In this document: positions 1 through 64,000 of the stretch, one piece after another | Position numbering within the stretch: the first letter of the stretch is position 1 | Layout: each line of letters opens with the position of its first letter | DNA from: Dictyostelium discoideum | Lineage: Eukaryota | Length of the DNA: 64,000 nt | Direction of reading: 5' to 3' | NCBI GenBank assembly: GCA_000004695.1 | Contig: CM000154.2 | Span: 960,001 to 1,024,000 of the forward strand | Translations under genes and position numbers: made by a program | Notes under the pieces: generated by a model | What the model was told of the DNA's origin: nothing | The model's input: only the letters and a program-made list of their open reading frames with translations | Database searches by the model: none

Positions 1-41
1 AAAAAAACTAATTAGTTTTAACTTAATTTTTTAAAAAATAT

Positions 42-1683
42 TTAAAAAAACAAACACTTACATTGATTTGGTAGAATATTAAAATTATCATTTTGAAAAC
101 TATAATTATTACCTGTAGTTGAAGATTTGAGTTGTTGCAAAAATGAAACTTTGGTTTGGAAATTAAAGTTTGTTCCATGTTTAAAACCAAATGGAAAATA
201 AAATATTTTTTGTATTTGTTCTGTGATGCATCTAATCATTGTATAATCATATTTACGTGTTGAATTTCCAAACAATGTGAAAATGAAAGTATTTACTAAA
301 TTTGTTTCATTCGGTGGTGTATATATAATATTAAATTTCCCACTAATATACAATGGTAACTCTATATACAAACAAAAAATATAATAGAAAAAATATAATA
401 ATCGGGTATCATTTAAGAACTATTAATAAATTGGAAAAAATAAATAATGATTTGTTATTTTTTAAAAAAAAAAATCCTACCTGTCATATTATAAGTTATA
501 TTAAAAATTGGTAAAAATTTATCATCATATTGACAAAAAACTGTAACATGTGAAGGATAAAATTCTGAAAGCTTTCCTAAATAAGTTAAATCTCCATTTT
601 TACTTTGGTATATTGGAACTGGACGATCCACTGAACTCGATTGGCCAATACTATATATAAATGGATTTTTATTGGTTGCATTTGATGTAAACTTATAAAG
701 AGGAAAAGTGTTTACTCCATACTGAATAAAATTGTCAATTTTCGAAGGATACGTTATAATTTGGGTATTTTTATTATTGGAATCTTTTTTTAAAAAATAA
801 AAAATAAATTAATTATTGTGCTAATTTTTAAAAACAAAAATAAAAATGAAAATAAAAAATAAAAAAAATTAAAATTAAAATAAAATTAGCTGGTAATACT
901 CACTTTTATAATCAACCTGAGGAAAAGTGATATTTATATAATTTTCATCCCAAAACAAAATATTTAAAGAATTATACTCATTAAAATTTATTGTTGAATA
1001 AATTGCAAAGAAACTCATTCCTTCTCCAAATGTACTAGTGTATGAATTATTATTAGATGGTGTATATATACTTTGAATTGGAGATTTTACATTAAAAAAA
1101 AATACTGCTCCCATATTAAAAATTGAATTTGAAGTTGAGTTATTATTATAAGTAAACACGGTATAATTTAATGTTTTGGGATCAATCACTTTATATTTTT
1201 TAATTTTGATTAAAAATAGTAAAATATTAATATATTTATATTAGTTTTTTAATTTTATTTTATTTATTTATTAATTTTTTACAAACATTGACAAGAATAA
1301 TTTATAGTTATACTATTATTTATTGAAGAATCATTTGAAAAACTTGTAAAAATGGTTGGTGAATAATTTCCAGCAAAAACATGGTAAACTTTTACTCCAA
1401 TTACTTGTGCTGTTGAATTAGAAAATAGTGGTGTAAAATTTATACTTGGTTCAAAATCAATTGTATAAACATTGAAATCTTGTCCACTATTTGAATTATC
1501 TACCAATAATAAAAAAAATACAAAATCACATTGTGTTTCATATGTGTCTGAGGGATATCTTGTATATGTGTCAACTTTTTTTTTTGAAATATCATATATA
1601 TCAATTATTGAATTTTCTGATTTTATTTTACAAAAACAAAAAACAAATAAAATTAATAGAAAAATAATAATATTTTGTTTCAT
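42..1683 (-). CDS. Probable multi-exon gene for a secreted protein of unknown function; exon structure only partly resolved
   Basis: The 5' exon 1279..1683 (-) opens with a classic signal peptide (MKQNIIIFLLILFVFCFCKIKS). Downstream open exon-like segments are at 875..1189, about 530..790 and 42..371 on the same strand. A GTGAGT donor follows ...YKS E at about 890. Junction phases could not all be reconciled without cDNA. Confidence 0.3.
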
Positions 1684-2124
1684 TGTGAAATATAATTTTT
1701 TATTATTCTTTGAAATAAAATGAATAAAATTTTAAATAATTTACTAAATCAAAAAAAAAAAATCAAAAAAAAAATTAGTCATTTTAACATTTTTTTTTAA
1801 AAAAAAGTATTCTGAAGATATTTTTTTTAATAGAATATTCCCAAGGTGGCATGTAAATTAAAAAAAAAAAAAATGGGCCATATTATCATAAAAAATATCA
1901 CAAATCAACAAAAAGAATCAAAGATTGATATTTTTTTTTGATTTTTTGAGCAATAAAAAAAATTAAAAAAAAAAATATAGTATAAAAAAAAATAAAAATC
2001 TTTTAAAAATAGATATTTGTGATCAAGCAAAAAAATAAAAAATATCTGGAAAATAATTCTAAAAAAAAAAAAAATAAATAAAATAAAAATAAAATTTATT
2101 AAAGAATAAATAATTTAATTAATT

Positions 2125-3302
2125 TTATTGTTGTTGTTGTTGTTTTTTTTTTATATTTTGATTAATATTTTGAGTTTCACCATCCTTTAAACCAATTTTA
2201 ATCATTTCTGCAGAATATTGGAAACCTAAAATATAACCAGGAAGTTTTTGACCGGGAGTATAGATGTTTAAAGTTGCATTTGGAAAAGCCATATAAACAT
2301 TTTCAATATCCTTTAAATGAAAGTTTTTTGTGATTATTGAACTTTCACGCATTAAAACTTCAATGGTATGCATTGAAGAAACATTTTCCATTGGTTCTAG
2401 TGGACCCATTAAAATTACATCGACTATAACATCGGTTGCACCAGTGTCATAACATAAACGAACGGTATCTGTAATTGGTGTCATATAACTAACACCACCA
2501 TCACAATAGTTATAACCATTCTTTGTAATCATTGGAAAAACCGCTGGTACAGAAGAGGAAGCTACAACACCTAAACATATATCTGGGTCTGTTTTGTTGA
2601 ATCGATTGAAATCACCTGTATCAATATTTGTTGCACCAATGAGAAATCCTCTGTCTGATTGTAATAGACTTGTAACATTTACTAATGTTGTCATTAAATT
2701 TAATAATGGTGTTGTATCGAATAATCCGGATTTAAATAATAATCCTTCGATTGGACCATCTTTCCAATTAACATAAACATCATCTCTTGTAATACTTAAC
2801 CATTGTTTCTCTAAAAAATCACGTCCACTTGTTTCGTCACCTACTGAAAACATTGACATACCAATTGCATTAATACTACCAGCTGATATACCTGTTGCGA
2901 ATTGCCATTTATAATCTTCAGGTTCTCTTACATTTAATATACCCATAACAACACCTGCTTCCCATGCTATATATAAAATTTTTTTTTTTTTTTTTTGTTT
3001 GTCAATTTTATTTTATACTATTTTATTTTTATTTTAATTTGAATTTAATTTAATTTAATTTTATTTTATTTTGTTTATCTGATTTTATTTTATTTATCTT
3101 ATTTTATTTTATTTTATTTTATTTTATTTTTATTTCATTTTATTTTTATTTTATTTTATATTTTTTTTAATTTAAAAAAATTACCTCCTCTATCTCCTGC
3201 TCCTGAAAAAGTAATTGCTCTGCATGTTGTTGATTGGGAAAGAACATTATCAATAAATAATAAAAAACATGAAAGTAATATTATTTGTGCATTTTTTATC
3301 AT
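2125..3302 (-). CDS. Secreted patatin-like phospholipase (2 exons: 3185..3302 and 2125..2966)
   Basis: Exon 1 encodes signal peptide MIKNAQIILLSCFLLFIDNVLS plus the glycine-rich oxyanion loop SGAGDRGG. GTAATT donor at 3184 and atatAG acceptor at 2967. Exon 2 carries the GxSxG lipase motif (GISAG) and the DGG catalytic-dyad motif (YCDGGVSY), and ends ...KKKQQQQQ*. Confidence 0.75.
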
Positions 3303-3823
3303 TTTTATTTTTACCACTGTGGTTTAAAATTATAATAATAAAAAAAAAAAAAAAAAAAAAAATTAAAGTACAATTGCAATTAAGACGTTCCAAAAAATGA
3401 AAAAAAAATGATTTTTTTTTTTTTTTTTTGATCCCAAAGATATTTATTTGAATGTTAACAAAAAAAAAAAAATAACTGATCATGAAACGAATTAATATTA
3501 TTTGAAAAACTTTTTTTACCATTTAAAAAAAAAAAATAAAATAAAAAAAAGATAAGCAAAATAAAATCAGATAAATTAAAAAAAAAAAAAAAGGTGAATT
3601 AAGTGTATCTTAAAATTCTATTACTCTATTACAATCTTTATTTGTTTACTTTGAAATAAAAATTTGAATTTTTTTTTTTTTTTTTTTTTTCCAAATTTGA
3701 AATTTAATAATTAATTTATTTAAAAACTTTATTTACATTCTTTATTTTTAAAAAGTAATTATTTTTATTATTTTATTATTATTTAAAATTTTAGATAATA
3801 ATCTTTTCTTTTTTTTTTTTTTA

Positions 3824-4551
3824 TTAATTTAATAATTTTAATAATTTATCAACTTGTACACCAATTGAGTTATCTTTTTTTGAAGCTTCAGTAATTAAAA
3901 ATTTAATTTTATCAAAATTTGAATTAATAATTTTAAATTTACCACCTGTGACTACAATATCTTCTAAAAGATCTAAACAAGATTTTTTTACAGCTTGATA
4001 TTTTGTATAATTTAAAGTTTCAGCAATTGTTGAGAATAATTTGATAATATTAGTTTCATCAAGGTAAAAGTTAGAACTTTCAGAGCAATCATCTAATGAC
4101 CAAATTGATTTAACGAAACAAGATAAAGCATAAAGTATTGATTGTTGTTCACTCCATAAACTTGAAACTAAATTATTTAATAACGAATCAGCAATTGATA
4201 GATTCTTTAATTTTGTTTCTTTAGTTGATGCTTTGAAAGAGTCGCCAATTACATTATAGATTTGAGTTCTAATTAAAGCTTTCATTGGTCTTAATTTTAA
4301 TTCATCTTTGTCAATCTCTTCTTTAGGGTCAACATTCATTGACTCTTCAGTTGATTGATTAAAAACAAATGGATAAAACTCTTCAATAACTTTATCATAA
4401 ATATCAATAGTATTAAATGATTTTAATATTATTGATAAATTTGTAATTGCTTTTCTTTTATATTCTAAATCATTCTTTTTACATTCATTAAACATAATAT
4501 TTACAATTTCTGATGGTGTTGGAATATTATTACCATTATTACTACTACTAC

Positions 4552-4584
<33 letters not shown>

Positions 4585-7500
4585 TTGAATCAATAATAGT
4601 TTTTGAACAAATTGTTGATAAAGTTGATAATGAACCTAATAAAGAATCTTTACCAGGATAAGTTCTACCTTTAAGACCTTGAACAATTAAATTTAAAATC
4701 ATTGGTAAATGAGTATCAATCATATTTCTAATATCATCGGTTAAACTTGATAAACATAAAGCAGCTTGTTCCTTTGTTGACCAAGTACCACTATTCATAT
4801 TGGTAGTGATTAATTTTATAATTTCATCAGAATATAATTTAATTGAACCAATTGAATTATCATCCCAAATTGATTTATATAGTTCAGAGATTTCTTTCTT
4901 TGGATGTGATTTATAGAAATAAAGGAATGGTATAACATCAACATTGAAATTTGAAATCTTTGAAGGACAATTCTTGAATAACTCTTTATAGATCGTACCA
5001 ACTATTATTAAATTATCTTCCAATTGTAATGGATCAGAATCTGCTGATACTAAACTTGAAATTCTATCTAAAAGTTGACCCATTAGCTTGGTTGGTGATT
5101 TCGAAAGAATATGTGAGAGAGCAACAATGAAATGTTTTCTAATGGTTGGTGATTTATCAATGACAGAAGGGAACATTGTGTTAATCAACTTTGTTAGGGA
5201 TTGTTCTGGTAAATCATTGATTGGTGCAGTTTTCGATTGGAATAAAGCCCCAATGAATTTAGCAACACCAACTCTGGTGATAATACCAACACTAAATTGT
5301 ACCAATTGATTGAGATTTGCCAATACTTGAGTAATATTTGAATCGTCGATATAACGTTGACAAACTTCTAAAATATCATTTAATGGTGAAGTTTTTGAGA
5401 TTTCAACTCTCATAGATTCCAATTGTTCTTGTGAAACGTTCATTGATTCAGCATGAAAACTTGCATAATTGAAACTTGCAGGCTCTAAACTACTCAACGA
5501 TTCCAATAGCACAGTGATCATATCGGGTATGTATGGAGTTAGCAATTGTTTTGAACTCTTTGAAATTCTAACCAATTGTTTAATTGAGAATTGTTTGACC
5601 TCGTTGGAATCATTTGAAATACCTTTGTTAAGTATGAATGGTAAGATCAACTTCAATACCTCTTTGGCTTTACTTGGTGAAGTATAGGCAGGATCACATA
5701 AACGAGCTGAAACATTACCAATTGATTTCATTGAAACTTCTGCTGCCTTTCTAACAGATTCTTTTATATCATCCAATGTTCTGAAACTCATAAAGAATAT
5801 CTCCTCCAAATAGGGTAAAATCTGTTCTGGTGTTGCATTTTGAATTGTATCAGGAATGGCGGAACAACTTGCCTCTCTAACTCTCCAAGCAGTTGTACCC
5901 ATACCTTGTAAGACCTCTTTTAATATCGGTTGGAAATATTGTGGGAATAAATCTTTTTGATCGATTAATGCATTAAGAATACTCTTCATTGAAGCGGCCA
6001 TCTTTGGATTTGGATCATAAACGAATCTATAGATCTTTGGAATTAATGATGGTAGCAATGGAGCCAACTCATCCTTTGCTTTGGATGCCAATGATACGAT
6101 TGCAAATGATGCACCTTTCTTTGAATTCCAAATTTGGTGATGAGTTGATAAATTCATCAACTTATAGACCATATCAGGTTTACCAAGATCATTGGCAACG
6201 GATGTTAACTCCTTATAGGTCAACGCTGACCCAGTTTTATTACCACCATTAATTGTACCCTCTGGTAAGAGTTCAGTTGAACCAGGTGCTTTTTGAGTTG
6301 GTTTACCACTTAATGTTTTACCAAGATTTGATACTAAAAATTCTTTAAACTTTGGATCAATTGATGAATCATAAACCAATGTTATACCTTTGGATGCAAC
6401 ATCTTGAGTTAATTCATTATTATCAGATAACAATGAAATGAAACCATTTTGAATCAAAGGTAATTGTGGTTGTACAAATGGTAATTTACCAAAATTCTTT
6501 AATAAACATACCATCCAAATACCAGCTGAACATCTTGTAATTGGTGATTGTCTATCTGAAAAATAATTTGTTAAAATTCTATCAAATGTTTTAATAATAT
6601 TTTTACTTTCATCATCACCACCATCATCATCATTTCCTGAATTATTATTATTATCATCATCAATTAACATATTTGATTGACTACCTAAAAATTCAATTTC
6701 TTTTCTTTTTTCAGATAAAATTTCTTCAGTTGAAAATGGTGAAAAAGGGAAAATTGATTGTTTCATTTTATGACCACCAATAATTAATGATAAAGTTTCG
6801 CCAATTGTAAATTGCATCTCTTCATTTTTATTATTTACCAATTCAAAGAGAGAATCTACAACTTTTTCTTTAAATTCTTTTGAATCATTATCACTATCAC
6901 CAAAACAAATCCAACCCAATGCTTGAATTGAACCCTCTGCTAAATTTCTTTCACTTGATGCAGTTGATTTAACCAATTGAATTAGCTTTGAAATGATTTT
7001 TAATTTCTCATCCAATGTTGAAAATGGCAATGATTTATAAACACCAACTAAACCAATCGATTGAACTGTACATAATTTAATTGCTTGATTATTATGATCA
7101 ATGAATCTTTCAAATATTAAATTTATAAATTTCTTTACCACACTTTCTTGATTGATTTTTTCAGATTGTTGTTTTCTATTGAAATTTGAAATCATTGATG
7201 CCAATGATAACATTGAACCATAAACTTCGATTACATCATTATCAAACTCAACCTTTTTCATGAACTGATTAATTAATTCATCCAATTTCTCTTTATTAAA
7301 ATAAAAACTAATTAAACCAATCATTTTAGAATAAAGATCTTTAAATAGTGGTTTTGAAGATTGAATTAACTTTTCAATTAAACCTAATTTCGCTGGTGAT
7401 TGAGCAAATTGTTCAATGACTTGTTCATCTAAATTCATAAGATCCAATAATGAAGTTGAACTAACCAAAGCAACTTCATCACCAATTTTACTTTGTAAAC

Positions 7501-9107
7501 CAATTTCAATGAATGATAAATACTTTTCAATGCTATCTTTATCTAAGCTATCCATTACGTATTGTGATGTAGTTTGGCCATTTAATAATGCTGATTTTCT
7601 TAAACACTTTCTTAACAACTCCAACATATTCTCATAAGACATTGCAGAGAATCCAATTTGTAATCCACCTTGAAAGTATTTTGATTTACCACCACCACCA
7701 GAACCTGTATTTGATTTTATCAACTCTTCACGACGGTCAATTATATAATTTAATAATGATTTAAAATCTGGATAAATTTGTTTTGATTCTTCAATCGTTG
7801 GTGGAATCATCATATTACCTTGATGTTGGTATGGTTCTAAGCCTCTCTTTGCTTCCTCTCTAATGTCAGGTCTTGAATCACCACTGAAAATCAAACTGAT
7901 ATAACGTGATCTAATATCTTGAAATGGGAAACAATGTTGTGCCCATTGAAGACATATCGTACGGATTTGATATTCACTATTTTCATAACCATGTACAAAT
8001 GAATTTAAAATACTAATTAACTGATCACCAATCTCTTTAGATGGCTCGATGAACGCTTCTCTCATCATAACTAGTGAATCTTGAATTGATATTGCCACCA
8101 TTGACTCTTCGGTGGTGACTTTTCTCATTAGCTTACCAATCAATTGAATATCGTTCTTGAATAGATCCTTATTACGTTTACATAATAAACCCAAAGACAT
8201 ATAGGTAAATGATTTCAATTCATTAACCTCTTTACTTGTACTACCGGAATTCTCCAACTCATCGATTAACTTTAACAAACCAGAGAAAATCACAGGACCC
8301 ATAGTTGATAACTGTTGATCTGATGAATGTCTAAATACCCATTGAACAAATATCATTGCCGATTGCTTCAATTTCATTGTTGTTGATGAGCCATAAATAC
8401 TATCAAATATAACATGTAATGTCAACGAGAATTGGTTTGCTGCTACAATCGATTTACAAAAGTATTGTAAAATTCTTTCTTTAAGAATTGGTGATGCTTC
8501 TTGTCTTCTTTGATCTAATGGTATTTCAGGTTGAGTCTGTTGTTGTTGTTGTTGTTGTTGTGATTGTTTTTTTGAAGCAATAGCTTGTGAACCTAAAAAT
8601 ATTGAATACATTTGTTCAATCAATTCACTATTCTCAAATTTAACTTTTGATAATCTTTTTATGAAATCTTCAGCTTTCTTTTGAACCTCTTGAAAATTTG
8701 AATCAACCGATGCAACCAAGAAATGTAAGAATATATCATTCTCTTGTTGAATCACTCCACTTGATAATACATTCAATATTGCTAATTTCCTTTCATTCAA
8801 TTGATTGAAATCATACTTATTCAATTGTTTACCCATTATTCTTTGTAATGATACAGAACTATGACATGGTGGTATACCACCAACGATTGCCTTACTTTGT
8901 GCTTCTGGTGGTGGTGTTATTAAAAAATCAAAAAAGAATGATAATATAATTTTACTCTCTTTTTCATTTCTTAAAAATTCAAATAATTCATTCTTTTCTT
9001 TTTCATTCTTTGGAATTTGAACTGAAATTAATATCTTTTTTTAAAAAATAAAAAATAAAAAATAAAAAAATAAAATTAATAATAAAGAAATGATAATAAA
9101 GAAATGA

Positions 9108-9138
<31 letters not shown>

Positions 9139-9573
9139 AATACATACAGATAAAATTATATGACAAAATATATCTTGATGTAATGATTGTAATTTATTAA
9201 TATCCTTTGTAATTTGAGAAAGAAATGGAACTTTTGAAGTTGGTGATAAAGTTTTAAAACCTTTTTCAATATAAATGATTGCAAAGTTCTTAACCATCAT
9301 TGATTTCTCTTCATTATGATAAAGTGATAAAAGTTTGTCAATTGGAAATTGAATATTTGAAGTTACCATGGATCTCTTGTTTATATTGCTTAATACTTCC
9401 ATAACTTTCTTTTTAACTAATTCATCATTATAATTTAATTTCTCTATAATTACATCTAAATATGATTCCAAAAATTTTTCAAATGATGTTTCTGTATCAA
9501 TTAATGCGAATCTAAATAAAATATTATTTAATTCTTTTATAATTTCATTTGGTTGAAATGTTGTTGTTGTCAT
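3824..9573 (-). CDS. Proteasome adaptor ECM29 homolog (HEAT/ARM-repeat, about 1875 aa; exons 9144..9573 and 3824..9021)
   Basis: The N-terminal exon MTTTTFQPNEIIKELNN...KKKVMEVLSNINKR matches the ECM29 N-terminal signature (human ...RKKVMELLVHLNKR...). Donor GTATGT at 9143; 122-bp intron; tttcAG acceptor at 9022 with phase 1. Further ECM29-like blocks (LLDFL..., QMYSIFLG) continue through the 1670-aa ORF. Confidence 0.8.
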
Positions 9574-9695
9574 TATTATATAAAAATAATAATATAAATA
9601 TAAATATATATATATAAAAAGTAATAAAAATAAAAAAAAAAAAATATAAAAAAAAAAAAAAAACAAATTTATGTATATAAACTGCCAATATTAAG

Positions 9696-9732
<37 letters not shown>

Positions 9733-10395
9733 AAAAAAAAGAAAAAAAAATTTTAATTTAAGTTGAACATCACAAAAAATTAAAAAATAAAATAAAAATT
9801 AAATTAAATTAAATTAAAATTTTTTAAAAAATATAAAAAATAAAAAAAAATTAAAAAAAAAATTCAATTATAACACAACTAATTATGATCACTTAAAATT
9901 TTTTTTATTTTTAATCTTAATTAACTAAAAAATATATGTAAAAAGATTTCCATATAAAATACAAAAATTTATTTTAAAAAAATTTTCATTTAATTTGGTT
10001 TCCGATTCATCAATTCCCAAAAAAAAACAAAAAAATTAAAAAAAAAAAATTAAAAAAAAAACAAAATAAAAAATAAAATAAAAAATAAAAAAAAATAAAA
10101 AAAAAAAATAATAAATAAATTAAAAACAATGAATAGTTTAAAAAAAAATTTTTTTTTCACTTATTTGTAAAGACCCCTTTTTCAAACACACAATTTTAAA
10201 CAAATAATAAAAAAAATACAAAAAAAAAAAAAAAAAAAACAAAAAAACAGAAAAAAAAAAAAAAAAAAAGTTCATATAAATTATTTGTATATAATCAAAC
10301 TATAGAGATCAATAGTAATTTAACATAAAAAAAATAAAAAAATAAAAAAATAAAAATAAAAAAGAAAAAATAAAAAAGAAAAAAGAAAAAAAAAA

Positions 10396-11989
10396 ATGGG
10401 AACAGGTTCATCAAGAGAACAACATTTAAATAGTTTTAATACATTACAAAAAGAAACTGTACCATTTTCATCAGATTTGTGGAAAACAATTCTTTCACAA
10501 AATCTTGAAGATGATTCTTTGTATCTTGAAAATTTAAAAAAATTAAAAAATGAAAGACCTGAGAATCTAGCAACTTTTATAAAAAAAGTAAGAGATTTAA
10601 AAAAAAAAAAAATAAAAAAATAAACAAATAAATAAAATAAAAAAAAAAAAAAATATCTTCTAATTTTTTTTTTTTTTTTCTATTAAAATTTTAGTTAGTA
10701 AATCAATTAGTATTAGTAAAAGGTTTACAAAGAGAAACTAATACACCTGGTGATTTTCAATTAACTTCTATATCATTATCTTACTTATCAAGAATTTTAC
10801 CAATTGTATTCGAAAGTGGAGATGATTTCGCTGATAAAGTCTTTTGGTTAAATGAAGGTATTGAACCATTATCACATCCATCTGCAAAAATCTCAACCCC
10901 TCCTTCAATAACAACAACAAAAACCACTGAAATAATAGAAGAACAAGAAAAAAAAGATCAAGAAAATAAACAAGTTGAAGAGAACAAAGAAAATGAAGAA
11001 AAAAAAGATGAAGAAAAAAAAGATGAAGAAAAAAAAGATGAAGAAAAAAAAGATGAAGATAAAAAAGAAAATAAAACAACAACTACCACAACCACAACCA
11101 ATACTACTAATAATACAAATAATAATAATAATTCTGATGAATCATCATTTGATACAACACCGTTGGCAGTTAAATTAATGGATAGTTTATTAGATTTATT
11201 ATTTTTCCCAGGATTTACAGTTACTGAATCATTAGGTTTAAAGTCTCCAAAGGAAGCATCACCAGATGCAATACCAGTATTATTTAGTTGGGCCGGTGGA
11301 TTTGGTGTTGATAGTGTCCCAACCGTTCATAATAAACAATTTTGGATAAATCGTTTATCAGTATTACAATGTTTAATCACTTGTTTATCTGAACAATTGT
11401 ACGTACCACAAGATTCTGTTTCAACATTCAAAAGTAAATGGTTAGATTGGATAACTCATACTCAAGAATATTATACTGAAGCATTGTTATTCTCTTTAAT
11501 CAATACATTTGCAACATTTGATCCAATAGGTTGGGGTATTCCATACAATCACTTAATGTATTCAGATGATCATGAAATTTGTTCAAAATTATCAATTCAA
11601 ATTTTAAATGTACTTTTAACATATGATCCAATTGAAAATAATGATCAACAACCACAACAACAGCATCATCATCATCAACAACAACATCATCAACAACAAC
11701 AACAACAACAACAATCAACAATTGAATGTAGAAATAAATTTATTCAATATATAAAAACATTGAAAAGAGTTAGAGATTTTAAATTCTTTTTTAATGCATT
11801 TGAAAGAATTATGAATGTTCCATTAATTGCAAGTCATACAAAATTACCAAATTCAACTAAAAAAATAGAACTTCATCAAGATTTAACCTATACAATGTGG
11901 TTATTCCTTTCATATAATCATGTATGTTTTATTATTTAATTATATAATTTGAACTATTATTTGTATTATTTAATTTATATTAATATTAT

Positions 11990-12029
<40 letters not shown>

Positions 12030-13445
12030 TTAATAATTTCTAAAAGGATTTTTTAAGATCAATTGTTAATTATGAAAATTCACCAGAATTTTTAATACCA
12101 TTATTACAATATATGGATGAAGGTAGAAAAAGTCAAACAACACATGGTATAGTTCAAATTGGTACATTTATTTTATTACTTTTAAGTGGTGAAAGAGATT
12201 TCTCAATATCATTGAATAAGCCATTCGTTGGTCGTATTCATATTGATATTCAACAACCTCAAGTTTATTCAGATTTTGTTATCACTGTTATGTATAGATT
12301 ATTGGTCGATACACCAGATCGTTTAGAGAGTATATATGAATGTGTTTTAACGATCCTTTCAAATCTATCACCCTACATGAAGAATCTTTCAATGGTAACT
12401 TGTGTCAAATTGATGAAACTCTTTGAATATCTATCAACTCCAAGATTCTTATTCGCAACAAATCATAACTATCGTTATGTTGGCTTCTTATTGGAATCAT
12501 TGAATAATCTATTACAACATCAATATGAAAGTAACACTCGTTTAATCTATGCAATTCTTAGATGCCAAAATCAATTCTCAAAATTGGCTTACCTTAAAAT
12601 TAGTCCTGTAACCCCTTCAAAACCAATGGAGCAAATCACTCAACCATCACCAATTTCAACCAGTGAAGAAGCATTTGGTAAATTAAATAAACTTTCAATT
12701 TCTGAAGAACCATCAACATTATCAAATGAAAAATCTGATAAAACTACTGATGGTGGTGATCATCAAGATGAATCAATTTCAAAGTCAAAGGTTCAAAGTA
12801 AACCAACTACTGAACATCCAAATAGTACTGGTGCAACACCATCCTCAACAAATTCAGGAACACCAACTATCAAAGCTTTTTCAAGTACAACACCAAATCA
12901 AGAATCACCAAAATTGGGTGGTGATGGTATAGACTCTCAATCATCCACTCCAAATAAACAACAACTACCTCCACCACCACCACAACAAACAAAGAAAACC
13001 CAAATGGTATCTCATTTCATGCCAACTGATGAATGGTTACAAGATATTAAAAAACAATTACCATTAGATAATATCTTAAAAGTTATAACTCATTTATCAC
13101 CACAAATTCAAGGTTTATGCACTGGTTCGTAAGTTAAAATTAAAATTTTTTTTTTTTTTTAGATTTTTTTATTATTACCCTTCTAACATTTTTTCATTTT
13201 TATACAAAAAAAAAAAAAATATTAAAAGGGGATCTGACGAACAAAAAATCATGGACTACTTGAAAATGTCAACAATTGTTGGCATTTTCCATAACCCAGG
13301 TCCAATAATGACTCGTCGTTATCATTCAAATGCTATTACAAAATCTTGGTTCATTGCATACATGTGGTGTATCATTTATTTAGAAAATCATTCACCTCCA
13401 TTATTCCTTCACACAAATATTAAATTATTCCAAGTTAAACAATAA
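10396..13445 (+). CDS. HID1/DYMECLIN-family protein (4 exons: 10396..10587, 10695..11921, 12067..13128, 13229..13445)
   Basis: MGTGSS... N-terminus (myristoylation-type Gly2) and PENLATFIKKV resemble human HID1 ...PSNLATLCYKAV. Exon 2 begins LVNQLVLVKG...LSRILPIVFE (HID1 LVNQ...LSRVLPVVYE). The C-terminal exon RRYHSNAITKSWFIAYMWCIIYLENHSPPLFLHTNIKLFQV matches HID1 RKYQANSGTAMWFRTYMWGVIYLRNVDPPVWYDTDVKLFEIQ. Donors GTAAGA, GTATGT and GTAAGT, all phases consistent. Internal acidic KKDEE repeats and Q/H tracts. Confidence 0.8.
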
Positions 13446-13741
13446 AAATAAAAAAGAAAAAAAAGAAATAAAGAAAAAAAAAATTTTAAATAAAAGTAAA
13501 TAAAATTCAATTAATTGGTACAAACTTGCTCCTTTTATTTTCTATTATTTTTTTTTTTAGTTAAAGTCATCGTTATAACAAGTAAATGCTTATTTTACCT
13601 TTATTTTTATTCTTTTTTTTATTTTTTTATTTTCATTATTTCAAAAGATTTTTGGTTTATAAAATATTGTTTTGTTTTTTTTAAAATGTAAAAATATTAA
13701 AAATTAATCTATTATAATAATAAATAAATAATGATAATTTA

Positions 13742-13857
<116 letters not shown>

Positions 13858-13986
13858 AAAAATTAATTTTATACCAAAATATAATTTTCAAAGAAACTAA
13901 TTAATAAATAGAGAAAAAAGTAATAAAAATCCGAAGTGACATGTAATTTTTGCTTAAACATAAAATTTAATTTAATTTTAAAATTT

Positions 13987-14021
<35 letters not shown>

Positions 14022-14124
14022 AATTTTTATTTTTTTTTTTTTGTATAAATATAGATTTTTTTTTTTTTTTTTTAAAAAAAAAACATTATTTTTATTAATA
14101 AAAATAGTAGAGTAAAAGAATAAA

Positions 14125-14881
14125 ATGACATCTGAAAAGCCAAAAGAATTCCAAGATAAATTTGGAACTGTAGGAAAATCTTATAAAACCTTTAGACCAA
14201 CTTACACTGAAGAACTTTATTCAATTATTGATTCTTATTGTGACTCAAAAAGAGATCTTGCAATTGATTGTGGATGTGGATCAGGCCAAGCAACTGTCAA
14301 ATTAGCCAAATACTTTAAAAAAGTCATTGGTAAGTTTTTTTTTTAAAAAAAAAAAAATAAAATAAAATAAAATAAAATAAAATAAAATAAAATAAAATAA
14401 AATAAAATAAAATAAAATAAAATAAAATAAAATAAAATAAAATAAAATAAAATTCTTCCAAATATTCATAAATTCTTTTAGGATTTGAACCATCACAAGG
14501 TCAAATTGAAAATGCAGTAAAAACAGAAAATGTAGATTTTAGATTATCTCCAGCTGAAAAAATTGATTTACCAAGTGGTTCAGTTGATTTAATTACTGTA
14601 GCAACTGCAGTTCATTGGTTTGATTTACCAGTATTTTATCAAGAAGCAAAAAGATTGCTTAGAGATAATGGATCTTTGATCCTCTTTACAACTGGTTTCA
14701 TCCAAATTCTTAACAATGATGAAGCTCAAAAAATTAATGATAACGTAATTTATTATTTACTTTTACTACTATTTTTTTTTTTTTAACTTTTATTCCTTTT
14801 TTTATTTCTTTTTATTTTATTTCTTTTTTAAATTTTATAGATTTAATTTTTTTAAAATTTTTATAAACTAAATTAAACTAA

Positions 14882-14923
<42 letters not shown>

Positions 14924-15231
14924 GTTCTGGAACTCTTGGAGATTATTGGGCACCAATAGTAAAGTATGTTATTGATGGTTATGTTGATATTAAACCACCA
15001 TTTGAAAATGTTGAAAGAAAAACAATTTCATTACCAAAATTAATGTCAGTAAATGATGTGATTGGTATTTATTCATCATGGTCAGGTTATGCATCATTCA
15101 TTAAAGCTGGAAACAATGATGTTTTACCAGGAGTAAAAGAAAACTTAATGAGTGCTTTCAAAACAACTGATCCTAATGCAGAAATTGTTGAAACTAATTT
15201 CCCAGTTTACATGGTTTTATCTAAAAAATAA
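14125..15231 (+). CDS. Class I SAM-dependent methyltransferase (type-11-like; 3 exons: 14125..14329, 14482..14764, 14920..15231)
   Basis: Motif I DCGCGSGQAT in exon 1, post-I acidic residue and VDLITVATAVHWFD (motif II/III region) in exon 2. Donors GTAAGT (14330) and GTAATT (14765); acceptors ttttAG and a-rich AG; phases 1/0 consistent. Intron 1 contains an (AAAAT)n array. Confidence 0.7.
14354..14452. repeat. (AAAAT)n microsatellite, about 20 units, inside intron 1 of the methyltransferase gene
   Basis: Direct reading: aaaat repeated perfectly. Confidence 0.95.
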
Positions 15232-15337
15232 AAACAATAATAATAATAATAATAAATAAAAATTATTAAACACAATCATTATACAATAATATTTTTAATT
15301 TTATTTCAATATTTCCTTTTATTATTATAATTATACG

Positions 15338-15376
<39 letters not shown>

Positions 15377-15394
15377 TTTTAAAAAAAAAATACC

Positions 15395-16150
15395 CTATAA
15401 AGTTTTTAAGAAATTTTGGAAATCATTATTAAATTCATCAATTTCTTTTTTTAAAAAAACACCTTCATCAATTAAATCCTTTTCATCTTTACATCTATCT
15501 ATCAAAAGCATACATTTAGTTTTCATTTGTTCAATAGATAATTTATCATTTTCAATTCTTGTTTTTTCTATACCACATTTTTTAATGCTTTCATCCAATA
15601 ATTGTTCTTGAGCTTTTAATAAACTAATTTTACTTGTTAATTGACTTTCTTGACTTCTAAAACTATCCAATTGTGGTTGTAAATCATCAACTTCTGTTTG
15701 TTTTTGAGTGATTTGTTGATTATTATAATCAATTTTTGAGGATAACTCTTTAATGTTATTGGTGAAAAATCTTATTGAATCATTGATTGCTGATCCAATT
15801 GGATTGAAAATATGTGATAAGATAGTTTGAACATCTAATTTTGGCATTTGTTCTTGGATTTTTCTTTTATCATCTTCAATTTCCTGGTTCATTGAATTGA
15901 TATCATTTCTTAAATCATTAAGTTCACTTTGTAAACCAGATTCTTTTTTTTCAACATCTCCCAATCGATTTCTTGTTTCTTGGAGTCTTTCTTCAGTTTC
16001 ATAATTATCTTGGGTTAATCTTTTTAATTGATCAATGAGATTTTGAATTGTAATATCATCATCTTTAATTAAATTACTATAATTATCTGATAGTGAAACT
16101 AGGACATCATAATTACAATTTAATTGTTGAATTGATTGTGCAATATCCAT
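15395..16150 (-). CDS. Coiled-coil protein of unknown function (251 aa, single exon)
   Basis: Continuous ORF with heptad-like, E/K/Q/L-rich sequence throughout (LQETRNRLGDVEKKESGLQSELNDLRNDINSMNQEIEDDKRKIQEQ...). No catalytic motif recognised. Confidence 0.5.
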   Translation of the reverse strand: MDIAQSIQQLNCNYDVLVSLSDNYSNLIKDDDITIQNLIDQLKRLTQDNYETEERLQETRNRLGDVEKKESGLQSELNDLRNDINSMNQEIEDDKRKIQEQMPKLDVQTILSHIFNPIGSAINDSIRFFTNNIKELSSKIDYNNQQITQKQTEVDDLQPQLDSFRSQESQLTSKISLLKAQEQLLDESIKKCGIEKTRIENDKLSIEQMKTKCMLLIDRCKDEKDLIDEGVFLKKEIDEFNNDFQNFLKTL

Positions 16151-17381
16151 TTTTTATTTTTATTTTATTTTTTTAATTATTGTTTTTTTTTAATTATTAA
16201 AAAAATACAAAAAATATTTATTCTTTAAATAGAATTTTTTGTCACAGTAAAAAAAAAAAAAAATAAAAAAGAAATAATTATTAATTAAAAATTTAAAAAA
16301 AAATTTACCACTATCAGTTATTTTTAAACTGATTGTGGGGTAATGTTCAGTTATTTTTGTAAAGTGGTGTTTTTATATTTTTTAATTTATTGCATTGGAA
16401 GAAAGGTTTTAATATTTGCTTTATTTTTTTTTTTTTAATTTTAATACCATTTTTTTATTTTTTTATTTTTTTTAATCAATTTTGAAAATTATTGAAAAAC
16501 TATAATTATCATTTGATTACTTTGAAAAAATTTCTTTTTGGTTTGATTTTCCTATAAATAGAATTTTATCGATATCTGAAAAAAAAAAAAAAAACCACCT
16601 TCATTTGAAAAACTGATTGGTGCATTGGTTATTTTTGTAAATAAAAAAAAAAAAAAAAAAAATTAAATTTTGCATTTATTTTGAATTTTATTTTATTTTA
16701 TTTTTTATTTTTATTTATTAATTTCTAAAATAGTTAAAAATCAGATTGGCAAGATATAATATATTAATAATATAATCATCAATAAAGAATATCAAAAAAT
16801 GAAATTAAAATTTTTTTTTTTCTTTTTAACATTGATTTTATTTTTTTTTTTTTTTTTGTGGATTTAGCATTGATAAATAAAGCAATCAAAAATACACAAT
16901 GATATTTTCAATATATAAAACATAAAAAATGAATGCAATCATTCTGTTTATTTATTTTTTTTTTTTTGTCAAAATTTTATTTAGAATTTATTTAATATTA
17001 ATATTCATTTTTATTATATAAAAATTGATTAAATTTGAAGCTTATTTAATTAAATTGTTTTATTTTTTATTTTTCTTTTATTTTTTTAAATTTCATTTTT
17101 TCAAACATTCAAATTTGACATTAAATAAATAAAAAATTAGAATTTTATCAAACCAATTTTTTTTTTTTTTTTTTTTTTTATCCATTTTTTTATTACTCTC
17201 TTTGTTGCCCAAAATGAAAAAACATTCACAAAAACAACAAAAAATTAATGACTAATAATTAACTTCAAAAAATAAAATTTTGATTAGGAAAAAAATAAAA
17301 TAAAAACAATTTATTTTATTTTCTCTTTTGGTTCTATTTTTTTATTTTTTATTCTCAGATTTTTATAAAATCTATAATTAA

Positions 17382-17414
<33 letters not shown>

Positions 17415-17718
17415 GACGTGGTTTCAAATTATAATTTTCATGTTTTTATTTTTTGATTAAATATTTTGCGTGGCTTTTTTATTTTTTTTTATTCGTTCAC
17501 CACATGCACAGCTAACATAGCTAAACAGTCAACACTTTCATTTTATTTCCCCATTTTCTCACCAACAACAAAATACTATAAAATGAAAAAAATAAATAAA
17601 AAAAATATTAATTCATTTGAAAATAAAACAAATAAAAAAAACAAATAAAAAACAAATAAAACACAAATTTATAAATAAATTCATTATATATAATATAATT
17701 AAAATAAAATAAAATAAA

Positions 17719-18288
17719 ATGTTATCAGATTTTTTCAACAATTTAGCATCATTTTTTAGTAACATATTCTCATTATTTGAAGGTAAAAAACAAACAAGAA
17801 TATTAATGATTGGACTTGATGGTGCAGGTAAATCAACACTTTTATATAAATTAAAATTGGGTGATATTGTTTCAACCGTTCCAACGATTGGATTCAATGT
17901 TGAAACCATTGAATATAAAAATTTATCAATGACAGTTTGGGATGTAGGTGGTCAATATAAAATCCGTGCCTTATGGAAACACTATTACCATGGTACAAAC
18001 GCAATCATCTTTGTAGTAGATAGTACAGATCGTGAAAGAATGGATGAAGTTAAAGAAGAAATTGACACTCTTTTAATTCAAGAAGAATTAAAAGGTATAC
18101 AAATATTAATATTTGCAAATAAACAAGATATGAATAATGCAATGAATACATCAGAAATTGTAGACTCTTTAAATTTAAATTCAATTAAAGATAGAAAATG
18201 GTATGTTCAACCATGCAGTGCTATTAAATCACCACATGGCATCTATGAAGGATTTGATTGGGTTGCAAATTCACTCAATAATAAATAA
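17719..18288 (+). CDS. ARF-family small GTPase (ADP-ribosylation factor-like, 189 aa)
   Basis: P-loop GLDGAGKST, switch/ARF motifs WDVGGQ and NKQD, and C-terminal CSA box (PCSAIKSP). The N-terminus MLSDFF... lacks Gly2, so it is ARL-like rather than a canonical myristoylated ARF. Confidence 0.9.
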
Positions 18289-18355
18289 ATAAAAAAAATA
18301 AATAAAAACCTTTGTAAATATATATAAATAGTAAAAATAATATTTATTTATTTAT

Positions 18356-19731
18356 TTATTTATTAATTTGTAAAATAGTTGATACACCATAATGATCACT
18401 TAATTGTGTGAATGGGAAACCTTGAATAAAGAATGGATCAACTTTTGTTGAACCTTTTAATGGAGATATGGAATTATGTTGTTGAGAGTGTTTTGAAGGT
18501 TGAGTAGGAGAAGGTACTTTAAAATTAAGTTCAACACCATCTATTGAAGTTTCGAATTCTCTATTGAATAATAAAATATAATCTAAACGTTTCATACAAC
18601 CGAAATCATTTGGATTTGTTAAAACCGTTTCTAATGGTATCTCTTGTTTTTTATCTTTTAAAAATTTGATATCACCAACTGTTGGAGGATGTTCACCATT
18701 GAAATCGTCTCTTAATAAATCTTGAATTGTGAAAATCTTTTTACCAGTTGGTAAATCTCTTTGATCGCTATTTGAGAGTAACTCCAACATTTGTAAATAG
18801 GAATCACCATCTTTTGGATCATCCTTTGAGACTCTACCATTTACATTTAAATCACCGGCTAAAATGATGATTGATTTATCTTTAAAAGTTTTTTCAAAGA
18901 TAAATTCACGTAATTGATTTAATTGAATTAATCTAATATTATCATTTTTATAATTGGATGCTTGGTCTTGAGTGGCGGAAGCTTTAACAGTTTTTGATCC
19001 ATCTGATTTTGGTGCGTAGGAAGCTTGCATATGGGTGGTAAAAAGGTGAATGAAATTCTCATCATCATTGGATGAACCAGTTGGAACTACCTTAATCTTT
19101 GTGTATAGCACACCCTTTGAGGAAAGCATATCGCTATCGACACCTTGTTCGTATAGGAAGAAATCAGAGGCCACAATTGGGTACTTTGAAATCACGGTTA
19201 AACCGCCATCAACCAAAAATGTTGAACGGAGATAAGGTGGTGATGGTGAGGTAGCGTAATATTGAAAACCCTGTTGCTCTGCTTTCTCTATGAATCTACG
19301 TTGACGATAACTAAATGCTGAAAATAACTCTTGTAAACAAATGATATCATATTGTGCTAAAATGGATTTCGATGGTGCTATACTTTGATAATCACTAGAG
19401 TTATTATGAAGATTTTGTTGTTTCAATGATGATGGTGGTGGTGGTGATTTGGCTTTCTTATTCATTCCAGTAACTTCCATTAATTTCCCATAGACTGGAT
19501 ATTTCCATGGTGAAAAGTATGGAATATATGGAAAACTGGTTTTATCTACACTATAAACTGCATTTGGAATACCTTGTGCACTCTTTGACCCTTTATTATA
19601 ATTTATATGTGGTGATAAACTATCTGATATTAAACATTCAATTCTTTCATCTTTCCAATCATTTTCATTATTTTTAATACCTGGTGGTCTAATAAATACA
19701 TTATATGTAAGTAATTTAATTGTTTTTGTCA

Positions 19732-19780
<49 letters not shown>

Positions 19781-20080
19781 TTGATGTTCTTGTTGTTTGA
19801 TTAGATTTGATGAATTTCCTTTAATACCTGTTACAGAGTTACTATCTATTTTATTATTATTATTATTATTATTATCACCACCTTTAACCCTATAAAATAA
19901 ATAATCAATGATAAATGTAAATGAATAATAATAAGAAGAATATGATGAAATATTTGAAGATGAGGTTTTATGTTGATCACTTATGTTAGTATTTAAATGA
20001 TTTAAAGTAATGGTTAAATATAAAACTAATGAAAAAATAGCAATGAAACAATAAATTAATTTATATGATATTAATTTCAT
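18356..20080 (-). CDS. Neutral-sphingomyelinase-like Mg-dependent phosphodiesterase (endonuclease/exonuclease/phosphatase fold) with N-terminal transmembrane segment
   Basis: N-terminal hydrophobic helix (LIYCFIAIFSLVLYLTITL). EEP/nSMase motifs: DIICLQELF, GGLTVISKYPI, SKGVLYTKI, HLFTTHMQASY, ILAGDLNVN, RLDYILLF, SDHYGV. Poly-N insert. Confidence 0.6.
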
Positions 20081-21450
20081 AATAATAATAATAATAATAA
20101 TAACAATAATTCAAATAAATAAAAATAAAAATAATAATAAATATTAAAAAATTAAATAATAATTATCTAATTTATTTTTTCTCTTTAATTTTGATAATTT
20201 AAAAAATGGATAAATAAATATATTAAAAGTATCACAAAAAACATTATATATGGAAATAAATATGATTAAAAATAATATTAAAATCTCCAATTGTTTTTAA
20301 AAAAATAACATTATTGTTAATTTATTTATTTAAGGGTTTTTTTTTTTTTTTTTTTTTTTTTTGTTTCTTCTTTTTTCGTATATTTTTTTTTTTTTTTTTT
20401 TTTGTGTGTTTCTTTAAGTAATAAAAAAAAAATAAAAAAAAAGAAAATGCAATGTTGTGTTTATATGTTTAAATTTTATTTTTACCTTTGGTATATGAAT
20501 TTTTAATAGGTTTATATGTATTATTAATAATTAGGTGTTACATTTTAAAAAAAAAAAAAAAAAGTGAAAACTAACGTTTGAGAAAAAAAAAAAATAAAAA
20601 AAAAAAAATAAAAAATAAAAAATAAATAAAAAAAAAAAAATAAATAAAAAAAATCTTCAAACGTCATCAATGTTTACATATTCGCATCCATGTTTATTTT
20701 TGGTAAAGAGTAATGTTACTAAAAATTATTATATTTAATAATTTTGCATCTTTTTTATTTTTTTTTTTTTTTTTTAATTATAAAAAATAAAAAAATAAAA
20801 AAAAAAGATATAAGATAAAAAAAAAAAATTTAAATTGTGTGGTTTTTAATTTTTAAAATTATTTCTTTTTATTATTTTACTTATTTTCTTCATTGCAATT
20901 GAATGTTTTATTAAATTTATTAATGATTAATAACCTTGATTTCAAAAAAAATAAAAAAATAAAAAAATATAAAAAAAAAAATAAAAAAAATTATTATTAC
21001 CGGTCCAAAGAATTTTTTTTTTTTTCTAATTTCTACTTTTTTTTTTTTTTTTTTGTAAATAGATTTATTAATATTTTTCCCTGTGTTTCCACATAATTTT
21101 AATTTATAAATATGAAAAGGATAATTTTTTTATTTTTTTTTTATTATTTTTATTATTTAATATTTAAAAGAGACCACCTTTTATGGTGAAGTTTTTTATT
21201 TTTTAATTTTTTATTATTTTTATTTTTTTTTCCAATTATTCATTAAATTAATAAATTAGTAAAACACCAAAAGTTAAAAATATAAAAAAATATAAAATAA
21301 AAAAAAATGGAAATAAAAATGAAAATGAAAATGAAAATAAATAAAAATAATATTTATAAAGTTCTTTTTATTTTTTTAAAGTAGAATTACAATTTATTTA
21401 TTTATTTTTTTTTTTATTTTTTTTTTTTTCCAAAAAATACAATTATTCAT

Positions 21451-22302
21451 TTAAATGAATAAATAAGTGATTAAAATTAATAAAGTTAAAAAACTAAAAG
21501 TTAAAGATGAAGAAGAATTATTTGGATCAACACAAAGTGGATGAACTTTAAAGATTGAAGTTGTCATATTACAATAGTTTTTGAAAACTTGATTATCGGT
21601 AATGTTGCTTAATACTCCACCAATGATAGTTGGTCTATTCCAACCATCACCTAAACCATAACCATAGGCAGTGAGGAAAGTTGAATCGATTGGAACTTGA
21701 CTCATGCATTTATCACAATAGAGTGTTTTAATTGATGTACCATAAACAACCTTTGAAAATCCTGAATAAAGAATTGCACCTTGACACATTAAACATGATT
21801 CACCAGTTGTGTAAAGTGTATAATCTGAGAAATTGCTAATACCATATAATGCATTTGCCTTTTGAATTACAACAATCTCTGCATGTTGTGTTAAATCTTT
21901 CATTTGTCTTCCTAAATTCATATCGATAACAATTTGTGTACCATTCTTATGAACGATTGATGCTACAAATAATGCTCCCTTTTCTTTTGCAAAATCAATA
22001 ACTTGTTGCATATAACCTTGGTGATATGATAATTCATCTCCTGTAACAGCTGTTAGTGGTACCTAAATATTAAAAATAAAAAAAAAATTTTAAAAAAATT
22101 AAAAAAAATAAAAAAAAAATTAGAAGTTAGAATTAAATAAAAAATTTAAATAAAAATAAAGTAAAATAAAATAAATTAAATTAAGGTTACTTACTGGTAC
22201 TTGTTCTGGTGTTGAGTAATATGGGTTCATTCCATTTTCGCATGATAAAACTTTACCAACCAAGCATAAGGTTGCAAAGAATAAAACTAAATATTTGTTC
22301 AT
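21451..22302 (-). CDS. Secreted CDA-fold (cytidine/guanine/tRNA-adenosine deaminase-like) zinc deaminase, probably GPI-anchored (exons 22195..22302 and 21451..22062)
   Basis: Exon 1 gives signal peptide MNKYLVLFFATLCLVGKVLS. GTAAGT donor at 22194 and atatttAG acceptor at 22063, both phase 0. Exon 2 has the zinc-binding pair H-A-E (QHAEIVVI) and C-x-x-C (GESCLMCQG) about 28 residues apart. The C-terminus is a hydrophobic tail LTFSFLTLLILITYLFI after a Ser-rich stretch, which is GPI-signal-like. Confidence 0.6.
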
Positions 22303-23014
22303 TTTTTTATTTTTTTTTTTTTTTAAATGAATAATTATAAATTTGAAAAATATAATGAAAAAAAATAAAAATAAAAAAAAAAAAAAATTTATTAGATTCA
22401 AAAAAAAAAAAAAAAGTAATATTTTAAAATAAAAAAAAAATAAAAAAAATAAAAAAAAAATAAAATATCTTTTAAATTTTGAAAAAGAAGGAATGAATTG
22501 TTTCGTTTGTCTTAATAAATTTAATTTAATAAAGCAATGGTTTTTTTATGGCGGGTTTATTAGAAAAAATCCTTTTTTTTTTTTTTTTTATTTTTTTGTG
22601 TCAGTTATTAAAATATATTTTTTTGAAAAAAAGATATTTTAATTTTTTGTTTTTTTTTTCCCCTAAACAATTTCAAATAAAAAATTCCAAAAAAATTCGC
22701 TTTTTCAAACCTTAACAGTGAAATTTATTCGTAATTTAACAAAATTGTGTAAGGAAAATTGAAAAAAAAACTGAAAAAACCATATATATTAAATTGAAAT
22801 TTTTCACACACACACTGGGGTGGGTTATCATAAAATTTAAAATATTTGATTATTGGTGCGATTAATTAAATAACCTAAAAATAACAACACCTTACACCTC
22901 CACATCCGCATAATTTTTTAAAACATCTGTTTTATGGTTTTTTATATGAAAATGTATATTTTTTTTTTTTTTAATTTTATTTATAATAATTGGTGAAACT
23001 TTATTGTTTTTAAA

Positions 23015-23954
23015 TTAAATTCTGGAATCACTTTGTAAAAATTTATAAACTGAAAGTATTGATTTATCTATTTGTTCACCAACATTTTCACTCCTATTAT
23101 TAGAATTTATAGTAGTTATAGCATTTATAAATTTATTATTTTCTTTCTCAATTGCTTGAAATATATTTGAAATTTCTTTATCTATAAAAAAAAAAAAATG
23201 ATTTGTTAATTTGTTTAAAAATAAAAAATAAAAAAATAAATAAAATAAAAACAAAAATTTTAATAATACCACCAGTTAATAAGAATTGACAATCAGATAT
23301 TTTTAAATTATCAATTGAATTAAGTAATTTAATTTTTTCATTTTTTAAAAATAGTGAATCGATTATTGATTTTGGAGATTTTGATATTGATGGTTGATTG
23401 GATTCTTCTAAACATTTTATCATTATTTCAAAGGTTTCAGTTTGGCTAGAAGAGAATAAAAATTTAAAATTATAAAATAAATAATTCAATTGAAATTTAT
23501 TAAATTCTTTAATCTTTGAATTTCCATAAAGACTATTGTTATTATTAATGGTATCATTGTTATTAATTTTATTAGTACCAAAGGTTAATGTGTTACCAAT
23601 TAATGATTCTATAATAATAAAACCTTCATTTTTATTTAATTGATTATATTGATTAAATTGTTTAAGTTTTTTATCTAATTCAATTATTGAATTATTAATA
23701 TTATTATTATTATTATTATTGTTGTTGTTGTTATTGTTGCCGTAGTTGTTTATCTCTTGTATATCATTTGGTGATAAAATTATAAATGATAATTTATTTT
23801 GTTTAAATTCAAAATGAAAAGGTAAATTGCTAGTTTTCTTATTTGAATCATTATTTGAAACTTCGAAAAAACTATTTAATATTTGTTGATTGGATACACT
23901 TAAATTGGGTTTATTTAAAGTGATTTTATATCTAATTAATTTATTGTTTATCAT
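23015..23954 (-). CDS. Asn-rich hypothetical protein (2 exons: 23280..23954 and 23015..23181)
   Basis: ORF MINNKLIRYKITLNKP... with poly-N. Donor G|GTATTA at 23279 and tttatAG acceptor at 23182, phase 1, giving ...LLTG-D-KEISNIFQAIEK...SDSRI*. No family recognised. Confidence 0.4.
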
Positions 23955-24078
23955 TATTTATTTTTTATTTTGTTTTATATATTTATTTAATTTATTTATA
24001 TTTATTATTTTTTTTTTTTTTTTGAAAAGAAAAATAAAATATTTTATTATACATTTTTTTTTTTTTTTTTTGAAATAG

Positions 24079-24109
<31 letters not shown>

Positions 24110-24360
24110 ATGATAATAATAATAAAATAAATAATAAAAATCAAATAGGATAAATCATGTTTTCAATTAAAAAAAAAAAATAAAAATAAAACTTAAAAAG
24201 GTTGGTGTGTTTGGGCAATGAAAATAAATATTTTTGGAAAAAAAAAAAAAAAATTAAAAAAAAAAATTGAAAACCGAAAAACAAAATGAAAAGAAAAAAA
24301 AAAGAAAAATATCCCAAAACAAATAAAATTGAAAACTAAGGTATTTAAAAAAAATAAATA

Positions 24361-24535
24361 TGGTTGTTTAAATTTGTCGATTGCATTTATGCATGAGGCC
24401 AATAACATCATTTAGTATATGTTACTCCAGCATTGATGCATATATAGAGACCCTTTGCGGGGTATCAGATGGATTGGTCTTCGGGTTAGTCCTTATATCT
24501 GATTGCTAGAGAAAGCTGAGCTGGCCTTCCAAAAA
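24361..24535 (+). ncRNA. Copy 1 of a tandemly duplicated, roughly 165-bp GC-rich conserved element; candidate small structured RNA gene (strand uncertain)
   Basis: Near-identical to 24733..24905 (2 substitutions plus a divergent 3' end). It is far GC-richer than the flanks. It contains a TATATAGAG box followed by a segment that folds as GGAUUGGUC-UUCG-GGUUAGUCC (9-bp stem, C(UUCG)G tetraloop) nested within AUCAGAU/AUCUGAU. No ORF. Confidence 0.4.
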
Positions 24536-24732
24536 TAAATTTAAAGAAAAAAAAATTAATAATAAAATAACATATTAGTAAATAATTTAATTTTATTTAT
24601 TTCAATACTAAATTTTATTTTATTTATTTCAAAAATTTTTTTTTTATTTTTATTTTTATTTTTATTTTTTTTTAAAAAATAAAATCCCACAAATTTACAA
24701 AAAAACAAGAGAGTATTTCAAAAACCACCATA

Positions 24733-24905
24733 TTATTTTTAAAATTTGTCAATTGCATTTATGCATGAGGCCAATAACATCATTTAGTATATGTTACTCC
24801 AGCATTGATGCATATATAGAGACCCTTTGCGGGGAATCAGATGGATTGGTCTTCGGGTTAGTCCTTATATTTGATTGCTAGAGAAAGCTGAGCTGGCCTT
24901 TTTAA
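24733..24905 (+). ncRNA. Copy 2 of the same roughly 165-bp element; ends ...GCTGGCCTTTTT (oligo-T, pol III terminator-like)
   Basis: Same sequence as copy 1 (GGGGTATCAG becomes GGGGAATCAG; TATATCTG becomes TATATTTG). Followed directly by T5. Confidence 0.4.
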
Positions 24906-25634
24906 AATCTAAAAAAAAAAATTAATTATAAATATTGATAAAAATAAAAAATAATAAAAAAATTGTTCTATTTAATAAAAACCTTAAATAAATAAATAAA
25001 TAAAAACCACTAATTATTGCCTTTGACGACTAAACTCAAATTAATTAATTTTGAAAAAAAAAAAAAAAAAAATAATAAAAAAAAATAATTTAAACATTGT
25101 TTTTTTATTTTTTTTTTCAAATCTGATTCTTTTATTTATTTTTTATTTATTTATTTGTTTTTAATTGAAAAAAAAAAAAAAAAACTGGAAATAATTTGGT
25201 CAAATTAAAAAAAAATAACAATTATCAAAAATGGAAAATAAAAAAATAAAAAAATAAAAAATAAAAAATAAATAAAATTAAAAAATTTGATGAGGTGAAA
25301 AAAATTATTTAAAAAAAAAAAAAAAAAAAGTGAAATTTTTATAAAAAAAAAAAAATCTAAAAAAGAGGCAGTGGAAAAAAAGAGAATATTTTATTATTTT
25401 TTCAAGTTTTTGTAATTTTATTTTTAAAAAAAGAAAGAGGAATAAAAAAAAAAAAAAATAAATAAATAAAAAAAAATAAAAAAAAAAAAAAATATAAAAA
25501 ACAGTTCAATGACTTTATAAAACTCATTTTGTTAATAATCTTTTTTTTTTTTTTCTTTAAAATAAATACCTATTTTTTTTATAAATAAAATATAAATAAA
25601 ATATAAATATAAAGAAAAAAAAAAAAAAAAAAAA

Positions 25635-28399
<2,765 letters not shown>

Positions 28400-28437
28400 T
28401 CTATTAAATTTTATTTTATTATTTTATTTTTATTTTT

Positions 28438-29865
28438 TTAAGATTTTTCAATTGTAAATAATTTTGAATCATTACTAAAATTATTAATTTGATTAAAAGA
28501 ATTTGATGGTATATAGATTGTAGTTCTAAAGAATTTTTTATCATTTTTAAAATCATAATCAAAACAAATTATATTAACATTATAAGATGCAATACAAGGT
28601 GCTTTAATTGTAAAAGGTTTAATACCATCGAATGAGATTTTATTATAATCAAAACTTGTCCAATTTGAAATGTTTGTAATTGTTGGTACTTGTTTACCTA
28701 AATAATTTAATGGCAATTCTTTAAGAGTTTGCATTTTATTATGCCATGTTATTGTTTTAAAAAAATTATCATTTGTAAATTCTGAAACATCTTTACGATT
28801 GATTTTAGCCAATTCTAAAATTGATTTATTTTTAATATCTGATACTTTAAATAAAAGATTTTGTTGGAATCCAAAATTACCAATATGCTCTTCACTTAAA
28901 TTACAACGTTTTCTCATATTACATGTATATCTTAATCTAAACTCTTCGTCATCTGAAATCGATTCATTCATTGATAATATTTTAATAATAATTGAATGAA
29001 TTATATCATTTGTTGATAAATAGCAATCAGTTATTATTGATTTAATTAAATTTTCAATTTCAATTAAATTAAAATTAACTTTAATTGTAATATTTTCAAT
29101 TTTTGGTTTTTCGCTACTTGTATCATCACCACTACTACTTCCAAATGGGGTATAGGTATATCCTAAAAATTGTTTACCGTAATCACGAAAATTTTGTAAA
29201 TCTGTTAATGATGGTTGATCCCTATCATAAAAATCTTGACCATTAATTATTATTGGTTTCTTTAATGTTACTTTTTCATTTTCACCATTGTTTGAATAAA
29301 TCATTGAAAGATATTTAAAGAAATAGTACATACTACTTTGATCAAATAATGAATGATTAATACTATATCCAATTACAAAACCATCTTTTAATATGGTTAA
29401 TTTAAATGAACCCATTGGTAATCCTTCTAAATCAAAAGAGAATCCATTTTTCATTCTTTCATCAAGTAATTTCATTGGTATAATTGATTCTAATGTTGTT
29501 GTTTCAATTAATTCATTTTCTCTATTTTCAATTTCCAATTGATCATTAACTTTGTGATGTGATTTTGGTGGGTAACTAATGCACCAAATTCCATTTTCAG
29601 AGTGAAATGTTGATAGTAAAACTGGGAACTCATCGAATACTTGCTCCATTGATTTTAAGAATTTCTCTAAATCAATCTCTCCTTTAAAGAAATAACCACC
29701 TCTTGAGAAAACTGTATGTGCTGCATAATCTAACCCATCAAATTTCTTATAAAAAATATTATTTGATTTAAATAATTTTGAAGTATCTGTCATTTTTAAA
29801 GTTTTTATAATGAAATCTGATTTTTGAAAAAAATATTTTTTTTTTTGAAATAAGCAACAAAACAA
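28438..29865 (-). CDS. HXXXD-motif acyltransferase (BAHD/chloramphenicol-acetyltransferase-like transferase family)
   Basis: Continuous 475-aa ORF with a central catalytic-type motif YSINHSLFDQSS (HxxxD) in a context typical of the transferase family. The true start may be the internal MTDTSKLFK. Assignment rests on motif and general architecture only. Confidence 0.4.
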   Translation of the reverse strand: MFCCLFQKKKYFFQKSDFIIKTLKMTDTSKLFKSNNIFYKKFDGLDYAAHTVFSRGGYFFKGEIDLEKFLKSMEQVFDEFPVLLSTFHSENGIWCISYPPKSHHKVNDQLEIENRENELIETTTLESIIPMKLLDERMKNGFSFDLEGLPMGSFKLTILKDGFVIGYSINHSLFDQSSMYYFFKYLSMIYSNNGENEKVTLKKPIIINGQDFYDRDQPSLTDLQNFRDYGKQFLGYTYTPFGSSSGDDTSSEKPKIENITIKVNFNLIEIENLIKSIITDCYLSTNDIIHSIIIKILSMNESISDDEEFRLRYTCNMRKRCNLSEEHIGNFGFQQNLLFKVSDIKNKSILELAKINRKDVSEFTNDNFFKTITWHNKMQTLKELPLNYLGKQVPTITNISNWTSFDYNKISFDGIKPFTIKAPCIASYNVNIICFDYDFKNDKKFFRTTIYIPSNSFNQINNFSNDSKLFTIEKS

Positions 29866-29866
29866 A

Positions 29867-29901
<35 letters not shown>

Positions 29902-30010
29902 CAGGAAAACGTTAGGAATCTTGAAATAAGCAACCAGCCAAAGTTTTTTTTTTTTTTTTTAATGGGAAAACGTTAAGAATTTAAAAATAAGCAAAAAGCC
30001 AAAGTTTTTT
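29845..30010. promoter_or_regulatory. Three tandem roughly 55-bp repeat units (GAAATAAGCAA[CA][CA]AGCCAAAG preceded by GGAAAACGTTARGAAT) in the 5' flank of the acyltransferase gene
   Basis: Direct reading: units at about 29845, 29900-29950 and 29960-30005. Each contains the palindrome AACGTT and is separated by T-runs. Confidence 0.4.
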
Positions 30011-30247
30011 TTATTTTTTTGGAAAAAATGGGTTTGCAATTGGAAATGATAGAAATTAATTATCCAAATTTTATTAAAAATTTTAATTGACTAAACAAAA
30101 TATTTATTAAAGCCATGGCATGTTAACATGGTCAAATAAATATTGTTTTAAAAATAAATAATTCTTTTTTTATTTTTTTTTTTTTTATTTTTTTTTTTTT
30201 TTTATTAAATAATTTATAAATTATTTAATTAAAATTTTTTTTATTTT

Positions 30248-31724
30248 TTATTTTTTATTTAAAATAGAGTTTACTACATTTAAAACTTGACCAGATCTAA
30301 TTAATTTATAAACTTCTTCTATATCTGGTTGTATGAATCTATCTTTATCCATAAAAGTAACTTTTGAACGTACTAATTGATAGACTGCTTCTAATGGTTC
30401 AGTGGTTTTTAAAGGTCTTCTAAAATCCAAACCTTGACAAGCTGCTAATAATTCGATTGCTAAAACATTTTCAACATTTTCAACAACATTTAAACATTTA
30501 CGAGCAGACCAACCACCCATTGAAACGTGATCTTCTTTTGCACTACTTGTGCTAATGGTATCTGCAGAAGAAGGATGAACCAAAACTTTATTTTCACTTA
30601 CCAAAGCAGCACTTGTACAATGAGCAATCATGAAACCTGAATTTAAACCACCACCATTTACCAAAAATGATGGAAGACCATCACTCAATTGTGAATTTAC
30701 CAAACGTTCTAAACGACGTTCACTAATATTTGAAAGTTCATGAATACCAATTGTAAGGTAATCCAATGCCTTTGCAGGATACTCACCATGGAAGTTACCA
30801 CCACTAATTGTGCCACATAATTCATCAGTGTCGAAAACCATTGGATTATCAGTTGCAGAGTTCATCTCGGTGTTTATAATTCCCTGAACGAAATCAATGG
30901 TATCGAAAACGATACCATGAACTTGTGGTACACAACGTAATGTATAACTATCTTGAACTTTCTTTGTATCTTTATTTGCCAATGTAATCTCTGATGGATA
31001 TTGGTCACTATGAAGTACTGATCTTAAGAATGCTGCAACCCTACCTTGACCTGAATGTGGTCTGGCGGCATGGATCAATGGATGGTAGGCGGCAGTCAAA
31101 CCTTTTAAAGCTTCAAATGTCATTGCTGTTATAATATTGGCAGTCTCTGCCAATACCTTACAACGATAAACTGCCTCTGCACCCAATGAAGTAATCAATT
31201 GTGTACCATTAATCAATGCAAGACCTTCCTTTGCGTTCAATTCAATTGGTGTTAAATTTTGTCTCTTTAAAATTTCATTGGCTGGTGAGAATTTAAAGTT
31301 TCTATACTCTAAAACATCGACATCCAAGTTACTGGTGAATGTATTTCCACTGTCGCCAAAATCATACATCTTACCCTCACCCATCATACCCAATGCTAAA
31401 TGTGATAATGGTGCTAAATCTCCAGATGCTCCAACTGTTCCTTTCTCTGGAACCAATGGTAAACAATTACCATTCAATATTTTAATTGCTCTCTTTACTG
31501 TCTCTAATGTAATACCACTGTATCCTTTTGTTAATACATTAATTCTTAATGCTAATAACATTCTAGTTCTTTCTGGTGTTAATGGTGTACCAACACCTGA
31601 TGAATGTGATCTAATTAAATTAACTTGTAACCTATTAAATAATTTAATAAATTAAAAAAATATATTAGTCGTAATTAAAAAATAAATGTTTTTTTTTTTT
31701 TTTGATCTTTATCTATTTGTATGT

Positions 31725-31764
<40 letters not shown>

Positions 31765-31999
31765 TTTTAACTTGATCAGGTGGGATGATAACATCAGAGA
31801 ATAAACCGAAACCAGTATTAATACCATACACGGTTTTTTCAGACTTTAAAATATCATCAATTACATTTCTACCTTTTTGAATTAATTCTTCAACTTCTTG
31901 TGTAATTGAAACATTATATCCTCTATAACCAATGTTTATAAGATCTTCAATCTTTAATGTATTTCCATTTAAATAAACGATTTTATCAGTAGTTGACAT
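30248..31999 (-). CDS. Histidine ammonia-lyase (exons 31764..31999 and 30248..31631)
   Basis: MIO-forming Ala-Ser-Gly triad in [23 protein letters not shown] (HAL-type, not PAL-type). Junction ...[40 protein letters not shown] is almost identical to human HAL ...[33 protein letters not shown]. Donor AT|GTAAAA at 31763 and ttaatAG acceptor at 31632, phase 2; about 539 aa. Confidence 0.9.
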
Positions 32000-32452
32000 A
32001 TTTAATTATTTTAATTTTTATTATTATAATTTTTATTATTATTATTATTATAACTATATTTGAGAAAATAGCGTTTTTTTTAATTTTATGTGGTAAAATT
32101 TAATTAAACCTTTTTTGGAGATATTTAGAATGAAAAAAAAAAAATAAAATTAAAAAATAAACAAAAAAAAAAAAAAAAAAAAATTTTGAAATTTACAAAG
32201 TTTGGTATTTAAAAAAAAAAAAATAAAATAAATTAAAAAAAAAAAATAAATTAAAAAAAAAAACAAAATTAAAAAAAGACGAGCCGAGAAAAAGTTCAAG
32301 TTTTTGTTTATATTTACCAGCCACTGACTGTTTTGTTTAGATTATTATGGTAATAAGATTATTAATAATTGATTATTTCTGACTTAATCTCATTACCATA
32401 ATAATTAAATTAATTTTTTTTTTTTTTTTTTTTAATAATATTTTTTTACAAA

Positions 32453-32497
<45 letters not shown>

Positions 32498-32895
32498 GAT
32501 TTGTTTTAATTAATCAAAAAAAAAAAAAAAAAAAAAAAAATAATTATTTTTTATTTTATTTAATTTTTTTTTTTTATTTTTTTATTTTTTTTATAACAAT
32601 GATTTAATTTTAATTATTTTAATATTAATTTAGTATAGATAAATAGAACACTCAAAAATACACAAAATAATATAAATAAAAAAATGAACCTATCCATTCC
32701 GTTTCAAACAAAAATTTTATTTTATTTGTTAATATTTTTATTGTTTTTTCAAATTTAATGAAGCAAAACAAGTTTAAATTGATTGTTTGTGTTATTAATA
32801 GTTGGTTCAATTAATTAGAACAATTAAACAAGAAAAAACAGTGTGCTTTTTTTTTTAAATTTTTTTTTTTCCCAAAAAAACAAAAACCCATTTAT

Positions 32896-34678
32896 TTATT
32901 TATTTTTAATTTTTTTTTCAATTGCATATGAATCATGTTCTCTTAATAATTTTGAAAATTGTTCAACATCACCTTTATGTCTACTAATACTTTTTTGTAC
33001 ATTTGATATAAAATCAGGAGTCAAAACAATTTTTTGAGAAACACAAATTCTAAGAATCTCTAAACATTTCTCTGTATCTTTTGAGAATGAACTAATTATA
33101 CCTGAATAATGTTTTATATTTGGTCTATATTAAAAAAATAAAAATAAAAAAAAAATAAAAATAATTTCATAATTAATATCTAATAAAAAAAAAAATAAAA
33201 AAATCAATTAATCAATTAACACTTACGATATATTTAATTCTTTCATTTCTAATAATAATTCATAAACTTTAACATAATTTTTTAATTTTGAATAAGTTGA
33301 AATTAAAACTGAAAAAGATTCTTCATTTGGTTGTAAACTATAAGCAGACATATAATCAATGATTCTATTTATAATTATTTCTTCATCTAAATTTTCTTTT
33401 TTTGATATCTTTCTACAACTTGCAATTCTTAAACAAGTTCTAAACATGTTATTAACTAAATGAATATCTGGTCTAATATTTTTTGAAAAAATTTCTTCAA
33501 AAATTTCTAATGATTTATCAAACTTTATATATACATTTATTTTTTATATTATTAAAAATGATTATTAATAAATGAAAATAATAATAATAATACTAAAATT
33601 ATATTTATATACATACATCATCAATATTATTACAAGTTGATATTAAAATATCATAAGTTTTAGTATCAGGATTTAAATGTTGAGTAAAACGCATTTCTTT
33701 AAGAGTATCCCAAACTTGGAAAACACCAGAAGGATTCTTTGTTTGTTTACAAGCATTGAGTATAGTATTTATGAAATAACGATCAGGTGAAATTTGAGCC
33801 ATTTTAACTTTTTTAACTAAAGTCATATAAAAATCGATTTGTTTATTACCTTCTGCACGTAATTCATCCATTTCAGAGGTGTTTTTATTTGGTTTATTTA
33901 ATTCCTTTATTAATTCTTTTTTATTTAAATAATTATCTGCTAAATATTTCTCACTGATTGCTTTAATCCAAGTTGTGTAGCTTGTTATGTCTGGTCTAAT
34001 TCCAGAATCTTTCATTTTATCAATCATAGTGATGGCTTGATCATTATTGCCAATGGTGATCATTGTTTTCATTAAGATATTGAAAAAGTTTATTGAGACT
34101 GGTACTTGATATTTATCGATTTCTTCAATGATTTTATTGACTCTTTCTTGGATTTTGTTTGAGTCAATACTAGTTGAATGATTACAAATGTCCACCAAAT
34201 TACCAAACACGTGAATACTAGGTTTGATATTATCTTTTTTCATATCATTATAGATTTTCCATGATTGATTGAATTTATGTGCTTTTGAACATGCAAATAT
34301 TAATTTATCATATGCATATGCCGTTCTTCTTTCTGGCATACGTCTTGCAACTTGTAACATTCTATCGACATCACCACGATCTGCTAATTTTTCAAAATAT
34401 TGTTTCAATGACAATGATCTATCTTGTGGATCTCTTTCCATAATATGTGAGTTATTAAATTTCTTTACAACTAAACTATTCTCTGTTGAATGATCATTAT
34501 TATTATTATTATTCTTAATTTTTATCTTTGTTTCTTTAATTTCATTTATATTTTTTATATTTTCTTTAGGTTTCGTTATAATTGTTGGTATTGATTTATT
34601 ACTTCCATAATTCCTAATAACATTTTTAATTAAAAAACTATAATTTATAATTTTAAATGATTTATTTAGATTTAACAT
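32896..34678 (-). CDS. PPR/TPR-like repeat protein, probably mitochondrial (3 exons: 33617..34678, 33227..33522, 32896..33109)
   Basis: N-terminal basic/hydroxylated presequence MLNLNKSFKIINYSFLIKNVIRNYG. Degenerate 35-aa helical repeats (YAYDKLIFACSKAHKFNQSWKIYNDMKKDNIKPSIHVF...; ITMIDKMKDSGIRPDITSYTTWI...). Donors GTATGT (33616) and GTAAGT (33226); acceptors tataaAG and taatatAG; phases 0 and 2 consistent; stop at 32896. Confidence 0.5.
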
Positions 34679-34875
34679 TTATTAATATTTTATTTATTTG
34701 ATAAAAAAAAAAAAAAAAAAAAAATTAATGAAAAAAAAAAAAAATTAAAAAAACGAATAAAAAAAAACGAATCAAACTATTTTTTATTTTTTTTTTTTTT
34801 TTTTTTAATTTCAGCAATATGCAAAATTATTTATTTTATTAATATTATTTTATACAATTTTTTTTTTTTTTATCT

Positions 34876-35849
34876 TTATTGAATACTAAGAAATGTTCCT
34901 TTTTTGATATTAATTGGATCATCAATGAGAATTGTATCTAAAATTTCATTTTTGCTATATGAACCACCAATTATTAGTGTGTAAGTTTTATTTCTTGCTA
35001 CTTTAATTGCGGAATCCAATTTTGCTTTCATACCACCTGTAACATCTTTTGAGTTACTATCTAAAGTTAATTTAATATTATCATTATTATTATTATTGTT
35101 ATTATTATCACAACCATCAATTTCTGAAACTTTAATATTACTTAATAGTTGAGCATTTTCATTTTCTTTTGGATTTGAATCATATACACCATTAACATCA
35201 CTAACATATATACATTTATTTGGTTTTAATTTATAACATAATTCTCTTATTATTGTATCACCACTTATTATTGTACAACCTAAAGTATTATCACTAATTT
35301 AAATAAAAATAAAAATTAGTATTTATTGATTATTAATTATTGATTATTGATTGTTGATTATTGTTTATATACATACAGACAAACATCACCATGTAAAATT
35401 GGTATAATTTTTGGGAAATGATTTAAACTAAAATTAATATTATCAATATTATCTTGAACTACATTATCACCACCATTATTAGTTCTCCATGATGAAAATG
35501 GTGACATTGAACAAACGTTTAGTCCATTGTTTACCAATTCTTTCTTTACAATATCTAATAGAGTTGTTACTGATTCTCTAGTTCTTAAAATACCTTCACA
35601 AAGAAATTTATTATCACCACAATTACTTGAAAGACCATATTTAACTTTATATTGATTGGCTGAATGATGTCCAAATGATCCTGCACCAATAATAAGTATA
35701 ATTTTATGATTATAATCAATTGATAGCGTTTTGATAATATAAACTAAATTATCAATGTTCTCTTTCCAAATTGTTTCTAATTTATCTTTTTTACTAATAT
35801 AAGCCCCCCCAAATTTAATTATAATTAATTGTTGTTTATTTTCTTGCAT
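34876..35849 (-). CDS. Isopentenyl phosphate kinase-like protein (amino-acid-kinase fold; exons 35377..35849 and 34876..35293)
   Basis: LIIIKFGGAYIS (ATP-binding K-x-GG), GAGSFGHH, PILHGDVCL, IISGDTII and DVTGGMKAKL line up block-by-block with archaeal IPK (KLGGS, GGGAFGH, PVIHGDIVI, IISGDDIV, DVTGGMKYKI). Donor CT|GTATGT at 35376 and aaattAG acceptor at 35294, phase 2. Asn-rich insert. Confidence 0.6.
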
Positions 35850-35856
35850 TTATTTA

Positions 35857-35879
35857 TTTATTTAATTATTTATTTATTT

Positions 35880-35932
<53 letters not shown>

Positions 35933-35995
35933 TCTATTTATCTTTTTATCTATTTATCTATATCTCTATTTATTTATTTATTTATTATTGTTTAT
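35857..35995. repeat. (TTTA)n / (TATT)n microsatellite in the IPK 5' flank
   Basis: Direct reading. Confidence 0.9.
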
Positions 35996-36132
35996 TTATT
36001 TTATTAATATCACAATTTTTTTTTTAATTTATAAAGAAAATTTTTTTTTTTTTTTTTTTTTTTCAAAATTTTTTTTTTTTTATTTTAAAATCTTTACAAC
36101 AATTTCCAAAAGAGTAAAAGTTAAATTGGGAA

Positions 36133-36228
36133 AAAAAAAAAAAATTAATTAATGATTTTTTTGAATGGCTTAAATGATTTTGATTTACAGCAATTTCCAA
36201 AAGAGTAAAGTTAAATTGGGAAAAAAAA
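36133..36228. promoter_or_regulatory. Two direct copies of a roughly 42-bp element CAATTTCCAAAAGAGTAAA(A)GTTAAATTGGG(A)n in the divergent intergenic region between the IPK gene (-) and the Clu/LRR gene (+)
   Basis: Direct reading; the copies are separated by about 50 bp. Confidence 0.4.
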
Positions 36229-36656
36229 AAAAAAAAAAAAAATGATTTATAGTAAAAAATAAATAAACAATAATTGTGTTAAAATGGAAATATCAAAAAA
36301 GAAATAATTAAAAAAACGGTTAAAAAAAAAAAATTTGAAAAAGTTTGAAAAATTTTTTTTAAAAAAAAAAAAAAAAACTTTGATTTGTTTTGAAAACAAA
36401 TTATTTATTTTTTCAAAAAAAAAAAAATTAAACCAAAAAAAAAAATTTCAAAATCAAATTAAAATATGTGTATCATTAAAAACTTGGAATATAACTATTA
36501 AAATTTTTAAAAAATAAGTTAAACCCACTATTCAAAAAACAGACAAAAAGTCAAAAAAAAAAAAAAATAAAAATAAAAATTTATTAAATTAAATTAAATT
36601 AAAATAAAATAAAATAAAATAAAATAAAATAAATAAAATAAAATAAACTTTTAACC

Positions 36657-36833
36657 ATGATTGCAAACAAGGATAAAGTTTATATTTATGACGTTTATTC
36701 TTACTTTGAGGATATAGATTATGATAATATTAAAAATAATAAAAATAATAATAATAATAAAAGTGTATTAATAAATAGTAGTAACAACAACAATAACAAT
36801 AACAATAATAACAACAACAACAACAACAACAAC

Positions 36834-36921
<88 letters not shown>

Positions 36922-37440
36922 GTTATATTGAACCAAATTTATTGTCATATTATGAAGAAAAAGAAAGTGTAAATAGTAAAAGTGGTAATAATAATTATAA
37001 TAATAGTAAAAATAAGATTCAGCTTCAACATAGAGAAATTAAAATAGGATCATATATAAATACAGAGGTTAATTATAAACAGGTTAATAGTGATAGTAGT
37101 AATAGTAATAATAATAATAATAATAGTTATCAAGATAATTTACCAATTAGTAGTTATCAAGAAAATATAGATGATGATGGTGGGAGTAATGAATATGAAG
37201 AAGAAAGAGAAGAAGAACAATATGATATTGAACCAAATAGTAATATTATTAATAGTGATGCAAAAACTATAAATTACACACCTGATATTTATTCACCACC
37301 TGTAAATAATTCAAATCGGAGTAGTATAAATAATAATAATAATAATTTTAATGCAACACATCAACCAATAATTATTAATAATAATAATAATAATAATCAA
37401 CAACAAAAACAACAATATCATCAACAATATCATCATCATC

Positions 37441-37506
<66 letters not shown>

Positions 37507-40500
37507 ATCAACAATATCAACAACAATTATTAAATTCATCAAATTTAATATCACAATTAAATAGATATTGTGGAAAGAGTAAAGATTATAAAGGTAAAGA
37601 TTGGAATGGTGAATTTCAAACGTTATTAACTCAAGAGAATAGTGAACAAAAGTTTAGAAAATTATCAAATTTAGCAAAGGATTTTGTTTCAACTGCAAAA
37701 TCATATGCAACCGTTATTATCAATGAATTATGTGTACCATTGGAGATGAAAACTATTAAACCTGTTGAAATTGGTGGATTTGCAGGTGGATTGAAATATC
37801 ATTGTCATGGTATACTATTTAAGTTTGCAATGGATACATTGTTGAATAAGGAATGTTGGATGTATGGTGGTACCACCCAAGGTGGACCAAGGGATGACTT
37901 TGCAGCCAAAGCAGCATCTAACGAATTGAAAGGATTGGTTAGTTATTATATGGCGGGTGTTCCAGGATTGAATTACCCATTGATGGCATTAATCGATTAC
38001 AAAGGGTTCCGATTGATTGCACTGTCGGTATTGCCCATTTCAAGTGACACCATCAAGTATGGATCCTCCGATAGCGGTTCAACCGTGCACAATTCAATAC
38101 CCGACCTTAACGAGAAAATGAAAGAAGCAGGAAGGAAATTAAATTTAAAATCGCATAGAGTTGGCTCGATAGCCGACCAATCGAATATTCTCTCCTCACC
38201 TGGTGATATTGAAGCTCATTTAGGTGAGGATAAAAGATATTATGTAATCGACTTTAGTCGTACCTTCCCACCAGAATCAATTACAAAACAACCAAATCTA
38301 AATAAAAGAAGTATTTTCTATAATCTACTTAGACCAGAGTTTGTAAGTAAATGGAAAGTGCCACTTTGTAGTGACTCTTTCTCTGGTTGGCAAAGAAATG
38401 ACCCAAACAAATTAACACACAATAAAGAAGTTATTGAAGCAACTGAATATTTAGTTAATGATTTGGTGAAACAATGCGCTGCAAGATTAGATAGTCAAGA
38501 TAAAGATGGTATAGTTAAAACCAAGCAAAATCAACAAACCTCTCAAATTTCATCTGCATCATCAACCACTGTAAAACTTGAATTACCTTCAGATTTTAAT
38601 GAAATTAAAAATAATTTTGCAAAGAAATTCTTACCAATTTTTCAAAAAAGATTTGAAAATATCTCTTTAAATTTTCAAGATAGTCCAACAACTCAAAATG
38701 AATTTGAATCTTCAATAAATTATAATTTATTTAATTCAATTGATTCAACAACATCTTCTTCACAATCTTCAAATTTAAATAGTAATAATAGTAACAATAA
38801 TAATAATCAAAGTAATATTTCACCAACTACTAAATCTGTTAATAATACAACTACAACTACAACTACAACTACAACAACTACAACTACTACTGCAACCACT
38901 ACAAATACAAATGATAACAACACTAATAACAACACTAATAATAATAATAATAATAATACAATGAAATTTAAACCAATGAATCCAATAAAGAATGAAGTAC
39001 CACAACAATTATCAAGAATTATTGAAGAAATGCATAGAATGGGTATTAATATTAGACATATGGGTAGAGTTAGATTTTATTCAAAATCAAAAGCAATTAG
39101 AGATTTATTATTAATGGAGATGGCAGCAAGATCAATTAAAACAATCATTAGAAATGAAATGAGATTAAAAATGAAAGAAGAACAAGGTTCAGAAGAACCA
39201 TTCAAAGAGATTGTAATTGAAATCTTTAATTCAGTATTAGATATTCAATCACCACTTTGGAAAAGAATTTTAGAATCTATAAAATCAAAATATTTTATGG
39301 CATTTTTAAAATTAAATGATGATAATGATAATAGTGATAATAGTGATGATGATGATAATAATAATAATGATGATAGTAGTATAATTGATAATGATAGTGA
39401 AGAGAAACAACAACAACAACAATCATCATCACCACCAACACCACAAGATGATGATAATAAATCAATAATATCATCAGTTTATTCAATGGGTAGTAAAATG
39501 AAAGAAGACATTGATGAGAATTGGATGGAAGGTATTAATTTAAAGAACTTAATTGATAGATTACAATTGTTAAGTGGTATTTCATTTTCACAGATGGCAC
39601 AGTACGAATTTGCAAGGGATCCATTTAGATTTCAATTTGTTGATTCAGATATTCAAGAGATTAGTGCAAATGTGAAACATATGAATATCATTGATTATGC
39701 TGAGGGTATGGCATTGTCAATGTCATCGAAATCAAAATTTGGTAGAGATAGATTAAGATTATTGAAAATGTCTGCACACAAATTCCAAATCTCATTAAAA
39801 AGTAATCCAGATAATTTCAATTGTATGTGTCAATTAGGTAGAACATTAATTCAACAAGCAGAGACATTATCACAAATCACTGGTATGTTGGGTAAAAATC
39901 TTTATCTAAAGACATTGGAAGATGGAATTTTAAAATTTTTAGATGCTCTATCAATAGCTCCAAATTTTACACCTGCCCATTATGAATTGGCTCATGTTTA
40001 TATTTTATTAGCACAATATTATCAATTGAACCTATATAAATCTTCAAAATATTATAAAAATGCATCTCATCATTTTATGAAAGCAATTGAAACTTTTGAA
40101 ATTAATAAAAATAATTATTTAAATAATAGTGGTAATGGTATTGGTGGTAGTGGTGGTGGTGGTGGTAGTAGTGGAGATAATTGTAATAATGATTTCGAAT
40201 CTGATTACTATTTTTTAAAAAATCAAAAAAATCAAGAAGAAGAAGAGGAAGAAGAAGATAAAAATGAAGAAAAAGAAGAAGATATTTTAAATGGTAATAA
40301 AGTTAAAAAAACAATTATTAAAGATATTGAATTATTATTTAAAAAAGGTATTGAAGGTTCATCAAGTTATATTATTGGTGTTTCAATAATTTGTCAAGCA
40401 TTAGAGAAATTATTTCCAAATGATTCAGAGATTTTATTATTGTTGGGTAAATCTTATATTTATAGACCTTATTATGATGATGGTAGCGCCAATGGTAAAT

Positions 40501-43192
40501 CTAAAGCAAAAGATTATCAATATCAAAATAATAAAGAATTCTATTATAAAGAGGCAACAAATGATTTCCATAGAGTATTATTAATAAATATTGAATTAAA
40601 GCATAAAGTTTTTGAAGTTGCTCATGATATTTGGTTAAAGAGTAAAACTGGTAATCGTAAATTATATTATCCCGCTGCAAATATATTTAGATTACTAATT
40701 AAAGAGAATTTTTATCGTGAAAATAAAGTTTATTCAATGTATGCTGATTCATTATTAGAAATTTTAAAAATGGAATTTAATCCACCACCACAACAATCAT
40801 TACCTAAATCATCATCATCATCATCATCATCATCAACAAGAACAACATCAACACCATCACCATCGTCGCCATCACCATCGCCATCAATTGAAAATTCACC
40901 AATTTTAAAATCAACACCATCATTACCATTAACATCAATATCATCAATGACACCAACACCAATGATACAACCAACTTTACCATCTGGATATTTATCAGAA
41001 TCAACTATACTTTTTGAACATTTATTTACAATTGGTAATCAATATATAATTGATAAATTTGAATCATCAATGGTGAATCAACGTGAAGAAATTTGTGATT
41101 TTATAAAGATGTCAAATCATTCAAAATTAATAAAGAATAAGTTAATTGAAATTTCAAAAACAAAGAAATTAATTAAACTGGATTTAAGTAGGACATTAAT
41201 TGGTGATCAAGATTTAAATTCAGTTGGTGAAATATTTGGTAACCAGTTGGAGGATTTAGATCTTTCACATTGTCCTTTAATTAGTGATTTCGGAGTTTCA
41301 GAATTTCTTTCAACTTTTGGTTTAAAATCATTACAATCCTTATCATTGGCTGGTAATTTAATTGCTGATAAAACCATTCAAATCATTTCAAATTTTTGTC
41401 CACAAATTCAAAGATTAGATATTCACAATTGTACATTTATAAACTCTGAATCATTATCTTTACTTTGTCAAATTTCAAAATTAAAAAATTTAAATTTATC
41501 AAAATGTAAAGTTTCAAATGATAATATTTTATCATTTTATCAACCAATCCCACAACAATCTCAACAACAACCTCAACTTCAACAACCTCAACAAATTCAA
41601 TCACCACAACAACCAAATTTACAAAAACAATTATCATTTAATAATGGAATAACACAACAAATTCAATCACCACCACCACCACCACCACAACAACAACAAC
41701 AACCATATATTAATAATCAATTATTTGAATTAATAATTAGAAATCAAAGTAGAATATCAGATGAAGGATTTAAAAGATTTCAATCATGGCATTGTTTAAA
41801 GATTTTAGATTTATCAGGTTGTTCAAAAGTATCGGATAATATATTTTTAAAGTTACCAAAATGTTTAAATCTTGAACAATTGATATTGGAAGCATGTTAT
41901 AATTTAACCGATGTATCAGTTATTGGATTTTCACAACAAATGCCAAATCTTTGGAAACTTTCATTAAAAGGTTGTAAATTTATTACTGATAGATCAATCG
42001 ATAGTTTAACAAATAATTGTAAAAAGATTAAAGATTTGAAATTATCACGTTGTCATTCATTAACCAATGAATCAGTGGAATGGATTGCAAATAGAATCAA
42101 TTTAACATTGGAAAGAATCGATTTATCAATGTGTCCACAAATTGCAGAATCAGCATTAATTCAAATTTTAGAGAGATGTGATCAACTTTCTTCAATAAAC
42201 TTTTCAGAGAATCCAAAAGTTTCCGATGATTTAATTACGGTTATCAATGAAAGGTTCCCGAATCTTGTTGATCTTAGATTGGATTCTTGTGGTAAAATCT
42301 CATCGGATGGTTTAAATCTTTCAAATTTAATTCAATTGAAAACTTTATCAATTATAAAATCACAAATTTATCATAACTCATTATCATTGTTAACATGTAC
42401 TCTATTGAATTTAACAAGTTTATCTTTGAAAGGTTGTTTCCAGTTAACTGACACTTCCTTCTTTTCCATTGGTCAATTGAAACAATTGGAAAGTTTAGAT
42501 CTATCAGAAAACTATAGATTATTAGATAGTTCAATGGTTTACATTTGTAGAAATTTAACAAAGTTAAAACGTTTGGATATCTCCTCTTGTTTACGTTTAA
42601 CCACTAAAACCTTTTTCTTGATTGGCAAGTATCTAACTAAAATCAGTGAATTGGTCCTCTCAGGTTGTGGTAATCTCAATGATGCTTCTCTAATTTATAT
42701 CTCTGAGAATCTATTGGCAATTCAACAATTGGATATATCAGGTTGTCAAATGATCACTGATAAAGGTATAGCTTCTTTGGCAAATAATCAAGTTCATCTT
42801 CAAGTGGTATCTTTAAAGGATTGTAATTCAATCTCTCAACAATCAATTGATATACTTAAAACTAAATGTCCCCTTTTTAAATTGGTACGTTTATCTTTAC
42901 ATTCTTTACCATTGGTTGGCGAATTAATGAATTCTCCAACAACTGATATCCTAAAACCAATCAATTTCAATGTTGGTACAACTGAAGAATGGAAACAAAT
43001 CTCTTTAGAAAAAAGAAAAAAAGAAATGGAAAGAAAAGAAAAAGAAAAACAAAAAGAAAAAGAAAAAGCTTTAGCTCCAAAATATTTAGATTTTAATAAT
43101 GAAAAATTAACTTATCATAAAATTTTAAATTATAAAAATGATAATTTAAAATTAGATCCGATGCATTTAGAAGTAAGTTTTAATTTTTTTTT

Positions 43193-43232
<40 letters not shown>

Positions 43233-43385
43233 AATTCTAATTCTAATTCATTAATTTATTTATTATTATAGAAATATCTTAAAGAAGATGAATTTATTAG
43301 AATATTCCAAGTTAAAATTGAAAATTTTAATTTATTACCATTATGGCAAAGAAATGAAAGAAAGAGGTTAAATGGATTATTTTAA
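36657..43385 (+). CDS. Giant Clu-domain + TPR-like + cysteine-containing leucine-rich-repeat protein (about 2210 aa; exons 36657..43172 and 43272..43385)
   Basis: After long poly-N/poly-Q tracts there is a Clu-type domain (HCHGILFKFAMDTLLNKECWMYGG...PLMALIDYKGFRLIALSVLPI...KRYYVIDFSRTFPPE, compare CLU/TIF31 RYYILDL.RTFPPD), then TPR-like helices. The C-terminus is a long array of LRR_cc/RNI-type repeats (LDLSHCPLISDFGV..., LDLSGCSKVSDNIF..., LKLSRCHSLTNESV..., IDLSMCPQIAES...). GTAAGT donor at 43173 and tattatAG acceptor at 43271, phase 0. Confidence 0.5.
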
Positions 43386-43466
43386 AAATAAAATAAAATA
43401 AAAAATGATAAGAGTTGTGTATATATAATTAAATTAAATTAAATTAAATTAAATTAAATTAAATTA

Positions 43467-43511
<45 letters not shown>

Positions 43512-43619
43512 TATTAAATAATAAAAATAAAATTAATTTATATTTTATAAAAAAAAAAAATTAAAATTATTTTGAATAAATAAAATTATAAATCGTTAAA
43601 ATGTTTTTATTTAAATGTA

Positions 43620-44488
43620 TCAATAATTAATAAAAGTTAGAAATAATATAATAAATAATAATACAAAATTATTTAAAAATAATGAATGATTATTTAAAAT
43701 TGAATTTGAATTTCCATAATAAGTTGGAGCAGTGAGAAATCCTAATTCACCTAAATAGAAACTTATATTTCCATATGGAGTTAACTGAATTGCTAATGAT
43801 AATGTTGGAGATGAATCTAATACCATATTAGTTTCACAATCTATAAAAACAAAATCCAATAAATCACAATCCATTTTTGTACCTTCAAAACATTTATCTC
43901 TAATTACAACTGATACACCATCTGGTTTATATTTACCAATTTGAATTGGATTATTTCTAATAATAATAATAATAATAATAATAAAATTATAATAATAATT
44001 AGTATTGGTAATAATTATTATTTTTGGAAAATAAAAATTAATTTATTGAAAAAAAAAATAAAATAAAATAAATATTTATAATTAACTTACCCTTCTGAAA
44101 TTACACAATAATCTTTTTCAATATAATTAACTCTTTCATGAACAATTTTTGTACCATTAATACACTCATCAAATTTATAATAAATTTTACAATCGTCAGA
44201 GTCGCAATCACAATTTTCAGAGACATAACAATCAGCATCTGTTTTATTACCCATTGATGATCTTTCACATGTTAATTTTGCAAAATGAAACCATAATGTT
44301 CTGAAACAATATTCATTCGATGCAATTAATGCTCTTTGATAATATAATTCACCTGTACAATCTGGATATTGATATTGTTTATATACATATTGTTTCTTTG
44401 AAAAACATTTATTTATATGAAATATATTTATTAATAAATATAATATTACAAGATATTGGAAATTTTTATTATTAAAATGAACTTTCAT
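43620..44488 (-). CDS. Small secreted cysteine-rich protein with C-terminal GPI-anchor-like signal (ponticulin-like; exons 44091..44488 and 43620..43956)
   Basis: Signal peptide (FQYLVILYLLINIFHINKCFS) and 14 Cys in about 240 aa. C-terminal hydrophobic tail NNFVLLFIILFLTFINY after a small-residue stretch. Donor GG|GTAAGT at 44090 and ttattAG acceptor at 43957, phase 2. Confidence 0.45.
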
Positions 44489-44739
44489 TTATTTTATTTA
44501 TAAAACTATTGATTATTTAATTTTTATTTTTTATTTTTATTATTATTACTATTTCTATTATTAAAAGTTTTTTTTTATTGTTGTTGTATTTTTTTTATTG
44601 CTGTTGTAATTTTTTTTATTTTTTATTTTTTGTATTTTTTTTTTTTTTTTTTTTGAGTGCGAGTGTGTGAGTATATATATATATATTTATATAAAGGGTG
44701 TTTGGGAAAAAAATTAAAAAAAAATGTGTTATTTCGTTG

Positions 44740-45111
44740 AAAGAATTATCAAAAAAATTAATGATAATAATTTTAATTTTACAAACAAAAAAAAATAATT
44801 ATAATAATTAAAGGAAAAAAAAAAAAATCTTAATTTTTTAAATAAAAAAAATTAAGTTGGATAATAAGATTAAGATTTTCAAAGTTTGTTGTTTTAAATT
44901 TGGTTCTTAAAAAAAGTAAAAAATAAAAAAAAAAAAGATTTAAAATATAAAATATAAAATATAAAATATAAAATATAAAATATAAAAATTTATATTGATA
45001 ATAAAAATAATAAAAATAATAATAATAAATTTGAATAAATAAAAAAAATAATTAATTTTAAATAAATAAAAAAAAAACAATTAATTTAAATATATAAAAA
45101 ATAATAATTTG

Positions 45112-45143
<32 letters not shown>

Positions 45144-45720
45144 TTAAATAAAAAAAATAATAAGAAAAAAGAATGATAAATAAAACTTAACTGAATCCAT
45201 TTATGATGTTTTTTTTTCTTTCCATTAGTGGTACTTCTATCTCACAAAAATAATTATAATTTATACCCCCACCCTCAAACCCACACCCACACCAAAAAAT
45301 ATTAATATGATACATATAATCAACATTCAGTTAATATCAATGCCAATTCATATGTGCTATTTTTAAAAACAACCAAAAAAAACAAAAAAAAAAAAAAAAC
45401 CATGAATTATTTTGTGTGAGTGTGGTTTGAGGGTGTTTGGCATTTAAAATAATTGTTTTTTATCGACAAATTACAAAGAAAAATAATTTAAATTTTTAAA
45501 ACATGTATAAAAAAAAAAAAAAAAAGTTATAATCTAATATCTCAAATTTATACATATTTTAATGACATTGAAATTCAAGATTAAATTTTTTATATCGAAT
45601 TTGGGGATTAAAAATAAAAAAAATAAAAAAAAAAAAATGTCTTTATTGTGCAATAATTTATTTTTATTTTTTTCTATTTTTACCCTGTTTGTTTTTTTTT
45701 TTATGAAAATAATATTTGGT

Positions 45721-45758
<38 letters not shown>

Positions 45759-47870
45759 GAAAAAAAAATTATTTGTGGTCGATGAAATCGAATTCCTGTA
45801 GATTTCGTGAGATATTATGATAATATATTTAAAATATTATTATTGAAGTACCTACTTGCTAAAATGAAACATCTTTTTTCATTTTAGCATCACCTAAAAA
45901 TTTTTTAAAAAAAAAAAAAACTAATGTTTCACTTTTGAGTTGACTCTTTGTTTTTTCGCATGGATCTTTAATCCTAAAATTAAAATATGTGTGCACATGT
46001 ATGCAAAGATTTTAATTTTAATTTTAATTTTTTTTTATTTTATTTTATTTTATATTATTTTTTTTTTTTTTTCTATTATCGAAGTCAAATAAATTTTCTC
46101 ATATTAAACCGCTCTTATATCAATGGCATGCTCTACTATAGAGAGATGACTCATAGAGTCACCGTAGTGCGGTCCCTTTTGCGGATTTTTTTTTATACAG
46201 CTAAATTAACCACATCCAAAATCAACTCTAACAATTAAAACCAATACTCTTATCACAATCATGATCAACCTATTCAATCACCAATTCACAATCAGAATTA
46301 CTTGGTGAAGATATAACTTGATCTTCCATTTATTAAAATTAAGTTAACCATTGTGGTATTAGGATGTTTTTTGATAAAAGAAGTACTTTTGTAAACTTAC
46401 CACCACCACCAATTTAATTGTATTTATATAGGTTCAGTAATGGCAGATTGTTAAAAACTTTTAAAATACTTTTGGAACGAAAACAATGATAAAGTAAACA
46501 AAATTATTAAAATCATATATTCAACAGATTATTTGAAATTTGAAAAACAAAGATTTGAAAAGAAAAAATGTGCAGATACAAAAATTAAAAGAGACATTAC
46601 AAACATATCATGTTAAAATATCCATTAACTCAAGCTATGGGATGTGATATTAGGTTAACCAATCAACAATCCCAAGAACTCTACAAATTAATAATCGTTA
46701 CGTGGTGTCATTTCAAATTAGAAAAAATTTATTGTCATTGGTAAATATACATAATTCACATACACATTGATGATGGTGATGATTATGATGATGATTAAAT
46801 TATTAAATTTTTTATTTTATTATTATCAGTTTATAAAAACGCAAAATTTAATTCAGGTTTAAAGGTGATAATCATCGTACGATTAATGAAGATTATACAT
46901 CAAAAGTAAGTATTATATTCATATGATCTACACAAATCAAAAACTATATCACAAACTAACCAGAATTATTTTTTTCATAAATGTATGTACAGCGTTGTTG
47001 CAAGTGCGTCATTTCAACTAAAGACATTGTAATGGGAATGTTTTCAAAGAGAAAAAGGTGAATTCAACCCAGATAATCATCTTTAAAAAATTCATCAAAG
47101 ACAATCCTCAATTCCGACATCAACCTCTTGAACAATAAAAATATTATTACCAATTAAATTTTACAAACAAAAAAAAGAAAAAAGAAAAAAAGAAAAGAAA
47201 AAAAAAGAAAAAAGAAAATTCAACTTTTTTCGTTGAAAGAATTATTCAAAAAATTAATAATAATTTTAATTTTACAAACAAAAAAAAAAAAATTGTATAA
47301 ATAAAAGTACAAATTAATTCAAAGTTTTGTGTTTTTTTGTTTTTGTTTTTTTTGGTTGTTTTTAAAAATAGCTCATCATAATAATTGGCATTGATATTAA
47401 CTGAAGGTTGATTATATGTATCATATTAATAATATTTTTTGGTTGGGTGTTTTTGAGTGTGGTGGTACAAATTATAATTACTTGTTATTTTGTGTGTGTA
47501 TGTGTGAGAATAGAATGATATATAAGTACTACTAATGGGAAGAAAAAAAACATCATTAATGGATTCAGTTAAGTTTTATTTATCGTTCTTTTTTTCTTAT
47601 TATTTTTTTCATTTAGTTATTAATTTTTTTTTTTTTTTTTCAAAATTATTATTTATTTTATATATTTAAAATTAATTATTTTTTTATTTATTTATTTATT
47701 ATTTATTTTTATTTTTTATTTTTTTATTTATTTTATTTTTTAAAAAAAAAAAAAAAAAGTTATAATCTAATGTCTCAAATTTATACAAATGATATTTTAA
47801 AGACTTTGAAATTCAAGATTAAAATTTTTATATCAAATTTGCGAATAAAAAACAAAATGGCCATTTTTAA
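44740..47870. mobile_element. Composite repeat block: module C-B-A occurs twice (C 44745/47225; B 45140-45365 vs 47375-47615 in inverted orientation; A 45525-45630/47752-47860) around a 2-kb ORF-free, GC-richer core (45780-47100); candidate non-autonomous DNA transposon / foldback element
   Basis: Read directly: TAAAACTTAACTGAATCCATT(T)ATGATG(T)nCTT(T)CCATTAGT(G/A)GTACT and the following CCCACC...ATATGATACATATAATCAAC(A/C)TTCAGTTAATATCAATGCCAATT at about 45181-45360 are the reverse complement of 47380-47590. The flanking C (CGTTGAAAGAATTAT(T)CAAAAAATTAATGATAATAATTTTAATTTTACAAACAAAAAAA) and A (AAAAGTTATAATCTAATRTCTCAAATTTATACA...GAAATTCAAGATTAAA) segments are direct. The core has no ORF over 85 codons and a perfect hairpin GCTAAAATGAAA-catctttt-TTTCATTTTAGC at 45858-45888. 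Confidence 0.45.
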
Positions 47871-48143
47871 TTTAATGTTGTGTTTATTGAAAATTTTATA
47901 TGATAATTCGTGGTACTATTTTTTTTTTTATTTGAAAAACAAAAAAAATAAAAATTAAAAATATTACTTTTTATTAATATAATAATAACAAAGCAAACTA
48001 AATTGAATTTTTTTTTTTTTGTTTCTTTTTTTCTTTTTTTTTTCTTTTTTTTTCTTTTTTTTTTTCTTTATTCTTTTTTTTCTTTTTCTTGAAATTATTT
48101 GAAAAAAAAGACACAATAAAATAAATTGTAACTAGATTCGTAA

Positions 48144-48330
48144 TTAATTAATATCTTTACATGTTATTGGTTGAGGTTTAATTTCAAACAAACTACTTCC
48201 ATGGCAACTATTCAATATATTGTATGGTGTGTAGGTGGAAATATTATTATTGACAATTTCATTAATAAAATTAAATTTATTGTCTCCATTATTGTTTTTA
48301 TCAGTTCTACTATTAATATTATTATTTTTG

Positions 48331-48367
<37 letters not shown>

Positions 48368-48383
48368 TACAACTATTAATATA

Positions 48384-48462
<79 letters not shown>

Positions 48463-48590
48463 TTATTATAATTATTATTATTAACGATTGAATCTTGTTT
48501 ATTTTTGAAGAAATATTGTTTACATAATTTTAAAGTTGGTAATAAATTTTCAACATTTTGAATTTCGAAATAGTCATTAAAAGAAGACAT
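48144..48590 (-). CDS. Asn-rich hypothetical protein (148 aa)
   Basis: ORF with unique N- and C-terminal segments flanking an (AAT)n poly-N tract; no motif recognised; could be spurious. Confidence 0.25.
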
Positions 48591-48689
48591 CTTTAAAAAA
48601 TTAAGATTTTAATTATATTAAAATAAATAGATTTTATTTGTTTAATTATTTGTTTTTTTTATATTTTTACTAATTTGTTATTACTATTT

Positions 48690-48730
<41 letters not shown>

Positions 48731-49339
48731 TTTTAATAAAAAATTTATTTTATTTTATTTTATTTATTTTATTTTAAAGTAATTATACACATATATTTCC
48801 AATAATTTAACTTTTTATTTTTATTTTTTTTTTTTCTTTTTTTTTTTTTTAGTTTTTTAAATAAATCTGCATGACATTTTTTGACAATTAATTTAAATTT
48901 TTTTTTTTATTTTTTTTTTTATTTTTTTTTTTTTATTTTTTTTTTTATTTTTTTTGTTTTTGTTTTTTTTTTTTTTTTTTTTGGGGAAATTTTATTTAAA
49001 TAAACTGCAAATTTGTTAAGATAATATTATTATTTTAGTGAATTTATTTCGAAAAATTTGTATAATTGGGTGTGCATAAAAAAAAAAAAAAAAAAAATAA
49101 TAAAAAAAAAAAATAAAAAATATTTAAAAAAAAAAAATTAAAAGTAAAAAAAAAATAATAAAAAAAAACATTTACACACAGGATAAAAATATTAAAATAT
49201 TTTGCATTTAAAAAAAAACTATTTGTGTTTAAGAAAAAAAAAAAATAAAAAAATATATTTTTAATTAAAATAAAAAATAAAAAATTTAAAAAAAAAAACA
49301 GAGTTATTATTATTATTAATAAATATAAAAACAATAAAA

Positions 49340-50199
49340 ATGATTAATAATTGCAATTACTTATCAACAGACTATAATGAGCAAGCAGGTTGTATACCAA
49401 TTAGAATTAAAAAACTAGAAGGATCAACCAGTTCATTAATAACATTAGAAGATGTACAAATTATGTTGGTAACATCAGGAACCAGTGGTATAAATTGGGT
49501 GTTTCCAAAAGGATCAATTAAAAAATCCGAATCAAGTAAACAAGCAGCAAAGAGAGAAACCTTTGAAGAAGCTGGTATCAAAGGTAAAATATTACATCAA
49601 CTCCCCAAAATCACTTTAGCTGATCATAATAAAGGTGTAAACATTACTTATTATCCTTTATTTGTTGGTAAAAAAAAGAATACTGTAAGTTTATTATTAT
49701 ATATATATATATATAATTATAATTATTATTATTATTTATTCTCAATTTATTAATAATCTATTATACTTTATAGAAAAAAGAATGGATGGAACAATCAAAG
49801 AGAACCAGAAAATGGTTTAGATTATCAAATGTATTATCATTTATTGTACCAATTAAACCACATATTGAAGCTGCCATCGTTCATATACAAAGATCAATTG
49901 TAACATTACAACAACAATTGAATTCTCAATTTGATCTTATCAATACACCAATTGAAAATTTCCCCTTGGATGAAATCACCGAATTTGTAATTGAGGAATG
50001 TAAAAAACAAAAAAAAAAAGATAAAAAAGGTAAAAAAGATAAAAAAGATAAAAAAGATAAAAAAGATAAAAAGAAAAAGAATAAAGAATTAAATGGTAAT
50101 AGTAATAGTAGTAGTGGTAGTGAAAGTGAACCAATATCAAATAATAATAATAATAATATTCCAATCATTAATAATGAAACATCTCCTGTATCACAATAA
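49340..50199 (+). CDS. Nudix hydrolase (diphosphoinositol-polyphosphate-phosphohydrolase-like; exons 49340..49684 and 49774..50199)
   Basis: Nudix box GSIKKSESSKQAAKRETFEEAGIKG (Gx5Ex7REUxEExGU). GTAAGT donor at 49685 and tttatAG acceptor at 49773, phase 0. C-terminal KKDKKDKK basic repeat. Confidence 0.7.
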
Positions 50200-50453
50200 T
50201 AAACTGATAAAAATCTAAAAATATTAAAAATCTAAAAAAATCTAAAAAAACCTTATATAAGGTTTTAATAATTTTTTAAAAATAAAAATAGGTTATGTTT
50301 TATTAATTTTTTTTTTTTTTTTTTTGTCTTAAATTTCAAAGATAAAACAGAAGTCCTCAAATCGACTTTTTTTTTTTTTATTTTTTTTTTTATTTTTTTT
50401 TTTAATTTTTTAATTTTTTTTTTATTTTTTAAAATTTTTTTTTCATTTTTTTA

Positions 50454-50491
<38 letters not shown>

Positions 50492-51315
50492 ATTTTTATT
50501 TATTTTTTATTTTTTTTTTTTTCCTGCATTGGCACAGGTCACCTTCCCAAATAAATATCCCAAATAAAAAAAAAAAAAGCCATTCTTATGATATGATCAA
50601 AAAATAGGGGATTTTTTTCAATATCTTATTTGGCTCAAAATTATAATAATAAAAAAAAAAAAAAACAAATTAAATAAATAATAAAAAAAAAAAAAAACTC
50701 TTAATAATATTTTTCAAACTTTTTTTTTTTTTTTTTCAAATAATATATTAAAAAATATCCCCCATAAAAATTTTTTTTTTTTTTTCACAATTAAGTTCTT
50801 TTATAATATATATATATAAAAAATATATATATTTTTAAAATAAATAAACCAAAAAAAAAAAAAAAAAAACCAAAAAAAAAAAAAAACCCCTTTTTTATTT
50901 TTTTTTTGGGGGGGGGGGAATCAAGTTTTTTAAAAAAAAAAAAACACACACACACATTCACCTACATAAAAAAAAGGGAATAGAAAAGAGAAAAAAAAAA
51001 GGATATCAATAAATACAATAAAAAAATGGAGGCATTTAGAAATATTAAAAATAAGTTTGCAAAACATATGGCCGCTAGGAAAATTAGAGTACTATGGGCC
51101 GATTATTTAAAAGTTGCAGACATAAAGTAGGTACTAAACAATTTTCATCTCTTTCTTTCATTTTTATATCTCATCCAATCTCCTTTCATAAACAATACTA
51201 TATTTAAATCATATCATACACATAACACTTTAAATTTATAATGTTATAATAACTAATATTATAAATTTTTTTTTTTTTTTTTTTTTTAAAAACATTATAA
51301 AGAGATTCACATTTA

Positions 51316-54300
51316 ATGGTACAAAAATTGAATAAATTTTTAGATTCATTTCAAGAAACATATAAAGAGTTGGTAGATTCAGGTCAAATTAATTCATTCG
51401 ATTTAGATAAATTCTTTGGTGATTGTTCAGATATCTTGGTATCATTATTAGATTTAGTTGAAAGAGAGTCGTCATCATCATCATCGTCTTCTACTTCAAC
51501 AGCAATAGTAAAACATACAAATAAAGATGAATCAATAGATTATATAGTTGAAATTATAAATAAATCATTAGGTGTAGCTGAATTGATATTACATGTAAGT
51601 GGTAGTTGTAGTAGTGGTATATATATATATATATATATATGCTGATAATATTTAATACTAATATTAAATAAAATATAGGATGAAAAATATAGATTGGTAG
51701 TTAAAGAAACACCAAATTTAATAAATAGAATACTTACATTATTGGATACATTAAGTACAAGTGAGAATAAAAAAGTATTATTAAGAGTTATTAGTGCAGT
51801 TGGTGAGAATACAGATAATAAATTAGAGATTGGTAGATTGGAAGGATTTAAGAAATTATTGGTTTTAATGCATAACGATAAGGAGTTAACTCAAGAGATT
51901 TTAAAAACTATTAAACACTTTTTAGATATAAAACAAACATTACCTTCAGAGGAGGAATTAATAAACAATATGAAGAAATCATTATCAATGTCTTCAATTA
52001 GTGAATTTGCAAGATTAAAAATTGGTTCTGTAGTCTCTGAAGGTTTTAAAGTTATCGTTGGTGAATTTCAAAAAGTTTTCTCACCAAATGATGAAATTCA
52101 TCCTGCTATAAAACAATTAATTGGTGAACAACCATTGTATGTATATAATAATATATTACAAATACAAAAGTTATCTCATATTAACATTTTTTATTTTATT
52201 TTATTTTATTTTTTAAAATAATATAATAGTAATAGAGGTATTGATATGACAGAAGAAAGTTCATTCATCCCATCGCGTGAATCTATTGAATTTGCTTTAA
52301 TAGAATTACAACATAGTGAATTGGTTAAAGAGAATAGTATTAATAATAATAATAATAATAACAATAGTGTTATTGAAGAAATCGACAATACTATTACACA
52401 ATTACCATCACCACCTATAGCGGTATCATTACCAAATCCTAGCATTCCAATCCCAATTTTAAATGGTAATAATGATAGTAATAATAATAATAATATTTAT
52501 TCCGAATCTTCTAGTAATTTAGAAAATAATTCAAATGAACTACAACAGCAACAAGAAGATAATAATAATAGTTTAATAACAGAAGAAGAATTATTAAAAG
52601 ATTTTATGCGTGTTCAAGGTGCATTAGTATCATTAACAAATTCAATTAAAGAGGCAGCACAAACTGTACAATTAGATTTATTGGAAACCATTAGTAAATT
52701 GTTATATAATAATCAAAAGAATCAAATTGAATTTAGAAATATGGATGGTTACTCTATATTGATTCATTTATTCGATAATCATTTAGAAGATTTCGGCACA
52801 ATTGAAGGCAGAGAATTCTTGGAGAATTGTTTCAATTTGTTTTTCGTTATAATCATTGATGGTAATAAATCAAAGAGAATTACAAATATGGATGCTTTAG
52901 ATCTATTGTTTCAAATTCTATTAAATTCAAATCAAACAGAAGTTCAATTACAATCTTTAACATGTATTCAAGATTTAATTTCAATTAATCCAATCAATAT
53001 TATTAATATTAAATCTATAAATGGTATTGATAAATTATTTCAATTATTATTAATTTTAGAAAAGGTAATTATTTAAAATTATTATTATTATTATTTTTTT
53101 TATTATTACTTTTTTTTTATTTTTTTTATATGTATTTAACAGTCGCTCAGCTTTTGGAATCTAATAGTCCAATAAGGAAGGTTAAATACTAGATTAATAA
53201 TTTATTTATAATCATTATCTATACTACTATGATTATAAATAAAATTGTGGTTAGAATATAATCATAATAATAATTTTTTTAATATATATTTTCTTTTTAA
53301 TTTAAAATATATTTTAATTATTATTTTCCATACATTACTTTTATTAAATATTATTATATAAATTTTATTTTATTAAAACTATTTTTTACTAAAATAACTT
53401 TTTTTTTTTTTTTTTTTTATAATAATTAATAAAGAAAAAAGAAAATGAAAAAGAGAAAAATAAAGAAAATGTAGAACAAAGAAATGAAAATATAGAAGAA
53501 GAAGCAGGATTTGAATCATATCAACGTCAACAACAACAACAAACAGATAATTTAGTTGAAAAAGATTTAACAAAGTTATTATTAGCAACAAGTGAATTAA
53601 TACTTTATATTGGTGTTTTATTTAGTAAATATGATACATACGTATTCGATAAGTATATATCATTATTGGAGAATTCAAATGTACAACAATCACATACATT
53701 AAATTGTTTATTACTTCAATCATCTATAACCATCTTATCGGATACAATCTATCATCAATCACTACTATCAACTAAAGAGGGTTTATTACCAAACTTTGTC
53801 GATTCAATTAGATCAATTCCATCACAATTTCAACAATTATTAATAGAAGAACAAAATCATCAAAAATTACAAGATGAACAATTTGAAAGACAAGATTATT
53901 TATTAAATCAAAGAGTAGTACAAAATGGTATTGTTAATAATAATAATAATAATAATAACAATAATAATAATAATAATAATGAAGAGAAAGAAATAAAAAT
54001 AGAACAAGATGATAATAATTATAATAATGAAGAAGAGGAAGAGGAAGAAGAAGAAGAAGAAGAAGCGGAAGAAGCTGAAGAAGAATATAGAATTAGAATT
54101 GATATGGAAGAGAAAACAAACTATTTAATTCAAAAACAAACTAGAATCACTGAAAAGGCTTTATTGGTTTTAGAGTTAATTATTATGTATATCCATTATT
54201 CATCCGATACTTTATTTAATGACTTTTTAATCAAATATGATGGTTTCAAATTATTTGTAACATTATTAAAACAAACAAATATCGATAATGATTTATTCGA

Positions 54301-57180
54301 TCTTTGTATTTGGAGTATGTGCAAAATAATCTCTCGAGAAGGTAAACAGTTTCAATTATTTTTAAATAAAAATACTCCTCTTACTCCTTCAACACTATCA
54401 CCATCACCATCACCATCTTCTACCACAACTACAACTACAACTTCAACTACGACTACAACCACCACAACATCACCTTCACCATCATCTTCAACTACAACAA
54501 AAACAGCAACCACTTCAATTAATTGGAATCAAATAATTAATAATGATATGAATATTTTAATTCAGTTATTAGAAGATAATCAAATATCAGACCAAAAGAA
54601 AGAATCAATATGTTATTGTATTGCAGAGTGGTTACATCAAATAGACTCTAATGTTGCATCATCATCATCATCATCATCAACAGGTGATAAAAAGGATTCA
54701 TCAAAGGTTTTGGAACAAAAACAATTTTCAAATTTATTGAAAATTAAATTCCAAGAGTTAGGTTTATTACATATTCTAATTAACATTATTAAAAAGAAGA
54801 GAACAGAGGAATCTCAATCATTGGTTTATGCATCATTGGTTGCAATTTGTGAATTATGTTTTGCTTGTGAAGAAAATAAACGTGTAATTGATCAATTGGG
54901 TTATATGTCTTTATCATCATTAGTAAAGAATACAAGTGTACAAATCGATGATTATCTATATCAATTATTGGTAGAATTAACTATGAATAAACCTGTGGTA
55001 ATAAGATATGAAACTCAATATCTTAAAGAATTCTTCTCACCAAATCTTTATAAAATCATTACAAATATTTTATCACCTCAACCACAATTCACTTTTATTT
55101 TACCACACTCAAAGAAACATCATGATATTTCTTCTTATAACACTTCAGTTTATCAACAACAACAACATCATCAACAACAACAACAACAACAACATCATAA
55201 TCAACAAGCACAATTATATCAACAACAACAGCAGCAAATTCAACAAGCACAATTATATCAACAACAACAATTATATCATCAACAACAACAACAACTTTAT
55301 CAGCAACAATTATATTTACAACAACAACAACAACAGCAACATTTATATCAACATCAAATTCAACATCAACAATACCAATATGGTGATGAAATTAATTTAG
55401 GAGATGATAATATTGATTTTCCAAAAGATTCTCCAATATCTAGTCCATCAACAACACCAGTTGCTTCTTTATCAAACTCATTCAATGGTTACCAAGGTAT
55501 TCATTTATATCAACAATATCAATTACAACAACAACAGCAATTACAACAGTTACAACCAAGTTTATCGCATCATTTACAACAAAGAGTTGGAATTGTAAGA
55601 GTACCAAGTTTTAAAAATTTATTCACAGTAACAAGAAGAAATAGTATTGGTTCTTGGGCTGGTTCTTTTGATGATTTATATTCACAACAACATTCTCATC
55701 AAATACCAACATCATCACAACAACAACAACCACAACCACAACAATCACCAAGAGATAATGCCAGTGATGGTGGTAATGGTACAAATAGTATTTCAAAGAA
55801 TTCATCACATCCACAATTAGCAGGTTTAGAGGAAGAGAAAGAAACCATCTATTCTTACACTCTTTTGGGTAGATCAAGAATTAGATCTCCTGATGCAGCA
55901 TTGATGTTGGTTGATTTATTACCACAATGTCCACTAATTTCCCAACAATTGAATTTGGTATTGTTAATGAAAATTTTAGAATCAAATCCACAAAATAAAA
56001 AAATGTTATGTTCATCACAAGGTTTGAAATATTTATTAAATCTCTCTCATCAATGTCCAGAAGAATTACAATCCTATTATAGTCGTGTCATTGTTATTTT
56101 AGGTTTATATGATATTTCACCAGCTGAAGTTAGACTATTATTTGATTTGGCTTGTTTCCCATCATTTGATACTCATCCACATTTAAATCAATTACAACAG
56201 CAACAACCAACAACATTACATCAAAGTTCAAATTCAACTGGTAGTAATGGTAAAAGAGAAAAGAATAGAAAATATGAATTACAAATGCAAGTTTTATATA
56301 TTATTGGCACTTTAACAGAGAGAAAAGCACCACCACTTTATTTTAATTTCGATGGATTCGATAGTTGTATTAAGACAGGACCAATCGATAAATTCCCTTC
56401 CGCTAGAAATGGTTATACATTTAGTTGTTGGATTCGTACAAATTATTTCCTTAGTGATGAATCTGGTTTATTCAGTTGGCAAGATCATTCAAATATCCAA
56501 CATAATCCACATAGTATCTTTGAGGTTTATTTCAAATCTTTACCATTGGGCAAATCATCAGAAACTAAACGTTATCTTTGTATTCAAACTAGAAATTATC
56601 CATCACCACCAGAAACTTTTTCATTCGATAAATTTGCTTTCTCTGAATGTGGTAGTTGGAATCACGTTGTTTTAACTCATTCAAAACAAAAAATAACCTT
56701 ATATGTCAATGGTAAATTCATTCAAAATTATAGTACACTTAATTATCCAAAATCAATAACAAAAGATAAACCAATCTCTGGTTGGATTGGTAAAAGAATT
56801 TATTCAGAAAATACTACCAACACCGCCACAAATAACACTATTAATGGTACAACTCCTCAGTTTTGCGCTAATACAAGTGGTAATGTTGCAGAAAGAGGTT
56901 ATTTTTGTGGTTCAATGGGTACAATTCACTTTTTCGATGGAATTTGGGACGCAAATGCTTGTCACAAAGTTTGTAGTAGAGGTAATCTTTACAATAGTAC
57001 CTATAAATCATTAGGAGTTGATAATAAAGAGTTTTTAGTTATAAAACCTGCTCCAATCCAATACCAAACTTCAACCACTACACTCAGTAATAGTTTTAAT
57101 AGTAGTCTTCTTAATAGTGAACCTCCACCATCATTAAGTTTCTCAATGTCTGGAGATAACTTTTTCCAACAACCATCACC

Positions 57181-57250
<70 letters not shown>

Positions 57251-59350
57251 CCAACAGGATCAAGTAATACAACATCACCAGTTTCAATTTCTAATACTAT
57301 TAATAGCACATTAACAATTGATAGTCAATCAATTTCAAATTCTCCATCAACTCCGTCGGGTAAATCTCTACCAACAACGACAACCGCAACAACAGCAACA
57401 GCATCAATAACATCACAAAATCAAAGTGAAAATTCACCATCTTCATCACCATCAATTAATAGAACTCAATCATTTTCACAAGAAAATGATGATATTACTA
57501 GTGGAAATAATAATTTAACATTATCAAATGGTGGTGAATTATTTAAATCAATACCAATTATTAATGTACCAAACGAAACTCAAGGTGCTGTTATTGAATT
57601 TATTGGTGGTGTCAATGTTCATCAAACAAGATGTCTTAAAGATGTAATTAAAGAAGTTGGTGGTATTCATTTATGTTTCCCATTTTTAGATATGGAACCA
57701 GCTCAACAAGTTGCTGGTTTAAGAATCTTATCTGGTCTATTGAACAAGAGTGAATCCAATAAAGCACAATTTAGAGAATTGAATGGTTTTGCTATCCTCT
57801 ACTATCTATTAAATAGATTCTCTGTATCAAATATCTCAAGTCCATATAGTGAGCTATCAATGGAAACATTTGAAATCATTTTCGATCTTTTATTAGATGG
57901 TATGAATAATACAGGATCCGATGTTAAACATCTTTGGAGTAATGATTGTTTAACTTTAATCTTGGATTTACTCCAATTCTGTAGTGAAGATCTTCAATTA
58001 CATGTTCTTAAATATTTAAATACAATGCTATTAAATTCACCTGATACTCTTAAACTTTGGATCACTCAATCCGATAATGAAAATCAAAATCAATCAAATC
58101 CACATTTAACTCCAAGTGTTACTGGTATAACTAGTGGTACTGATTTATTAAATGAGCATCAACATCAACAACAATTACAACAACAACAACAACAACAACA
58201 ACTTTCAAGTAGTAATAATAATGCAATTTCCTCAAATACTATATCCCCACCTTCATCCATTTTATCATCAACTTCAACAACAACTACAACAAACATTACA
58301 CAATTAACAACTACAATCAATTCAAATACGACAACTCAAGTATTATTATCATCATCTTCCTCAACTTCAGTTACAAATTCAACATCAAGTAATCTACCAG
58401 CATTTTTAAATACTGTAAACATTTCCAGATTAAATTATTTATTGGATATGGCAATGAAGCTATCCACAGATTCAACCTTTTTGTTTGGTATTATTAGAAA
58501 GATCCTTCCATCAATTGGTGCTGAAGATGTTGAATCAATTTTCGAATTTTTAACTGAAAACAAAGAAGGCTACTTTGAAAAGATTGGGACAAAATCAAAG
58601 ATATTGGAATTGGTTTATGAAGAGATGAGAAAATGTCCAACTCTAGTCGACCATCTAAGATCGATTGGTGGCTTCAATCTTGTATTCTCTTTAATTGAAA
58701 TACCAAGTGAAGAAATTCATATATTGACAATTAAATTAATTGGTCTATTATTGCATTCCAATAATAAAGCAGCTCTATTGTTTAGAAAGAATGGTGGATT
58801 CGATGTTTTAGCATCAATGATTTCAAATTATTCAATACCATCAGCTTCAGTTTGTAGAACCCTTTTACATCTATTGGTTGATCAATATAAATTCGATCCA
58901 AAATGTGTTCCACCAGAAACTAAACAAAGATCATTATCTTGGATATCTTTAGATTTCTTTTCACGTGATAAAAGTTCAGATTCTCTCTCAACTCTAGCTT
59001 CTTCAACAAATGATCTTTCAGAACCAGAGGAATCCCAATCATCATCAACAACAACAACAACCACAAACACAGATGAAGTATTAATTACAGGTGATAAAAC
59101 TATTGTATACCCAGAGGCTTTACATTCACTATTTACCATTATTCATAGTTATTATTTATTACCAATTGATGTAATTAGATTTGAAGAAATTCAAAAAATT
59201 CAAGTCACTCTCTATACTGAAATTGAACAACTTTTTGATAATACAAATATGGATATTTTATGGAATCAACCTTGGTTTGAATGGGTTTATCAGTTAATTG
59301 ATTTTTCAAACTTTGTAAATAATAATAATAATAATAATAATAATACTGTA

Positions 59351-59405
<55 letters not shown>

Positions 59406-60812
59406 CAACTAATAATAATAATAATAATAATAATAATAGTATTAATAATAATAACAATTTAAATGGTAGTGGTCAAAATATTAATACCAACCTTTCACCA
59501 TTCCAATTCTCAAAATCAAATATTGCTTATGTTAAATTATTATCAGTTTGTAAAAAATTGGTACTTTATGAATTAACCAAAAAACAATCAAAAATATTAA
59601 AATTAAAAGGTATGTTTAAAAAAAAAAAATAATAATATTGTAAAAACCATTCAAGTTTGAGCACTTTTCAAAATTTGAAAATTATGCATATTAATTTTAT
59701 ATGAGCTCCCATATAAAAATATTTGAAATTACAAAAAGTGCGCAAATTTGGATGGTTTTCACAATAATAATAATTTAAAAAATAGTACTAATATTAAAAA
59801 AATTAAAAAAAAATTTATAGAAATTTGTATAGATAATGAAGAATTTTATGTTGATATTGTAGATTCAGTTATTGATTATTTTGAACAAAATTCATATGTT
59901 TTACCAGATAATTCAACAGAATTAATAAAGAATTTGGTACAATTCTTTAAATCATTGGATGATTTAACAGTTCCATATCAAGTTTCAATGAGAATTATTG
60001 ATTTAGTTAATTCGATTGCATTCCAAAATACACCAGCCATTAGATTGCAAATGAAATCCAATGGTTTGGTTGAAATTAGAGATAACCTAATCATTCTATT
60101 ATTAGGAAATAGTAATACAAGAGCAGACTTTTTTAGTAAATTTGATTTCGAGTGTGTAGCTGATCAAAAAGCATTTAGAGATTCGGGTGGTTTATTATAT
60201 CTTTTACAATTTTTCCATCAATCCTATGGATCATTCGATAGACAAATGGAGATTTATCATGTATTAAAGAATGTAATGAGCTCAAGTAGTGAAGAGAATA
60301 GAAAAATCATTTCAAATATTTTAGAAGATCAAGTTACTATTCAAATGTTTTTTGGTGAAGATTTATTTGGTAAAAACAACAACAACAACAACACTAATAA
60401 CAATAGCAATAACAACAAAAAGAATCAAACTCCACCTACTTTAATTAATGATAATGATTTCAATTTCGTTGAATGGTTTAACTCTGAAGAACTATCATCA
60501 AAGAGATCAGATTTTAAGAATAGAATTGAAAAAGTGTTGGCACCAATTGAAAATAAATTCAATAATCAATTAGATAAACTTATGAAATTAAAAGAAAAGA
60601 GAATTAAACAACGTAGAGAAAAGATTTTCAAACAACAATCTGTAATCTCAAAACTATTACATGAAACAAATGAAAAACGTAGAATTCGTTCAAATAAAAT
60701 GAATTCACTTTATCTTGCAAAATCTCAATTAATTCCTTTTAAATCTCAAGAACGTTTAAAACTTGGTAAAGAAAGAGCATCACGTTTATCCCCTGTTTCA
60801 ATTTTAAATTAA
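51316..60812 (+). CDS. Neurobeachin/Lvs-like giant protein: ARM-type alpha-solenoid + concanavalin-A-like (LamG) domain, about 2900 aa, apparently without PH-BEACH-WD40 module (exons 51316..51594, 51679..52136, 52236..53064, 53435..59609, 59821..60812; possible extra 5' exon from ATG 51026)
   Basis: ConA-like domain FNFDGFDSCIKTGPIDKFPSARNGYTFSCWIRTN...WNHVVLTHSKQKITLYVNGKF...FCGSMGTIHFFDGIW aligns with the neurobeachin ConA-like domain (FFNFPG...NGFTLNTWFRMD...RCYVNGQLV...FCGQLGAVYVFSEAL). It is followed by EVGGIHLCFPFLDME (NBEA SIGGIQVLFPLFAQLD). Donors GTAAGT (51595), GTATGT (52137), GTAATT (53065) and G|GTATGT (59610); acceptors at 51678, 52235, 53434 and tttatAG 59820; all phases consistent. 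Stop at 60810-60812 followed by a (CAAAA)n array. The 5' end is uncertain because the MEAFRNIKNKF... mini-exon at 51026 cannot be phased unambiguously. Confidence 0.6.
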
Positions 60813-60825
60813 TTTTAAAATCAAT

Positions 60826-60827
60826 AA

Positions 60828-60858
<31 letters not shown>

Positions 60859-60882
60859 CAAACAAAACAAACAAAACAAAAC
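60826..60882. repeat. (CAAAA)n microsatellite directly 3' of the neurobeachin-like gene
   Basis: Direct reading. Confidence 0.9.
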
Positions 60883-60951
60883 CTTTTTCATTTTAAAAAA
60901 ACCTAATACTTTTTGTTTTTATATTTAAATATATGCGTGTTTTGTTCTTTA

Positions 60952-60982
<31 letters not shown>

Positions 60983-61150
60983 AAATAAATAAATAAATAA
61001 ATAAAATAAATAAGTTATTATTATATATTAAGTTATATTTAAACTTAATGCGTGTGGGTGTTTTTGTGTGTTGATTTATATTATTACTACTATTATTATT
61101 ATTACATTTTTAATAAATAAGGATGGGTTGACAAAAATTCATTTATATTT

Positions 61151-62191
61151 TTAAAAGATTTCATCTCGGATTGGTGGTAATTGGAGGAAACTATCATTGT
61201 TTATAAAATGAGACTCTACCGATGGTACATTATGGAATAATGGTGATGATAAAATTGGTGACTGAGAGGTTGGTGTTAAAGAGAATGGTGATGCTGATGA
61301 TGATGATGAAAGTGATGATTTGAATAAAACATCACAACTTGGATAATTATTTTTATATTTGTTACAAATTGGAGGTGGTAATGAAATTGGCGTATTGGTT
61401 TCTATATTACCATTGTAACTATTATTATTATTATTATTATTATTATTGTTGTTATTAATATTATTAATGTTATTGAAATTTGGATGTGGTGTAGGTATTG
61501 AAACTAATTTCATACCATTTTTAATATTATTATTTTGAATTTGATTTTGATTTTGATTTTGATTTTGATTTTGATTATTTTGATTATTTAATAATAATTG
61601 AATTTGTTGTTGTTGTTGTTGAATTTGTTGTTGTTGTTGTTGGATTTGTTGTTGTTGAATAAGGAGTTGATCTTGTTTTTCTTTTTCAGAATCTTGGATT
61701 TGTTTTTCTAATCTTTTTTGTAATTGTCTTTTATGGAGTCTCTGTTCAAGTTCAAGTTTATATCCAACATTTGGGGAATTTAAATCTTGGATTGGTATCA
61801 AAGAAACTGGTGATAAAACTGGTGAACTACCATTTTGTGGAACTTGATATTGAGAAACTTTTAAAACTGGACTATTATTACCATTACTATTTGATGGAAC
61901 AACAGATGACTTGGTATGAGTTTTTTTTACTGTCACTTTACCAACCATTGGAGGAGAACTTGGAGAACTTGGAGAACTTGGAGAACTTGATAAATTAATT
62001 GAGTCATTTTGTAATAATTGTTGATTATTTTTATGTTTTAATTTTGGACTGCATGCTCTTGGTGATCCACTTTTTGGACTTGATGTTTTTGGACTACCAT
62101 TTTTTGAACTTCCTTTTTGGCCACATAATTTTGGACTTGATGGATCAGTCATGATAAAATCCCAAGTTGGCACTTTAAAATTTAAATTCAT
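61151..62191 (-). CDS. Ser/Pro/Gln/Asn-rich low-complexity hypothetical protein (346 aa)
   Basis: Single continuous ORF (MNLNFKVPTWDFIMTDPSSPKLCGQKGSSKNGSPKTSSPKSGSPRACSPK...) with SPxx repeats, a QQQQIQQQ tract, a (QN)n tract and poly-N. Convergent with the upstream gene. No catalytic motif. Confidence 0.45.
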   Translation of the reverse strand: MNLNFKVPTWDFIMTDPSSPKLCGQKGSSKNGSPKTSSPKSGSPRACSPKLKHKNNQQLLQNDSINLSSSPSSPSSPSSPPMVGKVTVKKTHTKSSVVPSNSNGNNSPVLKVSQYQVPQNGSSPVLSPVSLIPIQDLNSPNVGYKLELEQRLHKRQLQKRLEKQIQDSEKEKQDQLLIQQQQIQQQQQQIQQQQQQIQLLLNNQNNQNQNQNQNQNQIQNNNIKNGMKLVSIPTPHPNFNNINNINNNNNNNNNNNNSYNGNIETNTPISLPPPICNKYKNNYPSCDVLFKSSLSSSSSASPFSLTPTSQSPILSSPLFHNVPSVESHFINNDSFLQLPPIRDEIF

Positions 62192-62551
62192 TTTATTTTT
62201 TTATTTTTTTAATTTTAAATTATTTTTTTATTTTTATTATTTATTTATTTATTTATCAATTTTAAATACTATTATTTTTTTTTATTATTATTTATTTGAA
62301 AAATATTAAAAAAGAAAAAAAAATTAGAAAATAAAATTTGTGATTAAATACTGGAAATTGGGTTATGAATGAGAGAGAAATTTAATTATTTAAAAAAAAA
62401 AATAGATTTTTTTTTTTAAAAAAAGTTATTCAATTATTTTAAAAAAGATTATAATATTACGATTTATTATTTATTTTATTAATATAATTATTTGAAAGTT
62501 TGAAAATTCTATTTTAAAAAATTCTATTTATATTAATTAAAAGAAAAGTTA

Positions 62552-62587
<36 letters not shown>

Positions 62588-62750
62588 AAAAAAAAAAATA
62601 AAATAAAAATATAATAATATTGGATTCCAAAAAAAGACACAAATACAATGGGACCCTTTTTTAAAAAAAAAAAAAGTTTATATGTATTTTTATCTTTTTT
62701 TTTTTTTTTCCTCAAAGAATCGGTGTTTTAATTCTAATTATTATTATTAT

Positions 62751-62791
<41 letters not shown>

Positions 62792-63675
62792 GTAATTTTT
62801 AAAAACAAGTTCAATTTTAATAATGAGATTCAAGAGTGATTGACTTAAAAAGAGGTTATATATAACATTTCAATACTCATACACTCTATATTAAATTTTA
62901 ACCCCCACCACCACACAGCCACTAATATCATTTAAAAATAACATCAATGTTATGCCCTTTGAAAAAAAAAATAAAAAACAACACACTTTTTCGCAAAAAA
63001 AGATTAAAAAACTTCATATTATTTTTTTTTTCAAATAATTAATAATTTAATACACCCCAACGCCCATATTAATATAATCAAAAAAGAATTTGATATCATA
63101 TTTTTTTTTTTTTTTTTTTCTTATATTACATTGGATTTCATTAAAATATGTTTTTTTAACGGCAATTATTTTTTTTTTTTTCTATAAATGGACTTCCAAA
63201 AAAAAATTTAATCAATTTTTCACACATACAAAAAACAAATTTGTCAGCAGGATATTTTAAAAAATTTCAATATTTTCAGAGATTGTATCTATAAAAAATA
63301 ATTTCCTATTAATAGAATTTTAATTAATCACAATCATTAATCGCCTCTAAAAATAGAAACTAAAAAAATCAAATTTTTAATCACAATACATATTAAACTT
63401 AATTTTTTTTTAATAATTATAGAATACATAATATCAATATTTTCACTTTGGCCTTATTAATATAATGATTATTGATATTTTCTTACAAAAAAAAAAATTA
63501 ATTATAAAAATAAAATATAATAAAGAATTGGGTTTAAATTGTGCTATTAATGTGTGGTTTAATTGTTTTGAACAAGTGAGAACAGGATAGGTTTTTTTTA
63601 AAAAAAAAAAATAAAAAAAAATAAAAAAAAAAAATAAAAATTAATTTGATTATATTTAATTATTAATTTTATTTA

Positions 63676-63708
<33 letters not shown>

Positions 63709-64000
63709 TGAATCTTGATTAAAAAATTAAAATTAATTTGTACAAAATTAAACATGCTGTAGCTTTTATAATTCTAAATTTAGGAATGTTCGATTGAATT
63801 AATTTTTTAAATCCTCCTTTAAATTTGTGGATGTCTTTTTTGATTATGTGATTTTTTTTTTTTTTTTTTTTTAACATCACCAATCAATCAAAAAAAAATC
63901 TGATAACGATTCATTATCTTTCAAAAAGAGTTTATAATATCAATTTTATCATAAGTAATTATTTTTGAAATTTCTTATAATTTTTAAAAAACATTATTTT

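What the first reader, a model, noticed from the sequence alone, without database searches (positions are those of the whole stretch)
24361..24905. Tandem pair of roughly 165-bp GC-rich conserved elements with a UUCG-capped hairpin: candidate unannotated small-RNA genes
Two near-identical copies about 370 bp apart stand out sharply from intergenic DNA that is otherwise more than 85% A+T. Only 2 substitutions separate the cores, although the spacer and flanks are unrelated, which suggests selection or recent gene conversion. Each copy has an upstream TATATAGAG box. About 25 bp downstream lies a segment that can fold as an extended imperfect stem (AUCAGAU/AUCUGAU) enclosing GGAUUGGUC-UUCG-GGUUAGUCC. 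Copy 2 ends in T5, like a pol III terminator, whereas copy 1 reads ...GGCCTTCC. No ORF is present. I could not match it to U1/U2/U4/U5/U6, 5S, SRP or the Dictyostelium Class I RNA 11-nt motif from memory.
Basis: seen in the sequence. Interest (0 to 1): 0.6.

Follow-up and report, generated by a model that had tools for sequence, protein, structure and literature searches.

The report
Conserved tandem snoRNA-like gene pair

Summary
Two 159-bp blocks (24370-24528 and 24742-24900, + strand) differ at 3 positions. They are 40% G+C inside 10-11% G+C DNA, and their flanks are no more alike than shuffled sequence.

They are genes. A DUSE promoter motif (TCCCA[A/C]AA) lies 63-66 nt upstream of the point where conservation begins. 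That point is the start of the block, not downstream of TATATAGAG, which is internal to the RNA.

The window is D. discoideum chromosome 5, between atg6B and an uncharacterised gene. The same tandem pair sits at the syntenic site in a second D. discoideum strain, D. cf. discoideum, D. citrinum, D. dimigraforme and D. firmibasis. The 12 genes are 94-100% identical, the DUSE is invariant, and conservation ends exactly at ...GCUGGCC.

Outside the UUCG hairpin the RNA is almost invariant. The hairpin changes at roughly the neutral rate, mostly through pair-preserving changes, including one G-C to A-U swap.

The RNA has a complete box C/D kink-turn (CCAGC-AUU-GA-UGC ... GCUGA-GCUGG; 4e-5 in matched shuffles) behind a 52-nt 5' extension. 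Rfam finds nothing. It is not U3, not a SNORD13-type guide, not a Class I RNA and not among the 47 catalogued D. discoideum box C/D snoRNAs. The target and the polymerase are unknown.

The parts
24312..24319 (+). DUSE promoter element of gene 1 (TCCCAAAA)
   Evidence: It matches the published motif [AT]CCCA[AT]AA, found about 63 bp upstream of Dictyostelium ncRNA genes (PMC3188802). It lies 64 nt upstream of G24376. The motif is invariant at -63 to -66 in all 12 orthologous genes.
24341..24346 (+). GTATTT (TATA-like) element at -35 to -30 of gene 1
   Evidence: It has the same position in gene 2 (24713-24718). TATTT is nearly invariant in the 12 genes. The function is inferred.
24370..24378 (+). 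Initiator-like AAATTTGTC; cross-species conservation begins here
   Evidence: In alignment A2 conservation starts at A[A/G/T]TT[T/C]GTC. It resembles the AAATGTG 'TGTG box' that lies about 60 nt downstream of the DUSE in Class I genes (PMC7919456). The exact transcription start is uncertain by about 6 nt.
24376..24526 (+). Gene 1: conserved RNA, 151 nt (nt 1 = 24376; conservation ends at ...GCUGGCC)
   Evidence: It is 94-100% identical in 12 genes from 6 assemblies. It scores 176-193 bits with the covariance model. There is no Rfam match.
24377..24396 (+). Hairpin 1 (UCG-AU-UGCA-UUUA-UGCA-UGA)
   Evidence: It is found by RNAalifold. The loop carries a 2-nt insertion in D. firmibasis and an A-to-U change in D. 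dimigraforme while the stem is kept. G4A changes G.U to A-U.
24398..24431 (+). Invariant part of the 5' extension (nt 23-56), including the possible hairpin UAACAU-CAUUUAGUAU-AUGUUA and the 5' strand CCAGC of the terminal stem (24427-24431)
   Evidence: There are no substitutions in 12 genes. Nt 36-47 are complementary to a U6 consensus recalled from memory, which is a lead only.
24433..24439 (+). Box C (UUGAUGC), preceded by loop nucleotide A57
   Evidence: The kink-turn geometry is CCAGC-AUU-GA-UGC paired with GCUGA-GCUGG. It occurs 0.02 times per 64 kb in shuffles and in 4e-5 of composition-matched shuffles. The only change across species is at loop position A57C in D. dimigraforme.
24445..24450 (+). 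UAGAGA hexamer 1 (nt 70-75), invariant
   Evidence: A second identical hexamer lies at 24507-24512. A role in a non-canonical helix or a protein site is inference.
24450..24463 (+). Hairpin 3 (ACCCU-UUGC-GGGGU)
   Evidence: It is predicted by folding. The stem is invariant except the closing pair.
24464..24503 (+). Hairpin 4: lower stem AUCAGAU/AUCUGAU, UUAU bulge, upper stem GGAUUGGUC/GGUUAGUCC, UUCG loop
   Evidence: 13 of 40 columns vary. There is one compensatory G-C to A-U pair (nt 97/116, D. firmibasis), seven wobble-type one-sided changes within this hairpin, and a few A.C or A.A cells. The four G.U pairs make it far stronger on the + strand.
24504..24515 (+). Single-stranded element next to box D, UGCUAGAGAAAG (nt 129-140); candidate antisense element
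   Evidence: It is invariant except U129A in one gene. By the +5 rule it would direct a Cm. The three D. discoideum rRNA 2'-O-methyl sites without a guide are A, A and G.
24516..24524 (+). Box D (CUGA, 24516-24519) and the 3' strand of the terminal stem (GCUGG, 24520-24524)
   Evidence: Conservation stops 2 nt after this stem.
24685..24692 (+). DUSE of gene 2 (TCCCACAA)
   Evidence: It lies 63 nt upstream of G24748.
24713..24718 (+). GTATTT element of gene 2
   Evidence: It is at -35 to -30, as in gene 1.
24748..24898 (+). Gene 2: second copy of the 151-nt RNA (box C 24805-24811, box D 24888-24891)
   Evidence: It differs from gene 1 by G4A, U88A and C124U. C124U keeps the pair as G.U on the + strand.
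24899..24903 (+). T5 run after gene 2
   Evidence: It is present here but is not conserved among orthologues. It is not evidence for pol III.

Best explanation
The region holds two independently transcribed, tandem genes (24376-24526 and 24748-24898, + strand) for a ~151-nt non-coding RNA of Dictyostelium discoideum.

Shown:
- Each gene has a DUSE element at about -64, a TATTT element at about -33 and a conserved start motif.
- The pair is retained at the same chromosomal site in five related assemblies (four other named taxa plus a second D. discoideum strain).
- The RNA is under strong purifying selection, and the two copies are partly homogenised by gene conversion.

Inferred:
[quoted passage not shown] Box C (UUGAUGC, nt 58-64) and box D (CUGA, nt 141-144), clamped by the 5-bp stem CCAGC/GCUGG, would form a kink-turn. 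That kink-turn would bind Snu13 and then Nop58, Nop56 and fibrillarin.
- The bound proteins would define the 3' end by blocking exonucleases about 2 nt past the stem, which is where conservation ends.
- The 52-nt 5' extension is kept because the primary 5' end is capped, as in U3, U8 and U13, which also use snRNA-type promoters.
- The invariant single-stranded tracts would contact another RNA. These are the 5' extension, AUAUAUAGAGA after box C and UGCUAGAGAAAG before box D.
- The particle would therefore act as a chaperone, processing factor or base-modification guide rather than as one of the mapped rRNA 2'-O-methylation guides.
- The UUCG hairpin would be a structural spacer.

The target and the polymerase are not established.
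For: Gene status:
- A DUSE lies at -63 to -66 in 12 of 12 genes whose flanks are otherwise scrambled. The motif and its distance are as published (PMC3188802; PMC7919456).
- The promoter-proximal 70 nt are 66-91% identical between orthologues, against a 50-56% baseline. DNA further upstream is at baseline.

Conservation:
- The pair is syntenic in L006-L010.
- 9 of 113 columns vary outside hairpin 4, and four of those are one loop indel. 13 of 40 columns vary inside hairpin 4.
- Four-fold-site divergence of the neighbouring gene reaches 0.22.
- Conservation ends exactly at GCUGGCC.

Strand:
- The DUSE orientation points to the + strand, and no DUSE lies on the other side.
- The hairpin has four G.U pairs, and the G-C to G.U changes keep pairs only on the + strand.

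Structure:
- RNAalifold recovers hairpins 1, 3 and 4.
- 98.4% of cells are paired, with one compensatory pair and eight one-sided compatible pairs.

Box C/D:
- The full arrangement is expected 0.02 times per 64 kb.
- It occurs in 8 of 200,000 composition-matched shuffles, and in none of them that close to the 3' end.
- The boxes and stem are invariant. The only nearby change is at a kink-turn loop position.

Not coding.
Against: - Box C departs from RUGAUGA at both ends (U for R, C for the last A). Almost all catalogued D. discoideum snoRNAs have AUGAUGA.
- There is no convincing C'/D' pair.
- No target was found. The +5 rule predicts a Cm, which does not match the three unassigned rRNA sites.
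- The terminal stem, hairpin 2 and hairpin 3 never vary, so covariation cannot separate the box C/D fold from RNAalifold's alternative (GGCCA nt 22-26 with UGGCC nt 147-151, and nt 40-47 with nt 63-70).
- Single-sequence folding energy is unremarkable (z = -0.15).
- No expression, cap, protein-binding or localisation data could be examined.
- All comparison species are close relatives (four-fold-site divergence 0.22 or less).
- The RNA could not be looked for in whole genomes or in distant dictyostelids, because the three loci fetched from those were not syntenic.
Confidence: 0.6

Rival explanations
1. It is an ordinary 2'-O-methylation guide snoRNA. The 12-nt element UGCUAGAGAAAG next to box D directs fibrillarin to a Cm in CUUUCUCUAGCA on an RNA not yet mapped, such as an snRNA, a tRNA, pre-rRNA spacer, or a sub-threshold rRNA site. 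On this view the 5' extension is only an accessory or leader sequence.
For: The box C/D kink-turn is present. An invariant single-stranded 12-mer directly abuts box D. Extra base-pairing elements are known to assist some guides (van Nues 2011, listed in the reference list of PMC8817022 as returned; this claim rests on my own knowledge and the paper was not read).
Against: The three rRNA 2'-O-methyl sites lacking a guide are Am1469, Am2547 and Gm3255, not a C. The 12-mer's complement was not found in the rRNA context strings held in that paper's supplement. A mere leader would not be invariant over 33 nt in five species. Independent promoter use with a retained 52-nt 5' arm is typical of non-methylating snoRNAs.
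Confidence: 0.18
2. It is a structured non-coding RNA of a new class that is not a snoRNP. The C/D-like motif would be either fortuitous or a Snu13-type kink-turn used in another particle, as in the 5' stem-loop of U4. The true fold would be the RNAalifold one, with a GGCCA/UGGCC closing helix.
For: It has a DUSE promoter, as do snRNAs and Class I RNAs. The alternative fold is thermodynamically preferred (-39.6 against -32.4 kcal/mol). There is no match to any Rfam family. There is a 12-nt perfect complementarity to a U6 consensus (0 of 500 shuffles reach it).
Against: The complete kink-turn plus terminal stem, ending 2 nt from the conserved 3' end, is very unlikely by chance. G22A in two genes breaks the first pair of the alternative closing helix but is neutral in the box C/D model. 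There is no Sm site, and none of the snRNA covariance models match. The U6 sequence was recalled from memory and the match was found post hoc.
Confidence: 0.17
3. It is not an RNA gene. It would be a DNA-level element such as a transposon end or LTR, a solo repeat, a protein-binding site or a micro-exon.
For: It is a sharply bounded GC-rich repeat in AT-rich DNA. One reading frame is open for 44 codons.
Against: There are exactly two copies at one orthologous site in six assemblies, each with a conserved DUSE at fixed distance. There are no further copies in the 64-kb window or in about 100 kb of related loci. There are no tRNA genes nearby. All frames have stops, and the open frame takes all three substitutions at second codon positions. 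The substitution pattern follows RNA pairing.
Confidence: 0.02
4. It is the missing Dictyostelium telomerase RNA, carrying a box C/D domain like the trypanosome one.
For: No Dictyostelium telomerase RNA is known (own knowledge). Nt 71-81 AGAGACCCUUU match 10 of 11 positions of the D. firmibasis telomeric repeat GAGGAGAGAGTCCCTTTTTTT.
Against: The match is in the same sense as the purine-rich strand, so it cannot template it. The longest exact match to either repeat on either strand is 4-6 nt, which is chance level (P 0.24-0.99). No window of 12 nt or more matches with at most 1 mismatch. The RNA is far smaller than known non-ciliate telomerase RNAs.
Confidence: 0.01

Closest known systems
Independently transcribed, 5'-extended box C/D snoRNAs (U3, U8, U13/SNORD13; yeast snR4 and snR45)
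   Same: It has its own snRNA-type promoter (here the DUSE). A long 5' arm lies ahead of box C, which sits at nt 58-64, much as in U8 by my recollection. A single C/D kink-turn closes a 3' domain filled by hairpins. The 3' end lies just past the terminal stem. No rRNA methylation target is apparent.
   Different: None of the family-defining antisense elements is present. There is no U3 box A/A' (GGAUC...) and no B/C motif. There are no SNORD13-type elements flanking the helix 45 or helix 34 CCG. There is no Rfam hit to U3, U8, U13 or U14. D. discoideum already has a 210-nt U3, called D2.
Catalogued D. discoideum box C/D snoRNAs (CD1-38 and OR1-9; Diesend et al. 2022, PMC8817022)
   Same: Box C/D motif, intergenic location, G+C near 40% and tandem arrangement. 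Several catalogued snoRNA genes are also clustered about 300 bp apart.
   Different: The catalogued RNAs are 66-113 nt long with box C near the 5' end and mostly AUGAUGA. This RNA is 151 nt with a 52-nt 5' arm and a UUGAUGC box C. No catalogued entry has its box C, its length, or an identical partner 372 bp away. No chromosome 5 position was converted between assemblies.
DUSE-dependent ncRNA genes of Dictyostelia (spliceosomal snRNAs, Class I and II RNAs)
   Same: The same promoter motif at the same distance, a conserved start motif resembling the TGTG box, multi-copy genes with near-identical coding regions, and unrelated flanks.
   Different: It has no Sm site, none of the snRNA models match, and it lacks the Class I 11-nt motif (CCUUACAGCAA). 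It is two to three times longer than Class I RNAs.

Membership tests
Box C/D snoRNA (general) | Box C (RUGAUGA) and box D (CUGA) positioned to form a kink-turn with tandem sheared G.A pairs | tested here: met
   UUGAUGC and CUGA have the correct 3-nt loop, the GA/GA pairs, U.U, G-C and an extra C-G. The two GA dinucleotides are invariant in 12 genes. Chance frequency is 4e-5. Box C deviates at its first and last positions.
Box C/D snoRNA (general) | A 5'/3' terminal stem directly flanking the boxes, with the mature 3' end a few nt beyond | tested here: met
   CCAGC/GCUGG forms 5 Watson-Crick pairs. Cross-species conservation stops 2 nt after it. The stem never varies, so there is no covariation support.
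Box C/D snoRNA (general) | An antisense element of at least 10 nt abutting box D or D', matching rRNA or snRNA with the modified nucleotide opposite position +5 | tested here: inconclusive
   A 12-nt invariant single-stranded element abuts box D. The predicted Cm does not match the three unassigned sites. D. discoideum rRNA and snRNA sequences could not be obtained.
Box C/D snoRNA (general) | Internal C' and D' boxes | tested here: not met
   CAGA and UGAUUG lie in a perfect 7-bp helix rather than a kink-turn. CAGA becomes CAGG in D. citrinum c1. Many atypical snoRNAs, such as the U3 C'/D, U8 and U13, also lack this feature.
Box C/D snoRNA (general) | Binding of Snu13, Nop56, Nop58 and fibrillarin; nucleolar localisation | not testable with these tools
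   This needs immunoprecipitation or imaging.
U3 snoRNA | Match to the U3 covariance models; boxes A'/A (…GGAUCAUUUCUAUAG…), GAC, and a B/C kink-turn | tested here: not met
   There is no U3-family hit even at E<=10 on the isolated transcript. The box A-like AUCAUUUAGUAUAUG lacks GGAUC. There is no B/C motif. The known D. discoideum U3 is 210 nt (GenBank V00190).
SNORD13 / snR45 / snR4 (rRNA acetylation guides) | Two imperfect antisense elements flanking the CCG of 18S helix 45 or helix 34 | tested here: not met
   The longest complementarity to helix 45 is 6 nt and 8 nt (P >= 0.58). Human SNORD13 as a control gives 15 and 13. Helix 34 is at chance or borderline, and in the wrong topology (by-eye reading of which element pairs 5' and 3' of the CCG, not scored). 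The 18S segments were universal sequences recalled from memory. The family definition is from PMC9226516.
SNORD13 / U3 / U8 type | Independent snRNA-type promoter and a retained (capped) 5' extension | tested here: met
   A DUSE lies at -63 to -66 in 12 of 12 genes, and the 5' extension is invariant. The cap itself was not testable.
DUSE-dependent ncRNA genes | [AT]CCCA[AT]AA about 60-63 nt upstream of the transcription start | tested here: met
   Some copies have C or T at the sixth position.
Dictyostelium Class I / II RNAs | Length of 42-65 nt, a terminal 5-bp stem and the 11-12-nt motif CCUUACAGC(C)AA | tested here: not met
   The motif is absent from the sequence, and the length is 151 nt.
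Spliceosomal snRNAs, SRP, RNase P/MRP, 5S, vault and Y RNAs | Match to the Rfam covariance model | tested here: not met
   There are no hits at gathering score in the window or in seven related loci, and only noise at E<=10.
Telomerase RNA | A single-stranded template complementary to more than one telomeric repeat unit | tested here: not met
   See, tested against the repeats reported for D. firmibasis.
Dictyostelium transposons (DIRS, Skipper, DGLT, Tdd, TRE, thug) | Dispersed multi-copy element with terminal repeats or ORFs; TRE elements lie next to tRNA genes | tested here: inconclusive
   No Repbase or whole-genome search was possible. Against membership: there are two copies only, at one syntenic site in six assemblies, with their own promoters, no ORF and no tRNA in the window.

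The most novel reading that the evidence does not exclude
This RNA is a previously undescribed, lineage-restricted 'processing-type' box C/D snoRNP, a functional counterpart of U8, U14, snR190 or U13. Its invariant 5' arm and the two UAGAGA tracts would base-pair with pre-rRNA. Alternatively, as the 12+5-nt complementarity to U6 nt 18-35 hints, they would pair with U6 snRNA. On this reading the RNA is required for ribosome or spliceosome biogenesis in the D. discoideum clade.
Probability: 0.25. Interest if true: 0.7.

Novelty: new member of a known kind. Interest (0 to 1): 0.5.

Why it matters
Dictyostelium is a model organism with a curated non-coding RNA catalogue, yet this RNA matches no Rfam family and is not among the 47 published box C/D snoRNAs. 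Recent dictyostelid genome annotations take snoRNAs from Rfam models only, so it would be missed there as well.

Non-methylating snoRNAs with their own promoter and a 5' arm (U3, U8, U13, U14, snR4/45) are few, and most have roles in ribosome assembly. U8 and its relatives are thought to be restricted to particular lineages. A new example in Amoebozoa, with about 105 nt that do not change across the D. discoideum species group, would point to an unrecognised step or partner in RNA processing.

It also gives a clean case of a DUSE promoter with conserved -33 and start elements, and of concerted evolution in a two-gene family. If it turns out to be already annotated in dictyBase under another name, the finding reduces to a well-characterised member of a known class.

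Tried and rejected
Database and homologue searches:
- Rfam at gathering score on the window and on seven related loci, and at E<=10 on 700 nt and on the isolated transcript. Only noise was returned.
- Literature searches for sequence strings in both alphabets. No hits.
- The primary papers (Aspegren 2004, Hinas 2006, Boesler 2011) are not held.
- Sequence strings in the Diesend supplement. This was uninformative because the file holds tables, not sequences. The tables themselves exclude a match.
- A first homologue hunt through Atg6 gave no Dictyostelium hits, and the contigs it did give lacked the RNA.
- The metagenome two-anchor scan returned two chance hits in bacterial glycerol kinase genes. 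A viral scan returned nothing.
- Exact look-ups of two neighbouring ORFs failed because the gene models differ.
- Loci from D. purpureum, P. violaceum and T. lacteum were not syntenic and contain no homologue by nhmmer or covariance model.

Candidate identities rejected:
- U3: no model hit, no GGAUC box A, no B/C motif, and a 210-nt U3 already exists.
- U14, U4, U2 and U12 likenesses seen by eye: no Rfam support.
- SNORD13-type acetylation guide.
- Complementarity to the 18S 5' end (P = 0.71).
- Methylation guide for the three unassigned rRNA sites.
- Telomerase template.
- An internal pol III A/B box in the 5' arm. The TCGA-like core is hit by the G4A polymorphism.
- A GAGG/CCUU extension of the terminal stem. 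The last two U's are not conserved, and G22A occurs.
- Coding exon.

Other points set aside:
- A third C/D-like site at about 15039-15101 (-) lies antisense to a coding exon and was set aside as probable chance.
- One wasted call cited a model that did not yet exist.
Full report
**The observation**

The window contains a direct repeat with a start-to-start spacing of 372 bp. The shared block is 159 bp, at 24370-24528 and 24742-24900. The two blocks differ at three positions, not two: 24379 G/A, 24463 T/A and 24499 C/T.

The blocks are 39-40% G+C inside DNA of 10-11% G+C. Outside them the two copies are no more alike than shuffled AT-rich sequence: upstream 0.507 against 0.511, downstream 0.597 against 0.598. 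Every reading frame contains stop codons.

Two details were wrong. TATATAGAG is inside the conserved unit, not upstream of it. The T5 after copy 2 proves not to be a general feature.

**Source and neighbours**

An exact look-up of a window-encoded protein places the window on a 5.29-Mb chromosome of NCBI assembly GCA_054883475.1. The neighbouring ORF at 28438-29865 (-) is DDB_G0288023 of *Dictyostelium discoideum* AX4. The gene between it and the repeat is the Beclin/Atg6 homologue.

**These are genes on the + strand**

The published Dictyostelium upstream sequence element, [AT]CCCA[AT]AA, lies about 60-63 nt upstream of snRNA and Class I RNA genes (PMC3188802; PMC7919456). TCCCAAAA lies at 24312-24319 and TCCCACAA at 24685-24692. 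These are 64 and 63 nt upstream of the GTC where the two copies become alike.

The motif is not over-represented in the window as a whole (11 observed against 9.3 expected). What counts is its position, and the comparative data settle that point.

**Comparative data**

Orthologues of DDB_G0288023 gave syntenic 21-kb loci from five further assemblies:
- a second D. discoideum strain
- D. cf. discoideum
- D. citrinum
- D. dimigraforme
- D. firmibasis

All five loci have the same gene order. All carry two copies of the unit in the gap between atg6B and the next gene, at 94-100% identity to the window RNA. Over the same species the neighbouring protein falls to 81% identity.

In the 12-gene alignment with flanks (A2; distances):
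- The DUSE is invariant and sits at -63 to -66.
- A TATTT element at about -33 is nearly invariant.
- Conservation begins at A[A/G/T]TT[T/C]GTC and stops exactly after GCUGGCC.
- Orthologous promoter-proximal DNA (-70 to -1) is 66-91% identical, against a 50-56% baseline.
- DNA further upstream is at baseline, even between close relatives.

A run of four or more T directly after the gene occurs only in some downstream copies. The upstream copies have none for 33-82 nt. The pol III terminator reading is therefore not supported, and the polymerase remains open.

**Selection and concerted evolution**

Four-fold-site divergence of the neighbouring gene from D. discoideum is 0.04, 0.09, 0.13, 0.16 and 0.22 in the five assemblies. 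Over the same comparisons only 9 of 113 alignment columns vary outside the UUCG hairpin, and four of those are a single loop indel. Inside the hairpin 13 of 40 columns vary.

About 105 nt never change:
- nt 23-56 of the 5' arm
- box C
- AUAUAUAGAGACCCUUUGCGGGG
- GCUAGAGAAAGCUGAGCUGGCC

Species-specific changes are usually shared by both copies within a species. Examples are the 2-nt loop insertion plus G97A, U111C and C116U in D. firmibasis, and A57C, U99A and G102A in D. dimigraforme. In contrast, each copy's flanks are orthologous across species, and one marker (C124U) follows the downstream copy through four taxa. The duplication is therefore old, and the coding regions are homogenised patchily by gene conversion under purifying selection.

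**Structure**

RNAalifold recovers hairpin 1, hairpin 3 and the UUCG hairpin. Hairpin 1 includes U2-A21, C3-G20 and G4.U19, so the G4A polymorphism becomes a G.U to A-U change.

For my full model, 98.4% of cells form standard pairs. There is one compensatory pair (G97-C116 to A97-U116) and eight pairs with one-sided wobble-compatible changes. A few cells are A.C or A.A.

The shuffle controls are only modestly exceeded (about 20 of 500 reach the observed values). Since most changes are transitions, covariation support is real but limited, and it is confined to hairpins 1 and 4. The other helices never vary. The four G.U pairs of the upper stem and the G-C to G.U changes are compatible only with the + strand.

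**Class of RNA**

The + strand reads CCAGC-AUU-GA-UGC (nt 52-64) and G-C-U-GA-GCUGG (nt 140-149). This is exactly the geometry of a box C/D kink-turn:
- a 5-bp canonical stem
- a 3-nt loop
- tandem G.A and A.G pairs
- then U.U, G-C and C-G

The arrangement is expected 0.02 times per 64 kb in block shuffles. It occurred in 8 of 200,000 composition-matched shuffles of the RNA, and never so close to the 3' end. All of its nucleotides are invariant. The only nearby change, A57C, is at a loop position that kink-turns tolerate. Conservation stops 2 nt after the stem, as expected if a bound snoRNP defines the 3' end.

Ahead of box C lies a 52-nt, almost invariant 5' arm. This combination of an snRNA-type promoter, a retained 5' arm, a single C/D kink-turn and a hairpin-filled 3' domain is that of U3, U8, U13/SNORD13 and yeast snR4/snR45.

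**Membership tests**

- **Rfam.** No family matches at gathering score or at E<=10, including all U3, U8, U13, U14 and snRNA models.
- **U3.** D. discoideum U3 is the 210-nt D2 RNA. The box A-like stretch here lacks GGAUC, and there is no B/C motif.
- **SNORD13 type.** These guides are defined by two antisense elements around the CCG of helix 45 or helix 34 (PMC9226516). This RNA has only chance-level matches, whereas human SNORD13 scores 15 and 13 nt in the same test. The rRNA segments were recalled from memory, but the region is reported to be extremely conserved.
- **Methylation guide.** The 12-nt element next to box D would specify a Cm. The three mapped D. discoideum rRNA methylations without a guide are Am1469, Am2547 and Gm3255.
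- **Catalogued snoRNAs.** The 47 catalogued box C/D snoRNAs are 66-113 nt, and none has this box C or this tandem arrangement.
- **Class I RNA.** The Class I motif is absent.
- **Telomerase RNA.** A telomerase-template reading fails.

**Leads, not tests**

Nt 36-47 (UUUAGUAUAUGU) are perfectly complementary to nt 18-29 of a U6 consensus recalled from memory, and no shuffle out of 500 reaches 12 nt. CCAAU (nt 24-28) could extend this pairing to U6 nt 31-35. The match was found after looking at several RNAs, and the Dictyostelium U6 sequence could not be obtained.

Two invariant UAGAGA hexamers flank the kink-turn. Antiparallel, they would form two Watson-Crick pairs around four tandem purine-purine pairs. 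Neither lead is established.

**Limits**

- No expression, cap, protein-binding or localisation data were available.
- All homologues come from one closely related species group.
- The three more distant dictyostelid loci were not syntenic and lack the RNA, so its wider distribution is unknown.
- Whole genomes, Repbase and dictyBase could not be searched. Copy number elsewhere in the genome and prior annotation under another name remain open.
- The box C/D fold competes with a thermodynamically better alternative. Covariation cannot exclude that alternative. Only G22A in two genes argues weakly against it.

**Verdict**

This is a real, conserved, tandemly duplicated pair of DUSE-driven genes for a ~151-nt RNA. 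Confidence that it is a functional RNA gene pair is above 0.95. It is most likely an atypical box C/D snoRNA with a capped 5' arm (confidence about 0.6). Its target is unknown. I rate it a new member of a known kind, of moderate interest.

Noticed in passing
window 15039-15101 (-): A compact, complete box C/D-like arrangement (UAAUG-AA-UGAUGC...CUGA...AUGAUGA...CUGA-CAUUA) lies antisense to the last coding exon of a methyltransferase-like gene on the + strand. Its D-box-adjacent element shares 15 of 16 nt (CCAAUnACAUCAUUUA) with nt 24-39 of the RNA studied here. Because it sits in coding sequence (TCATCA = Ser-Ser) it is probably chance.
   Followed up: partly
window 24536-24556 and 24909-24923; same position in L006-L010: All 12 genes have a TAAA(G/A) motif followed by a run of 7-13 A, starting 8-30 nt past the conserved 3' end. 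It could be a 3'-end formation signal, or simply AT-rich background that aligns easily.
   Followed up: partly
window 24370-24378 and 24742-24750: [quoted passage not shown] This suggests a shared initiator-type element of DUSE promoters.
   Followed up: no
window 24411-24422 (nt 36-47) and 24399-24403 (nt 24-28): There is a 12-nt perfect complementarity to U6 snRNA consensus nt 18-29, with a possible 5-bp extension. It is significant against shuffles for that single target (0 of 500), but it was found post hoc and the U6 sequence was recalled from memory.
   Followed up: partly
window 24445-24450 and 24507-24512: Two identical, invariant UAGAGA hexamers lie 5 nt after box C and 3 nt before box D. 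Antiparallel, they could form U-A, four tandem A.G/G.A pairs and A-U (the pairing is inference).
   Followed up: no
window 24446-24456 (nt 71-81): AGAGACCCUUU matches 10 of 11 positions, in the same sense, of the telomeric repeat GAGGAGAGAGTCCCTTTTTTT reported for D. firmibasis. There is no template-type complementarity, so the match was judged coincidental.
   Followed up: yes
window 25913-28399 (+); L006-L010 about 11400-14350 (-): The Beclin/Atg6 gene (atg6B) lies 1 kb downstream of the RNA pair. A protein search with its conserved domain returned no Dictyostelium sequences, although orthologues are called in all five related loci. This is a gap in the searchable protein set, not a real absence.
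   Followed up: partly
L006-L010, RNA pair: Spacing between the two genes varies from 302 to 387 bp among species. The marker C124U follows the downstream copy through D. discoideum, D. cf. discoideum and D. citrinum, whereas most other changes are shared by both copies within a species. This indicates patchy gene conversion.
   Followed up: partly

Follow-up and report, generated by a model that had tools for sequence, protein, structure and literature searches.

A probable old local duplication with an inverted centre, flanking a decayed TnpB/Fanzor-like pseudogene in an intergenic spacer of Dictyostelium discoideum

All coordinates given here refer to the window, by which is meant the whole 64-kb stretch of Dictyostelium discoideum DNA that was analysed. 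The locus of interest is a 3.65-kb spacer between two minus-strand genes of 244 and 148 aa, one ending on the left at approximately 44491 and the other occupying 48144-48590 on the right. It contains a composite repeat that is non-coding, and the annotation of a second D. discoideum assembly places no gene calls in the spacer. No tRNAs were found, and searches of Rfam gave no match at gathering scores and only three matches, all at chance level, when E values up to 10 were admitted. As the initial annotation of this DNA had recorded, the centre of the spacer is richer in G+C, with a value of 0.249 at 46001-47000 compared with 0.157-0.177 in the adjacent kilobases. Protein searches for homologues of proteins encoded in the window returned no match for a Nudix ORF, and matches of at most 55% identity for a CLU-domain ORF. 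The possibility that the spacer is the relic of a tandem gene duplication was rejected, as tblastn with the ORFs of the flanking genes detected no remnant of either neighbour within 44500-48140.

Self-comparison of the window by blastn, with the dust filter on, identified three pairs of related modules. Module C at 44729-44812 (plus strand), located upstream of the left gene, matches 47225-47305 in direct orientation at 87% (E 8e-20). Module B at 45013-45415 (plus strand) matches 47741-47309 in inverted orientation, with approximately 81% identity over some 449 columns (363/448 identical; E 1.5e-81), and module A at 45508-45619 (plus strand) matches 47741-47857 directly at 88% (103/117 identical; E 1e-32). 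The second copy of A is situated in the 3' flank of the right gene. With a copy-to-copy spacing of 2496 nt for C and 2233 nt for A, these data bear out the earlier description of three modules recurring in the same order about 2.4 kb apart, the middle one being reversed in the second copy. That description had given B as a module of about 230 bp and 90% identity; the repeat is real, but what had been recognized is only the unique centre (45160-45372 in copy 1) of an arm of approximately 430 bp. Counting substitutions only, B is about 94% identical between its copies, and it also carries several indels, including a (CA)n-type insertion in copy 2 relative to copy 1. Blastn detected the modules nowhere else in the 64-kb window.

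Given the composition of this DNA, ungapped matches were also scored in bits with a composition-aware scheme, and a low-complexity null was obtained by comparing the region with 19 kb of unrelated intergenic DNA on both strands, for which the best match scored 47.8 bits. The scores for B (103.9 and 68.1 bits) and A (60.7 and 57.4 bits) lie far above this null. The individual matches of C (38.5 and 37.5 bits) fall below it and are backed by exact shared k-mers: the 18-mer TTTCGTTGAAAGAATTAT occurs only at 44732 and 47228, with 0.04 expected, and a 26-mer at 44769 and 47262 is common only to copies 1 and 2. The similarities are thus more than low-complexity A/T matches, as B and A exceed the null and C is identified by its unique 18-mer and its 26-mer. 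Substitution divergence between copies amounts to 11.9% for C (13/109), 8.0% for A (9/112), and 6.2% for B (24/387), and this similarity across the three modules is consistent with a single event. The divergence of B is somewhat lower than that of C, which leaves room for two steps or for gene conversion.

The two copies of the C-B-A series differ in how tightly their modules are joined. In copy 2, the inverted B (47309-47741, minus strand) abuts both C (47225-47305, plus strand), with an overlap of about 5 nt, and A (47741-47857, plus strand), with no spacer at either junction. In copy 1, the modules are set apart by 200 nt and 92 nt of DNA without counterpart. The first of these intervals, between C and B (44813-45012), is A/T low-complexity sequence with an (AAAATAT)n microsatellite. 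The second, between B and A (45416-45507), is absent from copy 2. At 45406-45441, a stretch made up of the final bases of B and the start of this spacer repeats in inverted orientation the C/A-rich box at 45265-45296 within B. The ~5 nt shared at the junction of C and B, the unmatched spacers, and the inverted repetition, at the start of the 92-nt spacer, of a motif situated 110 nt from it are features expected of patchwork joining, or templated filler, at breakpoints. The microhomologies at the junctions lie in A/T low complexity and so carry little weight. Relative to the arms, C is external on the left and internal on the right, whereas the converse is true of A.

Between the two copies, the left core (45620-46411) consists of unique non-coding DNA that encloses a hairpin and a G+C-richer patch (46080-46200). 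The hairpin, previously noted as having a 12-bp stem, is real and slightly longer, with a perfect stem of 13 bp (45857-45869 paired with 45877-45889), a 7-nt loop, and a folding energy of -13.5 kcal/mol (z = -4.9). It was considered as the end of a Helitron and rejected by eye, there being no CTRR-T terminus rightly placed on either strand. The patch closes with the GC-rich, oligo-T-ended stretch that had likewise been reported, located at 46150-46197 and terminating in T9, the folding of which is unremarkable (z = -0.3 and -0.7). No Pfam domain was recognized in the six frames of 45600-46430, such that the presence of another transposon protein there was rejected, and the left core resembles two other Dictyostelium loci, L001 and L002, only at the level of low complexity.

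To the right of this unique DNA, the plus strand at 46412-47123 is, on the reading of its sequence, a decayed, intron-bearing, and truncated TnpB/Fanzor-like pseudogene and a transposon relic. The core had been described as lacking coding capacity; this holds insofar as it has no intact ORF, but not for the pseudogene, which remains recognizable by tblastn, by blastn, and in a three-way alignment with its paralogues. With the protein P0001 as query, tblastn matched 46440-46598 (81% over 53 aa; E 5e-21), 46852-47043 (E 7e-6), and 47076-47123, whereas blastn aligned the relic with 9968-11092 of L001 at 82-88% and also matched L002. Conversely, the stitched translation of the relic retrieved P0001 at E 4e-21 and P0002 at E 4e-9. 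The reading frame is interrupted by an in-frame stop at 46452-46454 and by frameshifts, and remnants of two introns can be discerned, the second of which (46906-46992) retains GTAAGT...CAG. The segment with the 'HRDDNA' motif has been deleted and the RuvC-III motif is missing, while the 3' end (approximately 47115-47123) falls about 135 nt short of those of the paralogues. Within the stitched translation, an assignment of the stretch '...YKNAKFNSGLKVIIIV' to a TnpB beta-strand proved partly wrong; the paralogues provide the true frame and reveal a 55-nt deletion at that point.

The paralogues of the relic, found in D. cf. discoideum and D. purpureum, carry the TnpB/Cas12f zinc-ribbon (TNB) domain. 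Against the profile of the C-terminal zinc-ribbon, PF07282 (gathering score 26.3), P0002 scored 29.1 bits, P0004 23.6, and P0001 23.1; the stitched window copy reached 18 bits, which is below threshold. Every PDB profile match (E 0.03-0.05) and every NCBIfam match was to Cas12f or TnpB and fell in the corresponding C-terminal part, with NCBIfam guided_TnpB matching positions 333-387 of 389. Each copy found comprises the C-terminal half only, in approximately 1.2 kb or less, the N-terminal half being missing from every one of them, and a complete RuvC domain with its three catalytic motifs in an intact ORF is not present in the window copy. Structure prediction for the family was unusable (mean pLDDT 36 from a three-sequence alignment). 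No transposase partner, guide RNA, or clear element ends came to light for the relic family; L001 has a possible imperfect inverted repeat (14/17 positions) at its two homology boundaries. The fold of 47040-47180, the 3' end of the relic, where a guide RNA would sit, is ordinary (z = -0.6), and both this region and the T9-ending stretch of the left core were rejected as RNA genes, as shuffled sequence folds just as well.

Directly beyond the relic's truncated end, within 47137-47215 (plus strand), part of the tail of C is found for a third time, succeeded there by an (A5-8G)n purine tract. The match of 47137-47182 to 47248-47292 is at 85%, and the 26-mer of C recurs in this partial copy, at 47151-47176, with three mismatches. 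The window was compared with four Dictyostelium loci (approximately 75 kb), one of which, L004, represents this locus in the other D. discoideum assembly. Outside the locus, A, B, and C were found neither elsewhere in the window nor in L001-L003 (~55 kb; approximately 120 kb in all). The relic copies of L001 and L002 have no more than 46412-47123 in common with the window and are devoid of A, B, and C, indicating that the arms are not part of the element from which the relic came. L004 aligned collinearly with the window over 20.5 kb, in one match of 99.64% identity, with the modules in the same arrangement and orientation and, within 44700-47870, differences confined to one poly-A indel and three SNPs. 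An orientation difference in another genome of the species, as envisaged by the initial annotation, was therefore not encountered, and there is no inversion polymorphism between the two assemblies. L001 contains a tandem duplication at 97% identity and L002 inverted copies of 430 bp at 86% identity, suggesting that local direct and inverted duplications are ordinary events in these genomes.

Taken together, these observations argue that the repeat is probably the product of one old local rearrangement, in which some 0.65-0.9 kb of spacer was duplicated with its centre inverted, and that it flanks a dead fragment of TnpB/Fanzor type. An inversion-bearing duplication was one of two origins offered previously, and it fits the data, the modules being collinear, similarly diverged, and found at one locus within the sequence searched. 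C-B-A is present twice in the same order, with the middle module of ~430 bp inverted in one copy, and the two copies flank 1.6 kb made up of an unexplained unique stretch and the truncated gene fragment. The duplication may have arisen at one stroke, through complex copying that linked three pieces by way of template switching or break repair; alternatively, a plain duplication may have come first and an inversion second, with sequence lost at both of the inversion breakpoints. It could also have been tied to the arrival of the 1.6-kb insert, with the old spacer left on both sides. Nothing at the locus would now be mobile, and the G-rich boxes of B would be at most ordinary promoter elements. 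The whole looks like an old rearrangement scar and not like an active or new mobile element.

An alternative, which we regard as unlikely, is that C-B-A is a dispersed Dictyostelium repeat, such as a fragment of a thug, DDT, or Tdd element or a solo terminal repeat, two copies of which came by chance to lie 2.4 kb apart, one being an internal-inversion variant. Known DNA transposons make up approximately 1.5% of the D. discoideum genome (PMC5633606), and a low-copy family could easily be missed in the ~120 kb that was searched. Against this, no further copy was detected in the window or in L001-L003, the internal spacing of the two copies differs by the 200 nt and 92 nt that are confined to copy 1, and the modules are largely ordinary A/T-rich spacer with promoter-type G boxes. 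Nor does the window contain the miRNA of the thug-S intron.

The other origin that had been proposed, a MITE or foldback element with the B arms as its termini, fared less well, and it now appears very unlikely that a non-autonomous DNA transposon spans approximately 45013-47741, with the B copies for its long terminal inverted repeats and the Fanzor-like fragment as its cargo. The arms of ~430 bp are truly inverted and do bracket a transposon-derived pseudogene, and Fanzor genes are known to ride in DNA transposons with terminal inverted repeats (PMC3627910). The presence of a decayed TnpB/Fanzor-like pseudogene in the core does indeed link the locus to transposons, but not through the B arms. 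C and A are direct repeats that each lie outside one arm and inside the other, which is unlike a terminal-inverted-repeat transposon inserted into unique DNA. The relic copies of L001 and L002 end at boundaries of their own without B-like arms, and no other B occurs in the ~120 kb of Dictyostelium sequence outside the locus. Target-site duplications were sought outside the arms and none was visible; the outer ends of the arms fade into A/T low complexity with no sharp terminus, such that no target-site duplication can be defined.

Compatible with the local duplication, and improbable as the explanation of its persistence, is the proposal that the duplicated modules were kept as regulatory DNA, in which they would act as promoter or enhancer blocks bearing sites for G-box binding factor (GBF), to the benefit of the adjacent small secreted-protein gene or of an unannotated transcript. 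The GBF consensus is (T/G)G(T/G)G(T/G)G(T/G), and paired sites occur in the duplicated promoters of small-protein genes (PMC2257962). The C/A-rich box of B copy 1 (45265-45296), with seven overlapping matches to KGKGKGK on the minus strand, holds GBF-consensus matches at a density unequalled in the window. Three such matches persist in copy 2, the G-rich boxes of which lie at 47444-47450 and 47491-47499 (plus strand). Another pair of GT-rich boxes is found at 44655-44712, some 170-220 nt upstream of the start of the left gene. However, the two features flanking copy 2 both have their 3' ends towards it, so that it serves no visible gene, and conservation within B is comparatively low at the G boxes. 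The fold of B copy 1 (45160-45450) includes a local stem that pairs approximately 45270-45300 with 45411-45441 (z = -2.9), for which copy 2 has no equivalent (z = -0.9), so it is not a conserved structure; a miRNA or long hairpin in B was rejected on these grounds. Finally, it is highly doubtful that the B arms and the relic together are the last trace of an undescribed lineage of Fanzor-carrying, long-inverted-repeat transposons in the D. discoideum/D. purpureum group, in which event the odd arrangement of C and A would record aberrant transposition or excision-repair.

The local duplication with an inverted centre, as the preferred reading, has little significance for biology at large, and the locus serves instead to illustrate how a Dictyostelium intergenic spacer may have grown approximately fourfold, by gaining a transposon fragment and by duplication of the old spacer and inversion of part of it. 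The most notable by-product of the analysis is the recognition of intron-bearing, TnpB/Fanzor-derived fossils in D. discoideum, D. cf. discoideum, and D. purpureum, which could help to annotate repeats and to date the period in which Fanzor was active in social amoebae.

Several known systems invite comparison. Fanzor genes have been reported in Dictyostelium fasciculatum and Polysphondylium pallidum, the only dictyostelids named, and D. discoideum is absent from the host list of that survey (Bao and Jurka 2013, PMC3627910), in which these genes were described as passengers of terminal-inverted-repeat DNA transposons, including Sola2 elements of other dictyostelids. The relic and its paralogues resemble Fanzor and TnpB (OrfB of the IS200/IS605-IS607 group) in a C-terminal zinc-ribbon/RuvC-III region of the form '...INEDYTSQRCCKC...C...HRD.NA..N', the window copy differing in its stop codon, frameshifts, and deletions, and in its loss of the RuvC-III motif. 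Of the Dictyostelium DNA transposons thug-S/T, DDT-A/B/S, and Tdd-4/5, which belong to the same kind of genome, thug-S was described with an intron, as seen in the relic family, and with the intronic miRNA_can_D3 5p/3p (PMC4894637); identity with thug-S was rejected by a comparison made through the miRNA alone, neither the 5p nor the 3p sequence being matched at up to four substitutions in the window, L001, or L002. The two inverted arms of ~430 bp around a core of ~1.9 kb without an intact ORF recall MITE or foldback elements, from which the locus is set apart by C and A, which straddle the arms and make the flanks dependent on the interior. Local duplications that include an inverted segment provide the closest parallel. 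The example described here is small (0.6-0.9 kb) and old (6-12% substitutions), with a mechanism read from its anatomy alone, and it shares with such duplications the confinement of collinear blocks of similar divergence to a single locus, one of them inverted, the tight junctions of copy 2, and, in copy 1, extra sequence that is partly inverted nearby DNA.

Alignment of the window against itself by blastn with low-complexity filtering recovered the proposed composite repeat as three matches, establishing it as real: module B in inverted orientation (45013-45415 against 47741-47309; 80.8% over 449 columns, E 1.5e-81), and modules A (45508-45619 against 47741-47857; 88%, E 1e-32) and C (44729-44812 against 47225-47305; 87%, E 8e-20) in direct orientation. 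With the same filtering, no further copies of A, B or C were found elsewhere in the 64-kb window. Because BLAST statistics are unreliable in DNA of 80% A+T, the ungapped matches were rescored with a composition-aware log-odds scheme, giving 103.9 and 68.1 bits for B, 60.7 and 57.4 for A, and 38.5 and 37.5 for C. An empirical null was obtained by matching the repeat region to unrelated intergenic DNA (19 kb, both strands). Its top match, 47.8 bits, is far exceeded by B and A; C does not exceed it on score alone. The C 18-mer TTTCGTTGAAAGAATTAT occurs exactly twice in the 64 kb, both times at the C positions (0.04 expected), and a C 26-mer is exact at both and recurs in partial form a third time, at 47151-47176.

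Copy 1 runs C, a 200-nt spacer (x1), B, a 92-nt spacer (x2) and A; copy 2 runs C, inverted B (47309-47741) and A without spacers, the alignments sharing approximately 5 nt at its C|B junction. Spacer x1 is for the most part microsatellite, while x2 starts with an inverted copy of a C/A-rich box within B, and the local stem from this motif and the B box is confined to copy 1. Counting substitutions, the two copies have diverged by 11.9% in C, 8.0% in A and 6.2% in B, values near enough to one another for one event. To the left of copy 2 (47165-47213), an (A5-8G)n purine tract matches, as reverse complement, a (T5-10C)n tract on the right side (48037-48085); this 31-bit match scores inside the low-complexity null and is probably due to chance.

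The setting is Dictyostelium-type DNA, with 12-35% G+C per kilobase and ORFs rich in poly-N and poly-Q. The same locus was retrieved from a second D. discoideum assembly (GCA_054883475.1) by exact look-up of the 148-aa ORF at 48144-48590 (-), and proved collinear throughout with 38129-58600 at 99.64% identity. By its gene calls, the composite repeat fills the entire spacer between two minus-strand genes, one of 244 aa (mapping to approximately 43623-44491) and the 148-aa gene, with no gene called in between. The C-B-A arrangement and orientation are kept, the only differences within 44700-47870 being a single poly-A indel plus three SNPs (45368-45383), and no inversion polymorphism was seen between the two assemblies. 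These SNPs fall within a 16-nt stretch of B copy 1, in its A-rich right end. Approximately 25 of the 42 merged differences cluster in some 180 bp (50749-50924) surrounding a G11 run (50907-50918), a site that is either hypervariable or misassembled; the remainder of the 20 kb is approximately 99.9% identical.

The initial annotation regarded the core as free of coding capacity, but it carries a transposon-gene fossil that was overlooked there. The frames of 46300-47100 read 'INEDYTSK', then a GTAAGT...CAG intron, then 'RCCKC'. The stitched translation matched Pfam PF07282 (Cas12f1-like TNB domain) below threshold (E 0.003) and, in a large protein database, two hypothetical proteins of Dictyostelium cf. 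discoideum, P0001 (E 4e-21) and P0002 (E 4e-9). Searched by tblastn against the whole window, these two proteins matched only the relic locus, in three plus-strand segments: 46440-46598 (53 aa at 81% identity, interrupted by an in-frame stop, E 5e-21), 46852-47043 (E 7e-6) and 47076-47123. P0002 clears the Pfam gathering threshold (29.1 bits against 26.3); in a third relative, P0004 of D. purpureum, the motif takes its textbook form, 'VDEHVTSQRCPLC...GCGHRDIIAAKNIA'; when the three proteins were combined into a profile, every PDB chain matched was a Cas12f or a TnpB, with the match at the equivalent site (E 0.03-0.05); and each of the three is matched by NCBIfam guided_TnpB over positions 333-387 (of 389). 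On these four grounds, the relic family is assigned to the C-terminal part of a TnpB/Fanzor-type protein. Its predicted structure was an unusable model (pLDDT 36). The window copy is dead, with a stop at 46452, frameshifts, a 55-nt deletion in the second exon, loss of the segment encoding 'HRDDNA', and a 3' truncation approximately 135 nt short of the point where similarity between the paralogous loci L001 and L002 ends. Intron 1 of the paralogues (L001 10300-10540; L002 10260-10520) carries long (AAT)n and (AAAT)n expansions, and the intron remnant in the window (approximately 46743-46829) is far shorter. At 6070-6462 of a D. purpureum locus (GL871109.1), unrelated housekeeping genes flank a lone C-terminal TnpB/Fanzor-like fragment of 131 aa; thus, the family also left fossils in that species.

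Similarity of the window to L001 and L002 is confined to 46412-47115, and the 5' boundary ATTTAATTGT... is common to the window relic and L001, whose two homology boundaries may be related to each other as a short, imperfect inverted repeat (14/17 positions matching). Sensitive searches of L001 and L002 using the unique portions of A, B and C as queries gave low-complexity matches only, and nothing was found in the D. purpureum locus. This restricted sharing and these boundaries indicate that the relic family has its own ends, unrelated to B, and the B arms are not part of the relic element.

The most economical history for the modules is a direct C-B-A duplication with B inverted in one copy, and the inversion-bearing duplication offered in the initial annotation is supported. 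It could have arisen through a single patchwork copying event joining three pieces, or through duplication followed by inversion with sequence lost or gained at both breakpoints; the absence of spacers from one copy and the inverted templated motif that opens x2 agree with either route, and do not indicate the original copy. As the two copies flank a 1.6-kb insert of unique DNA and the relic, the duplication may have accompanied its arrival. Direct and inverted local duplications of similar kind occur in the other loci compared. In L002 (D. cf. discoideum), 9423-9852 (approximately 430 bp) bears no similarity to module B and repeats 1293-1717, 7.7 kb away, in inverted orientation (86.5%); it lies approximately 110 nt upstream of the relic paralogue (start near 9963), and the distant copy is near two tandem tRNA-Asp genes (3983-4205). 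In L001, a tandem duplication of approximately 1.9 kb (14233-16072 and 16170-18174; 97% identity) spans two called genes and adjoins a tRNA-Phe gene (18206-18281).

The modules may simply be ordinary promoter DNA, duplicated, as suggested by boxes resembling sites for GBF, whose response-element consensus is (T/G)G(T/G)G(T/G)G(T/G) (PMC2257962), in B and upstream of the left gene. B copy 1 holds the window's densest cluster of consensus matches (seven overlapping, 45265-45293), three are kept in B copy 2, and copy 2 faces no gene. The upstream boxes, a GT-rich pair at 44655-44712 (GAGTGCGAGTGTGTGAG ... GGGTGTTTGGG), lie approximately 170-220 nt from where the 244-aa gene, for a small cysteine-rich protein, starts, and resemble both GBF sites and a box at 45406-45441.

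A transposon bounded by terminal inverted repeats is expected to sit between flanks that bear no relation to its interior. At this locus, C is outside the left B arm and inside the right, and A inside the left and outside the right; this straddling rules out the B copies as simple terminal inverted repeats and leaves the earlier foldback or transposon reading unsupported. If the arms recombined and the interior were flipped, the order would become C-B-C' ... A'-B'-A (prime denoting reverse complement), which is no simpler. Within the core, the hairpin reported previously was confirmed at 45857-45889 (13-bp perfect stem, 7-nt loop, z = -4.9), in otherwise featureless A/T-rich DNA. None of the explanations tried accounts for it: it matched no Rfam family, a miRNA precursor would be longer, and it does not represent a Helitron-type end. 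The G+C-richer patch ending in T9 is likewise present, its structure not being unusual.

Of the Dictyostelium thug, DDT and Tdd families, thug-S was assessed through its published miRNA, which is absent here. The host list of Bao and Jurka (PMC3627910) includes D. fasciculatum and P. pallidum without D. discoideum, and literature searches found nothing beyond that study; the relic is a new example of the Fanzor/TnpB kind. The composite repeat itself has the character of a local duplication that is small, old and complex.

What the first reader, a model, noticed from the sequence alone, without database searches (positions are those of the whole stretch)
51026..60812. Neurobeachin-like giant protein that stops before any PH-BEACH-WD40 module
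The protein has the alpha-solenoid plus ConA-like/LamG architecture, and the post-ConA block (VGGIHLCFPFLDME) seen in neurobeachin/LvsA-type BEACH proteins. Yet the ORF terminates at 60812 in a basic coiled-coil tail, followed by a microsatellite and a convergent gene 340 bp away. No BEACH signature is present anywhere in the window. A BEACH-less paralogue of the Lvs family, or a gene split from its BEACH half, would be unusual.
Basis: partly seen in the sequence, partly recalled or inferred. Interest (0 to 1): 0.55.

Follow-up and report, generated by a model that had tools for sequence, protein, structure and literature searches.

The report
Ancient neurobeachin-like protein without BEACH
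This is an intact six-exon gene for a 2,948-residue protein that resembles the front two-thirds of neurobeachin-type trafficking proteins but ends in its own conserved helical module instead of PH-BEACH-WD40; the same BEACH-less architecture occurs in amoebae, early-diverging fungi, Rhizaria and jakobid/heterolobosean protists, and I found no paper describing it.

Summary
The + strand at 51026-60812 carries one gene: six exons, 2,948 aa, all introns GT..AG. Pfam finds a ConA-like domain and the DUF4704 solenoid above its curated cut-offs. It finds no PH_BEACH, Beach or WD40. Real BEACH proteins match the 64-kb window only in this gene's front part.

The stop at 60812 is genuine. The protein is collinear from the first residues to the last few with a 2,335-aa Basidiobolus protein, and to residue 2171 of 2243 of the Heterostelium one. 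An orthologous locus from another assembly ends the same way, next to a different convergent gene. Misjoin, frameshift and gene split are therefore rejected.

This is not a Dictyostelium oddity. A profile search found 354 relatives. Every hit above rank 93 lacks BEACH. 64 retrieved proteins carry a shared C-terminal module, 20 carry BEACH, and none carries both. Named members come from Dictyostelia, Arcellinida, Zoopagomycota, Mucoromycota, Plasmodiophora, jakobids and a heterolobosean.

AlphaFold2 models show an ARM-flanked LamG/pentraxin-type jelly roll. They also show a C-terminal ARM/HEAT-like solenoid followed by a basic helix of about 100 residues.

Function is inferred only: a solenoid-lectin scaffold that lacks the cargo-tail-binding PH-BEACH unit. 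I rate it a new variant of a known kind, of moderate interest.

The parts
51026..51126 (+). Exon 1, ATG at 51026
   Evidence: Splice enumeration. The N-terminus 'MEAFRNIKNKF..YLKVADIKD' aligns with the starts of dictyostelid orthologues P0169, P0168 and P0002.
51303..51594 (+). Exon 2. Intron 1 is 51127-51302, GTAGGT..AG, 17% GC.
51679..52136 (+). Exon 3, N-terminal ARM-like repeats. Intron 2 is 51595-51678, GTAAGT..AG.
   Evidence: The junction 'ELILHDEKYRLVVKETPNLINRIL' is identical in pattern to the orthologues. Weak ARM_ARMC5 hit, E 2e-4, below the cut-off.
52236..53064 (+). Exon 4, with a conserved ARM block 'LKDFMRVQGAL..LDLLETISKLL..'. Intron 3 is 52137-52235.
   Evidence: Weak Arm_4 hit; the same Pfam family scores 37.9 bits against a cut-off of 27 in the Heterostelium orthologue. 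The exact acceptor of intron 3 is not resolved.
53435..59609 (+). Exon 5, the main body. Intron 4 is 53065-53434; its acceptor is approximate.
   Evidence: About 28% of the protein is Q/N/S/T low-complexity insertion.
56336..57043 (+). ConA-like/LamG-type beta-sandwich. Three further strands at 57560-57625 follow a disordered insert.
   Evidence: Pfam Laminin_G_3 at 56402-56800. The AF2 model has strands at residues 166-401 and 574-595 of the segment starting at 55841. Foldseek against PDB: PAPP-A LG domain, pentraxins, neurexin LNS and laminin G, E down to 8.8e-9.
57656..57697 (+). Post-ConA block VGGIHLCFPFLDME, the start of the DUF4704-type solenoid
   Evidence: Coordinates. Aligned with the GGI..(L/V)..P(L/F)L block of 10 BEACH proteins.
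58508..59149 (+). DUF4704 alpha-solenoid, the stretch matched by Pfam
   Evidence: PF15787, 28.5 bits against a cut-off of 22.9. Orthologues score 38.7-65.8 bits.
59492..59609 (+). Start of the family-specific C-terminal module, the part lying in exon 5
   Evidence: Alignment A4: 'VCKKLVLYELTKKQSKILKLK' against orthologue '..QKMxxYDIxRKxS..KLK'.
59610..59820 (+). Intron 5, 211 nt, GTATGT..TTATAG, phase 1
   Evidence: This is the only splice that reproduces the orthologue sequence 'KLKEICIDxEEFYV'. Two earlier candidate splices were rejected.
59821..60812 (+). Exon 6: the rest of the C-terminal module, the basic helix and the stop (TAA at 60810-60812)
   Evidence: AF2 pLDDT 84.7: short-helix solenoid at 59838-60368 and a single long helix at 60486-60788. 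An HMM of this module hits 64 BEACH-less proteins and none of the 20 BEACH proteins.
60826..60882 (.). (AAACA)n microsatellite in the 3' intergenic region. AATAAA lies at 60823.
61151..62191 (-). Convergent neighbouring ORF, 346 aa, S/P/Q/N-rich, not part of this gene
   Evidence: No Pfam family at E<=1e-4.

Best explanation
Region 51026-60812 (+) is a complete, intact gene. It encodes a member of an old eukaryotic family that shares the front two-thirds of 'typical' BEACH-domain proteins. The order of parts is: N-terminal ARM-like solenoid, ConA-like jelly roll, DUF4704 solenoid. Where BEACH proteins have PH-BEACH-WD40, this family has its own conserved C-terminal module. That module is about 180 residues of ARM/HEAT-like repeats, a variable linker, and a basic helix of about 100 residues that ends the protein.

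Shown here: the gene model, the domain content, the absence of BEACH, the conserved C-terminus and the wide taxonomic spread.

Inferred only: the protein acts as a large solenoid-plus-lectin scaffold on endomembranes, like the N-terminal part of BEACH proteins. It lacks PH-BEACH, the unit reported to bind cargo cytosolic tails, and it lacks the beta-propeller. It therefore cannot sort cargo the way BEACH proteins are reported to. It more likely contributes scaffolding or partner binding through the solenoid, the ConA-like domain and the conserved basic C-terminal helix. The confidence value below refers to identity and architecture. Confidence in the functional inference is about 0.3.
For: - Gene model: all five introns are GT..AG with 10-18% GC, against 27.6% GC for the CDS. 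The exon junctions reproduce orthologue sequence.
- Domains: Pfam Laminin_G_3 and DUF4704 score above their curated cut-offs. The AF2 model of 55841-58087 shows helical repeats, then a beta-sandwich, then helical repeats. Its best PDB matches are LamG, pentraxin and PAPP-A LG domains, E 8.8e-9.
- Homology to BEACH proteins: a family profile hits 8 BEACH-containing representatives at E 2e-20 to 1e-11. With the full-length family profile, the next-best hits after family members are a Cavenderia BEACH protein, plant SPIRRIG-like proteins and a chytrid NBEAL2. The post-ConA motif is shared.
- No BEACH: for the window; and the precomputed Pfam list for the orthologous locus L001.
- Genuine C-terminus: blastp is collinear with Basidiobolus P0005, query 38-2953 against subject 3-2334 of 2335, and with Heterostelium P0002 to residue 2171 of 2243. 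L001 ends with the same 'F.EWY.S..KR...RI.K.L.P.E.KF' motif and basic tail, then a convergent TMEM208 gene.
- Family-specific module: 64 proteins have it, 20 have BEACH, none has both.
- Spread: Heterostelium, Acytostelium, Synstelium, Pyxidicula, Basidiobolus, Mortierella, Actinomortierella, Entrophospora, Thamnocephalis, Plasmodiophora, Stygiella, Pharyngomonas and Andalucia.
- Functional premise: purified PH-BEACH of NBEAL1, NBEAL2, LRBA and ALFY binds the CTLA4 tail. The binding of NBEAL2 mapped to its C-terminal PH-BEACH-WD40 fragment, not to its N-terminal solenoid+ConA fragment (PMC11554844).
Against: - There is no transcript, localisation or interaction evidence for any family member. 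The function is extrapolated from the shared domains.
- The Pfam scores in the window protein itself are modest, at 28-31 bits.
- The crude NJ tree does not separate BEACH-less from BEACH proteins with support: 31 of 200 bootstraps. A single ancient origin therefore rests on the shared C-terminal module, not on the tree.
- The window protein lacks the terminal 'WDYFKQKLWDSVLW' motif that four other dictyostelid members have.
Confidence: 0.85

Rival explanations
1. Assembly misjoin, frameshift or gene split: the protein is really a normal Lvs-type BEACH protein whose PH-BEACH-WD40 half has been cut off or lies elsewhere.
For: The ORF ends in AT-rich, repeat-rich sequence with a microsatellite directly after the stop. 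The window protein is a few residues shorter than its dictyostelid orthologues after 'ERLKLGKER'.
Against: The C-terminal 330 residues are a conserved module that ends the protein in 64 relatives from very different lineages. None of them has BEACH. The fungal orthologue P0005 aligns to within 1 residue of its own C-terminus. The independent locus L001 ends the same way, next to a different gene. No other frame near the stop encodes the missing motif, and no BEACH-like sequence exists in 64 kb.
Confidence: 0.03
2. A recent, decaying truncated duplicate (pseudogene) of one of the Dictyostelium Lvs genes.
For: About 28% of the protein is low-complexity insertion. The Pfam scores are low.
Against: The 8.8-kb reading frame is intact, with canonical introns. 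Conserved blocks show 50-79% identity to other dictyostelids and 27-41% to fungi over the full length. The nearest BEACH proteins are far more distant than the BEACH-less relatives. Low-complexity inserts are usual in this kind of AT-rich genome (general knowledge).
Confidence: 0.02
3. The protein works with canonical BEACH proteins rather than on its own. It would pair with them, or compete with them, through the shared solenoid/ConA surfaces, acting as a partner subunit or a decoy for their membrane-recruitment factors. In that case the BEACH function is supplied in trans.
For: The front architecture and the post-ConA motif are shared. Dictyostelids also encode canonical BEACH proteins, for example P0172 from Cavenderia and LvsA-F in D. 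discoideum (established knowledge). Many coat-like assemblies combine solenoid-only subunits with propeller-containing ones (general knowledge; protocoatomer discussion in PMC11554844).
Against: There is no interaction evidence. The family is retained with its own conserved C-terminal module, which suggests partners of its own.
Confidence: 0.2
4. The function is not membrane traffic. The conserved basic C-terminal helix, with its KEKRIKQRREK-type runs, would direct a nuclear or nucleic-acid/RNP role.
For: The tail has pI 10.3 and is 29% K+R. The plant BEACH protein SPIRRIG has a reported P-body/mRNA-stability role (abstracts of PMC5701936 and PMC9537460).
Against: This rests on composition only. 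The rest of the protein matches only trafficking-family domains.
Confidence: 0.1

Closest known systems
Typical BEACH-domain-containing proteins of the neurobeachin type: NBEA/LRBA, NBEAL1/2, Dictyostelium Lvs proteins such as LvsA, plant SPIRRIG
   Same: - The order is the same: large ARM/HEAT solenoid, then ConA-like jelly roll, then DUF4704 solenoid.
- The motif 'D.I..(V/L)GGI.(V/L)..P(F/L)L' directly after the ConA-like domain is shared.
- The profile similarity is significant.
   Different: - There is no PH_BEACH, BEACH or WD40 propeller, and no DUF4800 or Pfam 'Neurobeachin' (PF20425) match in the window protein. Canonical relatives show all of these.
- It has instead a C-terminal helical module and a basic helix that were found in none of the 20 BEACH proteins retrieved.
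Uncharacterised database entries of the same family, for example Heterostelium album PPL_09493 (UniRef100_D3BN82, 'DUF4704 domain-containing protein'), Acytostelium subglobosum SAMD00019534_089000, Basidiobolus meristosporus ORY01541.1, Mortierella claussenii KAI1320523.1, Plasmodiophora brassicae PBRA_004975 and Andalucia godoyi KAF0852693.1
   Same: Collinear similarity over the full length, the same Pfam content, the same C-terminal module, and no BEACH.
   Different: - The window protein carries many more Q/N/S/T low-complexity inserts.
- It ends 11 residues after 'ERLKLGKER', without the 'WDYFKQKLWDSVLW' extension of other dictyostelids.
- None of these entries has a functional name. The names 'NTF2 domain-containing', 'C2H2 Zn-finger' and 'mitochondrial protein' are not supported by the Pfam scan, which I ran for P0033 only.
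Generic ARM/HEAT alpha-solenoid scaffolds: importin-beta family, AP adaptor trunks, formin GBD/FH3 (compared with the C-terminal module only)
   Different: Sequence identity is only 6-13%, with no family-specific match. The resemblance is at the level of helical repeats only.

Membership tests
BEACH-domain-containing proteins (BDCP; Lvs/neurobeachin family) | BEACH domain (Pfam PF02138) | tested here: not met
   There is no Pfam Beach hit at E<=1 in any exon ORF. tblastn with a BEACH consensus gives a best E of about 2 across all 64 kb. Five real BEACH proteins give no hit with their BEACH regions.
BEACH-domain-containing proteins (BDCP; Lvs/neurobeachin family) | PH-like domain preceding BEACH (PF14844) | tested here: not met
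   No Pfam hit. The AF2 model of the C-terminal 329 residues is entirely helical.
BEACH-domain-containing proteins (BDCP; Lvs/neurobeachin family) | C-terminal WD40 beta-propeller | tested here: not met
BEACH-domain-containing proteins (BDCP; Lvs/neurobeachin family) | ConA-like lectin domain embedded in an alpha-solenoid | tested here: met
   Laminin_G_3 scores 31.2 bits, above the 27.6 cut-off. The AF2 model shows a beta-sandwich flanked by helical repeats. Foldseek finds LamG, pentraxin and PAPP-A matches at E 8.8e-9.
BEACH-domain-containing proteins (BDCP; Lvs/neurobeachin family) | DUF4704 solenoid after the ConA-like domain (neurobeachin subclass) | tested here: met
   PF15787 scores 28.5 bits, above the 22.9 cut-off. 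The motif shared with BEACH proteins is shown.
BEACH-less DUF4704 proteins (PPL_09493-like; a provisional family defined here) | Collinear full-length similarity from N-terminus to C-terminus | tested here: met
   blastp against P0002, P0005, P0014, P0015 and others. N-terminal alignment.
BEACH-less DUF4704 proteins (PPL_09493-like; a provisional family defined here) | C-terminal module: solenoid with the invariant N, R, R, R positions of alignment A5, the 'F.EWY.S' motif and a basic terminal helix | tested here: met
   Alignments A4 and A5. The module HMM scores E 2.3e-131 on the window protein. 64 members have the module and none of them has BEACH.
BEACH-less DUF4704 proteins (PPL_09493-like; a provisional family defined here) | Monophyly relative to BEACH-containing proteins | tested here: inconclusive
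   An NJ tree on 461 core columns gives 31 of 200 bootstraps for the split, and the plant long branches misplace.

The most novel reading that the evidence does not exclude
The gene represents an undescribed family that may date back to near the last eukaryotic common ancestor. It would be a sister, or a precursor form, of the BEACH-domain proteins: the solenoid-ConA-solenoid scaffold capped by its own C-terminal helical module instead of PH-BEACH-WD40. It is retained in Amoebozoa, early-diverging fungi, Rhizaria and Discoba. No animal, plant or Dikarya member appeared among the hits I could name. If this is right, the N-terminal scaffold of BEACH proteins has a function that does not depend on BEACH, and that function could be dissected genetically in Dictyostelium.
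Probability: 0.5. Interest if true: 0.65.

Novelty: new variant of a known kind. Interest (0 to 1): 0.5.

Why it matters
BEACH-domain proteins underlie several human diseases involving LYST, LRBA, NBEA and NBEAL2. Yet about two-thirds of each protein, the giant solenoid with its ConA-like domain, has no assigned function. Current descriptions say that all typical members share PH-BEACH-WD40 (PMC11554844).

A conserved, widespread family keeps only that unexplained front part and adds a different C-terminal module. This is a natural separation-of-function experiment. It suggests the scaffold does something on its own. It also offers a haploid, tractable organism in which to test that by knockout, tagging and interaction proteomics.

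The family also adds a data point for how the BEACH family was assembled during early eukaryote evolution. If the gene proves dispensable, or its role unrelated, the finding reduces to the annotation of a hypothetical-protein family.

Tried and rejected
- Two wrong splice models for the last intron (59561/59738 and 59614/59785). I replaced them with 59610/59820 after the orthologue alignment showed a 13-residue false insertion.
- First word-indexed homology search with a masked query. It returned a single hit, P0001. No 100%-identical protein was returned, so the window's own protein appears to be absent from that collection.
- Word-indexed search with the C-terminal module alignment A5. It returned nothing, although known members exist. 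I treat this as a failure of candidate selection, not as evidence of absence.
- PDB sequence search of the core. It gave only poly-Q and poly-N matches to Dictyostelium nuclear-pore proteins.
- NJ phylogeny. The first attempt timed out. The later trees give no supported BEACH versus BEACH-less split. In one search a BEACH-less fragment, P0111 (822 aa), nests among BEACH proteins, probably because it is a partial sequence.
- Heptad analysis of the tail helix was not significant, so I do not call it a coiled coil.
- Rfam and tRNA scans of the window found nothing.
- The afdb50 fold library was unavailable.
- Literature searches for DUF4704, for naturally BEACH-less homologues and for BEACH evolution found no description of this family.
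- I searched all six frames for the missing 'WDYFKQKLW' terminal motif, as a test for a hidden frameshift or an extra exon. It is absent.


Full report
SETTING. The window is about 16-33% G+C. It carries ordinary eukaryotic genes: ECM29, a dymeclin/Hid1-like gene, Atg6, histidine ammonia-lyase, a PPR protein and a CLU-domain protein. The composition, the short AT-rich introns and the poly-N/Q tracts are those of a Dictyostelium-type genome. I did not establish the species.

OBSERVATION.
- ORFs on the + strand between 51026 and 60812 join into one gene.
- The final model has six exons: 51026-51126, 51303-51594, 51679-52136, 52236-53064, 53435-59609 and 59821-60812. This gives 8,847 nt and 2,948 aa.
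- All introns are GT..AG with 10-18% GC, against 27.6% GC for the CDS.
- My first two versions of the last intron were wrong. Alignment with dictyostelid orthologues showed a false 13-residue insertion. Only the canonical GTATGT donor at 59610 with the acceptor ending at 59820 reproduces 'KLKEICIDxEEFYV'.
- The N-terminal junctions and the start codon agree with the orthologues. The acceptors of introns 3 and 4 remain approximate.
- Pfam on the exon ORFs gives Laminin_G_3 (31.2 bits, cut-off 27.6) and DUF4704 (28.5 bits, cut-off 22.9). It gives weak ARM-type hits in the N-terminal exons. It gives no Beach, PH_BEACH, WD40 or DUF4800.
- The stop is TAA at 60810-60812. AATAAA follows at 60823 and an (AAACA)n array at 60826-60882. 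A convergent 346-aa ORF starts 338 bp downstream.

IS BEACH MISSING, OR JUST MISSED?
It detects eight true BEACH proteins at 268-414 bits. On this window and on the orthologous locus it gives nothing better than E of about 2.
- Five real full-length BEACH proteins were used as tblastn queries. They match the window only at 52582-57838, the ARM/ConA/DUF4704 part of this gene. Their PH-BEACH-WD40 regions match nothing.
- An AlphaFold2 model of exon 6 (329 aa, 19-sequence alignment, mean pLDDT 84.7) is entirely helical. About eleven short helices are followed by one helix spanning residues 222-322.
- There is therefore no cryptic PH domain, BEACH fold or propeller.

IS THE END GENUINE?
- The only hit of the first database search, P0001, lies on a 21-kb contig (L001, 42% GC) from assembly GCA_025450795.1. 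That contig carries a collinear orthologue covering query residues 34-2799.
- Its last ORFs encode the same '..F.EWY.S..KR....RI.K.L...E.KF..' motif and a basic tail, then stop. A convergent TMEM208 gene follows.
- blastp shows the window protein is collinear from its first residues to its last few with Basidiobolus P0005 (subject 3-2334 of 2335). It is collinear with Heterostelium P0002 to residue 2171 of 2243.
- The C-terminal module of about 330 residues is found at the end of dozens of relatives.
- Misjoin, frameshift and gene split are therefore rejected.
- One small difference remains. Four other dictyostelids continue 'ERLKLGKERWDYFKQKLWDSVLW..', whereas the window protein ends 'ERLKLGKERASRLSPVSILN*'. 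No frame in the window encodes the missing motif. Fungal members end at about the same point.

THE FAMILY.
- A profile was built from P0001 and two low-complexity-free window segments. Searched against 1.84 billion representatives, it found 354 proteins at E<=1e-3 and 66 at E<=1e-30.
- BEACH appears only from rank 93 downward (E>=2e-20). All better hits lack it, including many of 2,000-3,800 aa.
- An HMM of the C-terminal module hits 64 of the 184 retrieved proteins. 20 proteins have BEACH. The overlap is zero.
- Pfam on four long members and on the Plasmodiophora member gives the same content as the window protein. Four of the five have Laminin_G_3 and DUF4704 above cut-off; in P0024 Laminin_G_3 falls below it (21.8 against 27.6). 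The four long members also show ARM-type hits. None has BEACH.
- Canonical relatives show Neurobeachin, DUF4704, DUF4800, PH_BEACH, Beach and NBCH_WD40, and one of the two (P0103) also Laminin_G_3.
- Named members come from these groups:
  - Dictyostelia: Heterostelium, Acytostelium, Synstelium.
  - Arcellinida: Pyxidicula.
  - Zoopagomycota: Basidiobolus, Thamnocephalis.
  - Mucoromycota and Glomeromycotina: Mortierella, Actinomortierella, Entrophospora.
  - Rhizaria: Plasmodiophora.
  - Discoba: Stygiella, Andalucia, Pharyngomonas.
- All are annotated as hypothetical or as 'DUF4704 domain-containing'.
- With the full-length family profile, the best non-family hits are a Cavenderia BEACH protein, plant SPIRRIG-like proteins and a chytrid NBEAL2.

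CORE FOLD.
- AF2 on 55841-58087 (13-sequence alignment) gives high-confidence helical repeats, then a beta-sandwich at residues 166-401.
- A disordered low-complexity insert follows, and three more strands at 574-595 come after it. Helical repeats then resume.
- Foldseek against the PDB returns PAPP-A LG domains, pentraxins, neurexin LNS and laminin G domains (E down to 8.8e-9, probability 1.00).
- The ConA-like assignment is thus supported by sequence and by fold.

PHYLOGENY.
- NJ trees on the core do not give a supported BEACH versus BEACH-less split: 31 of 200 bootstraps. Long plant branches misplace.
- A single origin is suggested by the shared C-terminal module but is not proven.

MECHANISM (INFERRED).
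- Pankiv et al. 2024 (PMC11554844) describe typical BEACH proteins as alpha-solenoid/beta-propeller, coat-like cargo adaptors.
- In that study the purified PH-BEACH unit binds the CTLA4 cytosolic tail. The binding of NBEAL2 mapped to its C-terminal PH-BEACH-WD40 fragment rather than to the N-terminal solenoid+ConA fragment.
- The present family keeps only the part whose function is unknown. I therefore propose a solenoid-lectin scaffold that cannot bind cargo tails in the BEACH manner. It would act through the solenoid, the ConA-like domain and the conserved basic terminal helix (pI 10.3, 29% K+R).
- It could act alone or together with canonical Lvs proteins.
- A heptad pattern is not significant, so 'coiled coil' is not shown. 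Nothing here tests localisation or partners.

NOVELTY.
- Sequences of this family are in public databases, but without functional names.
- Five full-text searches (DUF4704; BEACH with LECA; BEACH with Dictyostelium, LvsA and ConA; cryo-EM with BEACH and ConA; phrases for naturally BEACH-less proteins) found no description of such a family.
- The library does not cover most subscription journals, so an earlier mention cannot be excluded.
- I rate it a new variant of a known kind, with moderate interest.

Noticed in passing
window 60780-60812, compared with P0169, P0168, P0002 and P0003: The window protein ends 'ERLKLGKERASRLSPVSILN*'. Four other dictyostelid orthologues continue with a conserved 'WDYFKQKLWDSVLW' and a longer tail. 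No frame in the window encodes that motif.
   Followed up: yes
P0002 (Heterostelium album PPL_09493), compared with the window protein, P0168 and P0169: The public Heterostelium gene model appears to miss conserved segments. One is 'DEKYR..ETPNLINRIL..GRLEGFKKLL' near the N-terminus. Another lies in the C-terminal module after 'FRETNNGL'. These are probably mis-called introns in that annotation.
   Followed up: partly
window 36657-43271 (+): A single 2,204-aa ORF combines a CLU (clustered mitochondria) domain, an eIF3_p135 region, TPR and a C-terminal LRR_4 hit. The CLU-plus-LRR combination was not examined further.
   Followed up: no
window 3824-8836 (-), 12113-13132 (+), 25913-28399 (+), 30248-31561 (-), 33605-34678 (-), 28438-29865 (-), 18356-20080 (-): The neighbouring ORFs have clear Pfam identities: ECM29 proteasome adaptor, dymeclin/Hid1-like, Atg6/Beclin (APG6 BARA and coiled-coil domains), aromatic amino-acid (histidine-type) ammonia-lyase, PPR protein, 'Transferase'-family acyltransferase, and endonuclease/exonuclease/phosphatase.
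   Followed up: partly
window 59633-59760, inside intron 5: The middle of the last intron reads '..CCATTCAAGTTTGAGCACTTTTC..GAGCTCCCATAT..AGTGCGCAAATTTGGATGG'. It looks less AT-monotonous than the other introns. It creates a misleading TTG-started ORF at 59748 that runs into exon 6. Rfam found nothing there at gathering threshold.
   Followed up: partly
window 50860-50960, upstream of the ATG: The 5' flank holds long A and T runs interrupted by a C4..G11 tract and a (CA)n run. I did not analyse it.
   Followed up: no
window 61151-62191 (-): The convergent 346-aa ORF is rich in S, P, Q and N and has no Pfam match at E<=1e-4. Its function is unknown.
   Followed up: partly
P0033, P0164 and P0165 (Plasmodiophora); P0006; P0126 (Andalucia): The source names for family members look unreliable: 'NTF2 domain-containing protein', 'uncharacterized C2H2 Zn-finger protein' and 'conserved uncharacterized mitochondrial protein'. 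Pfam on P0033 shows only Laminin_G_3 and DUF4704.
   Followed up: partly
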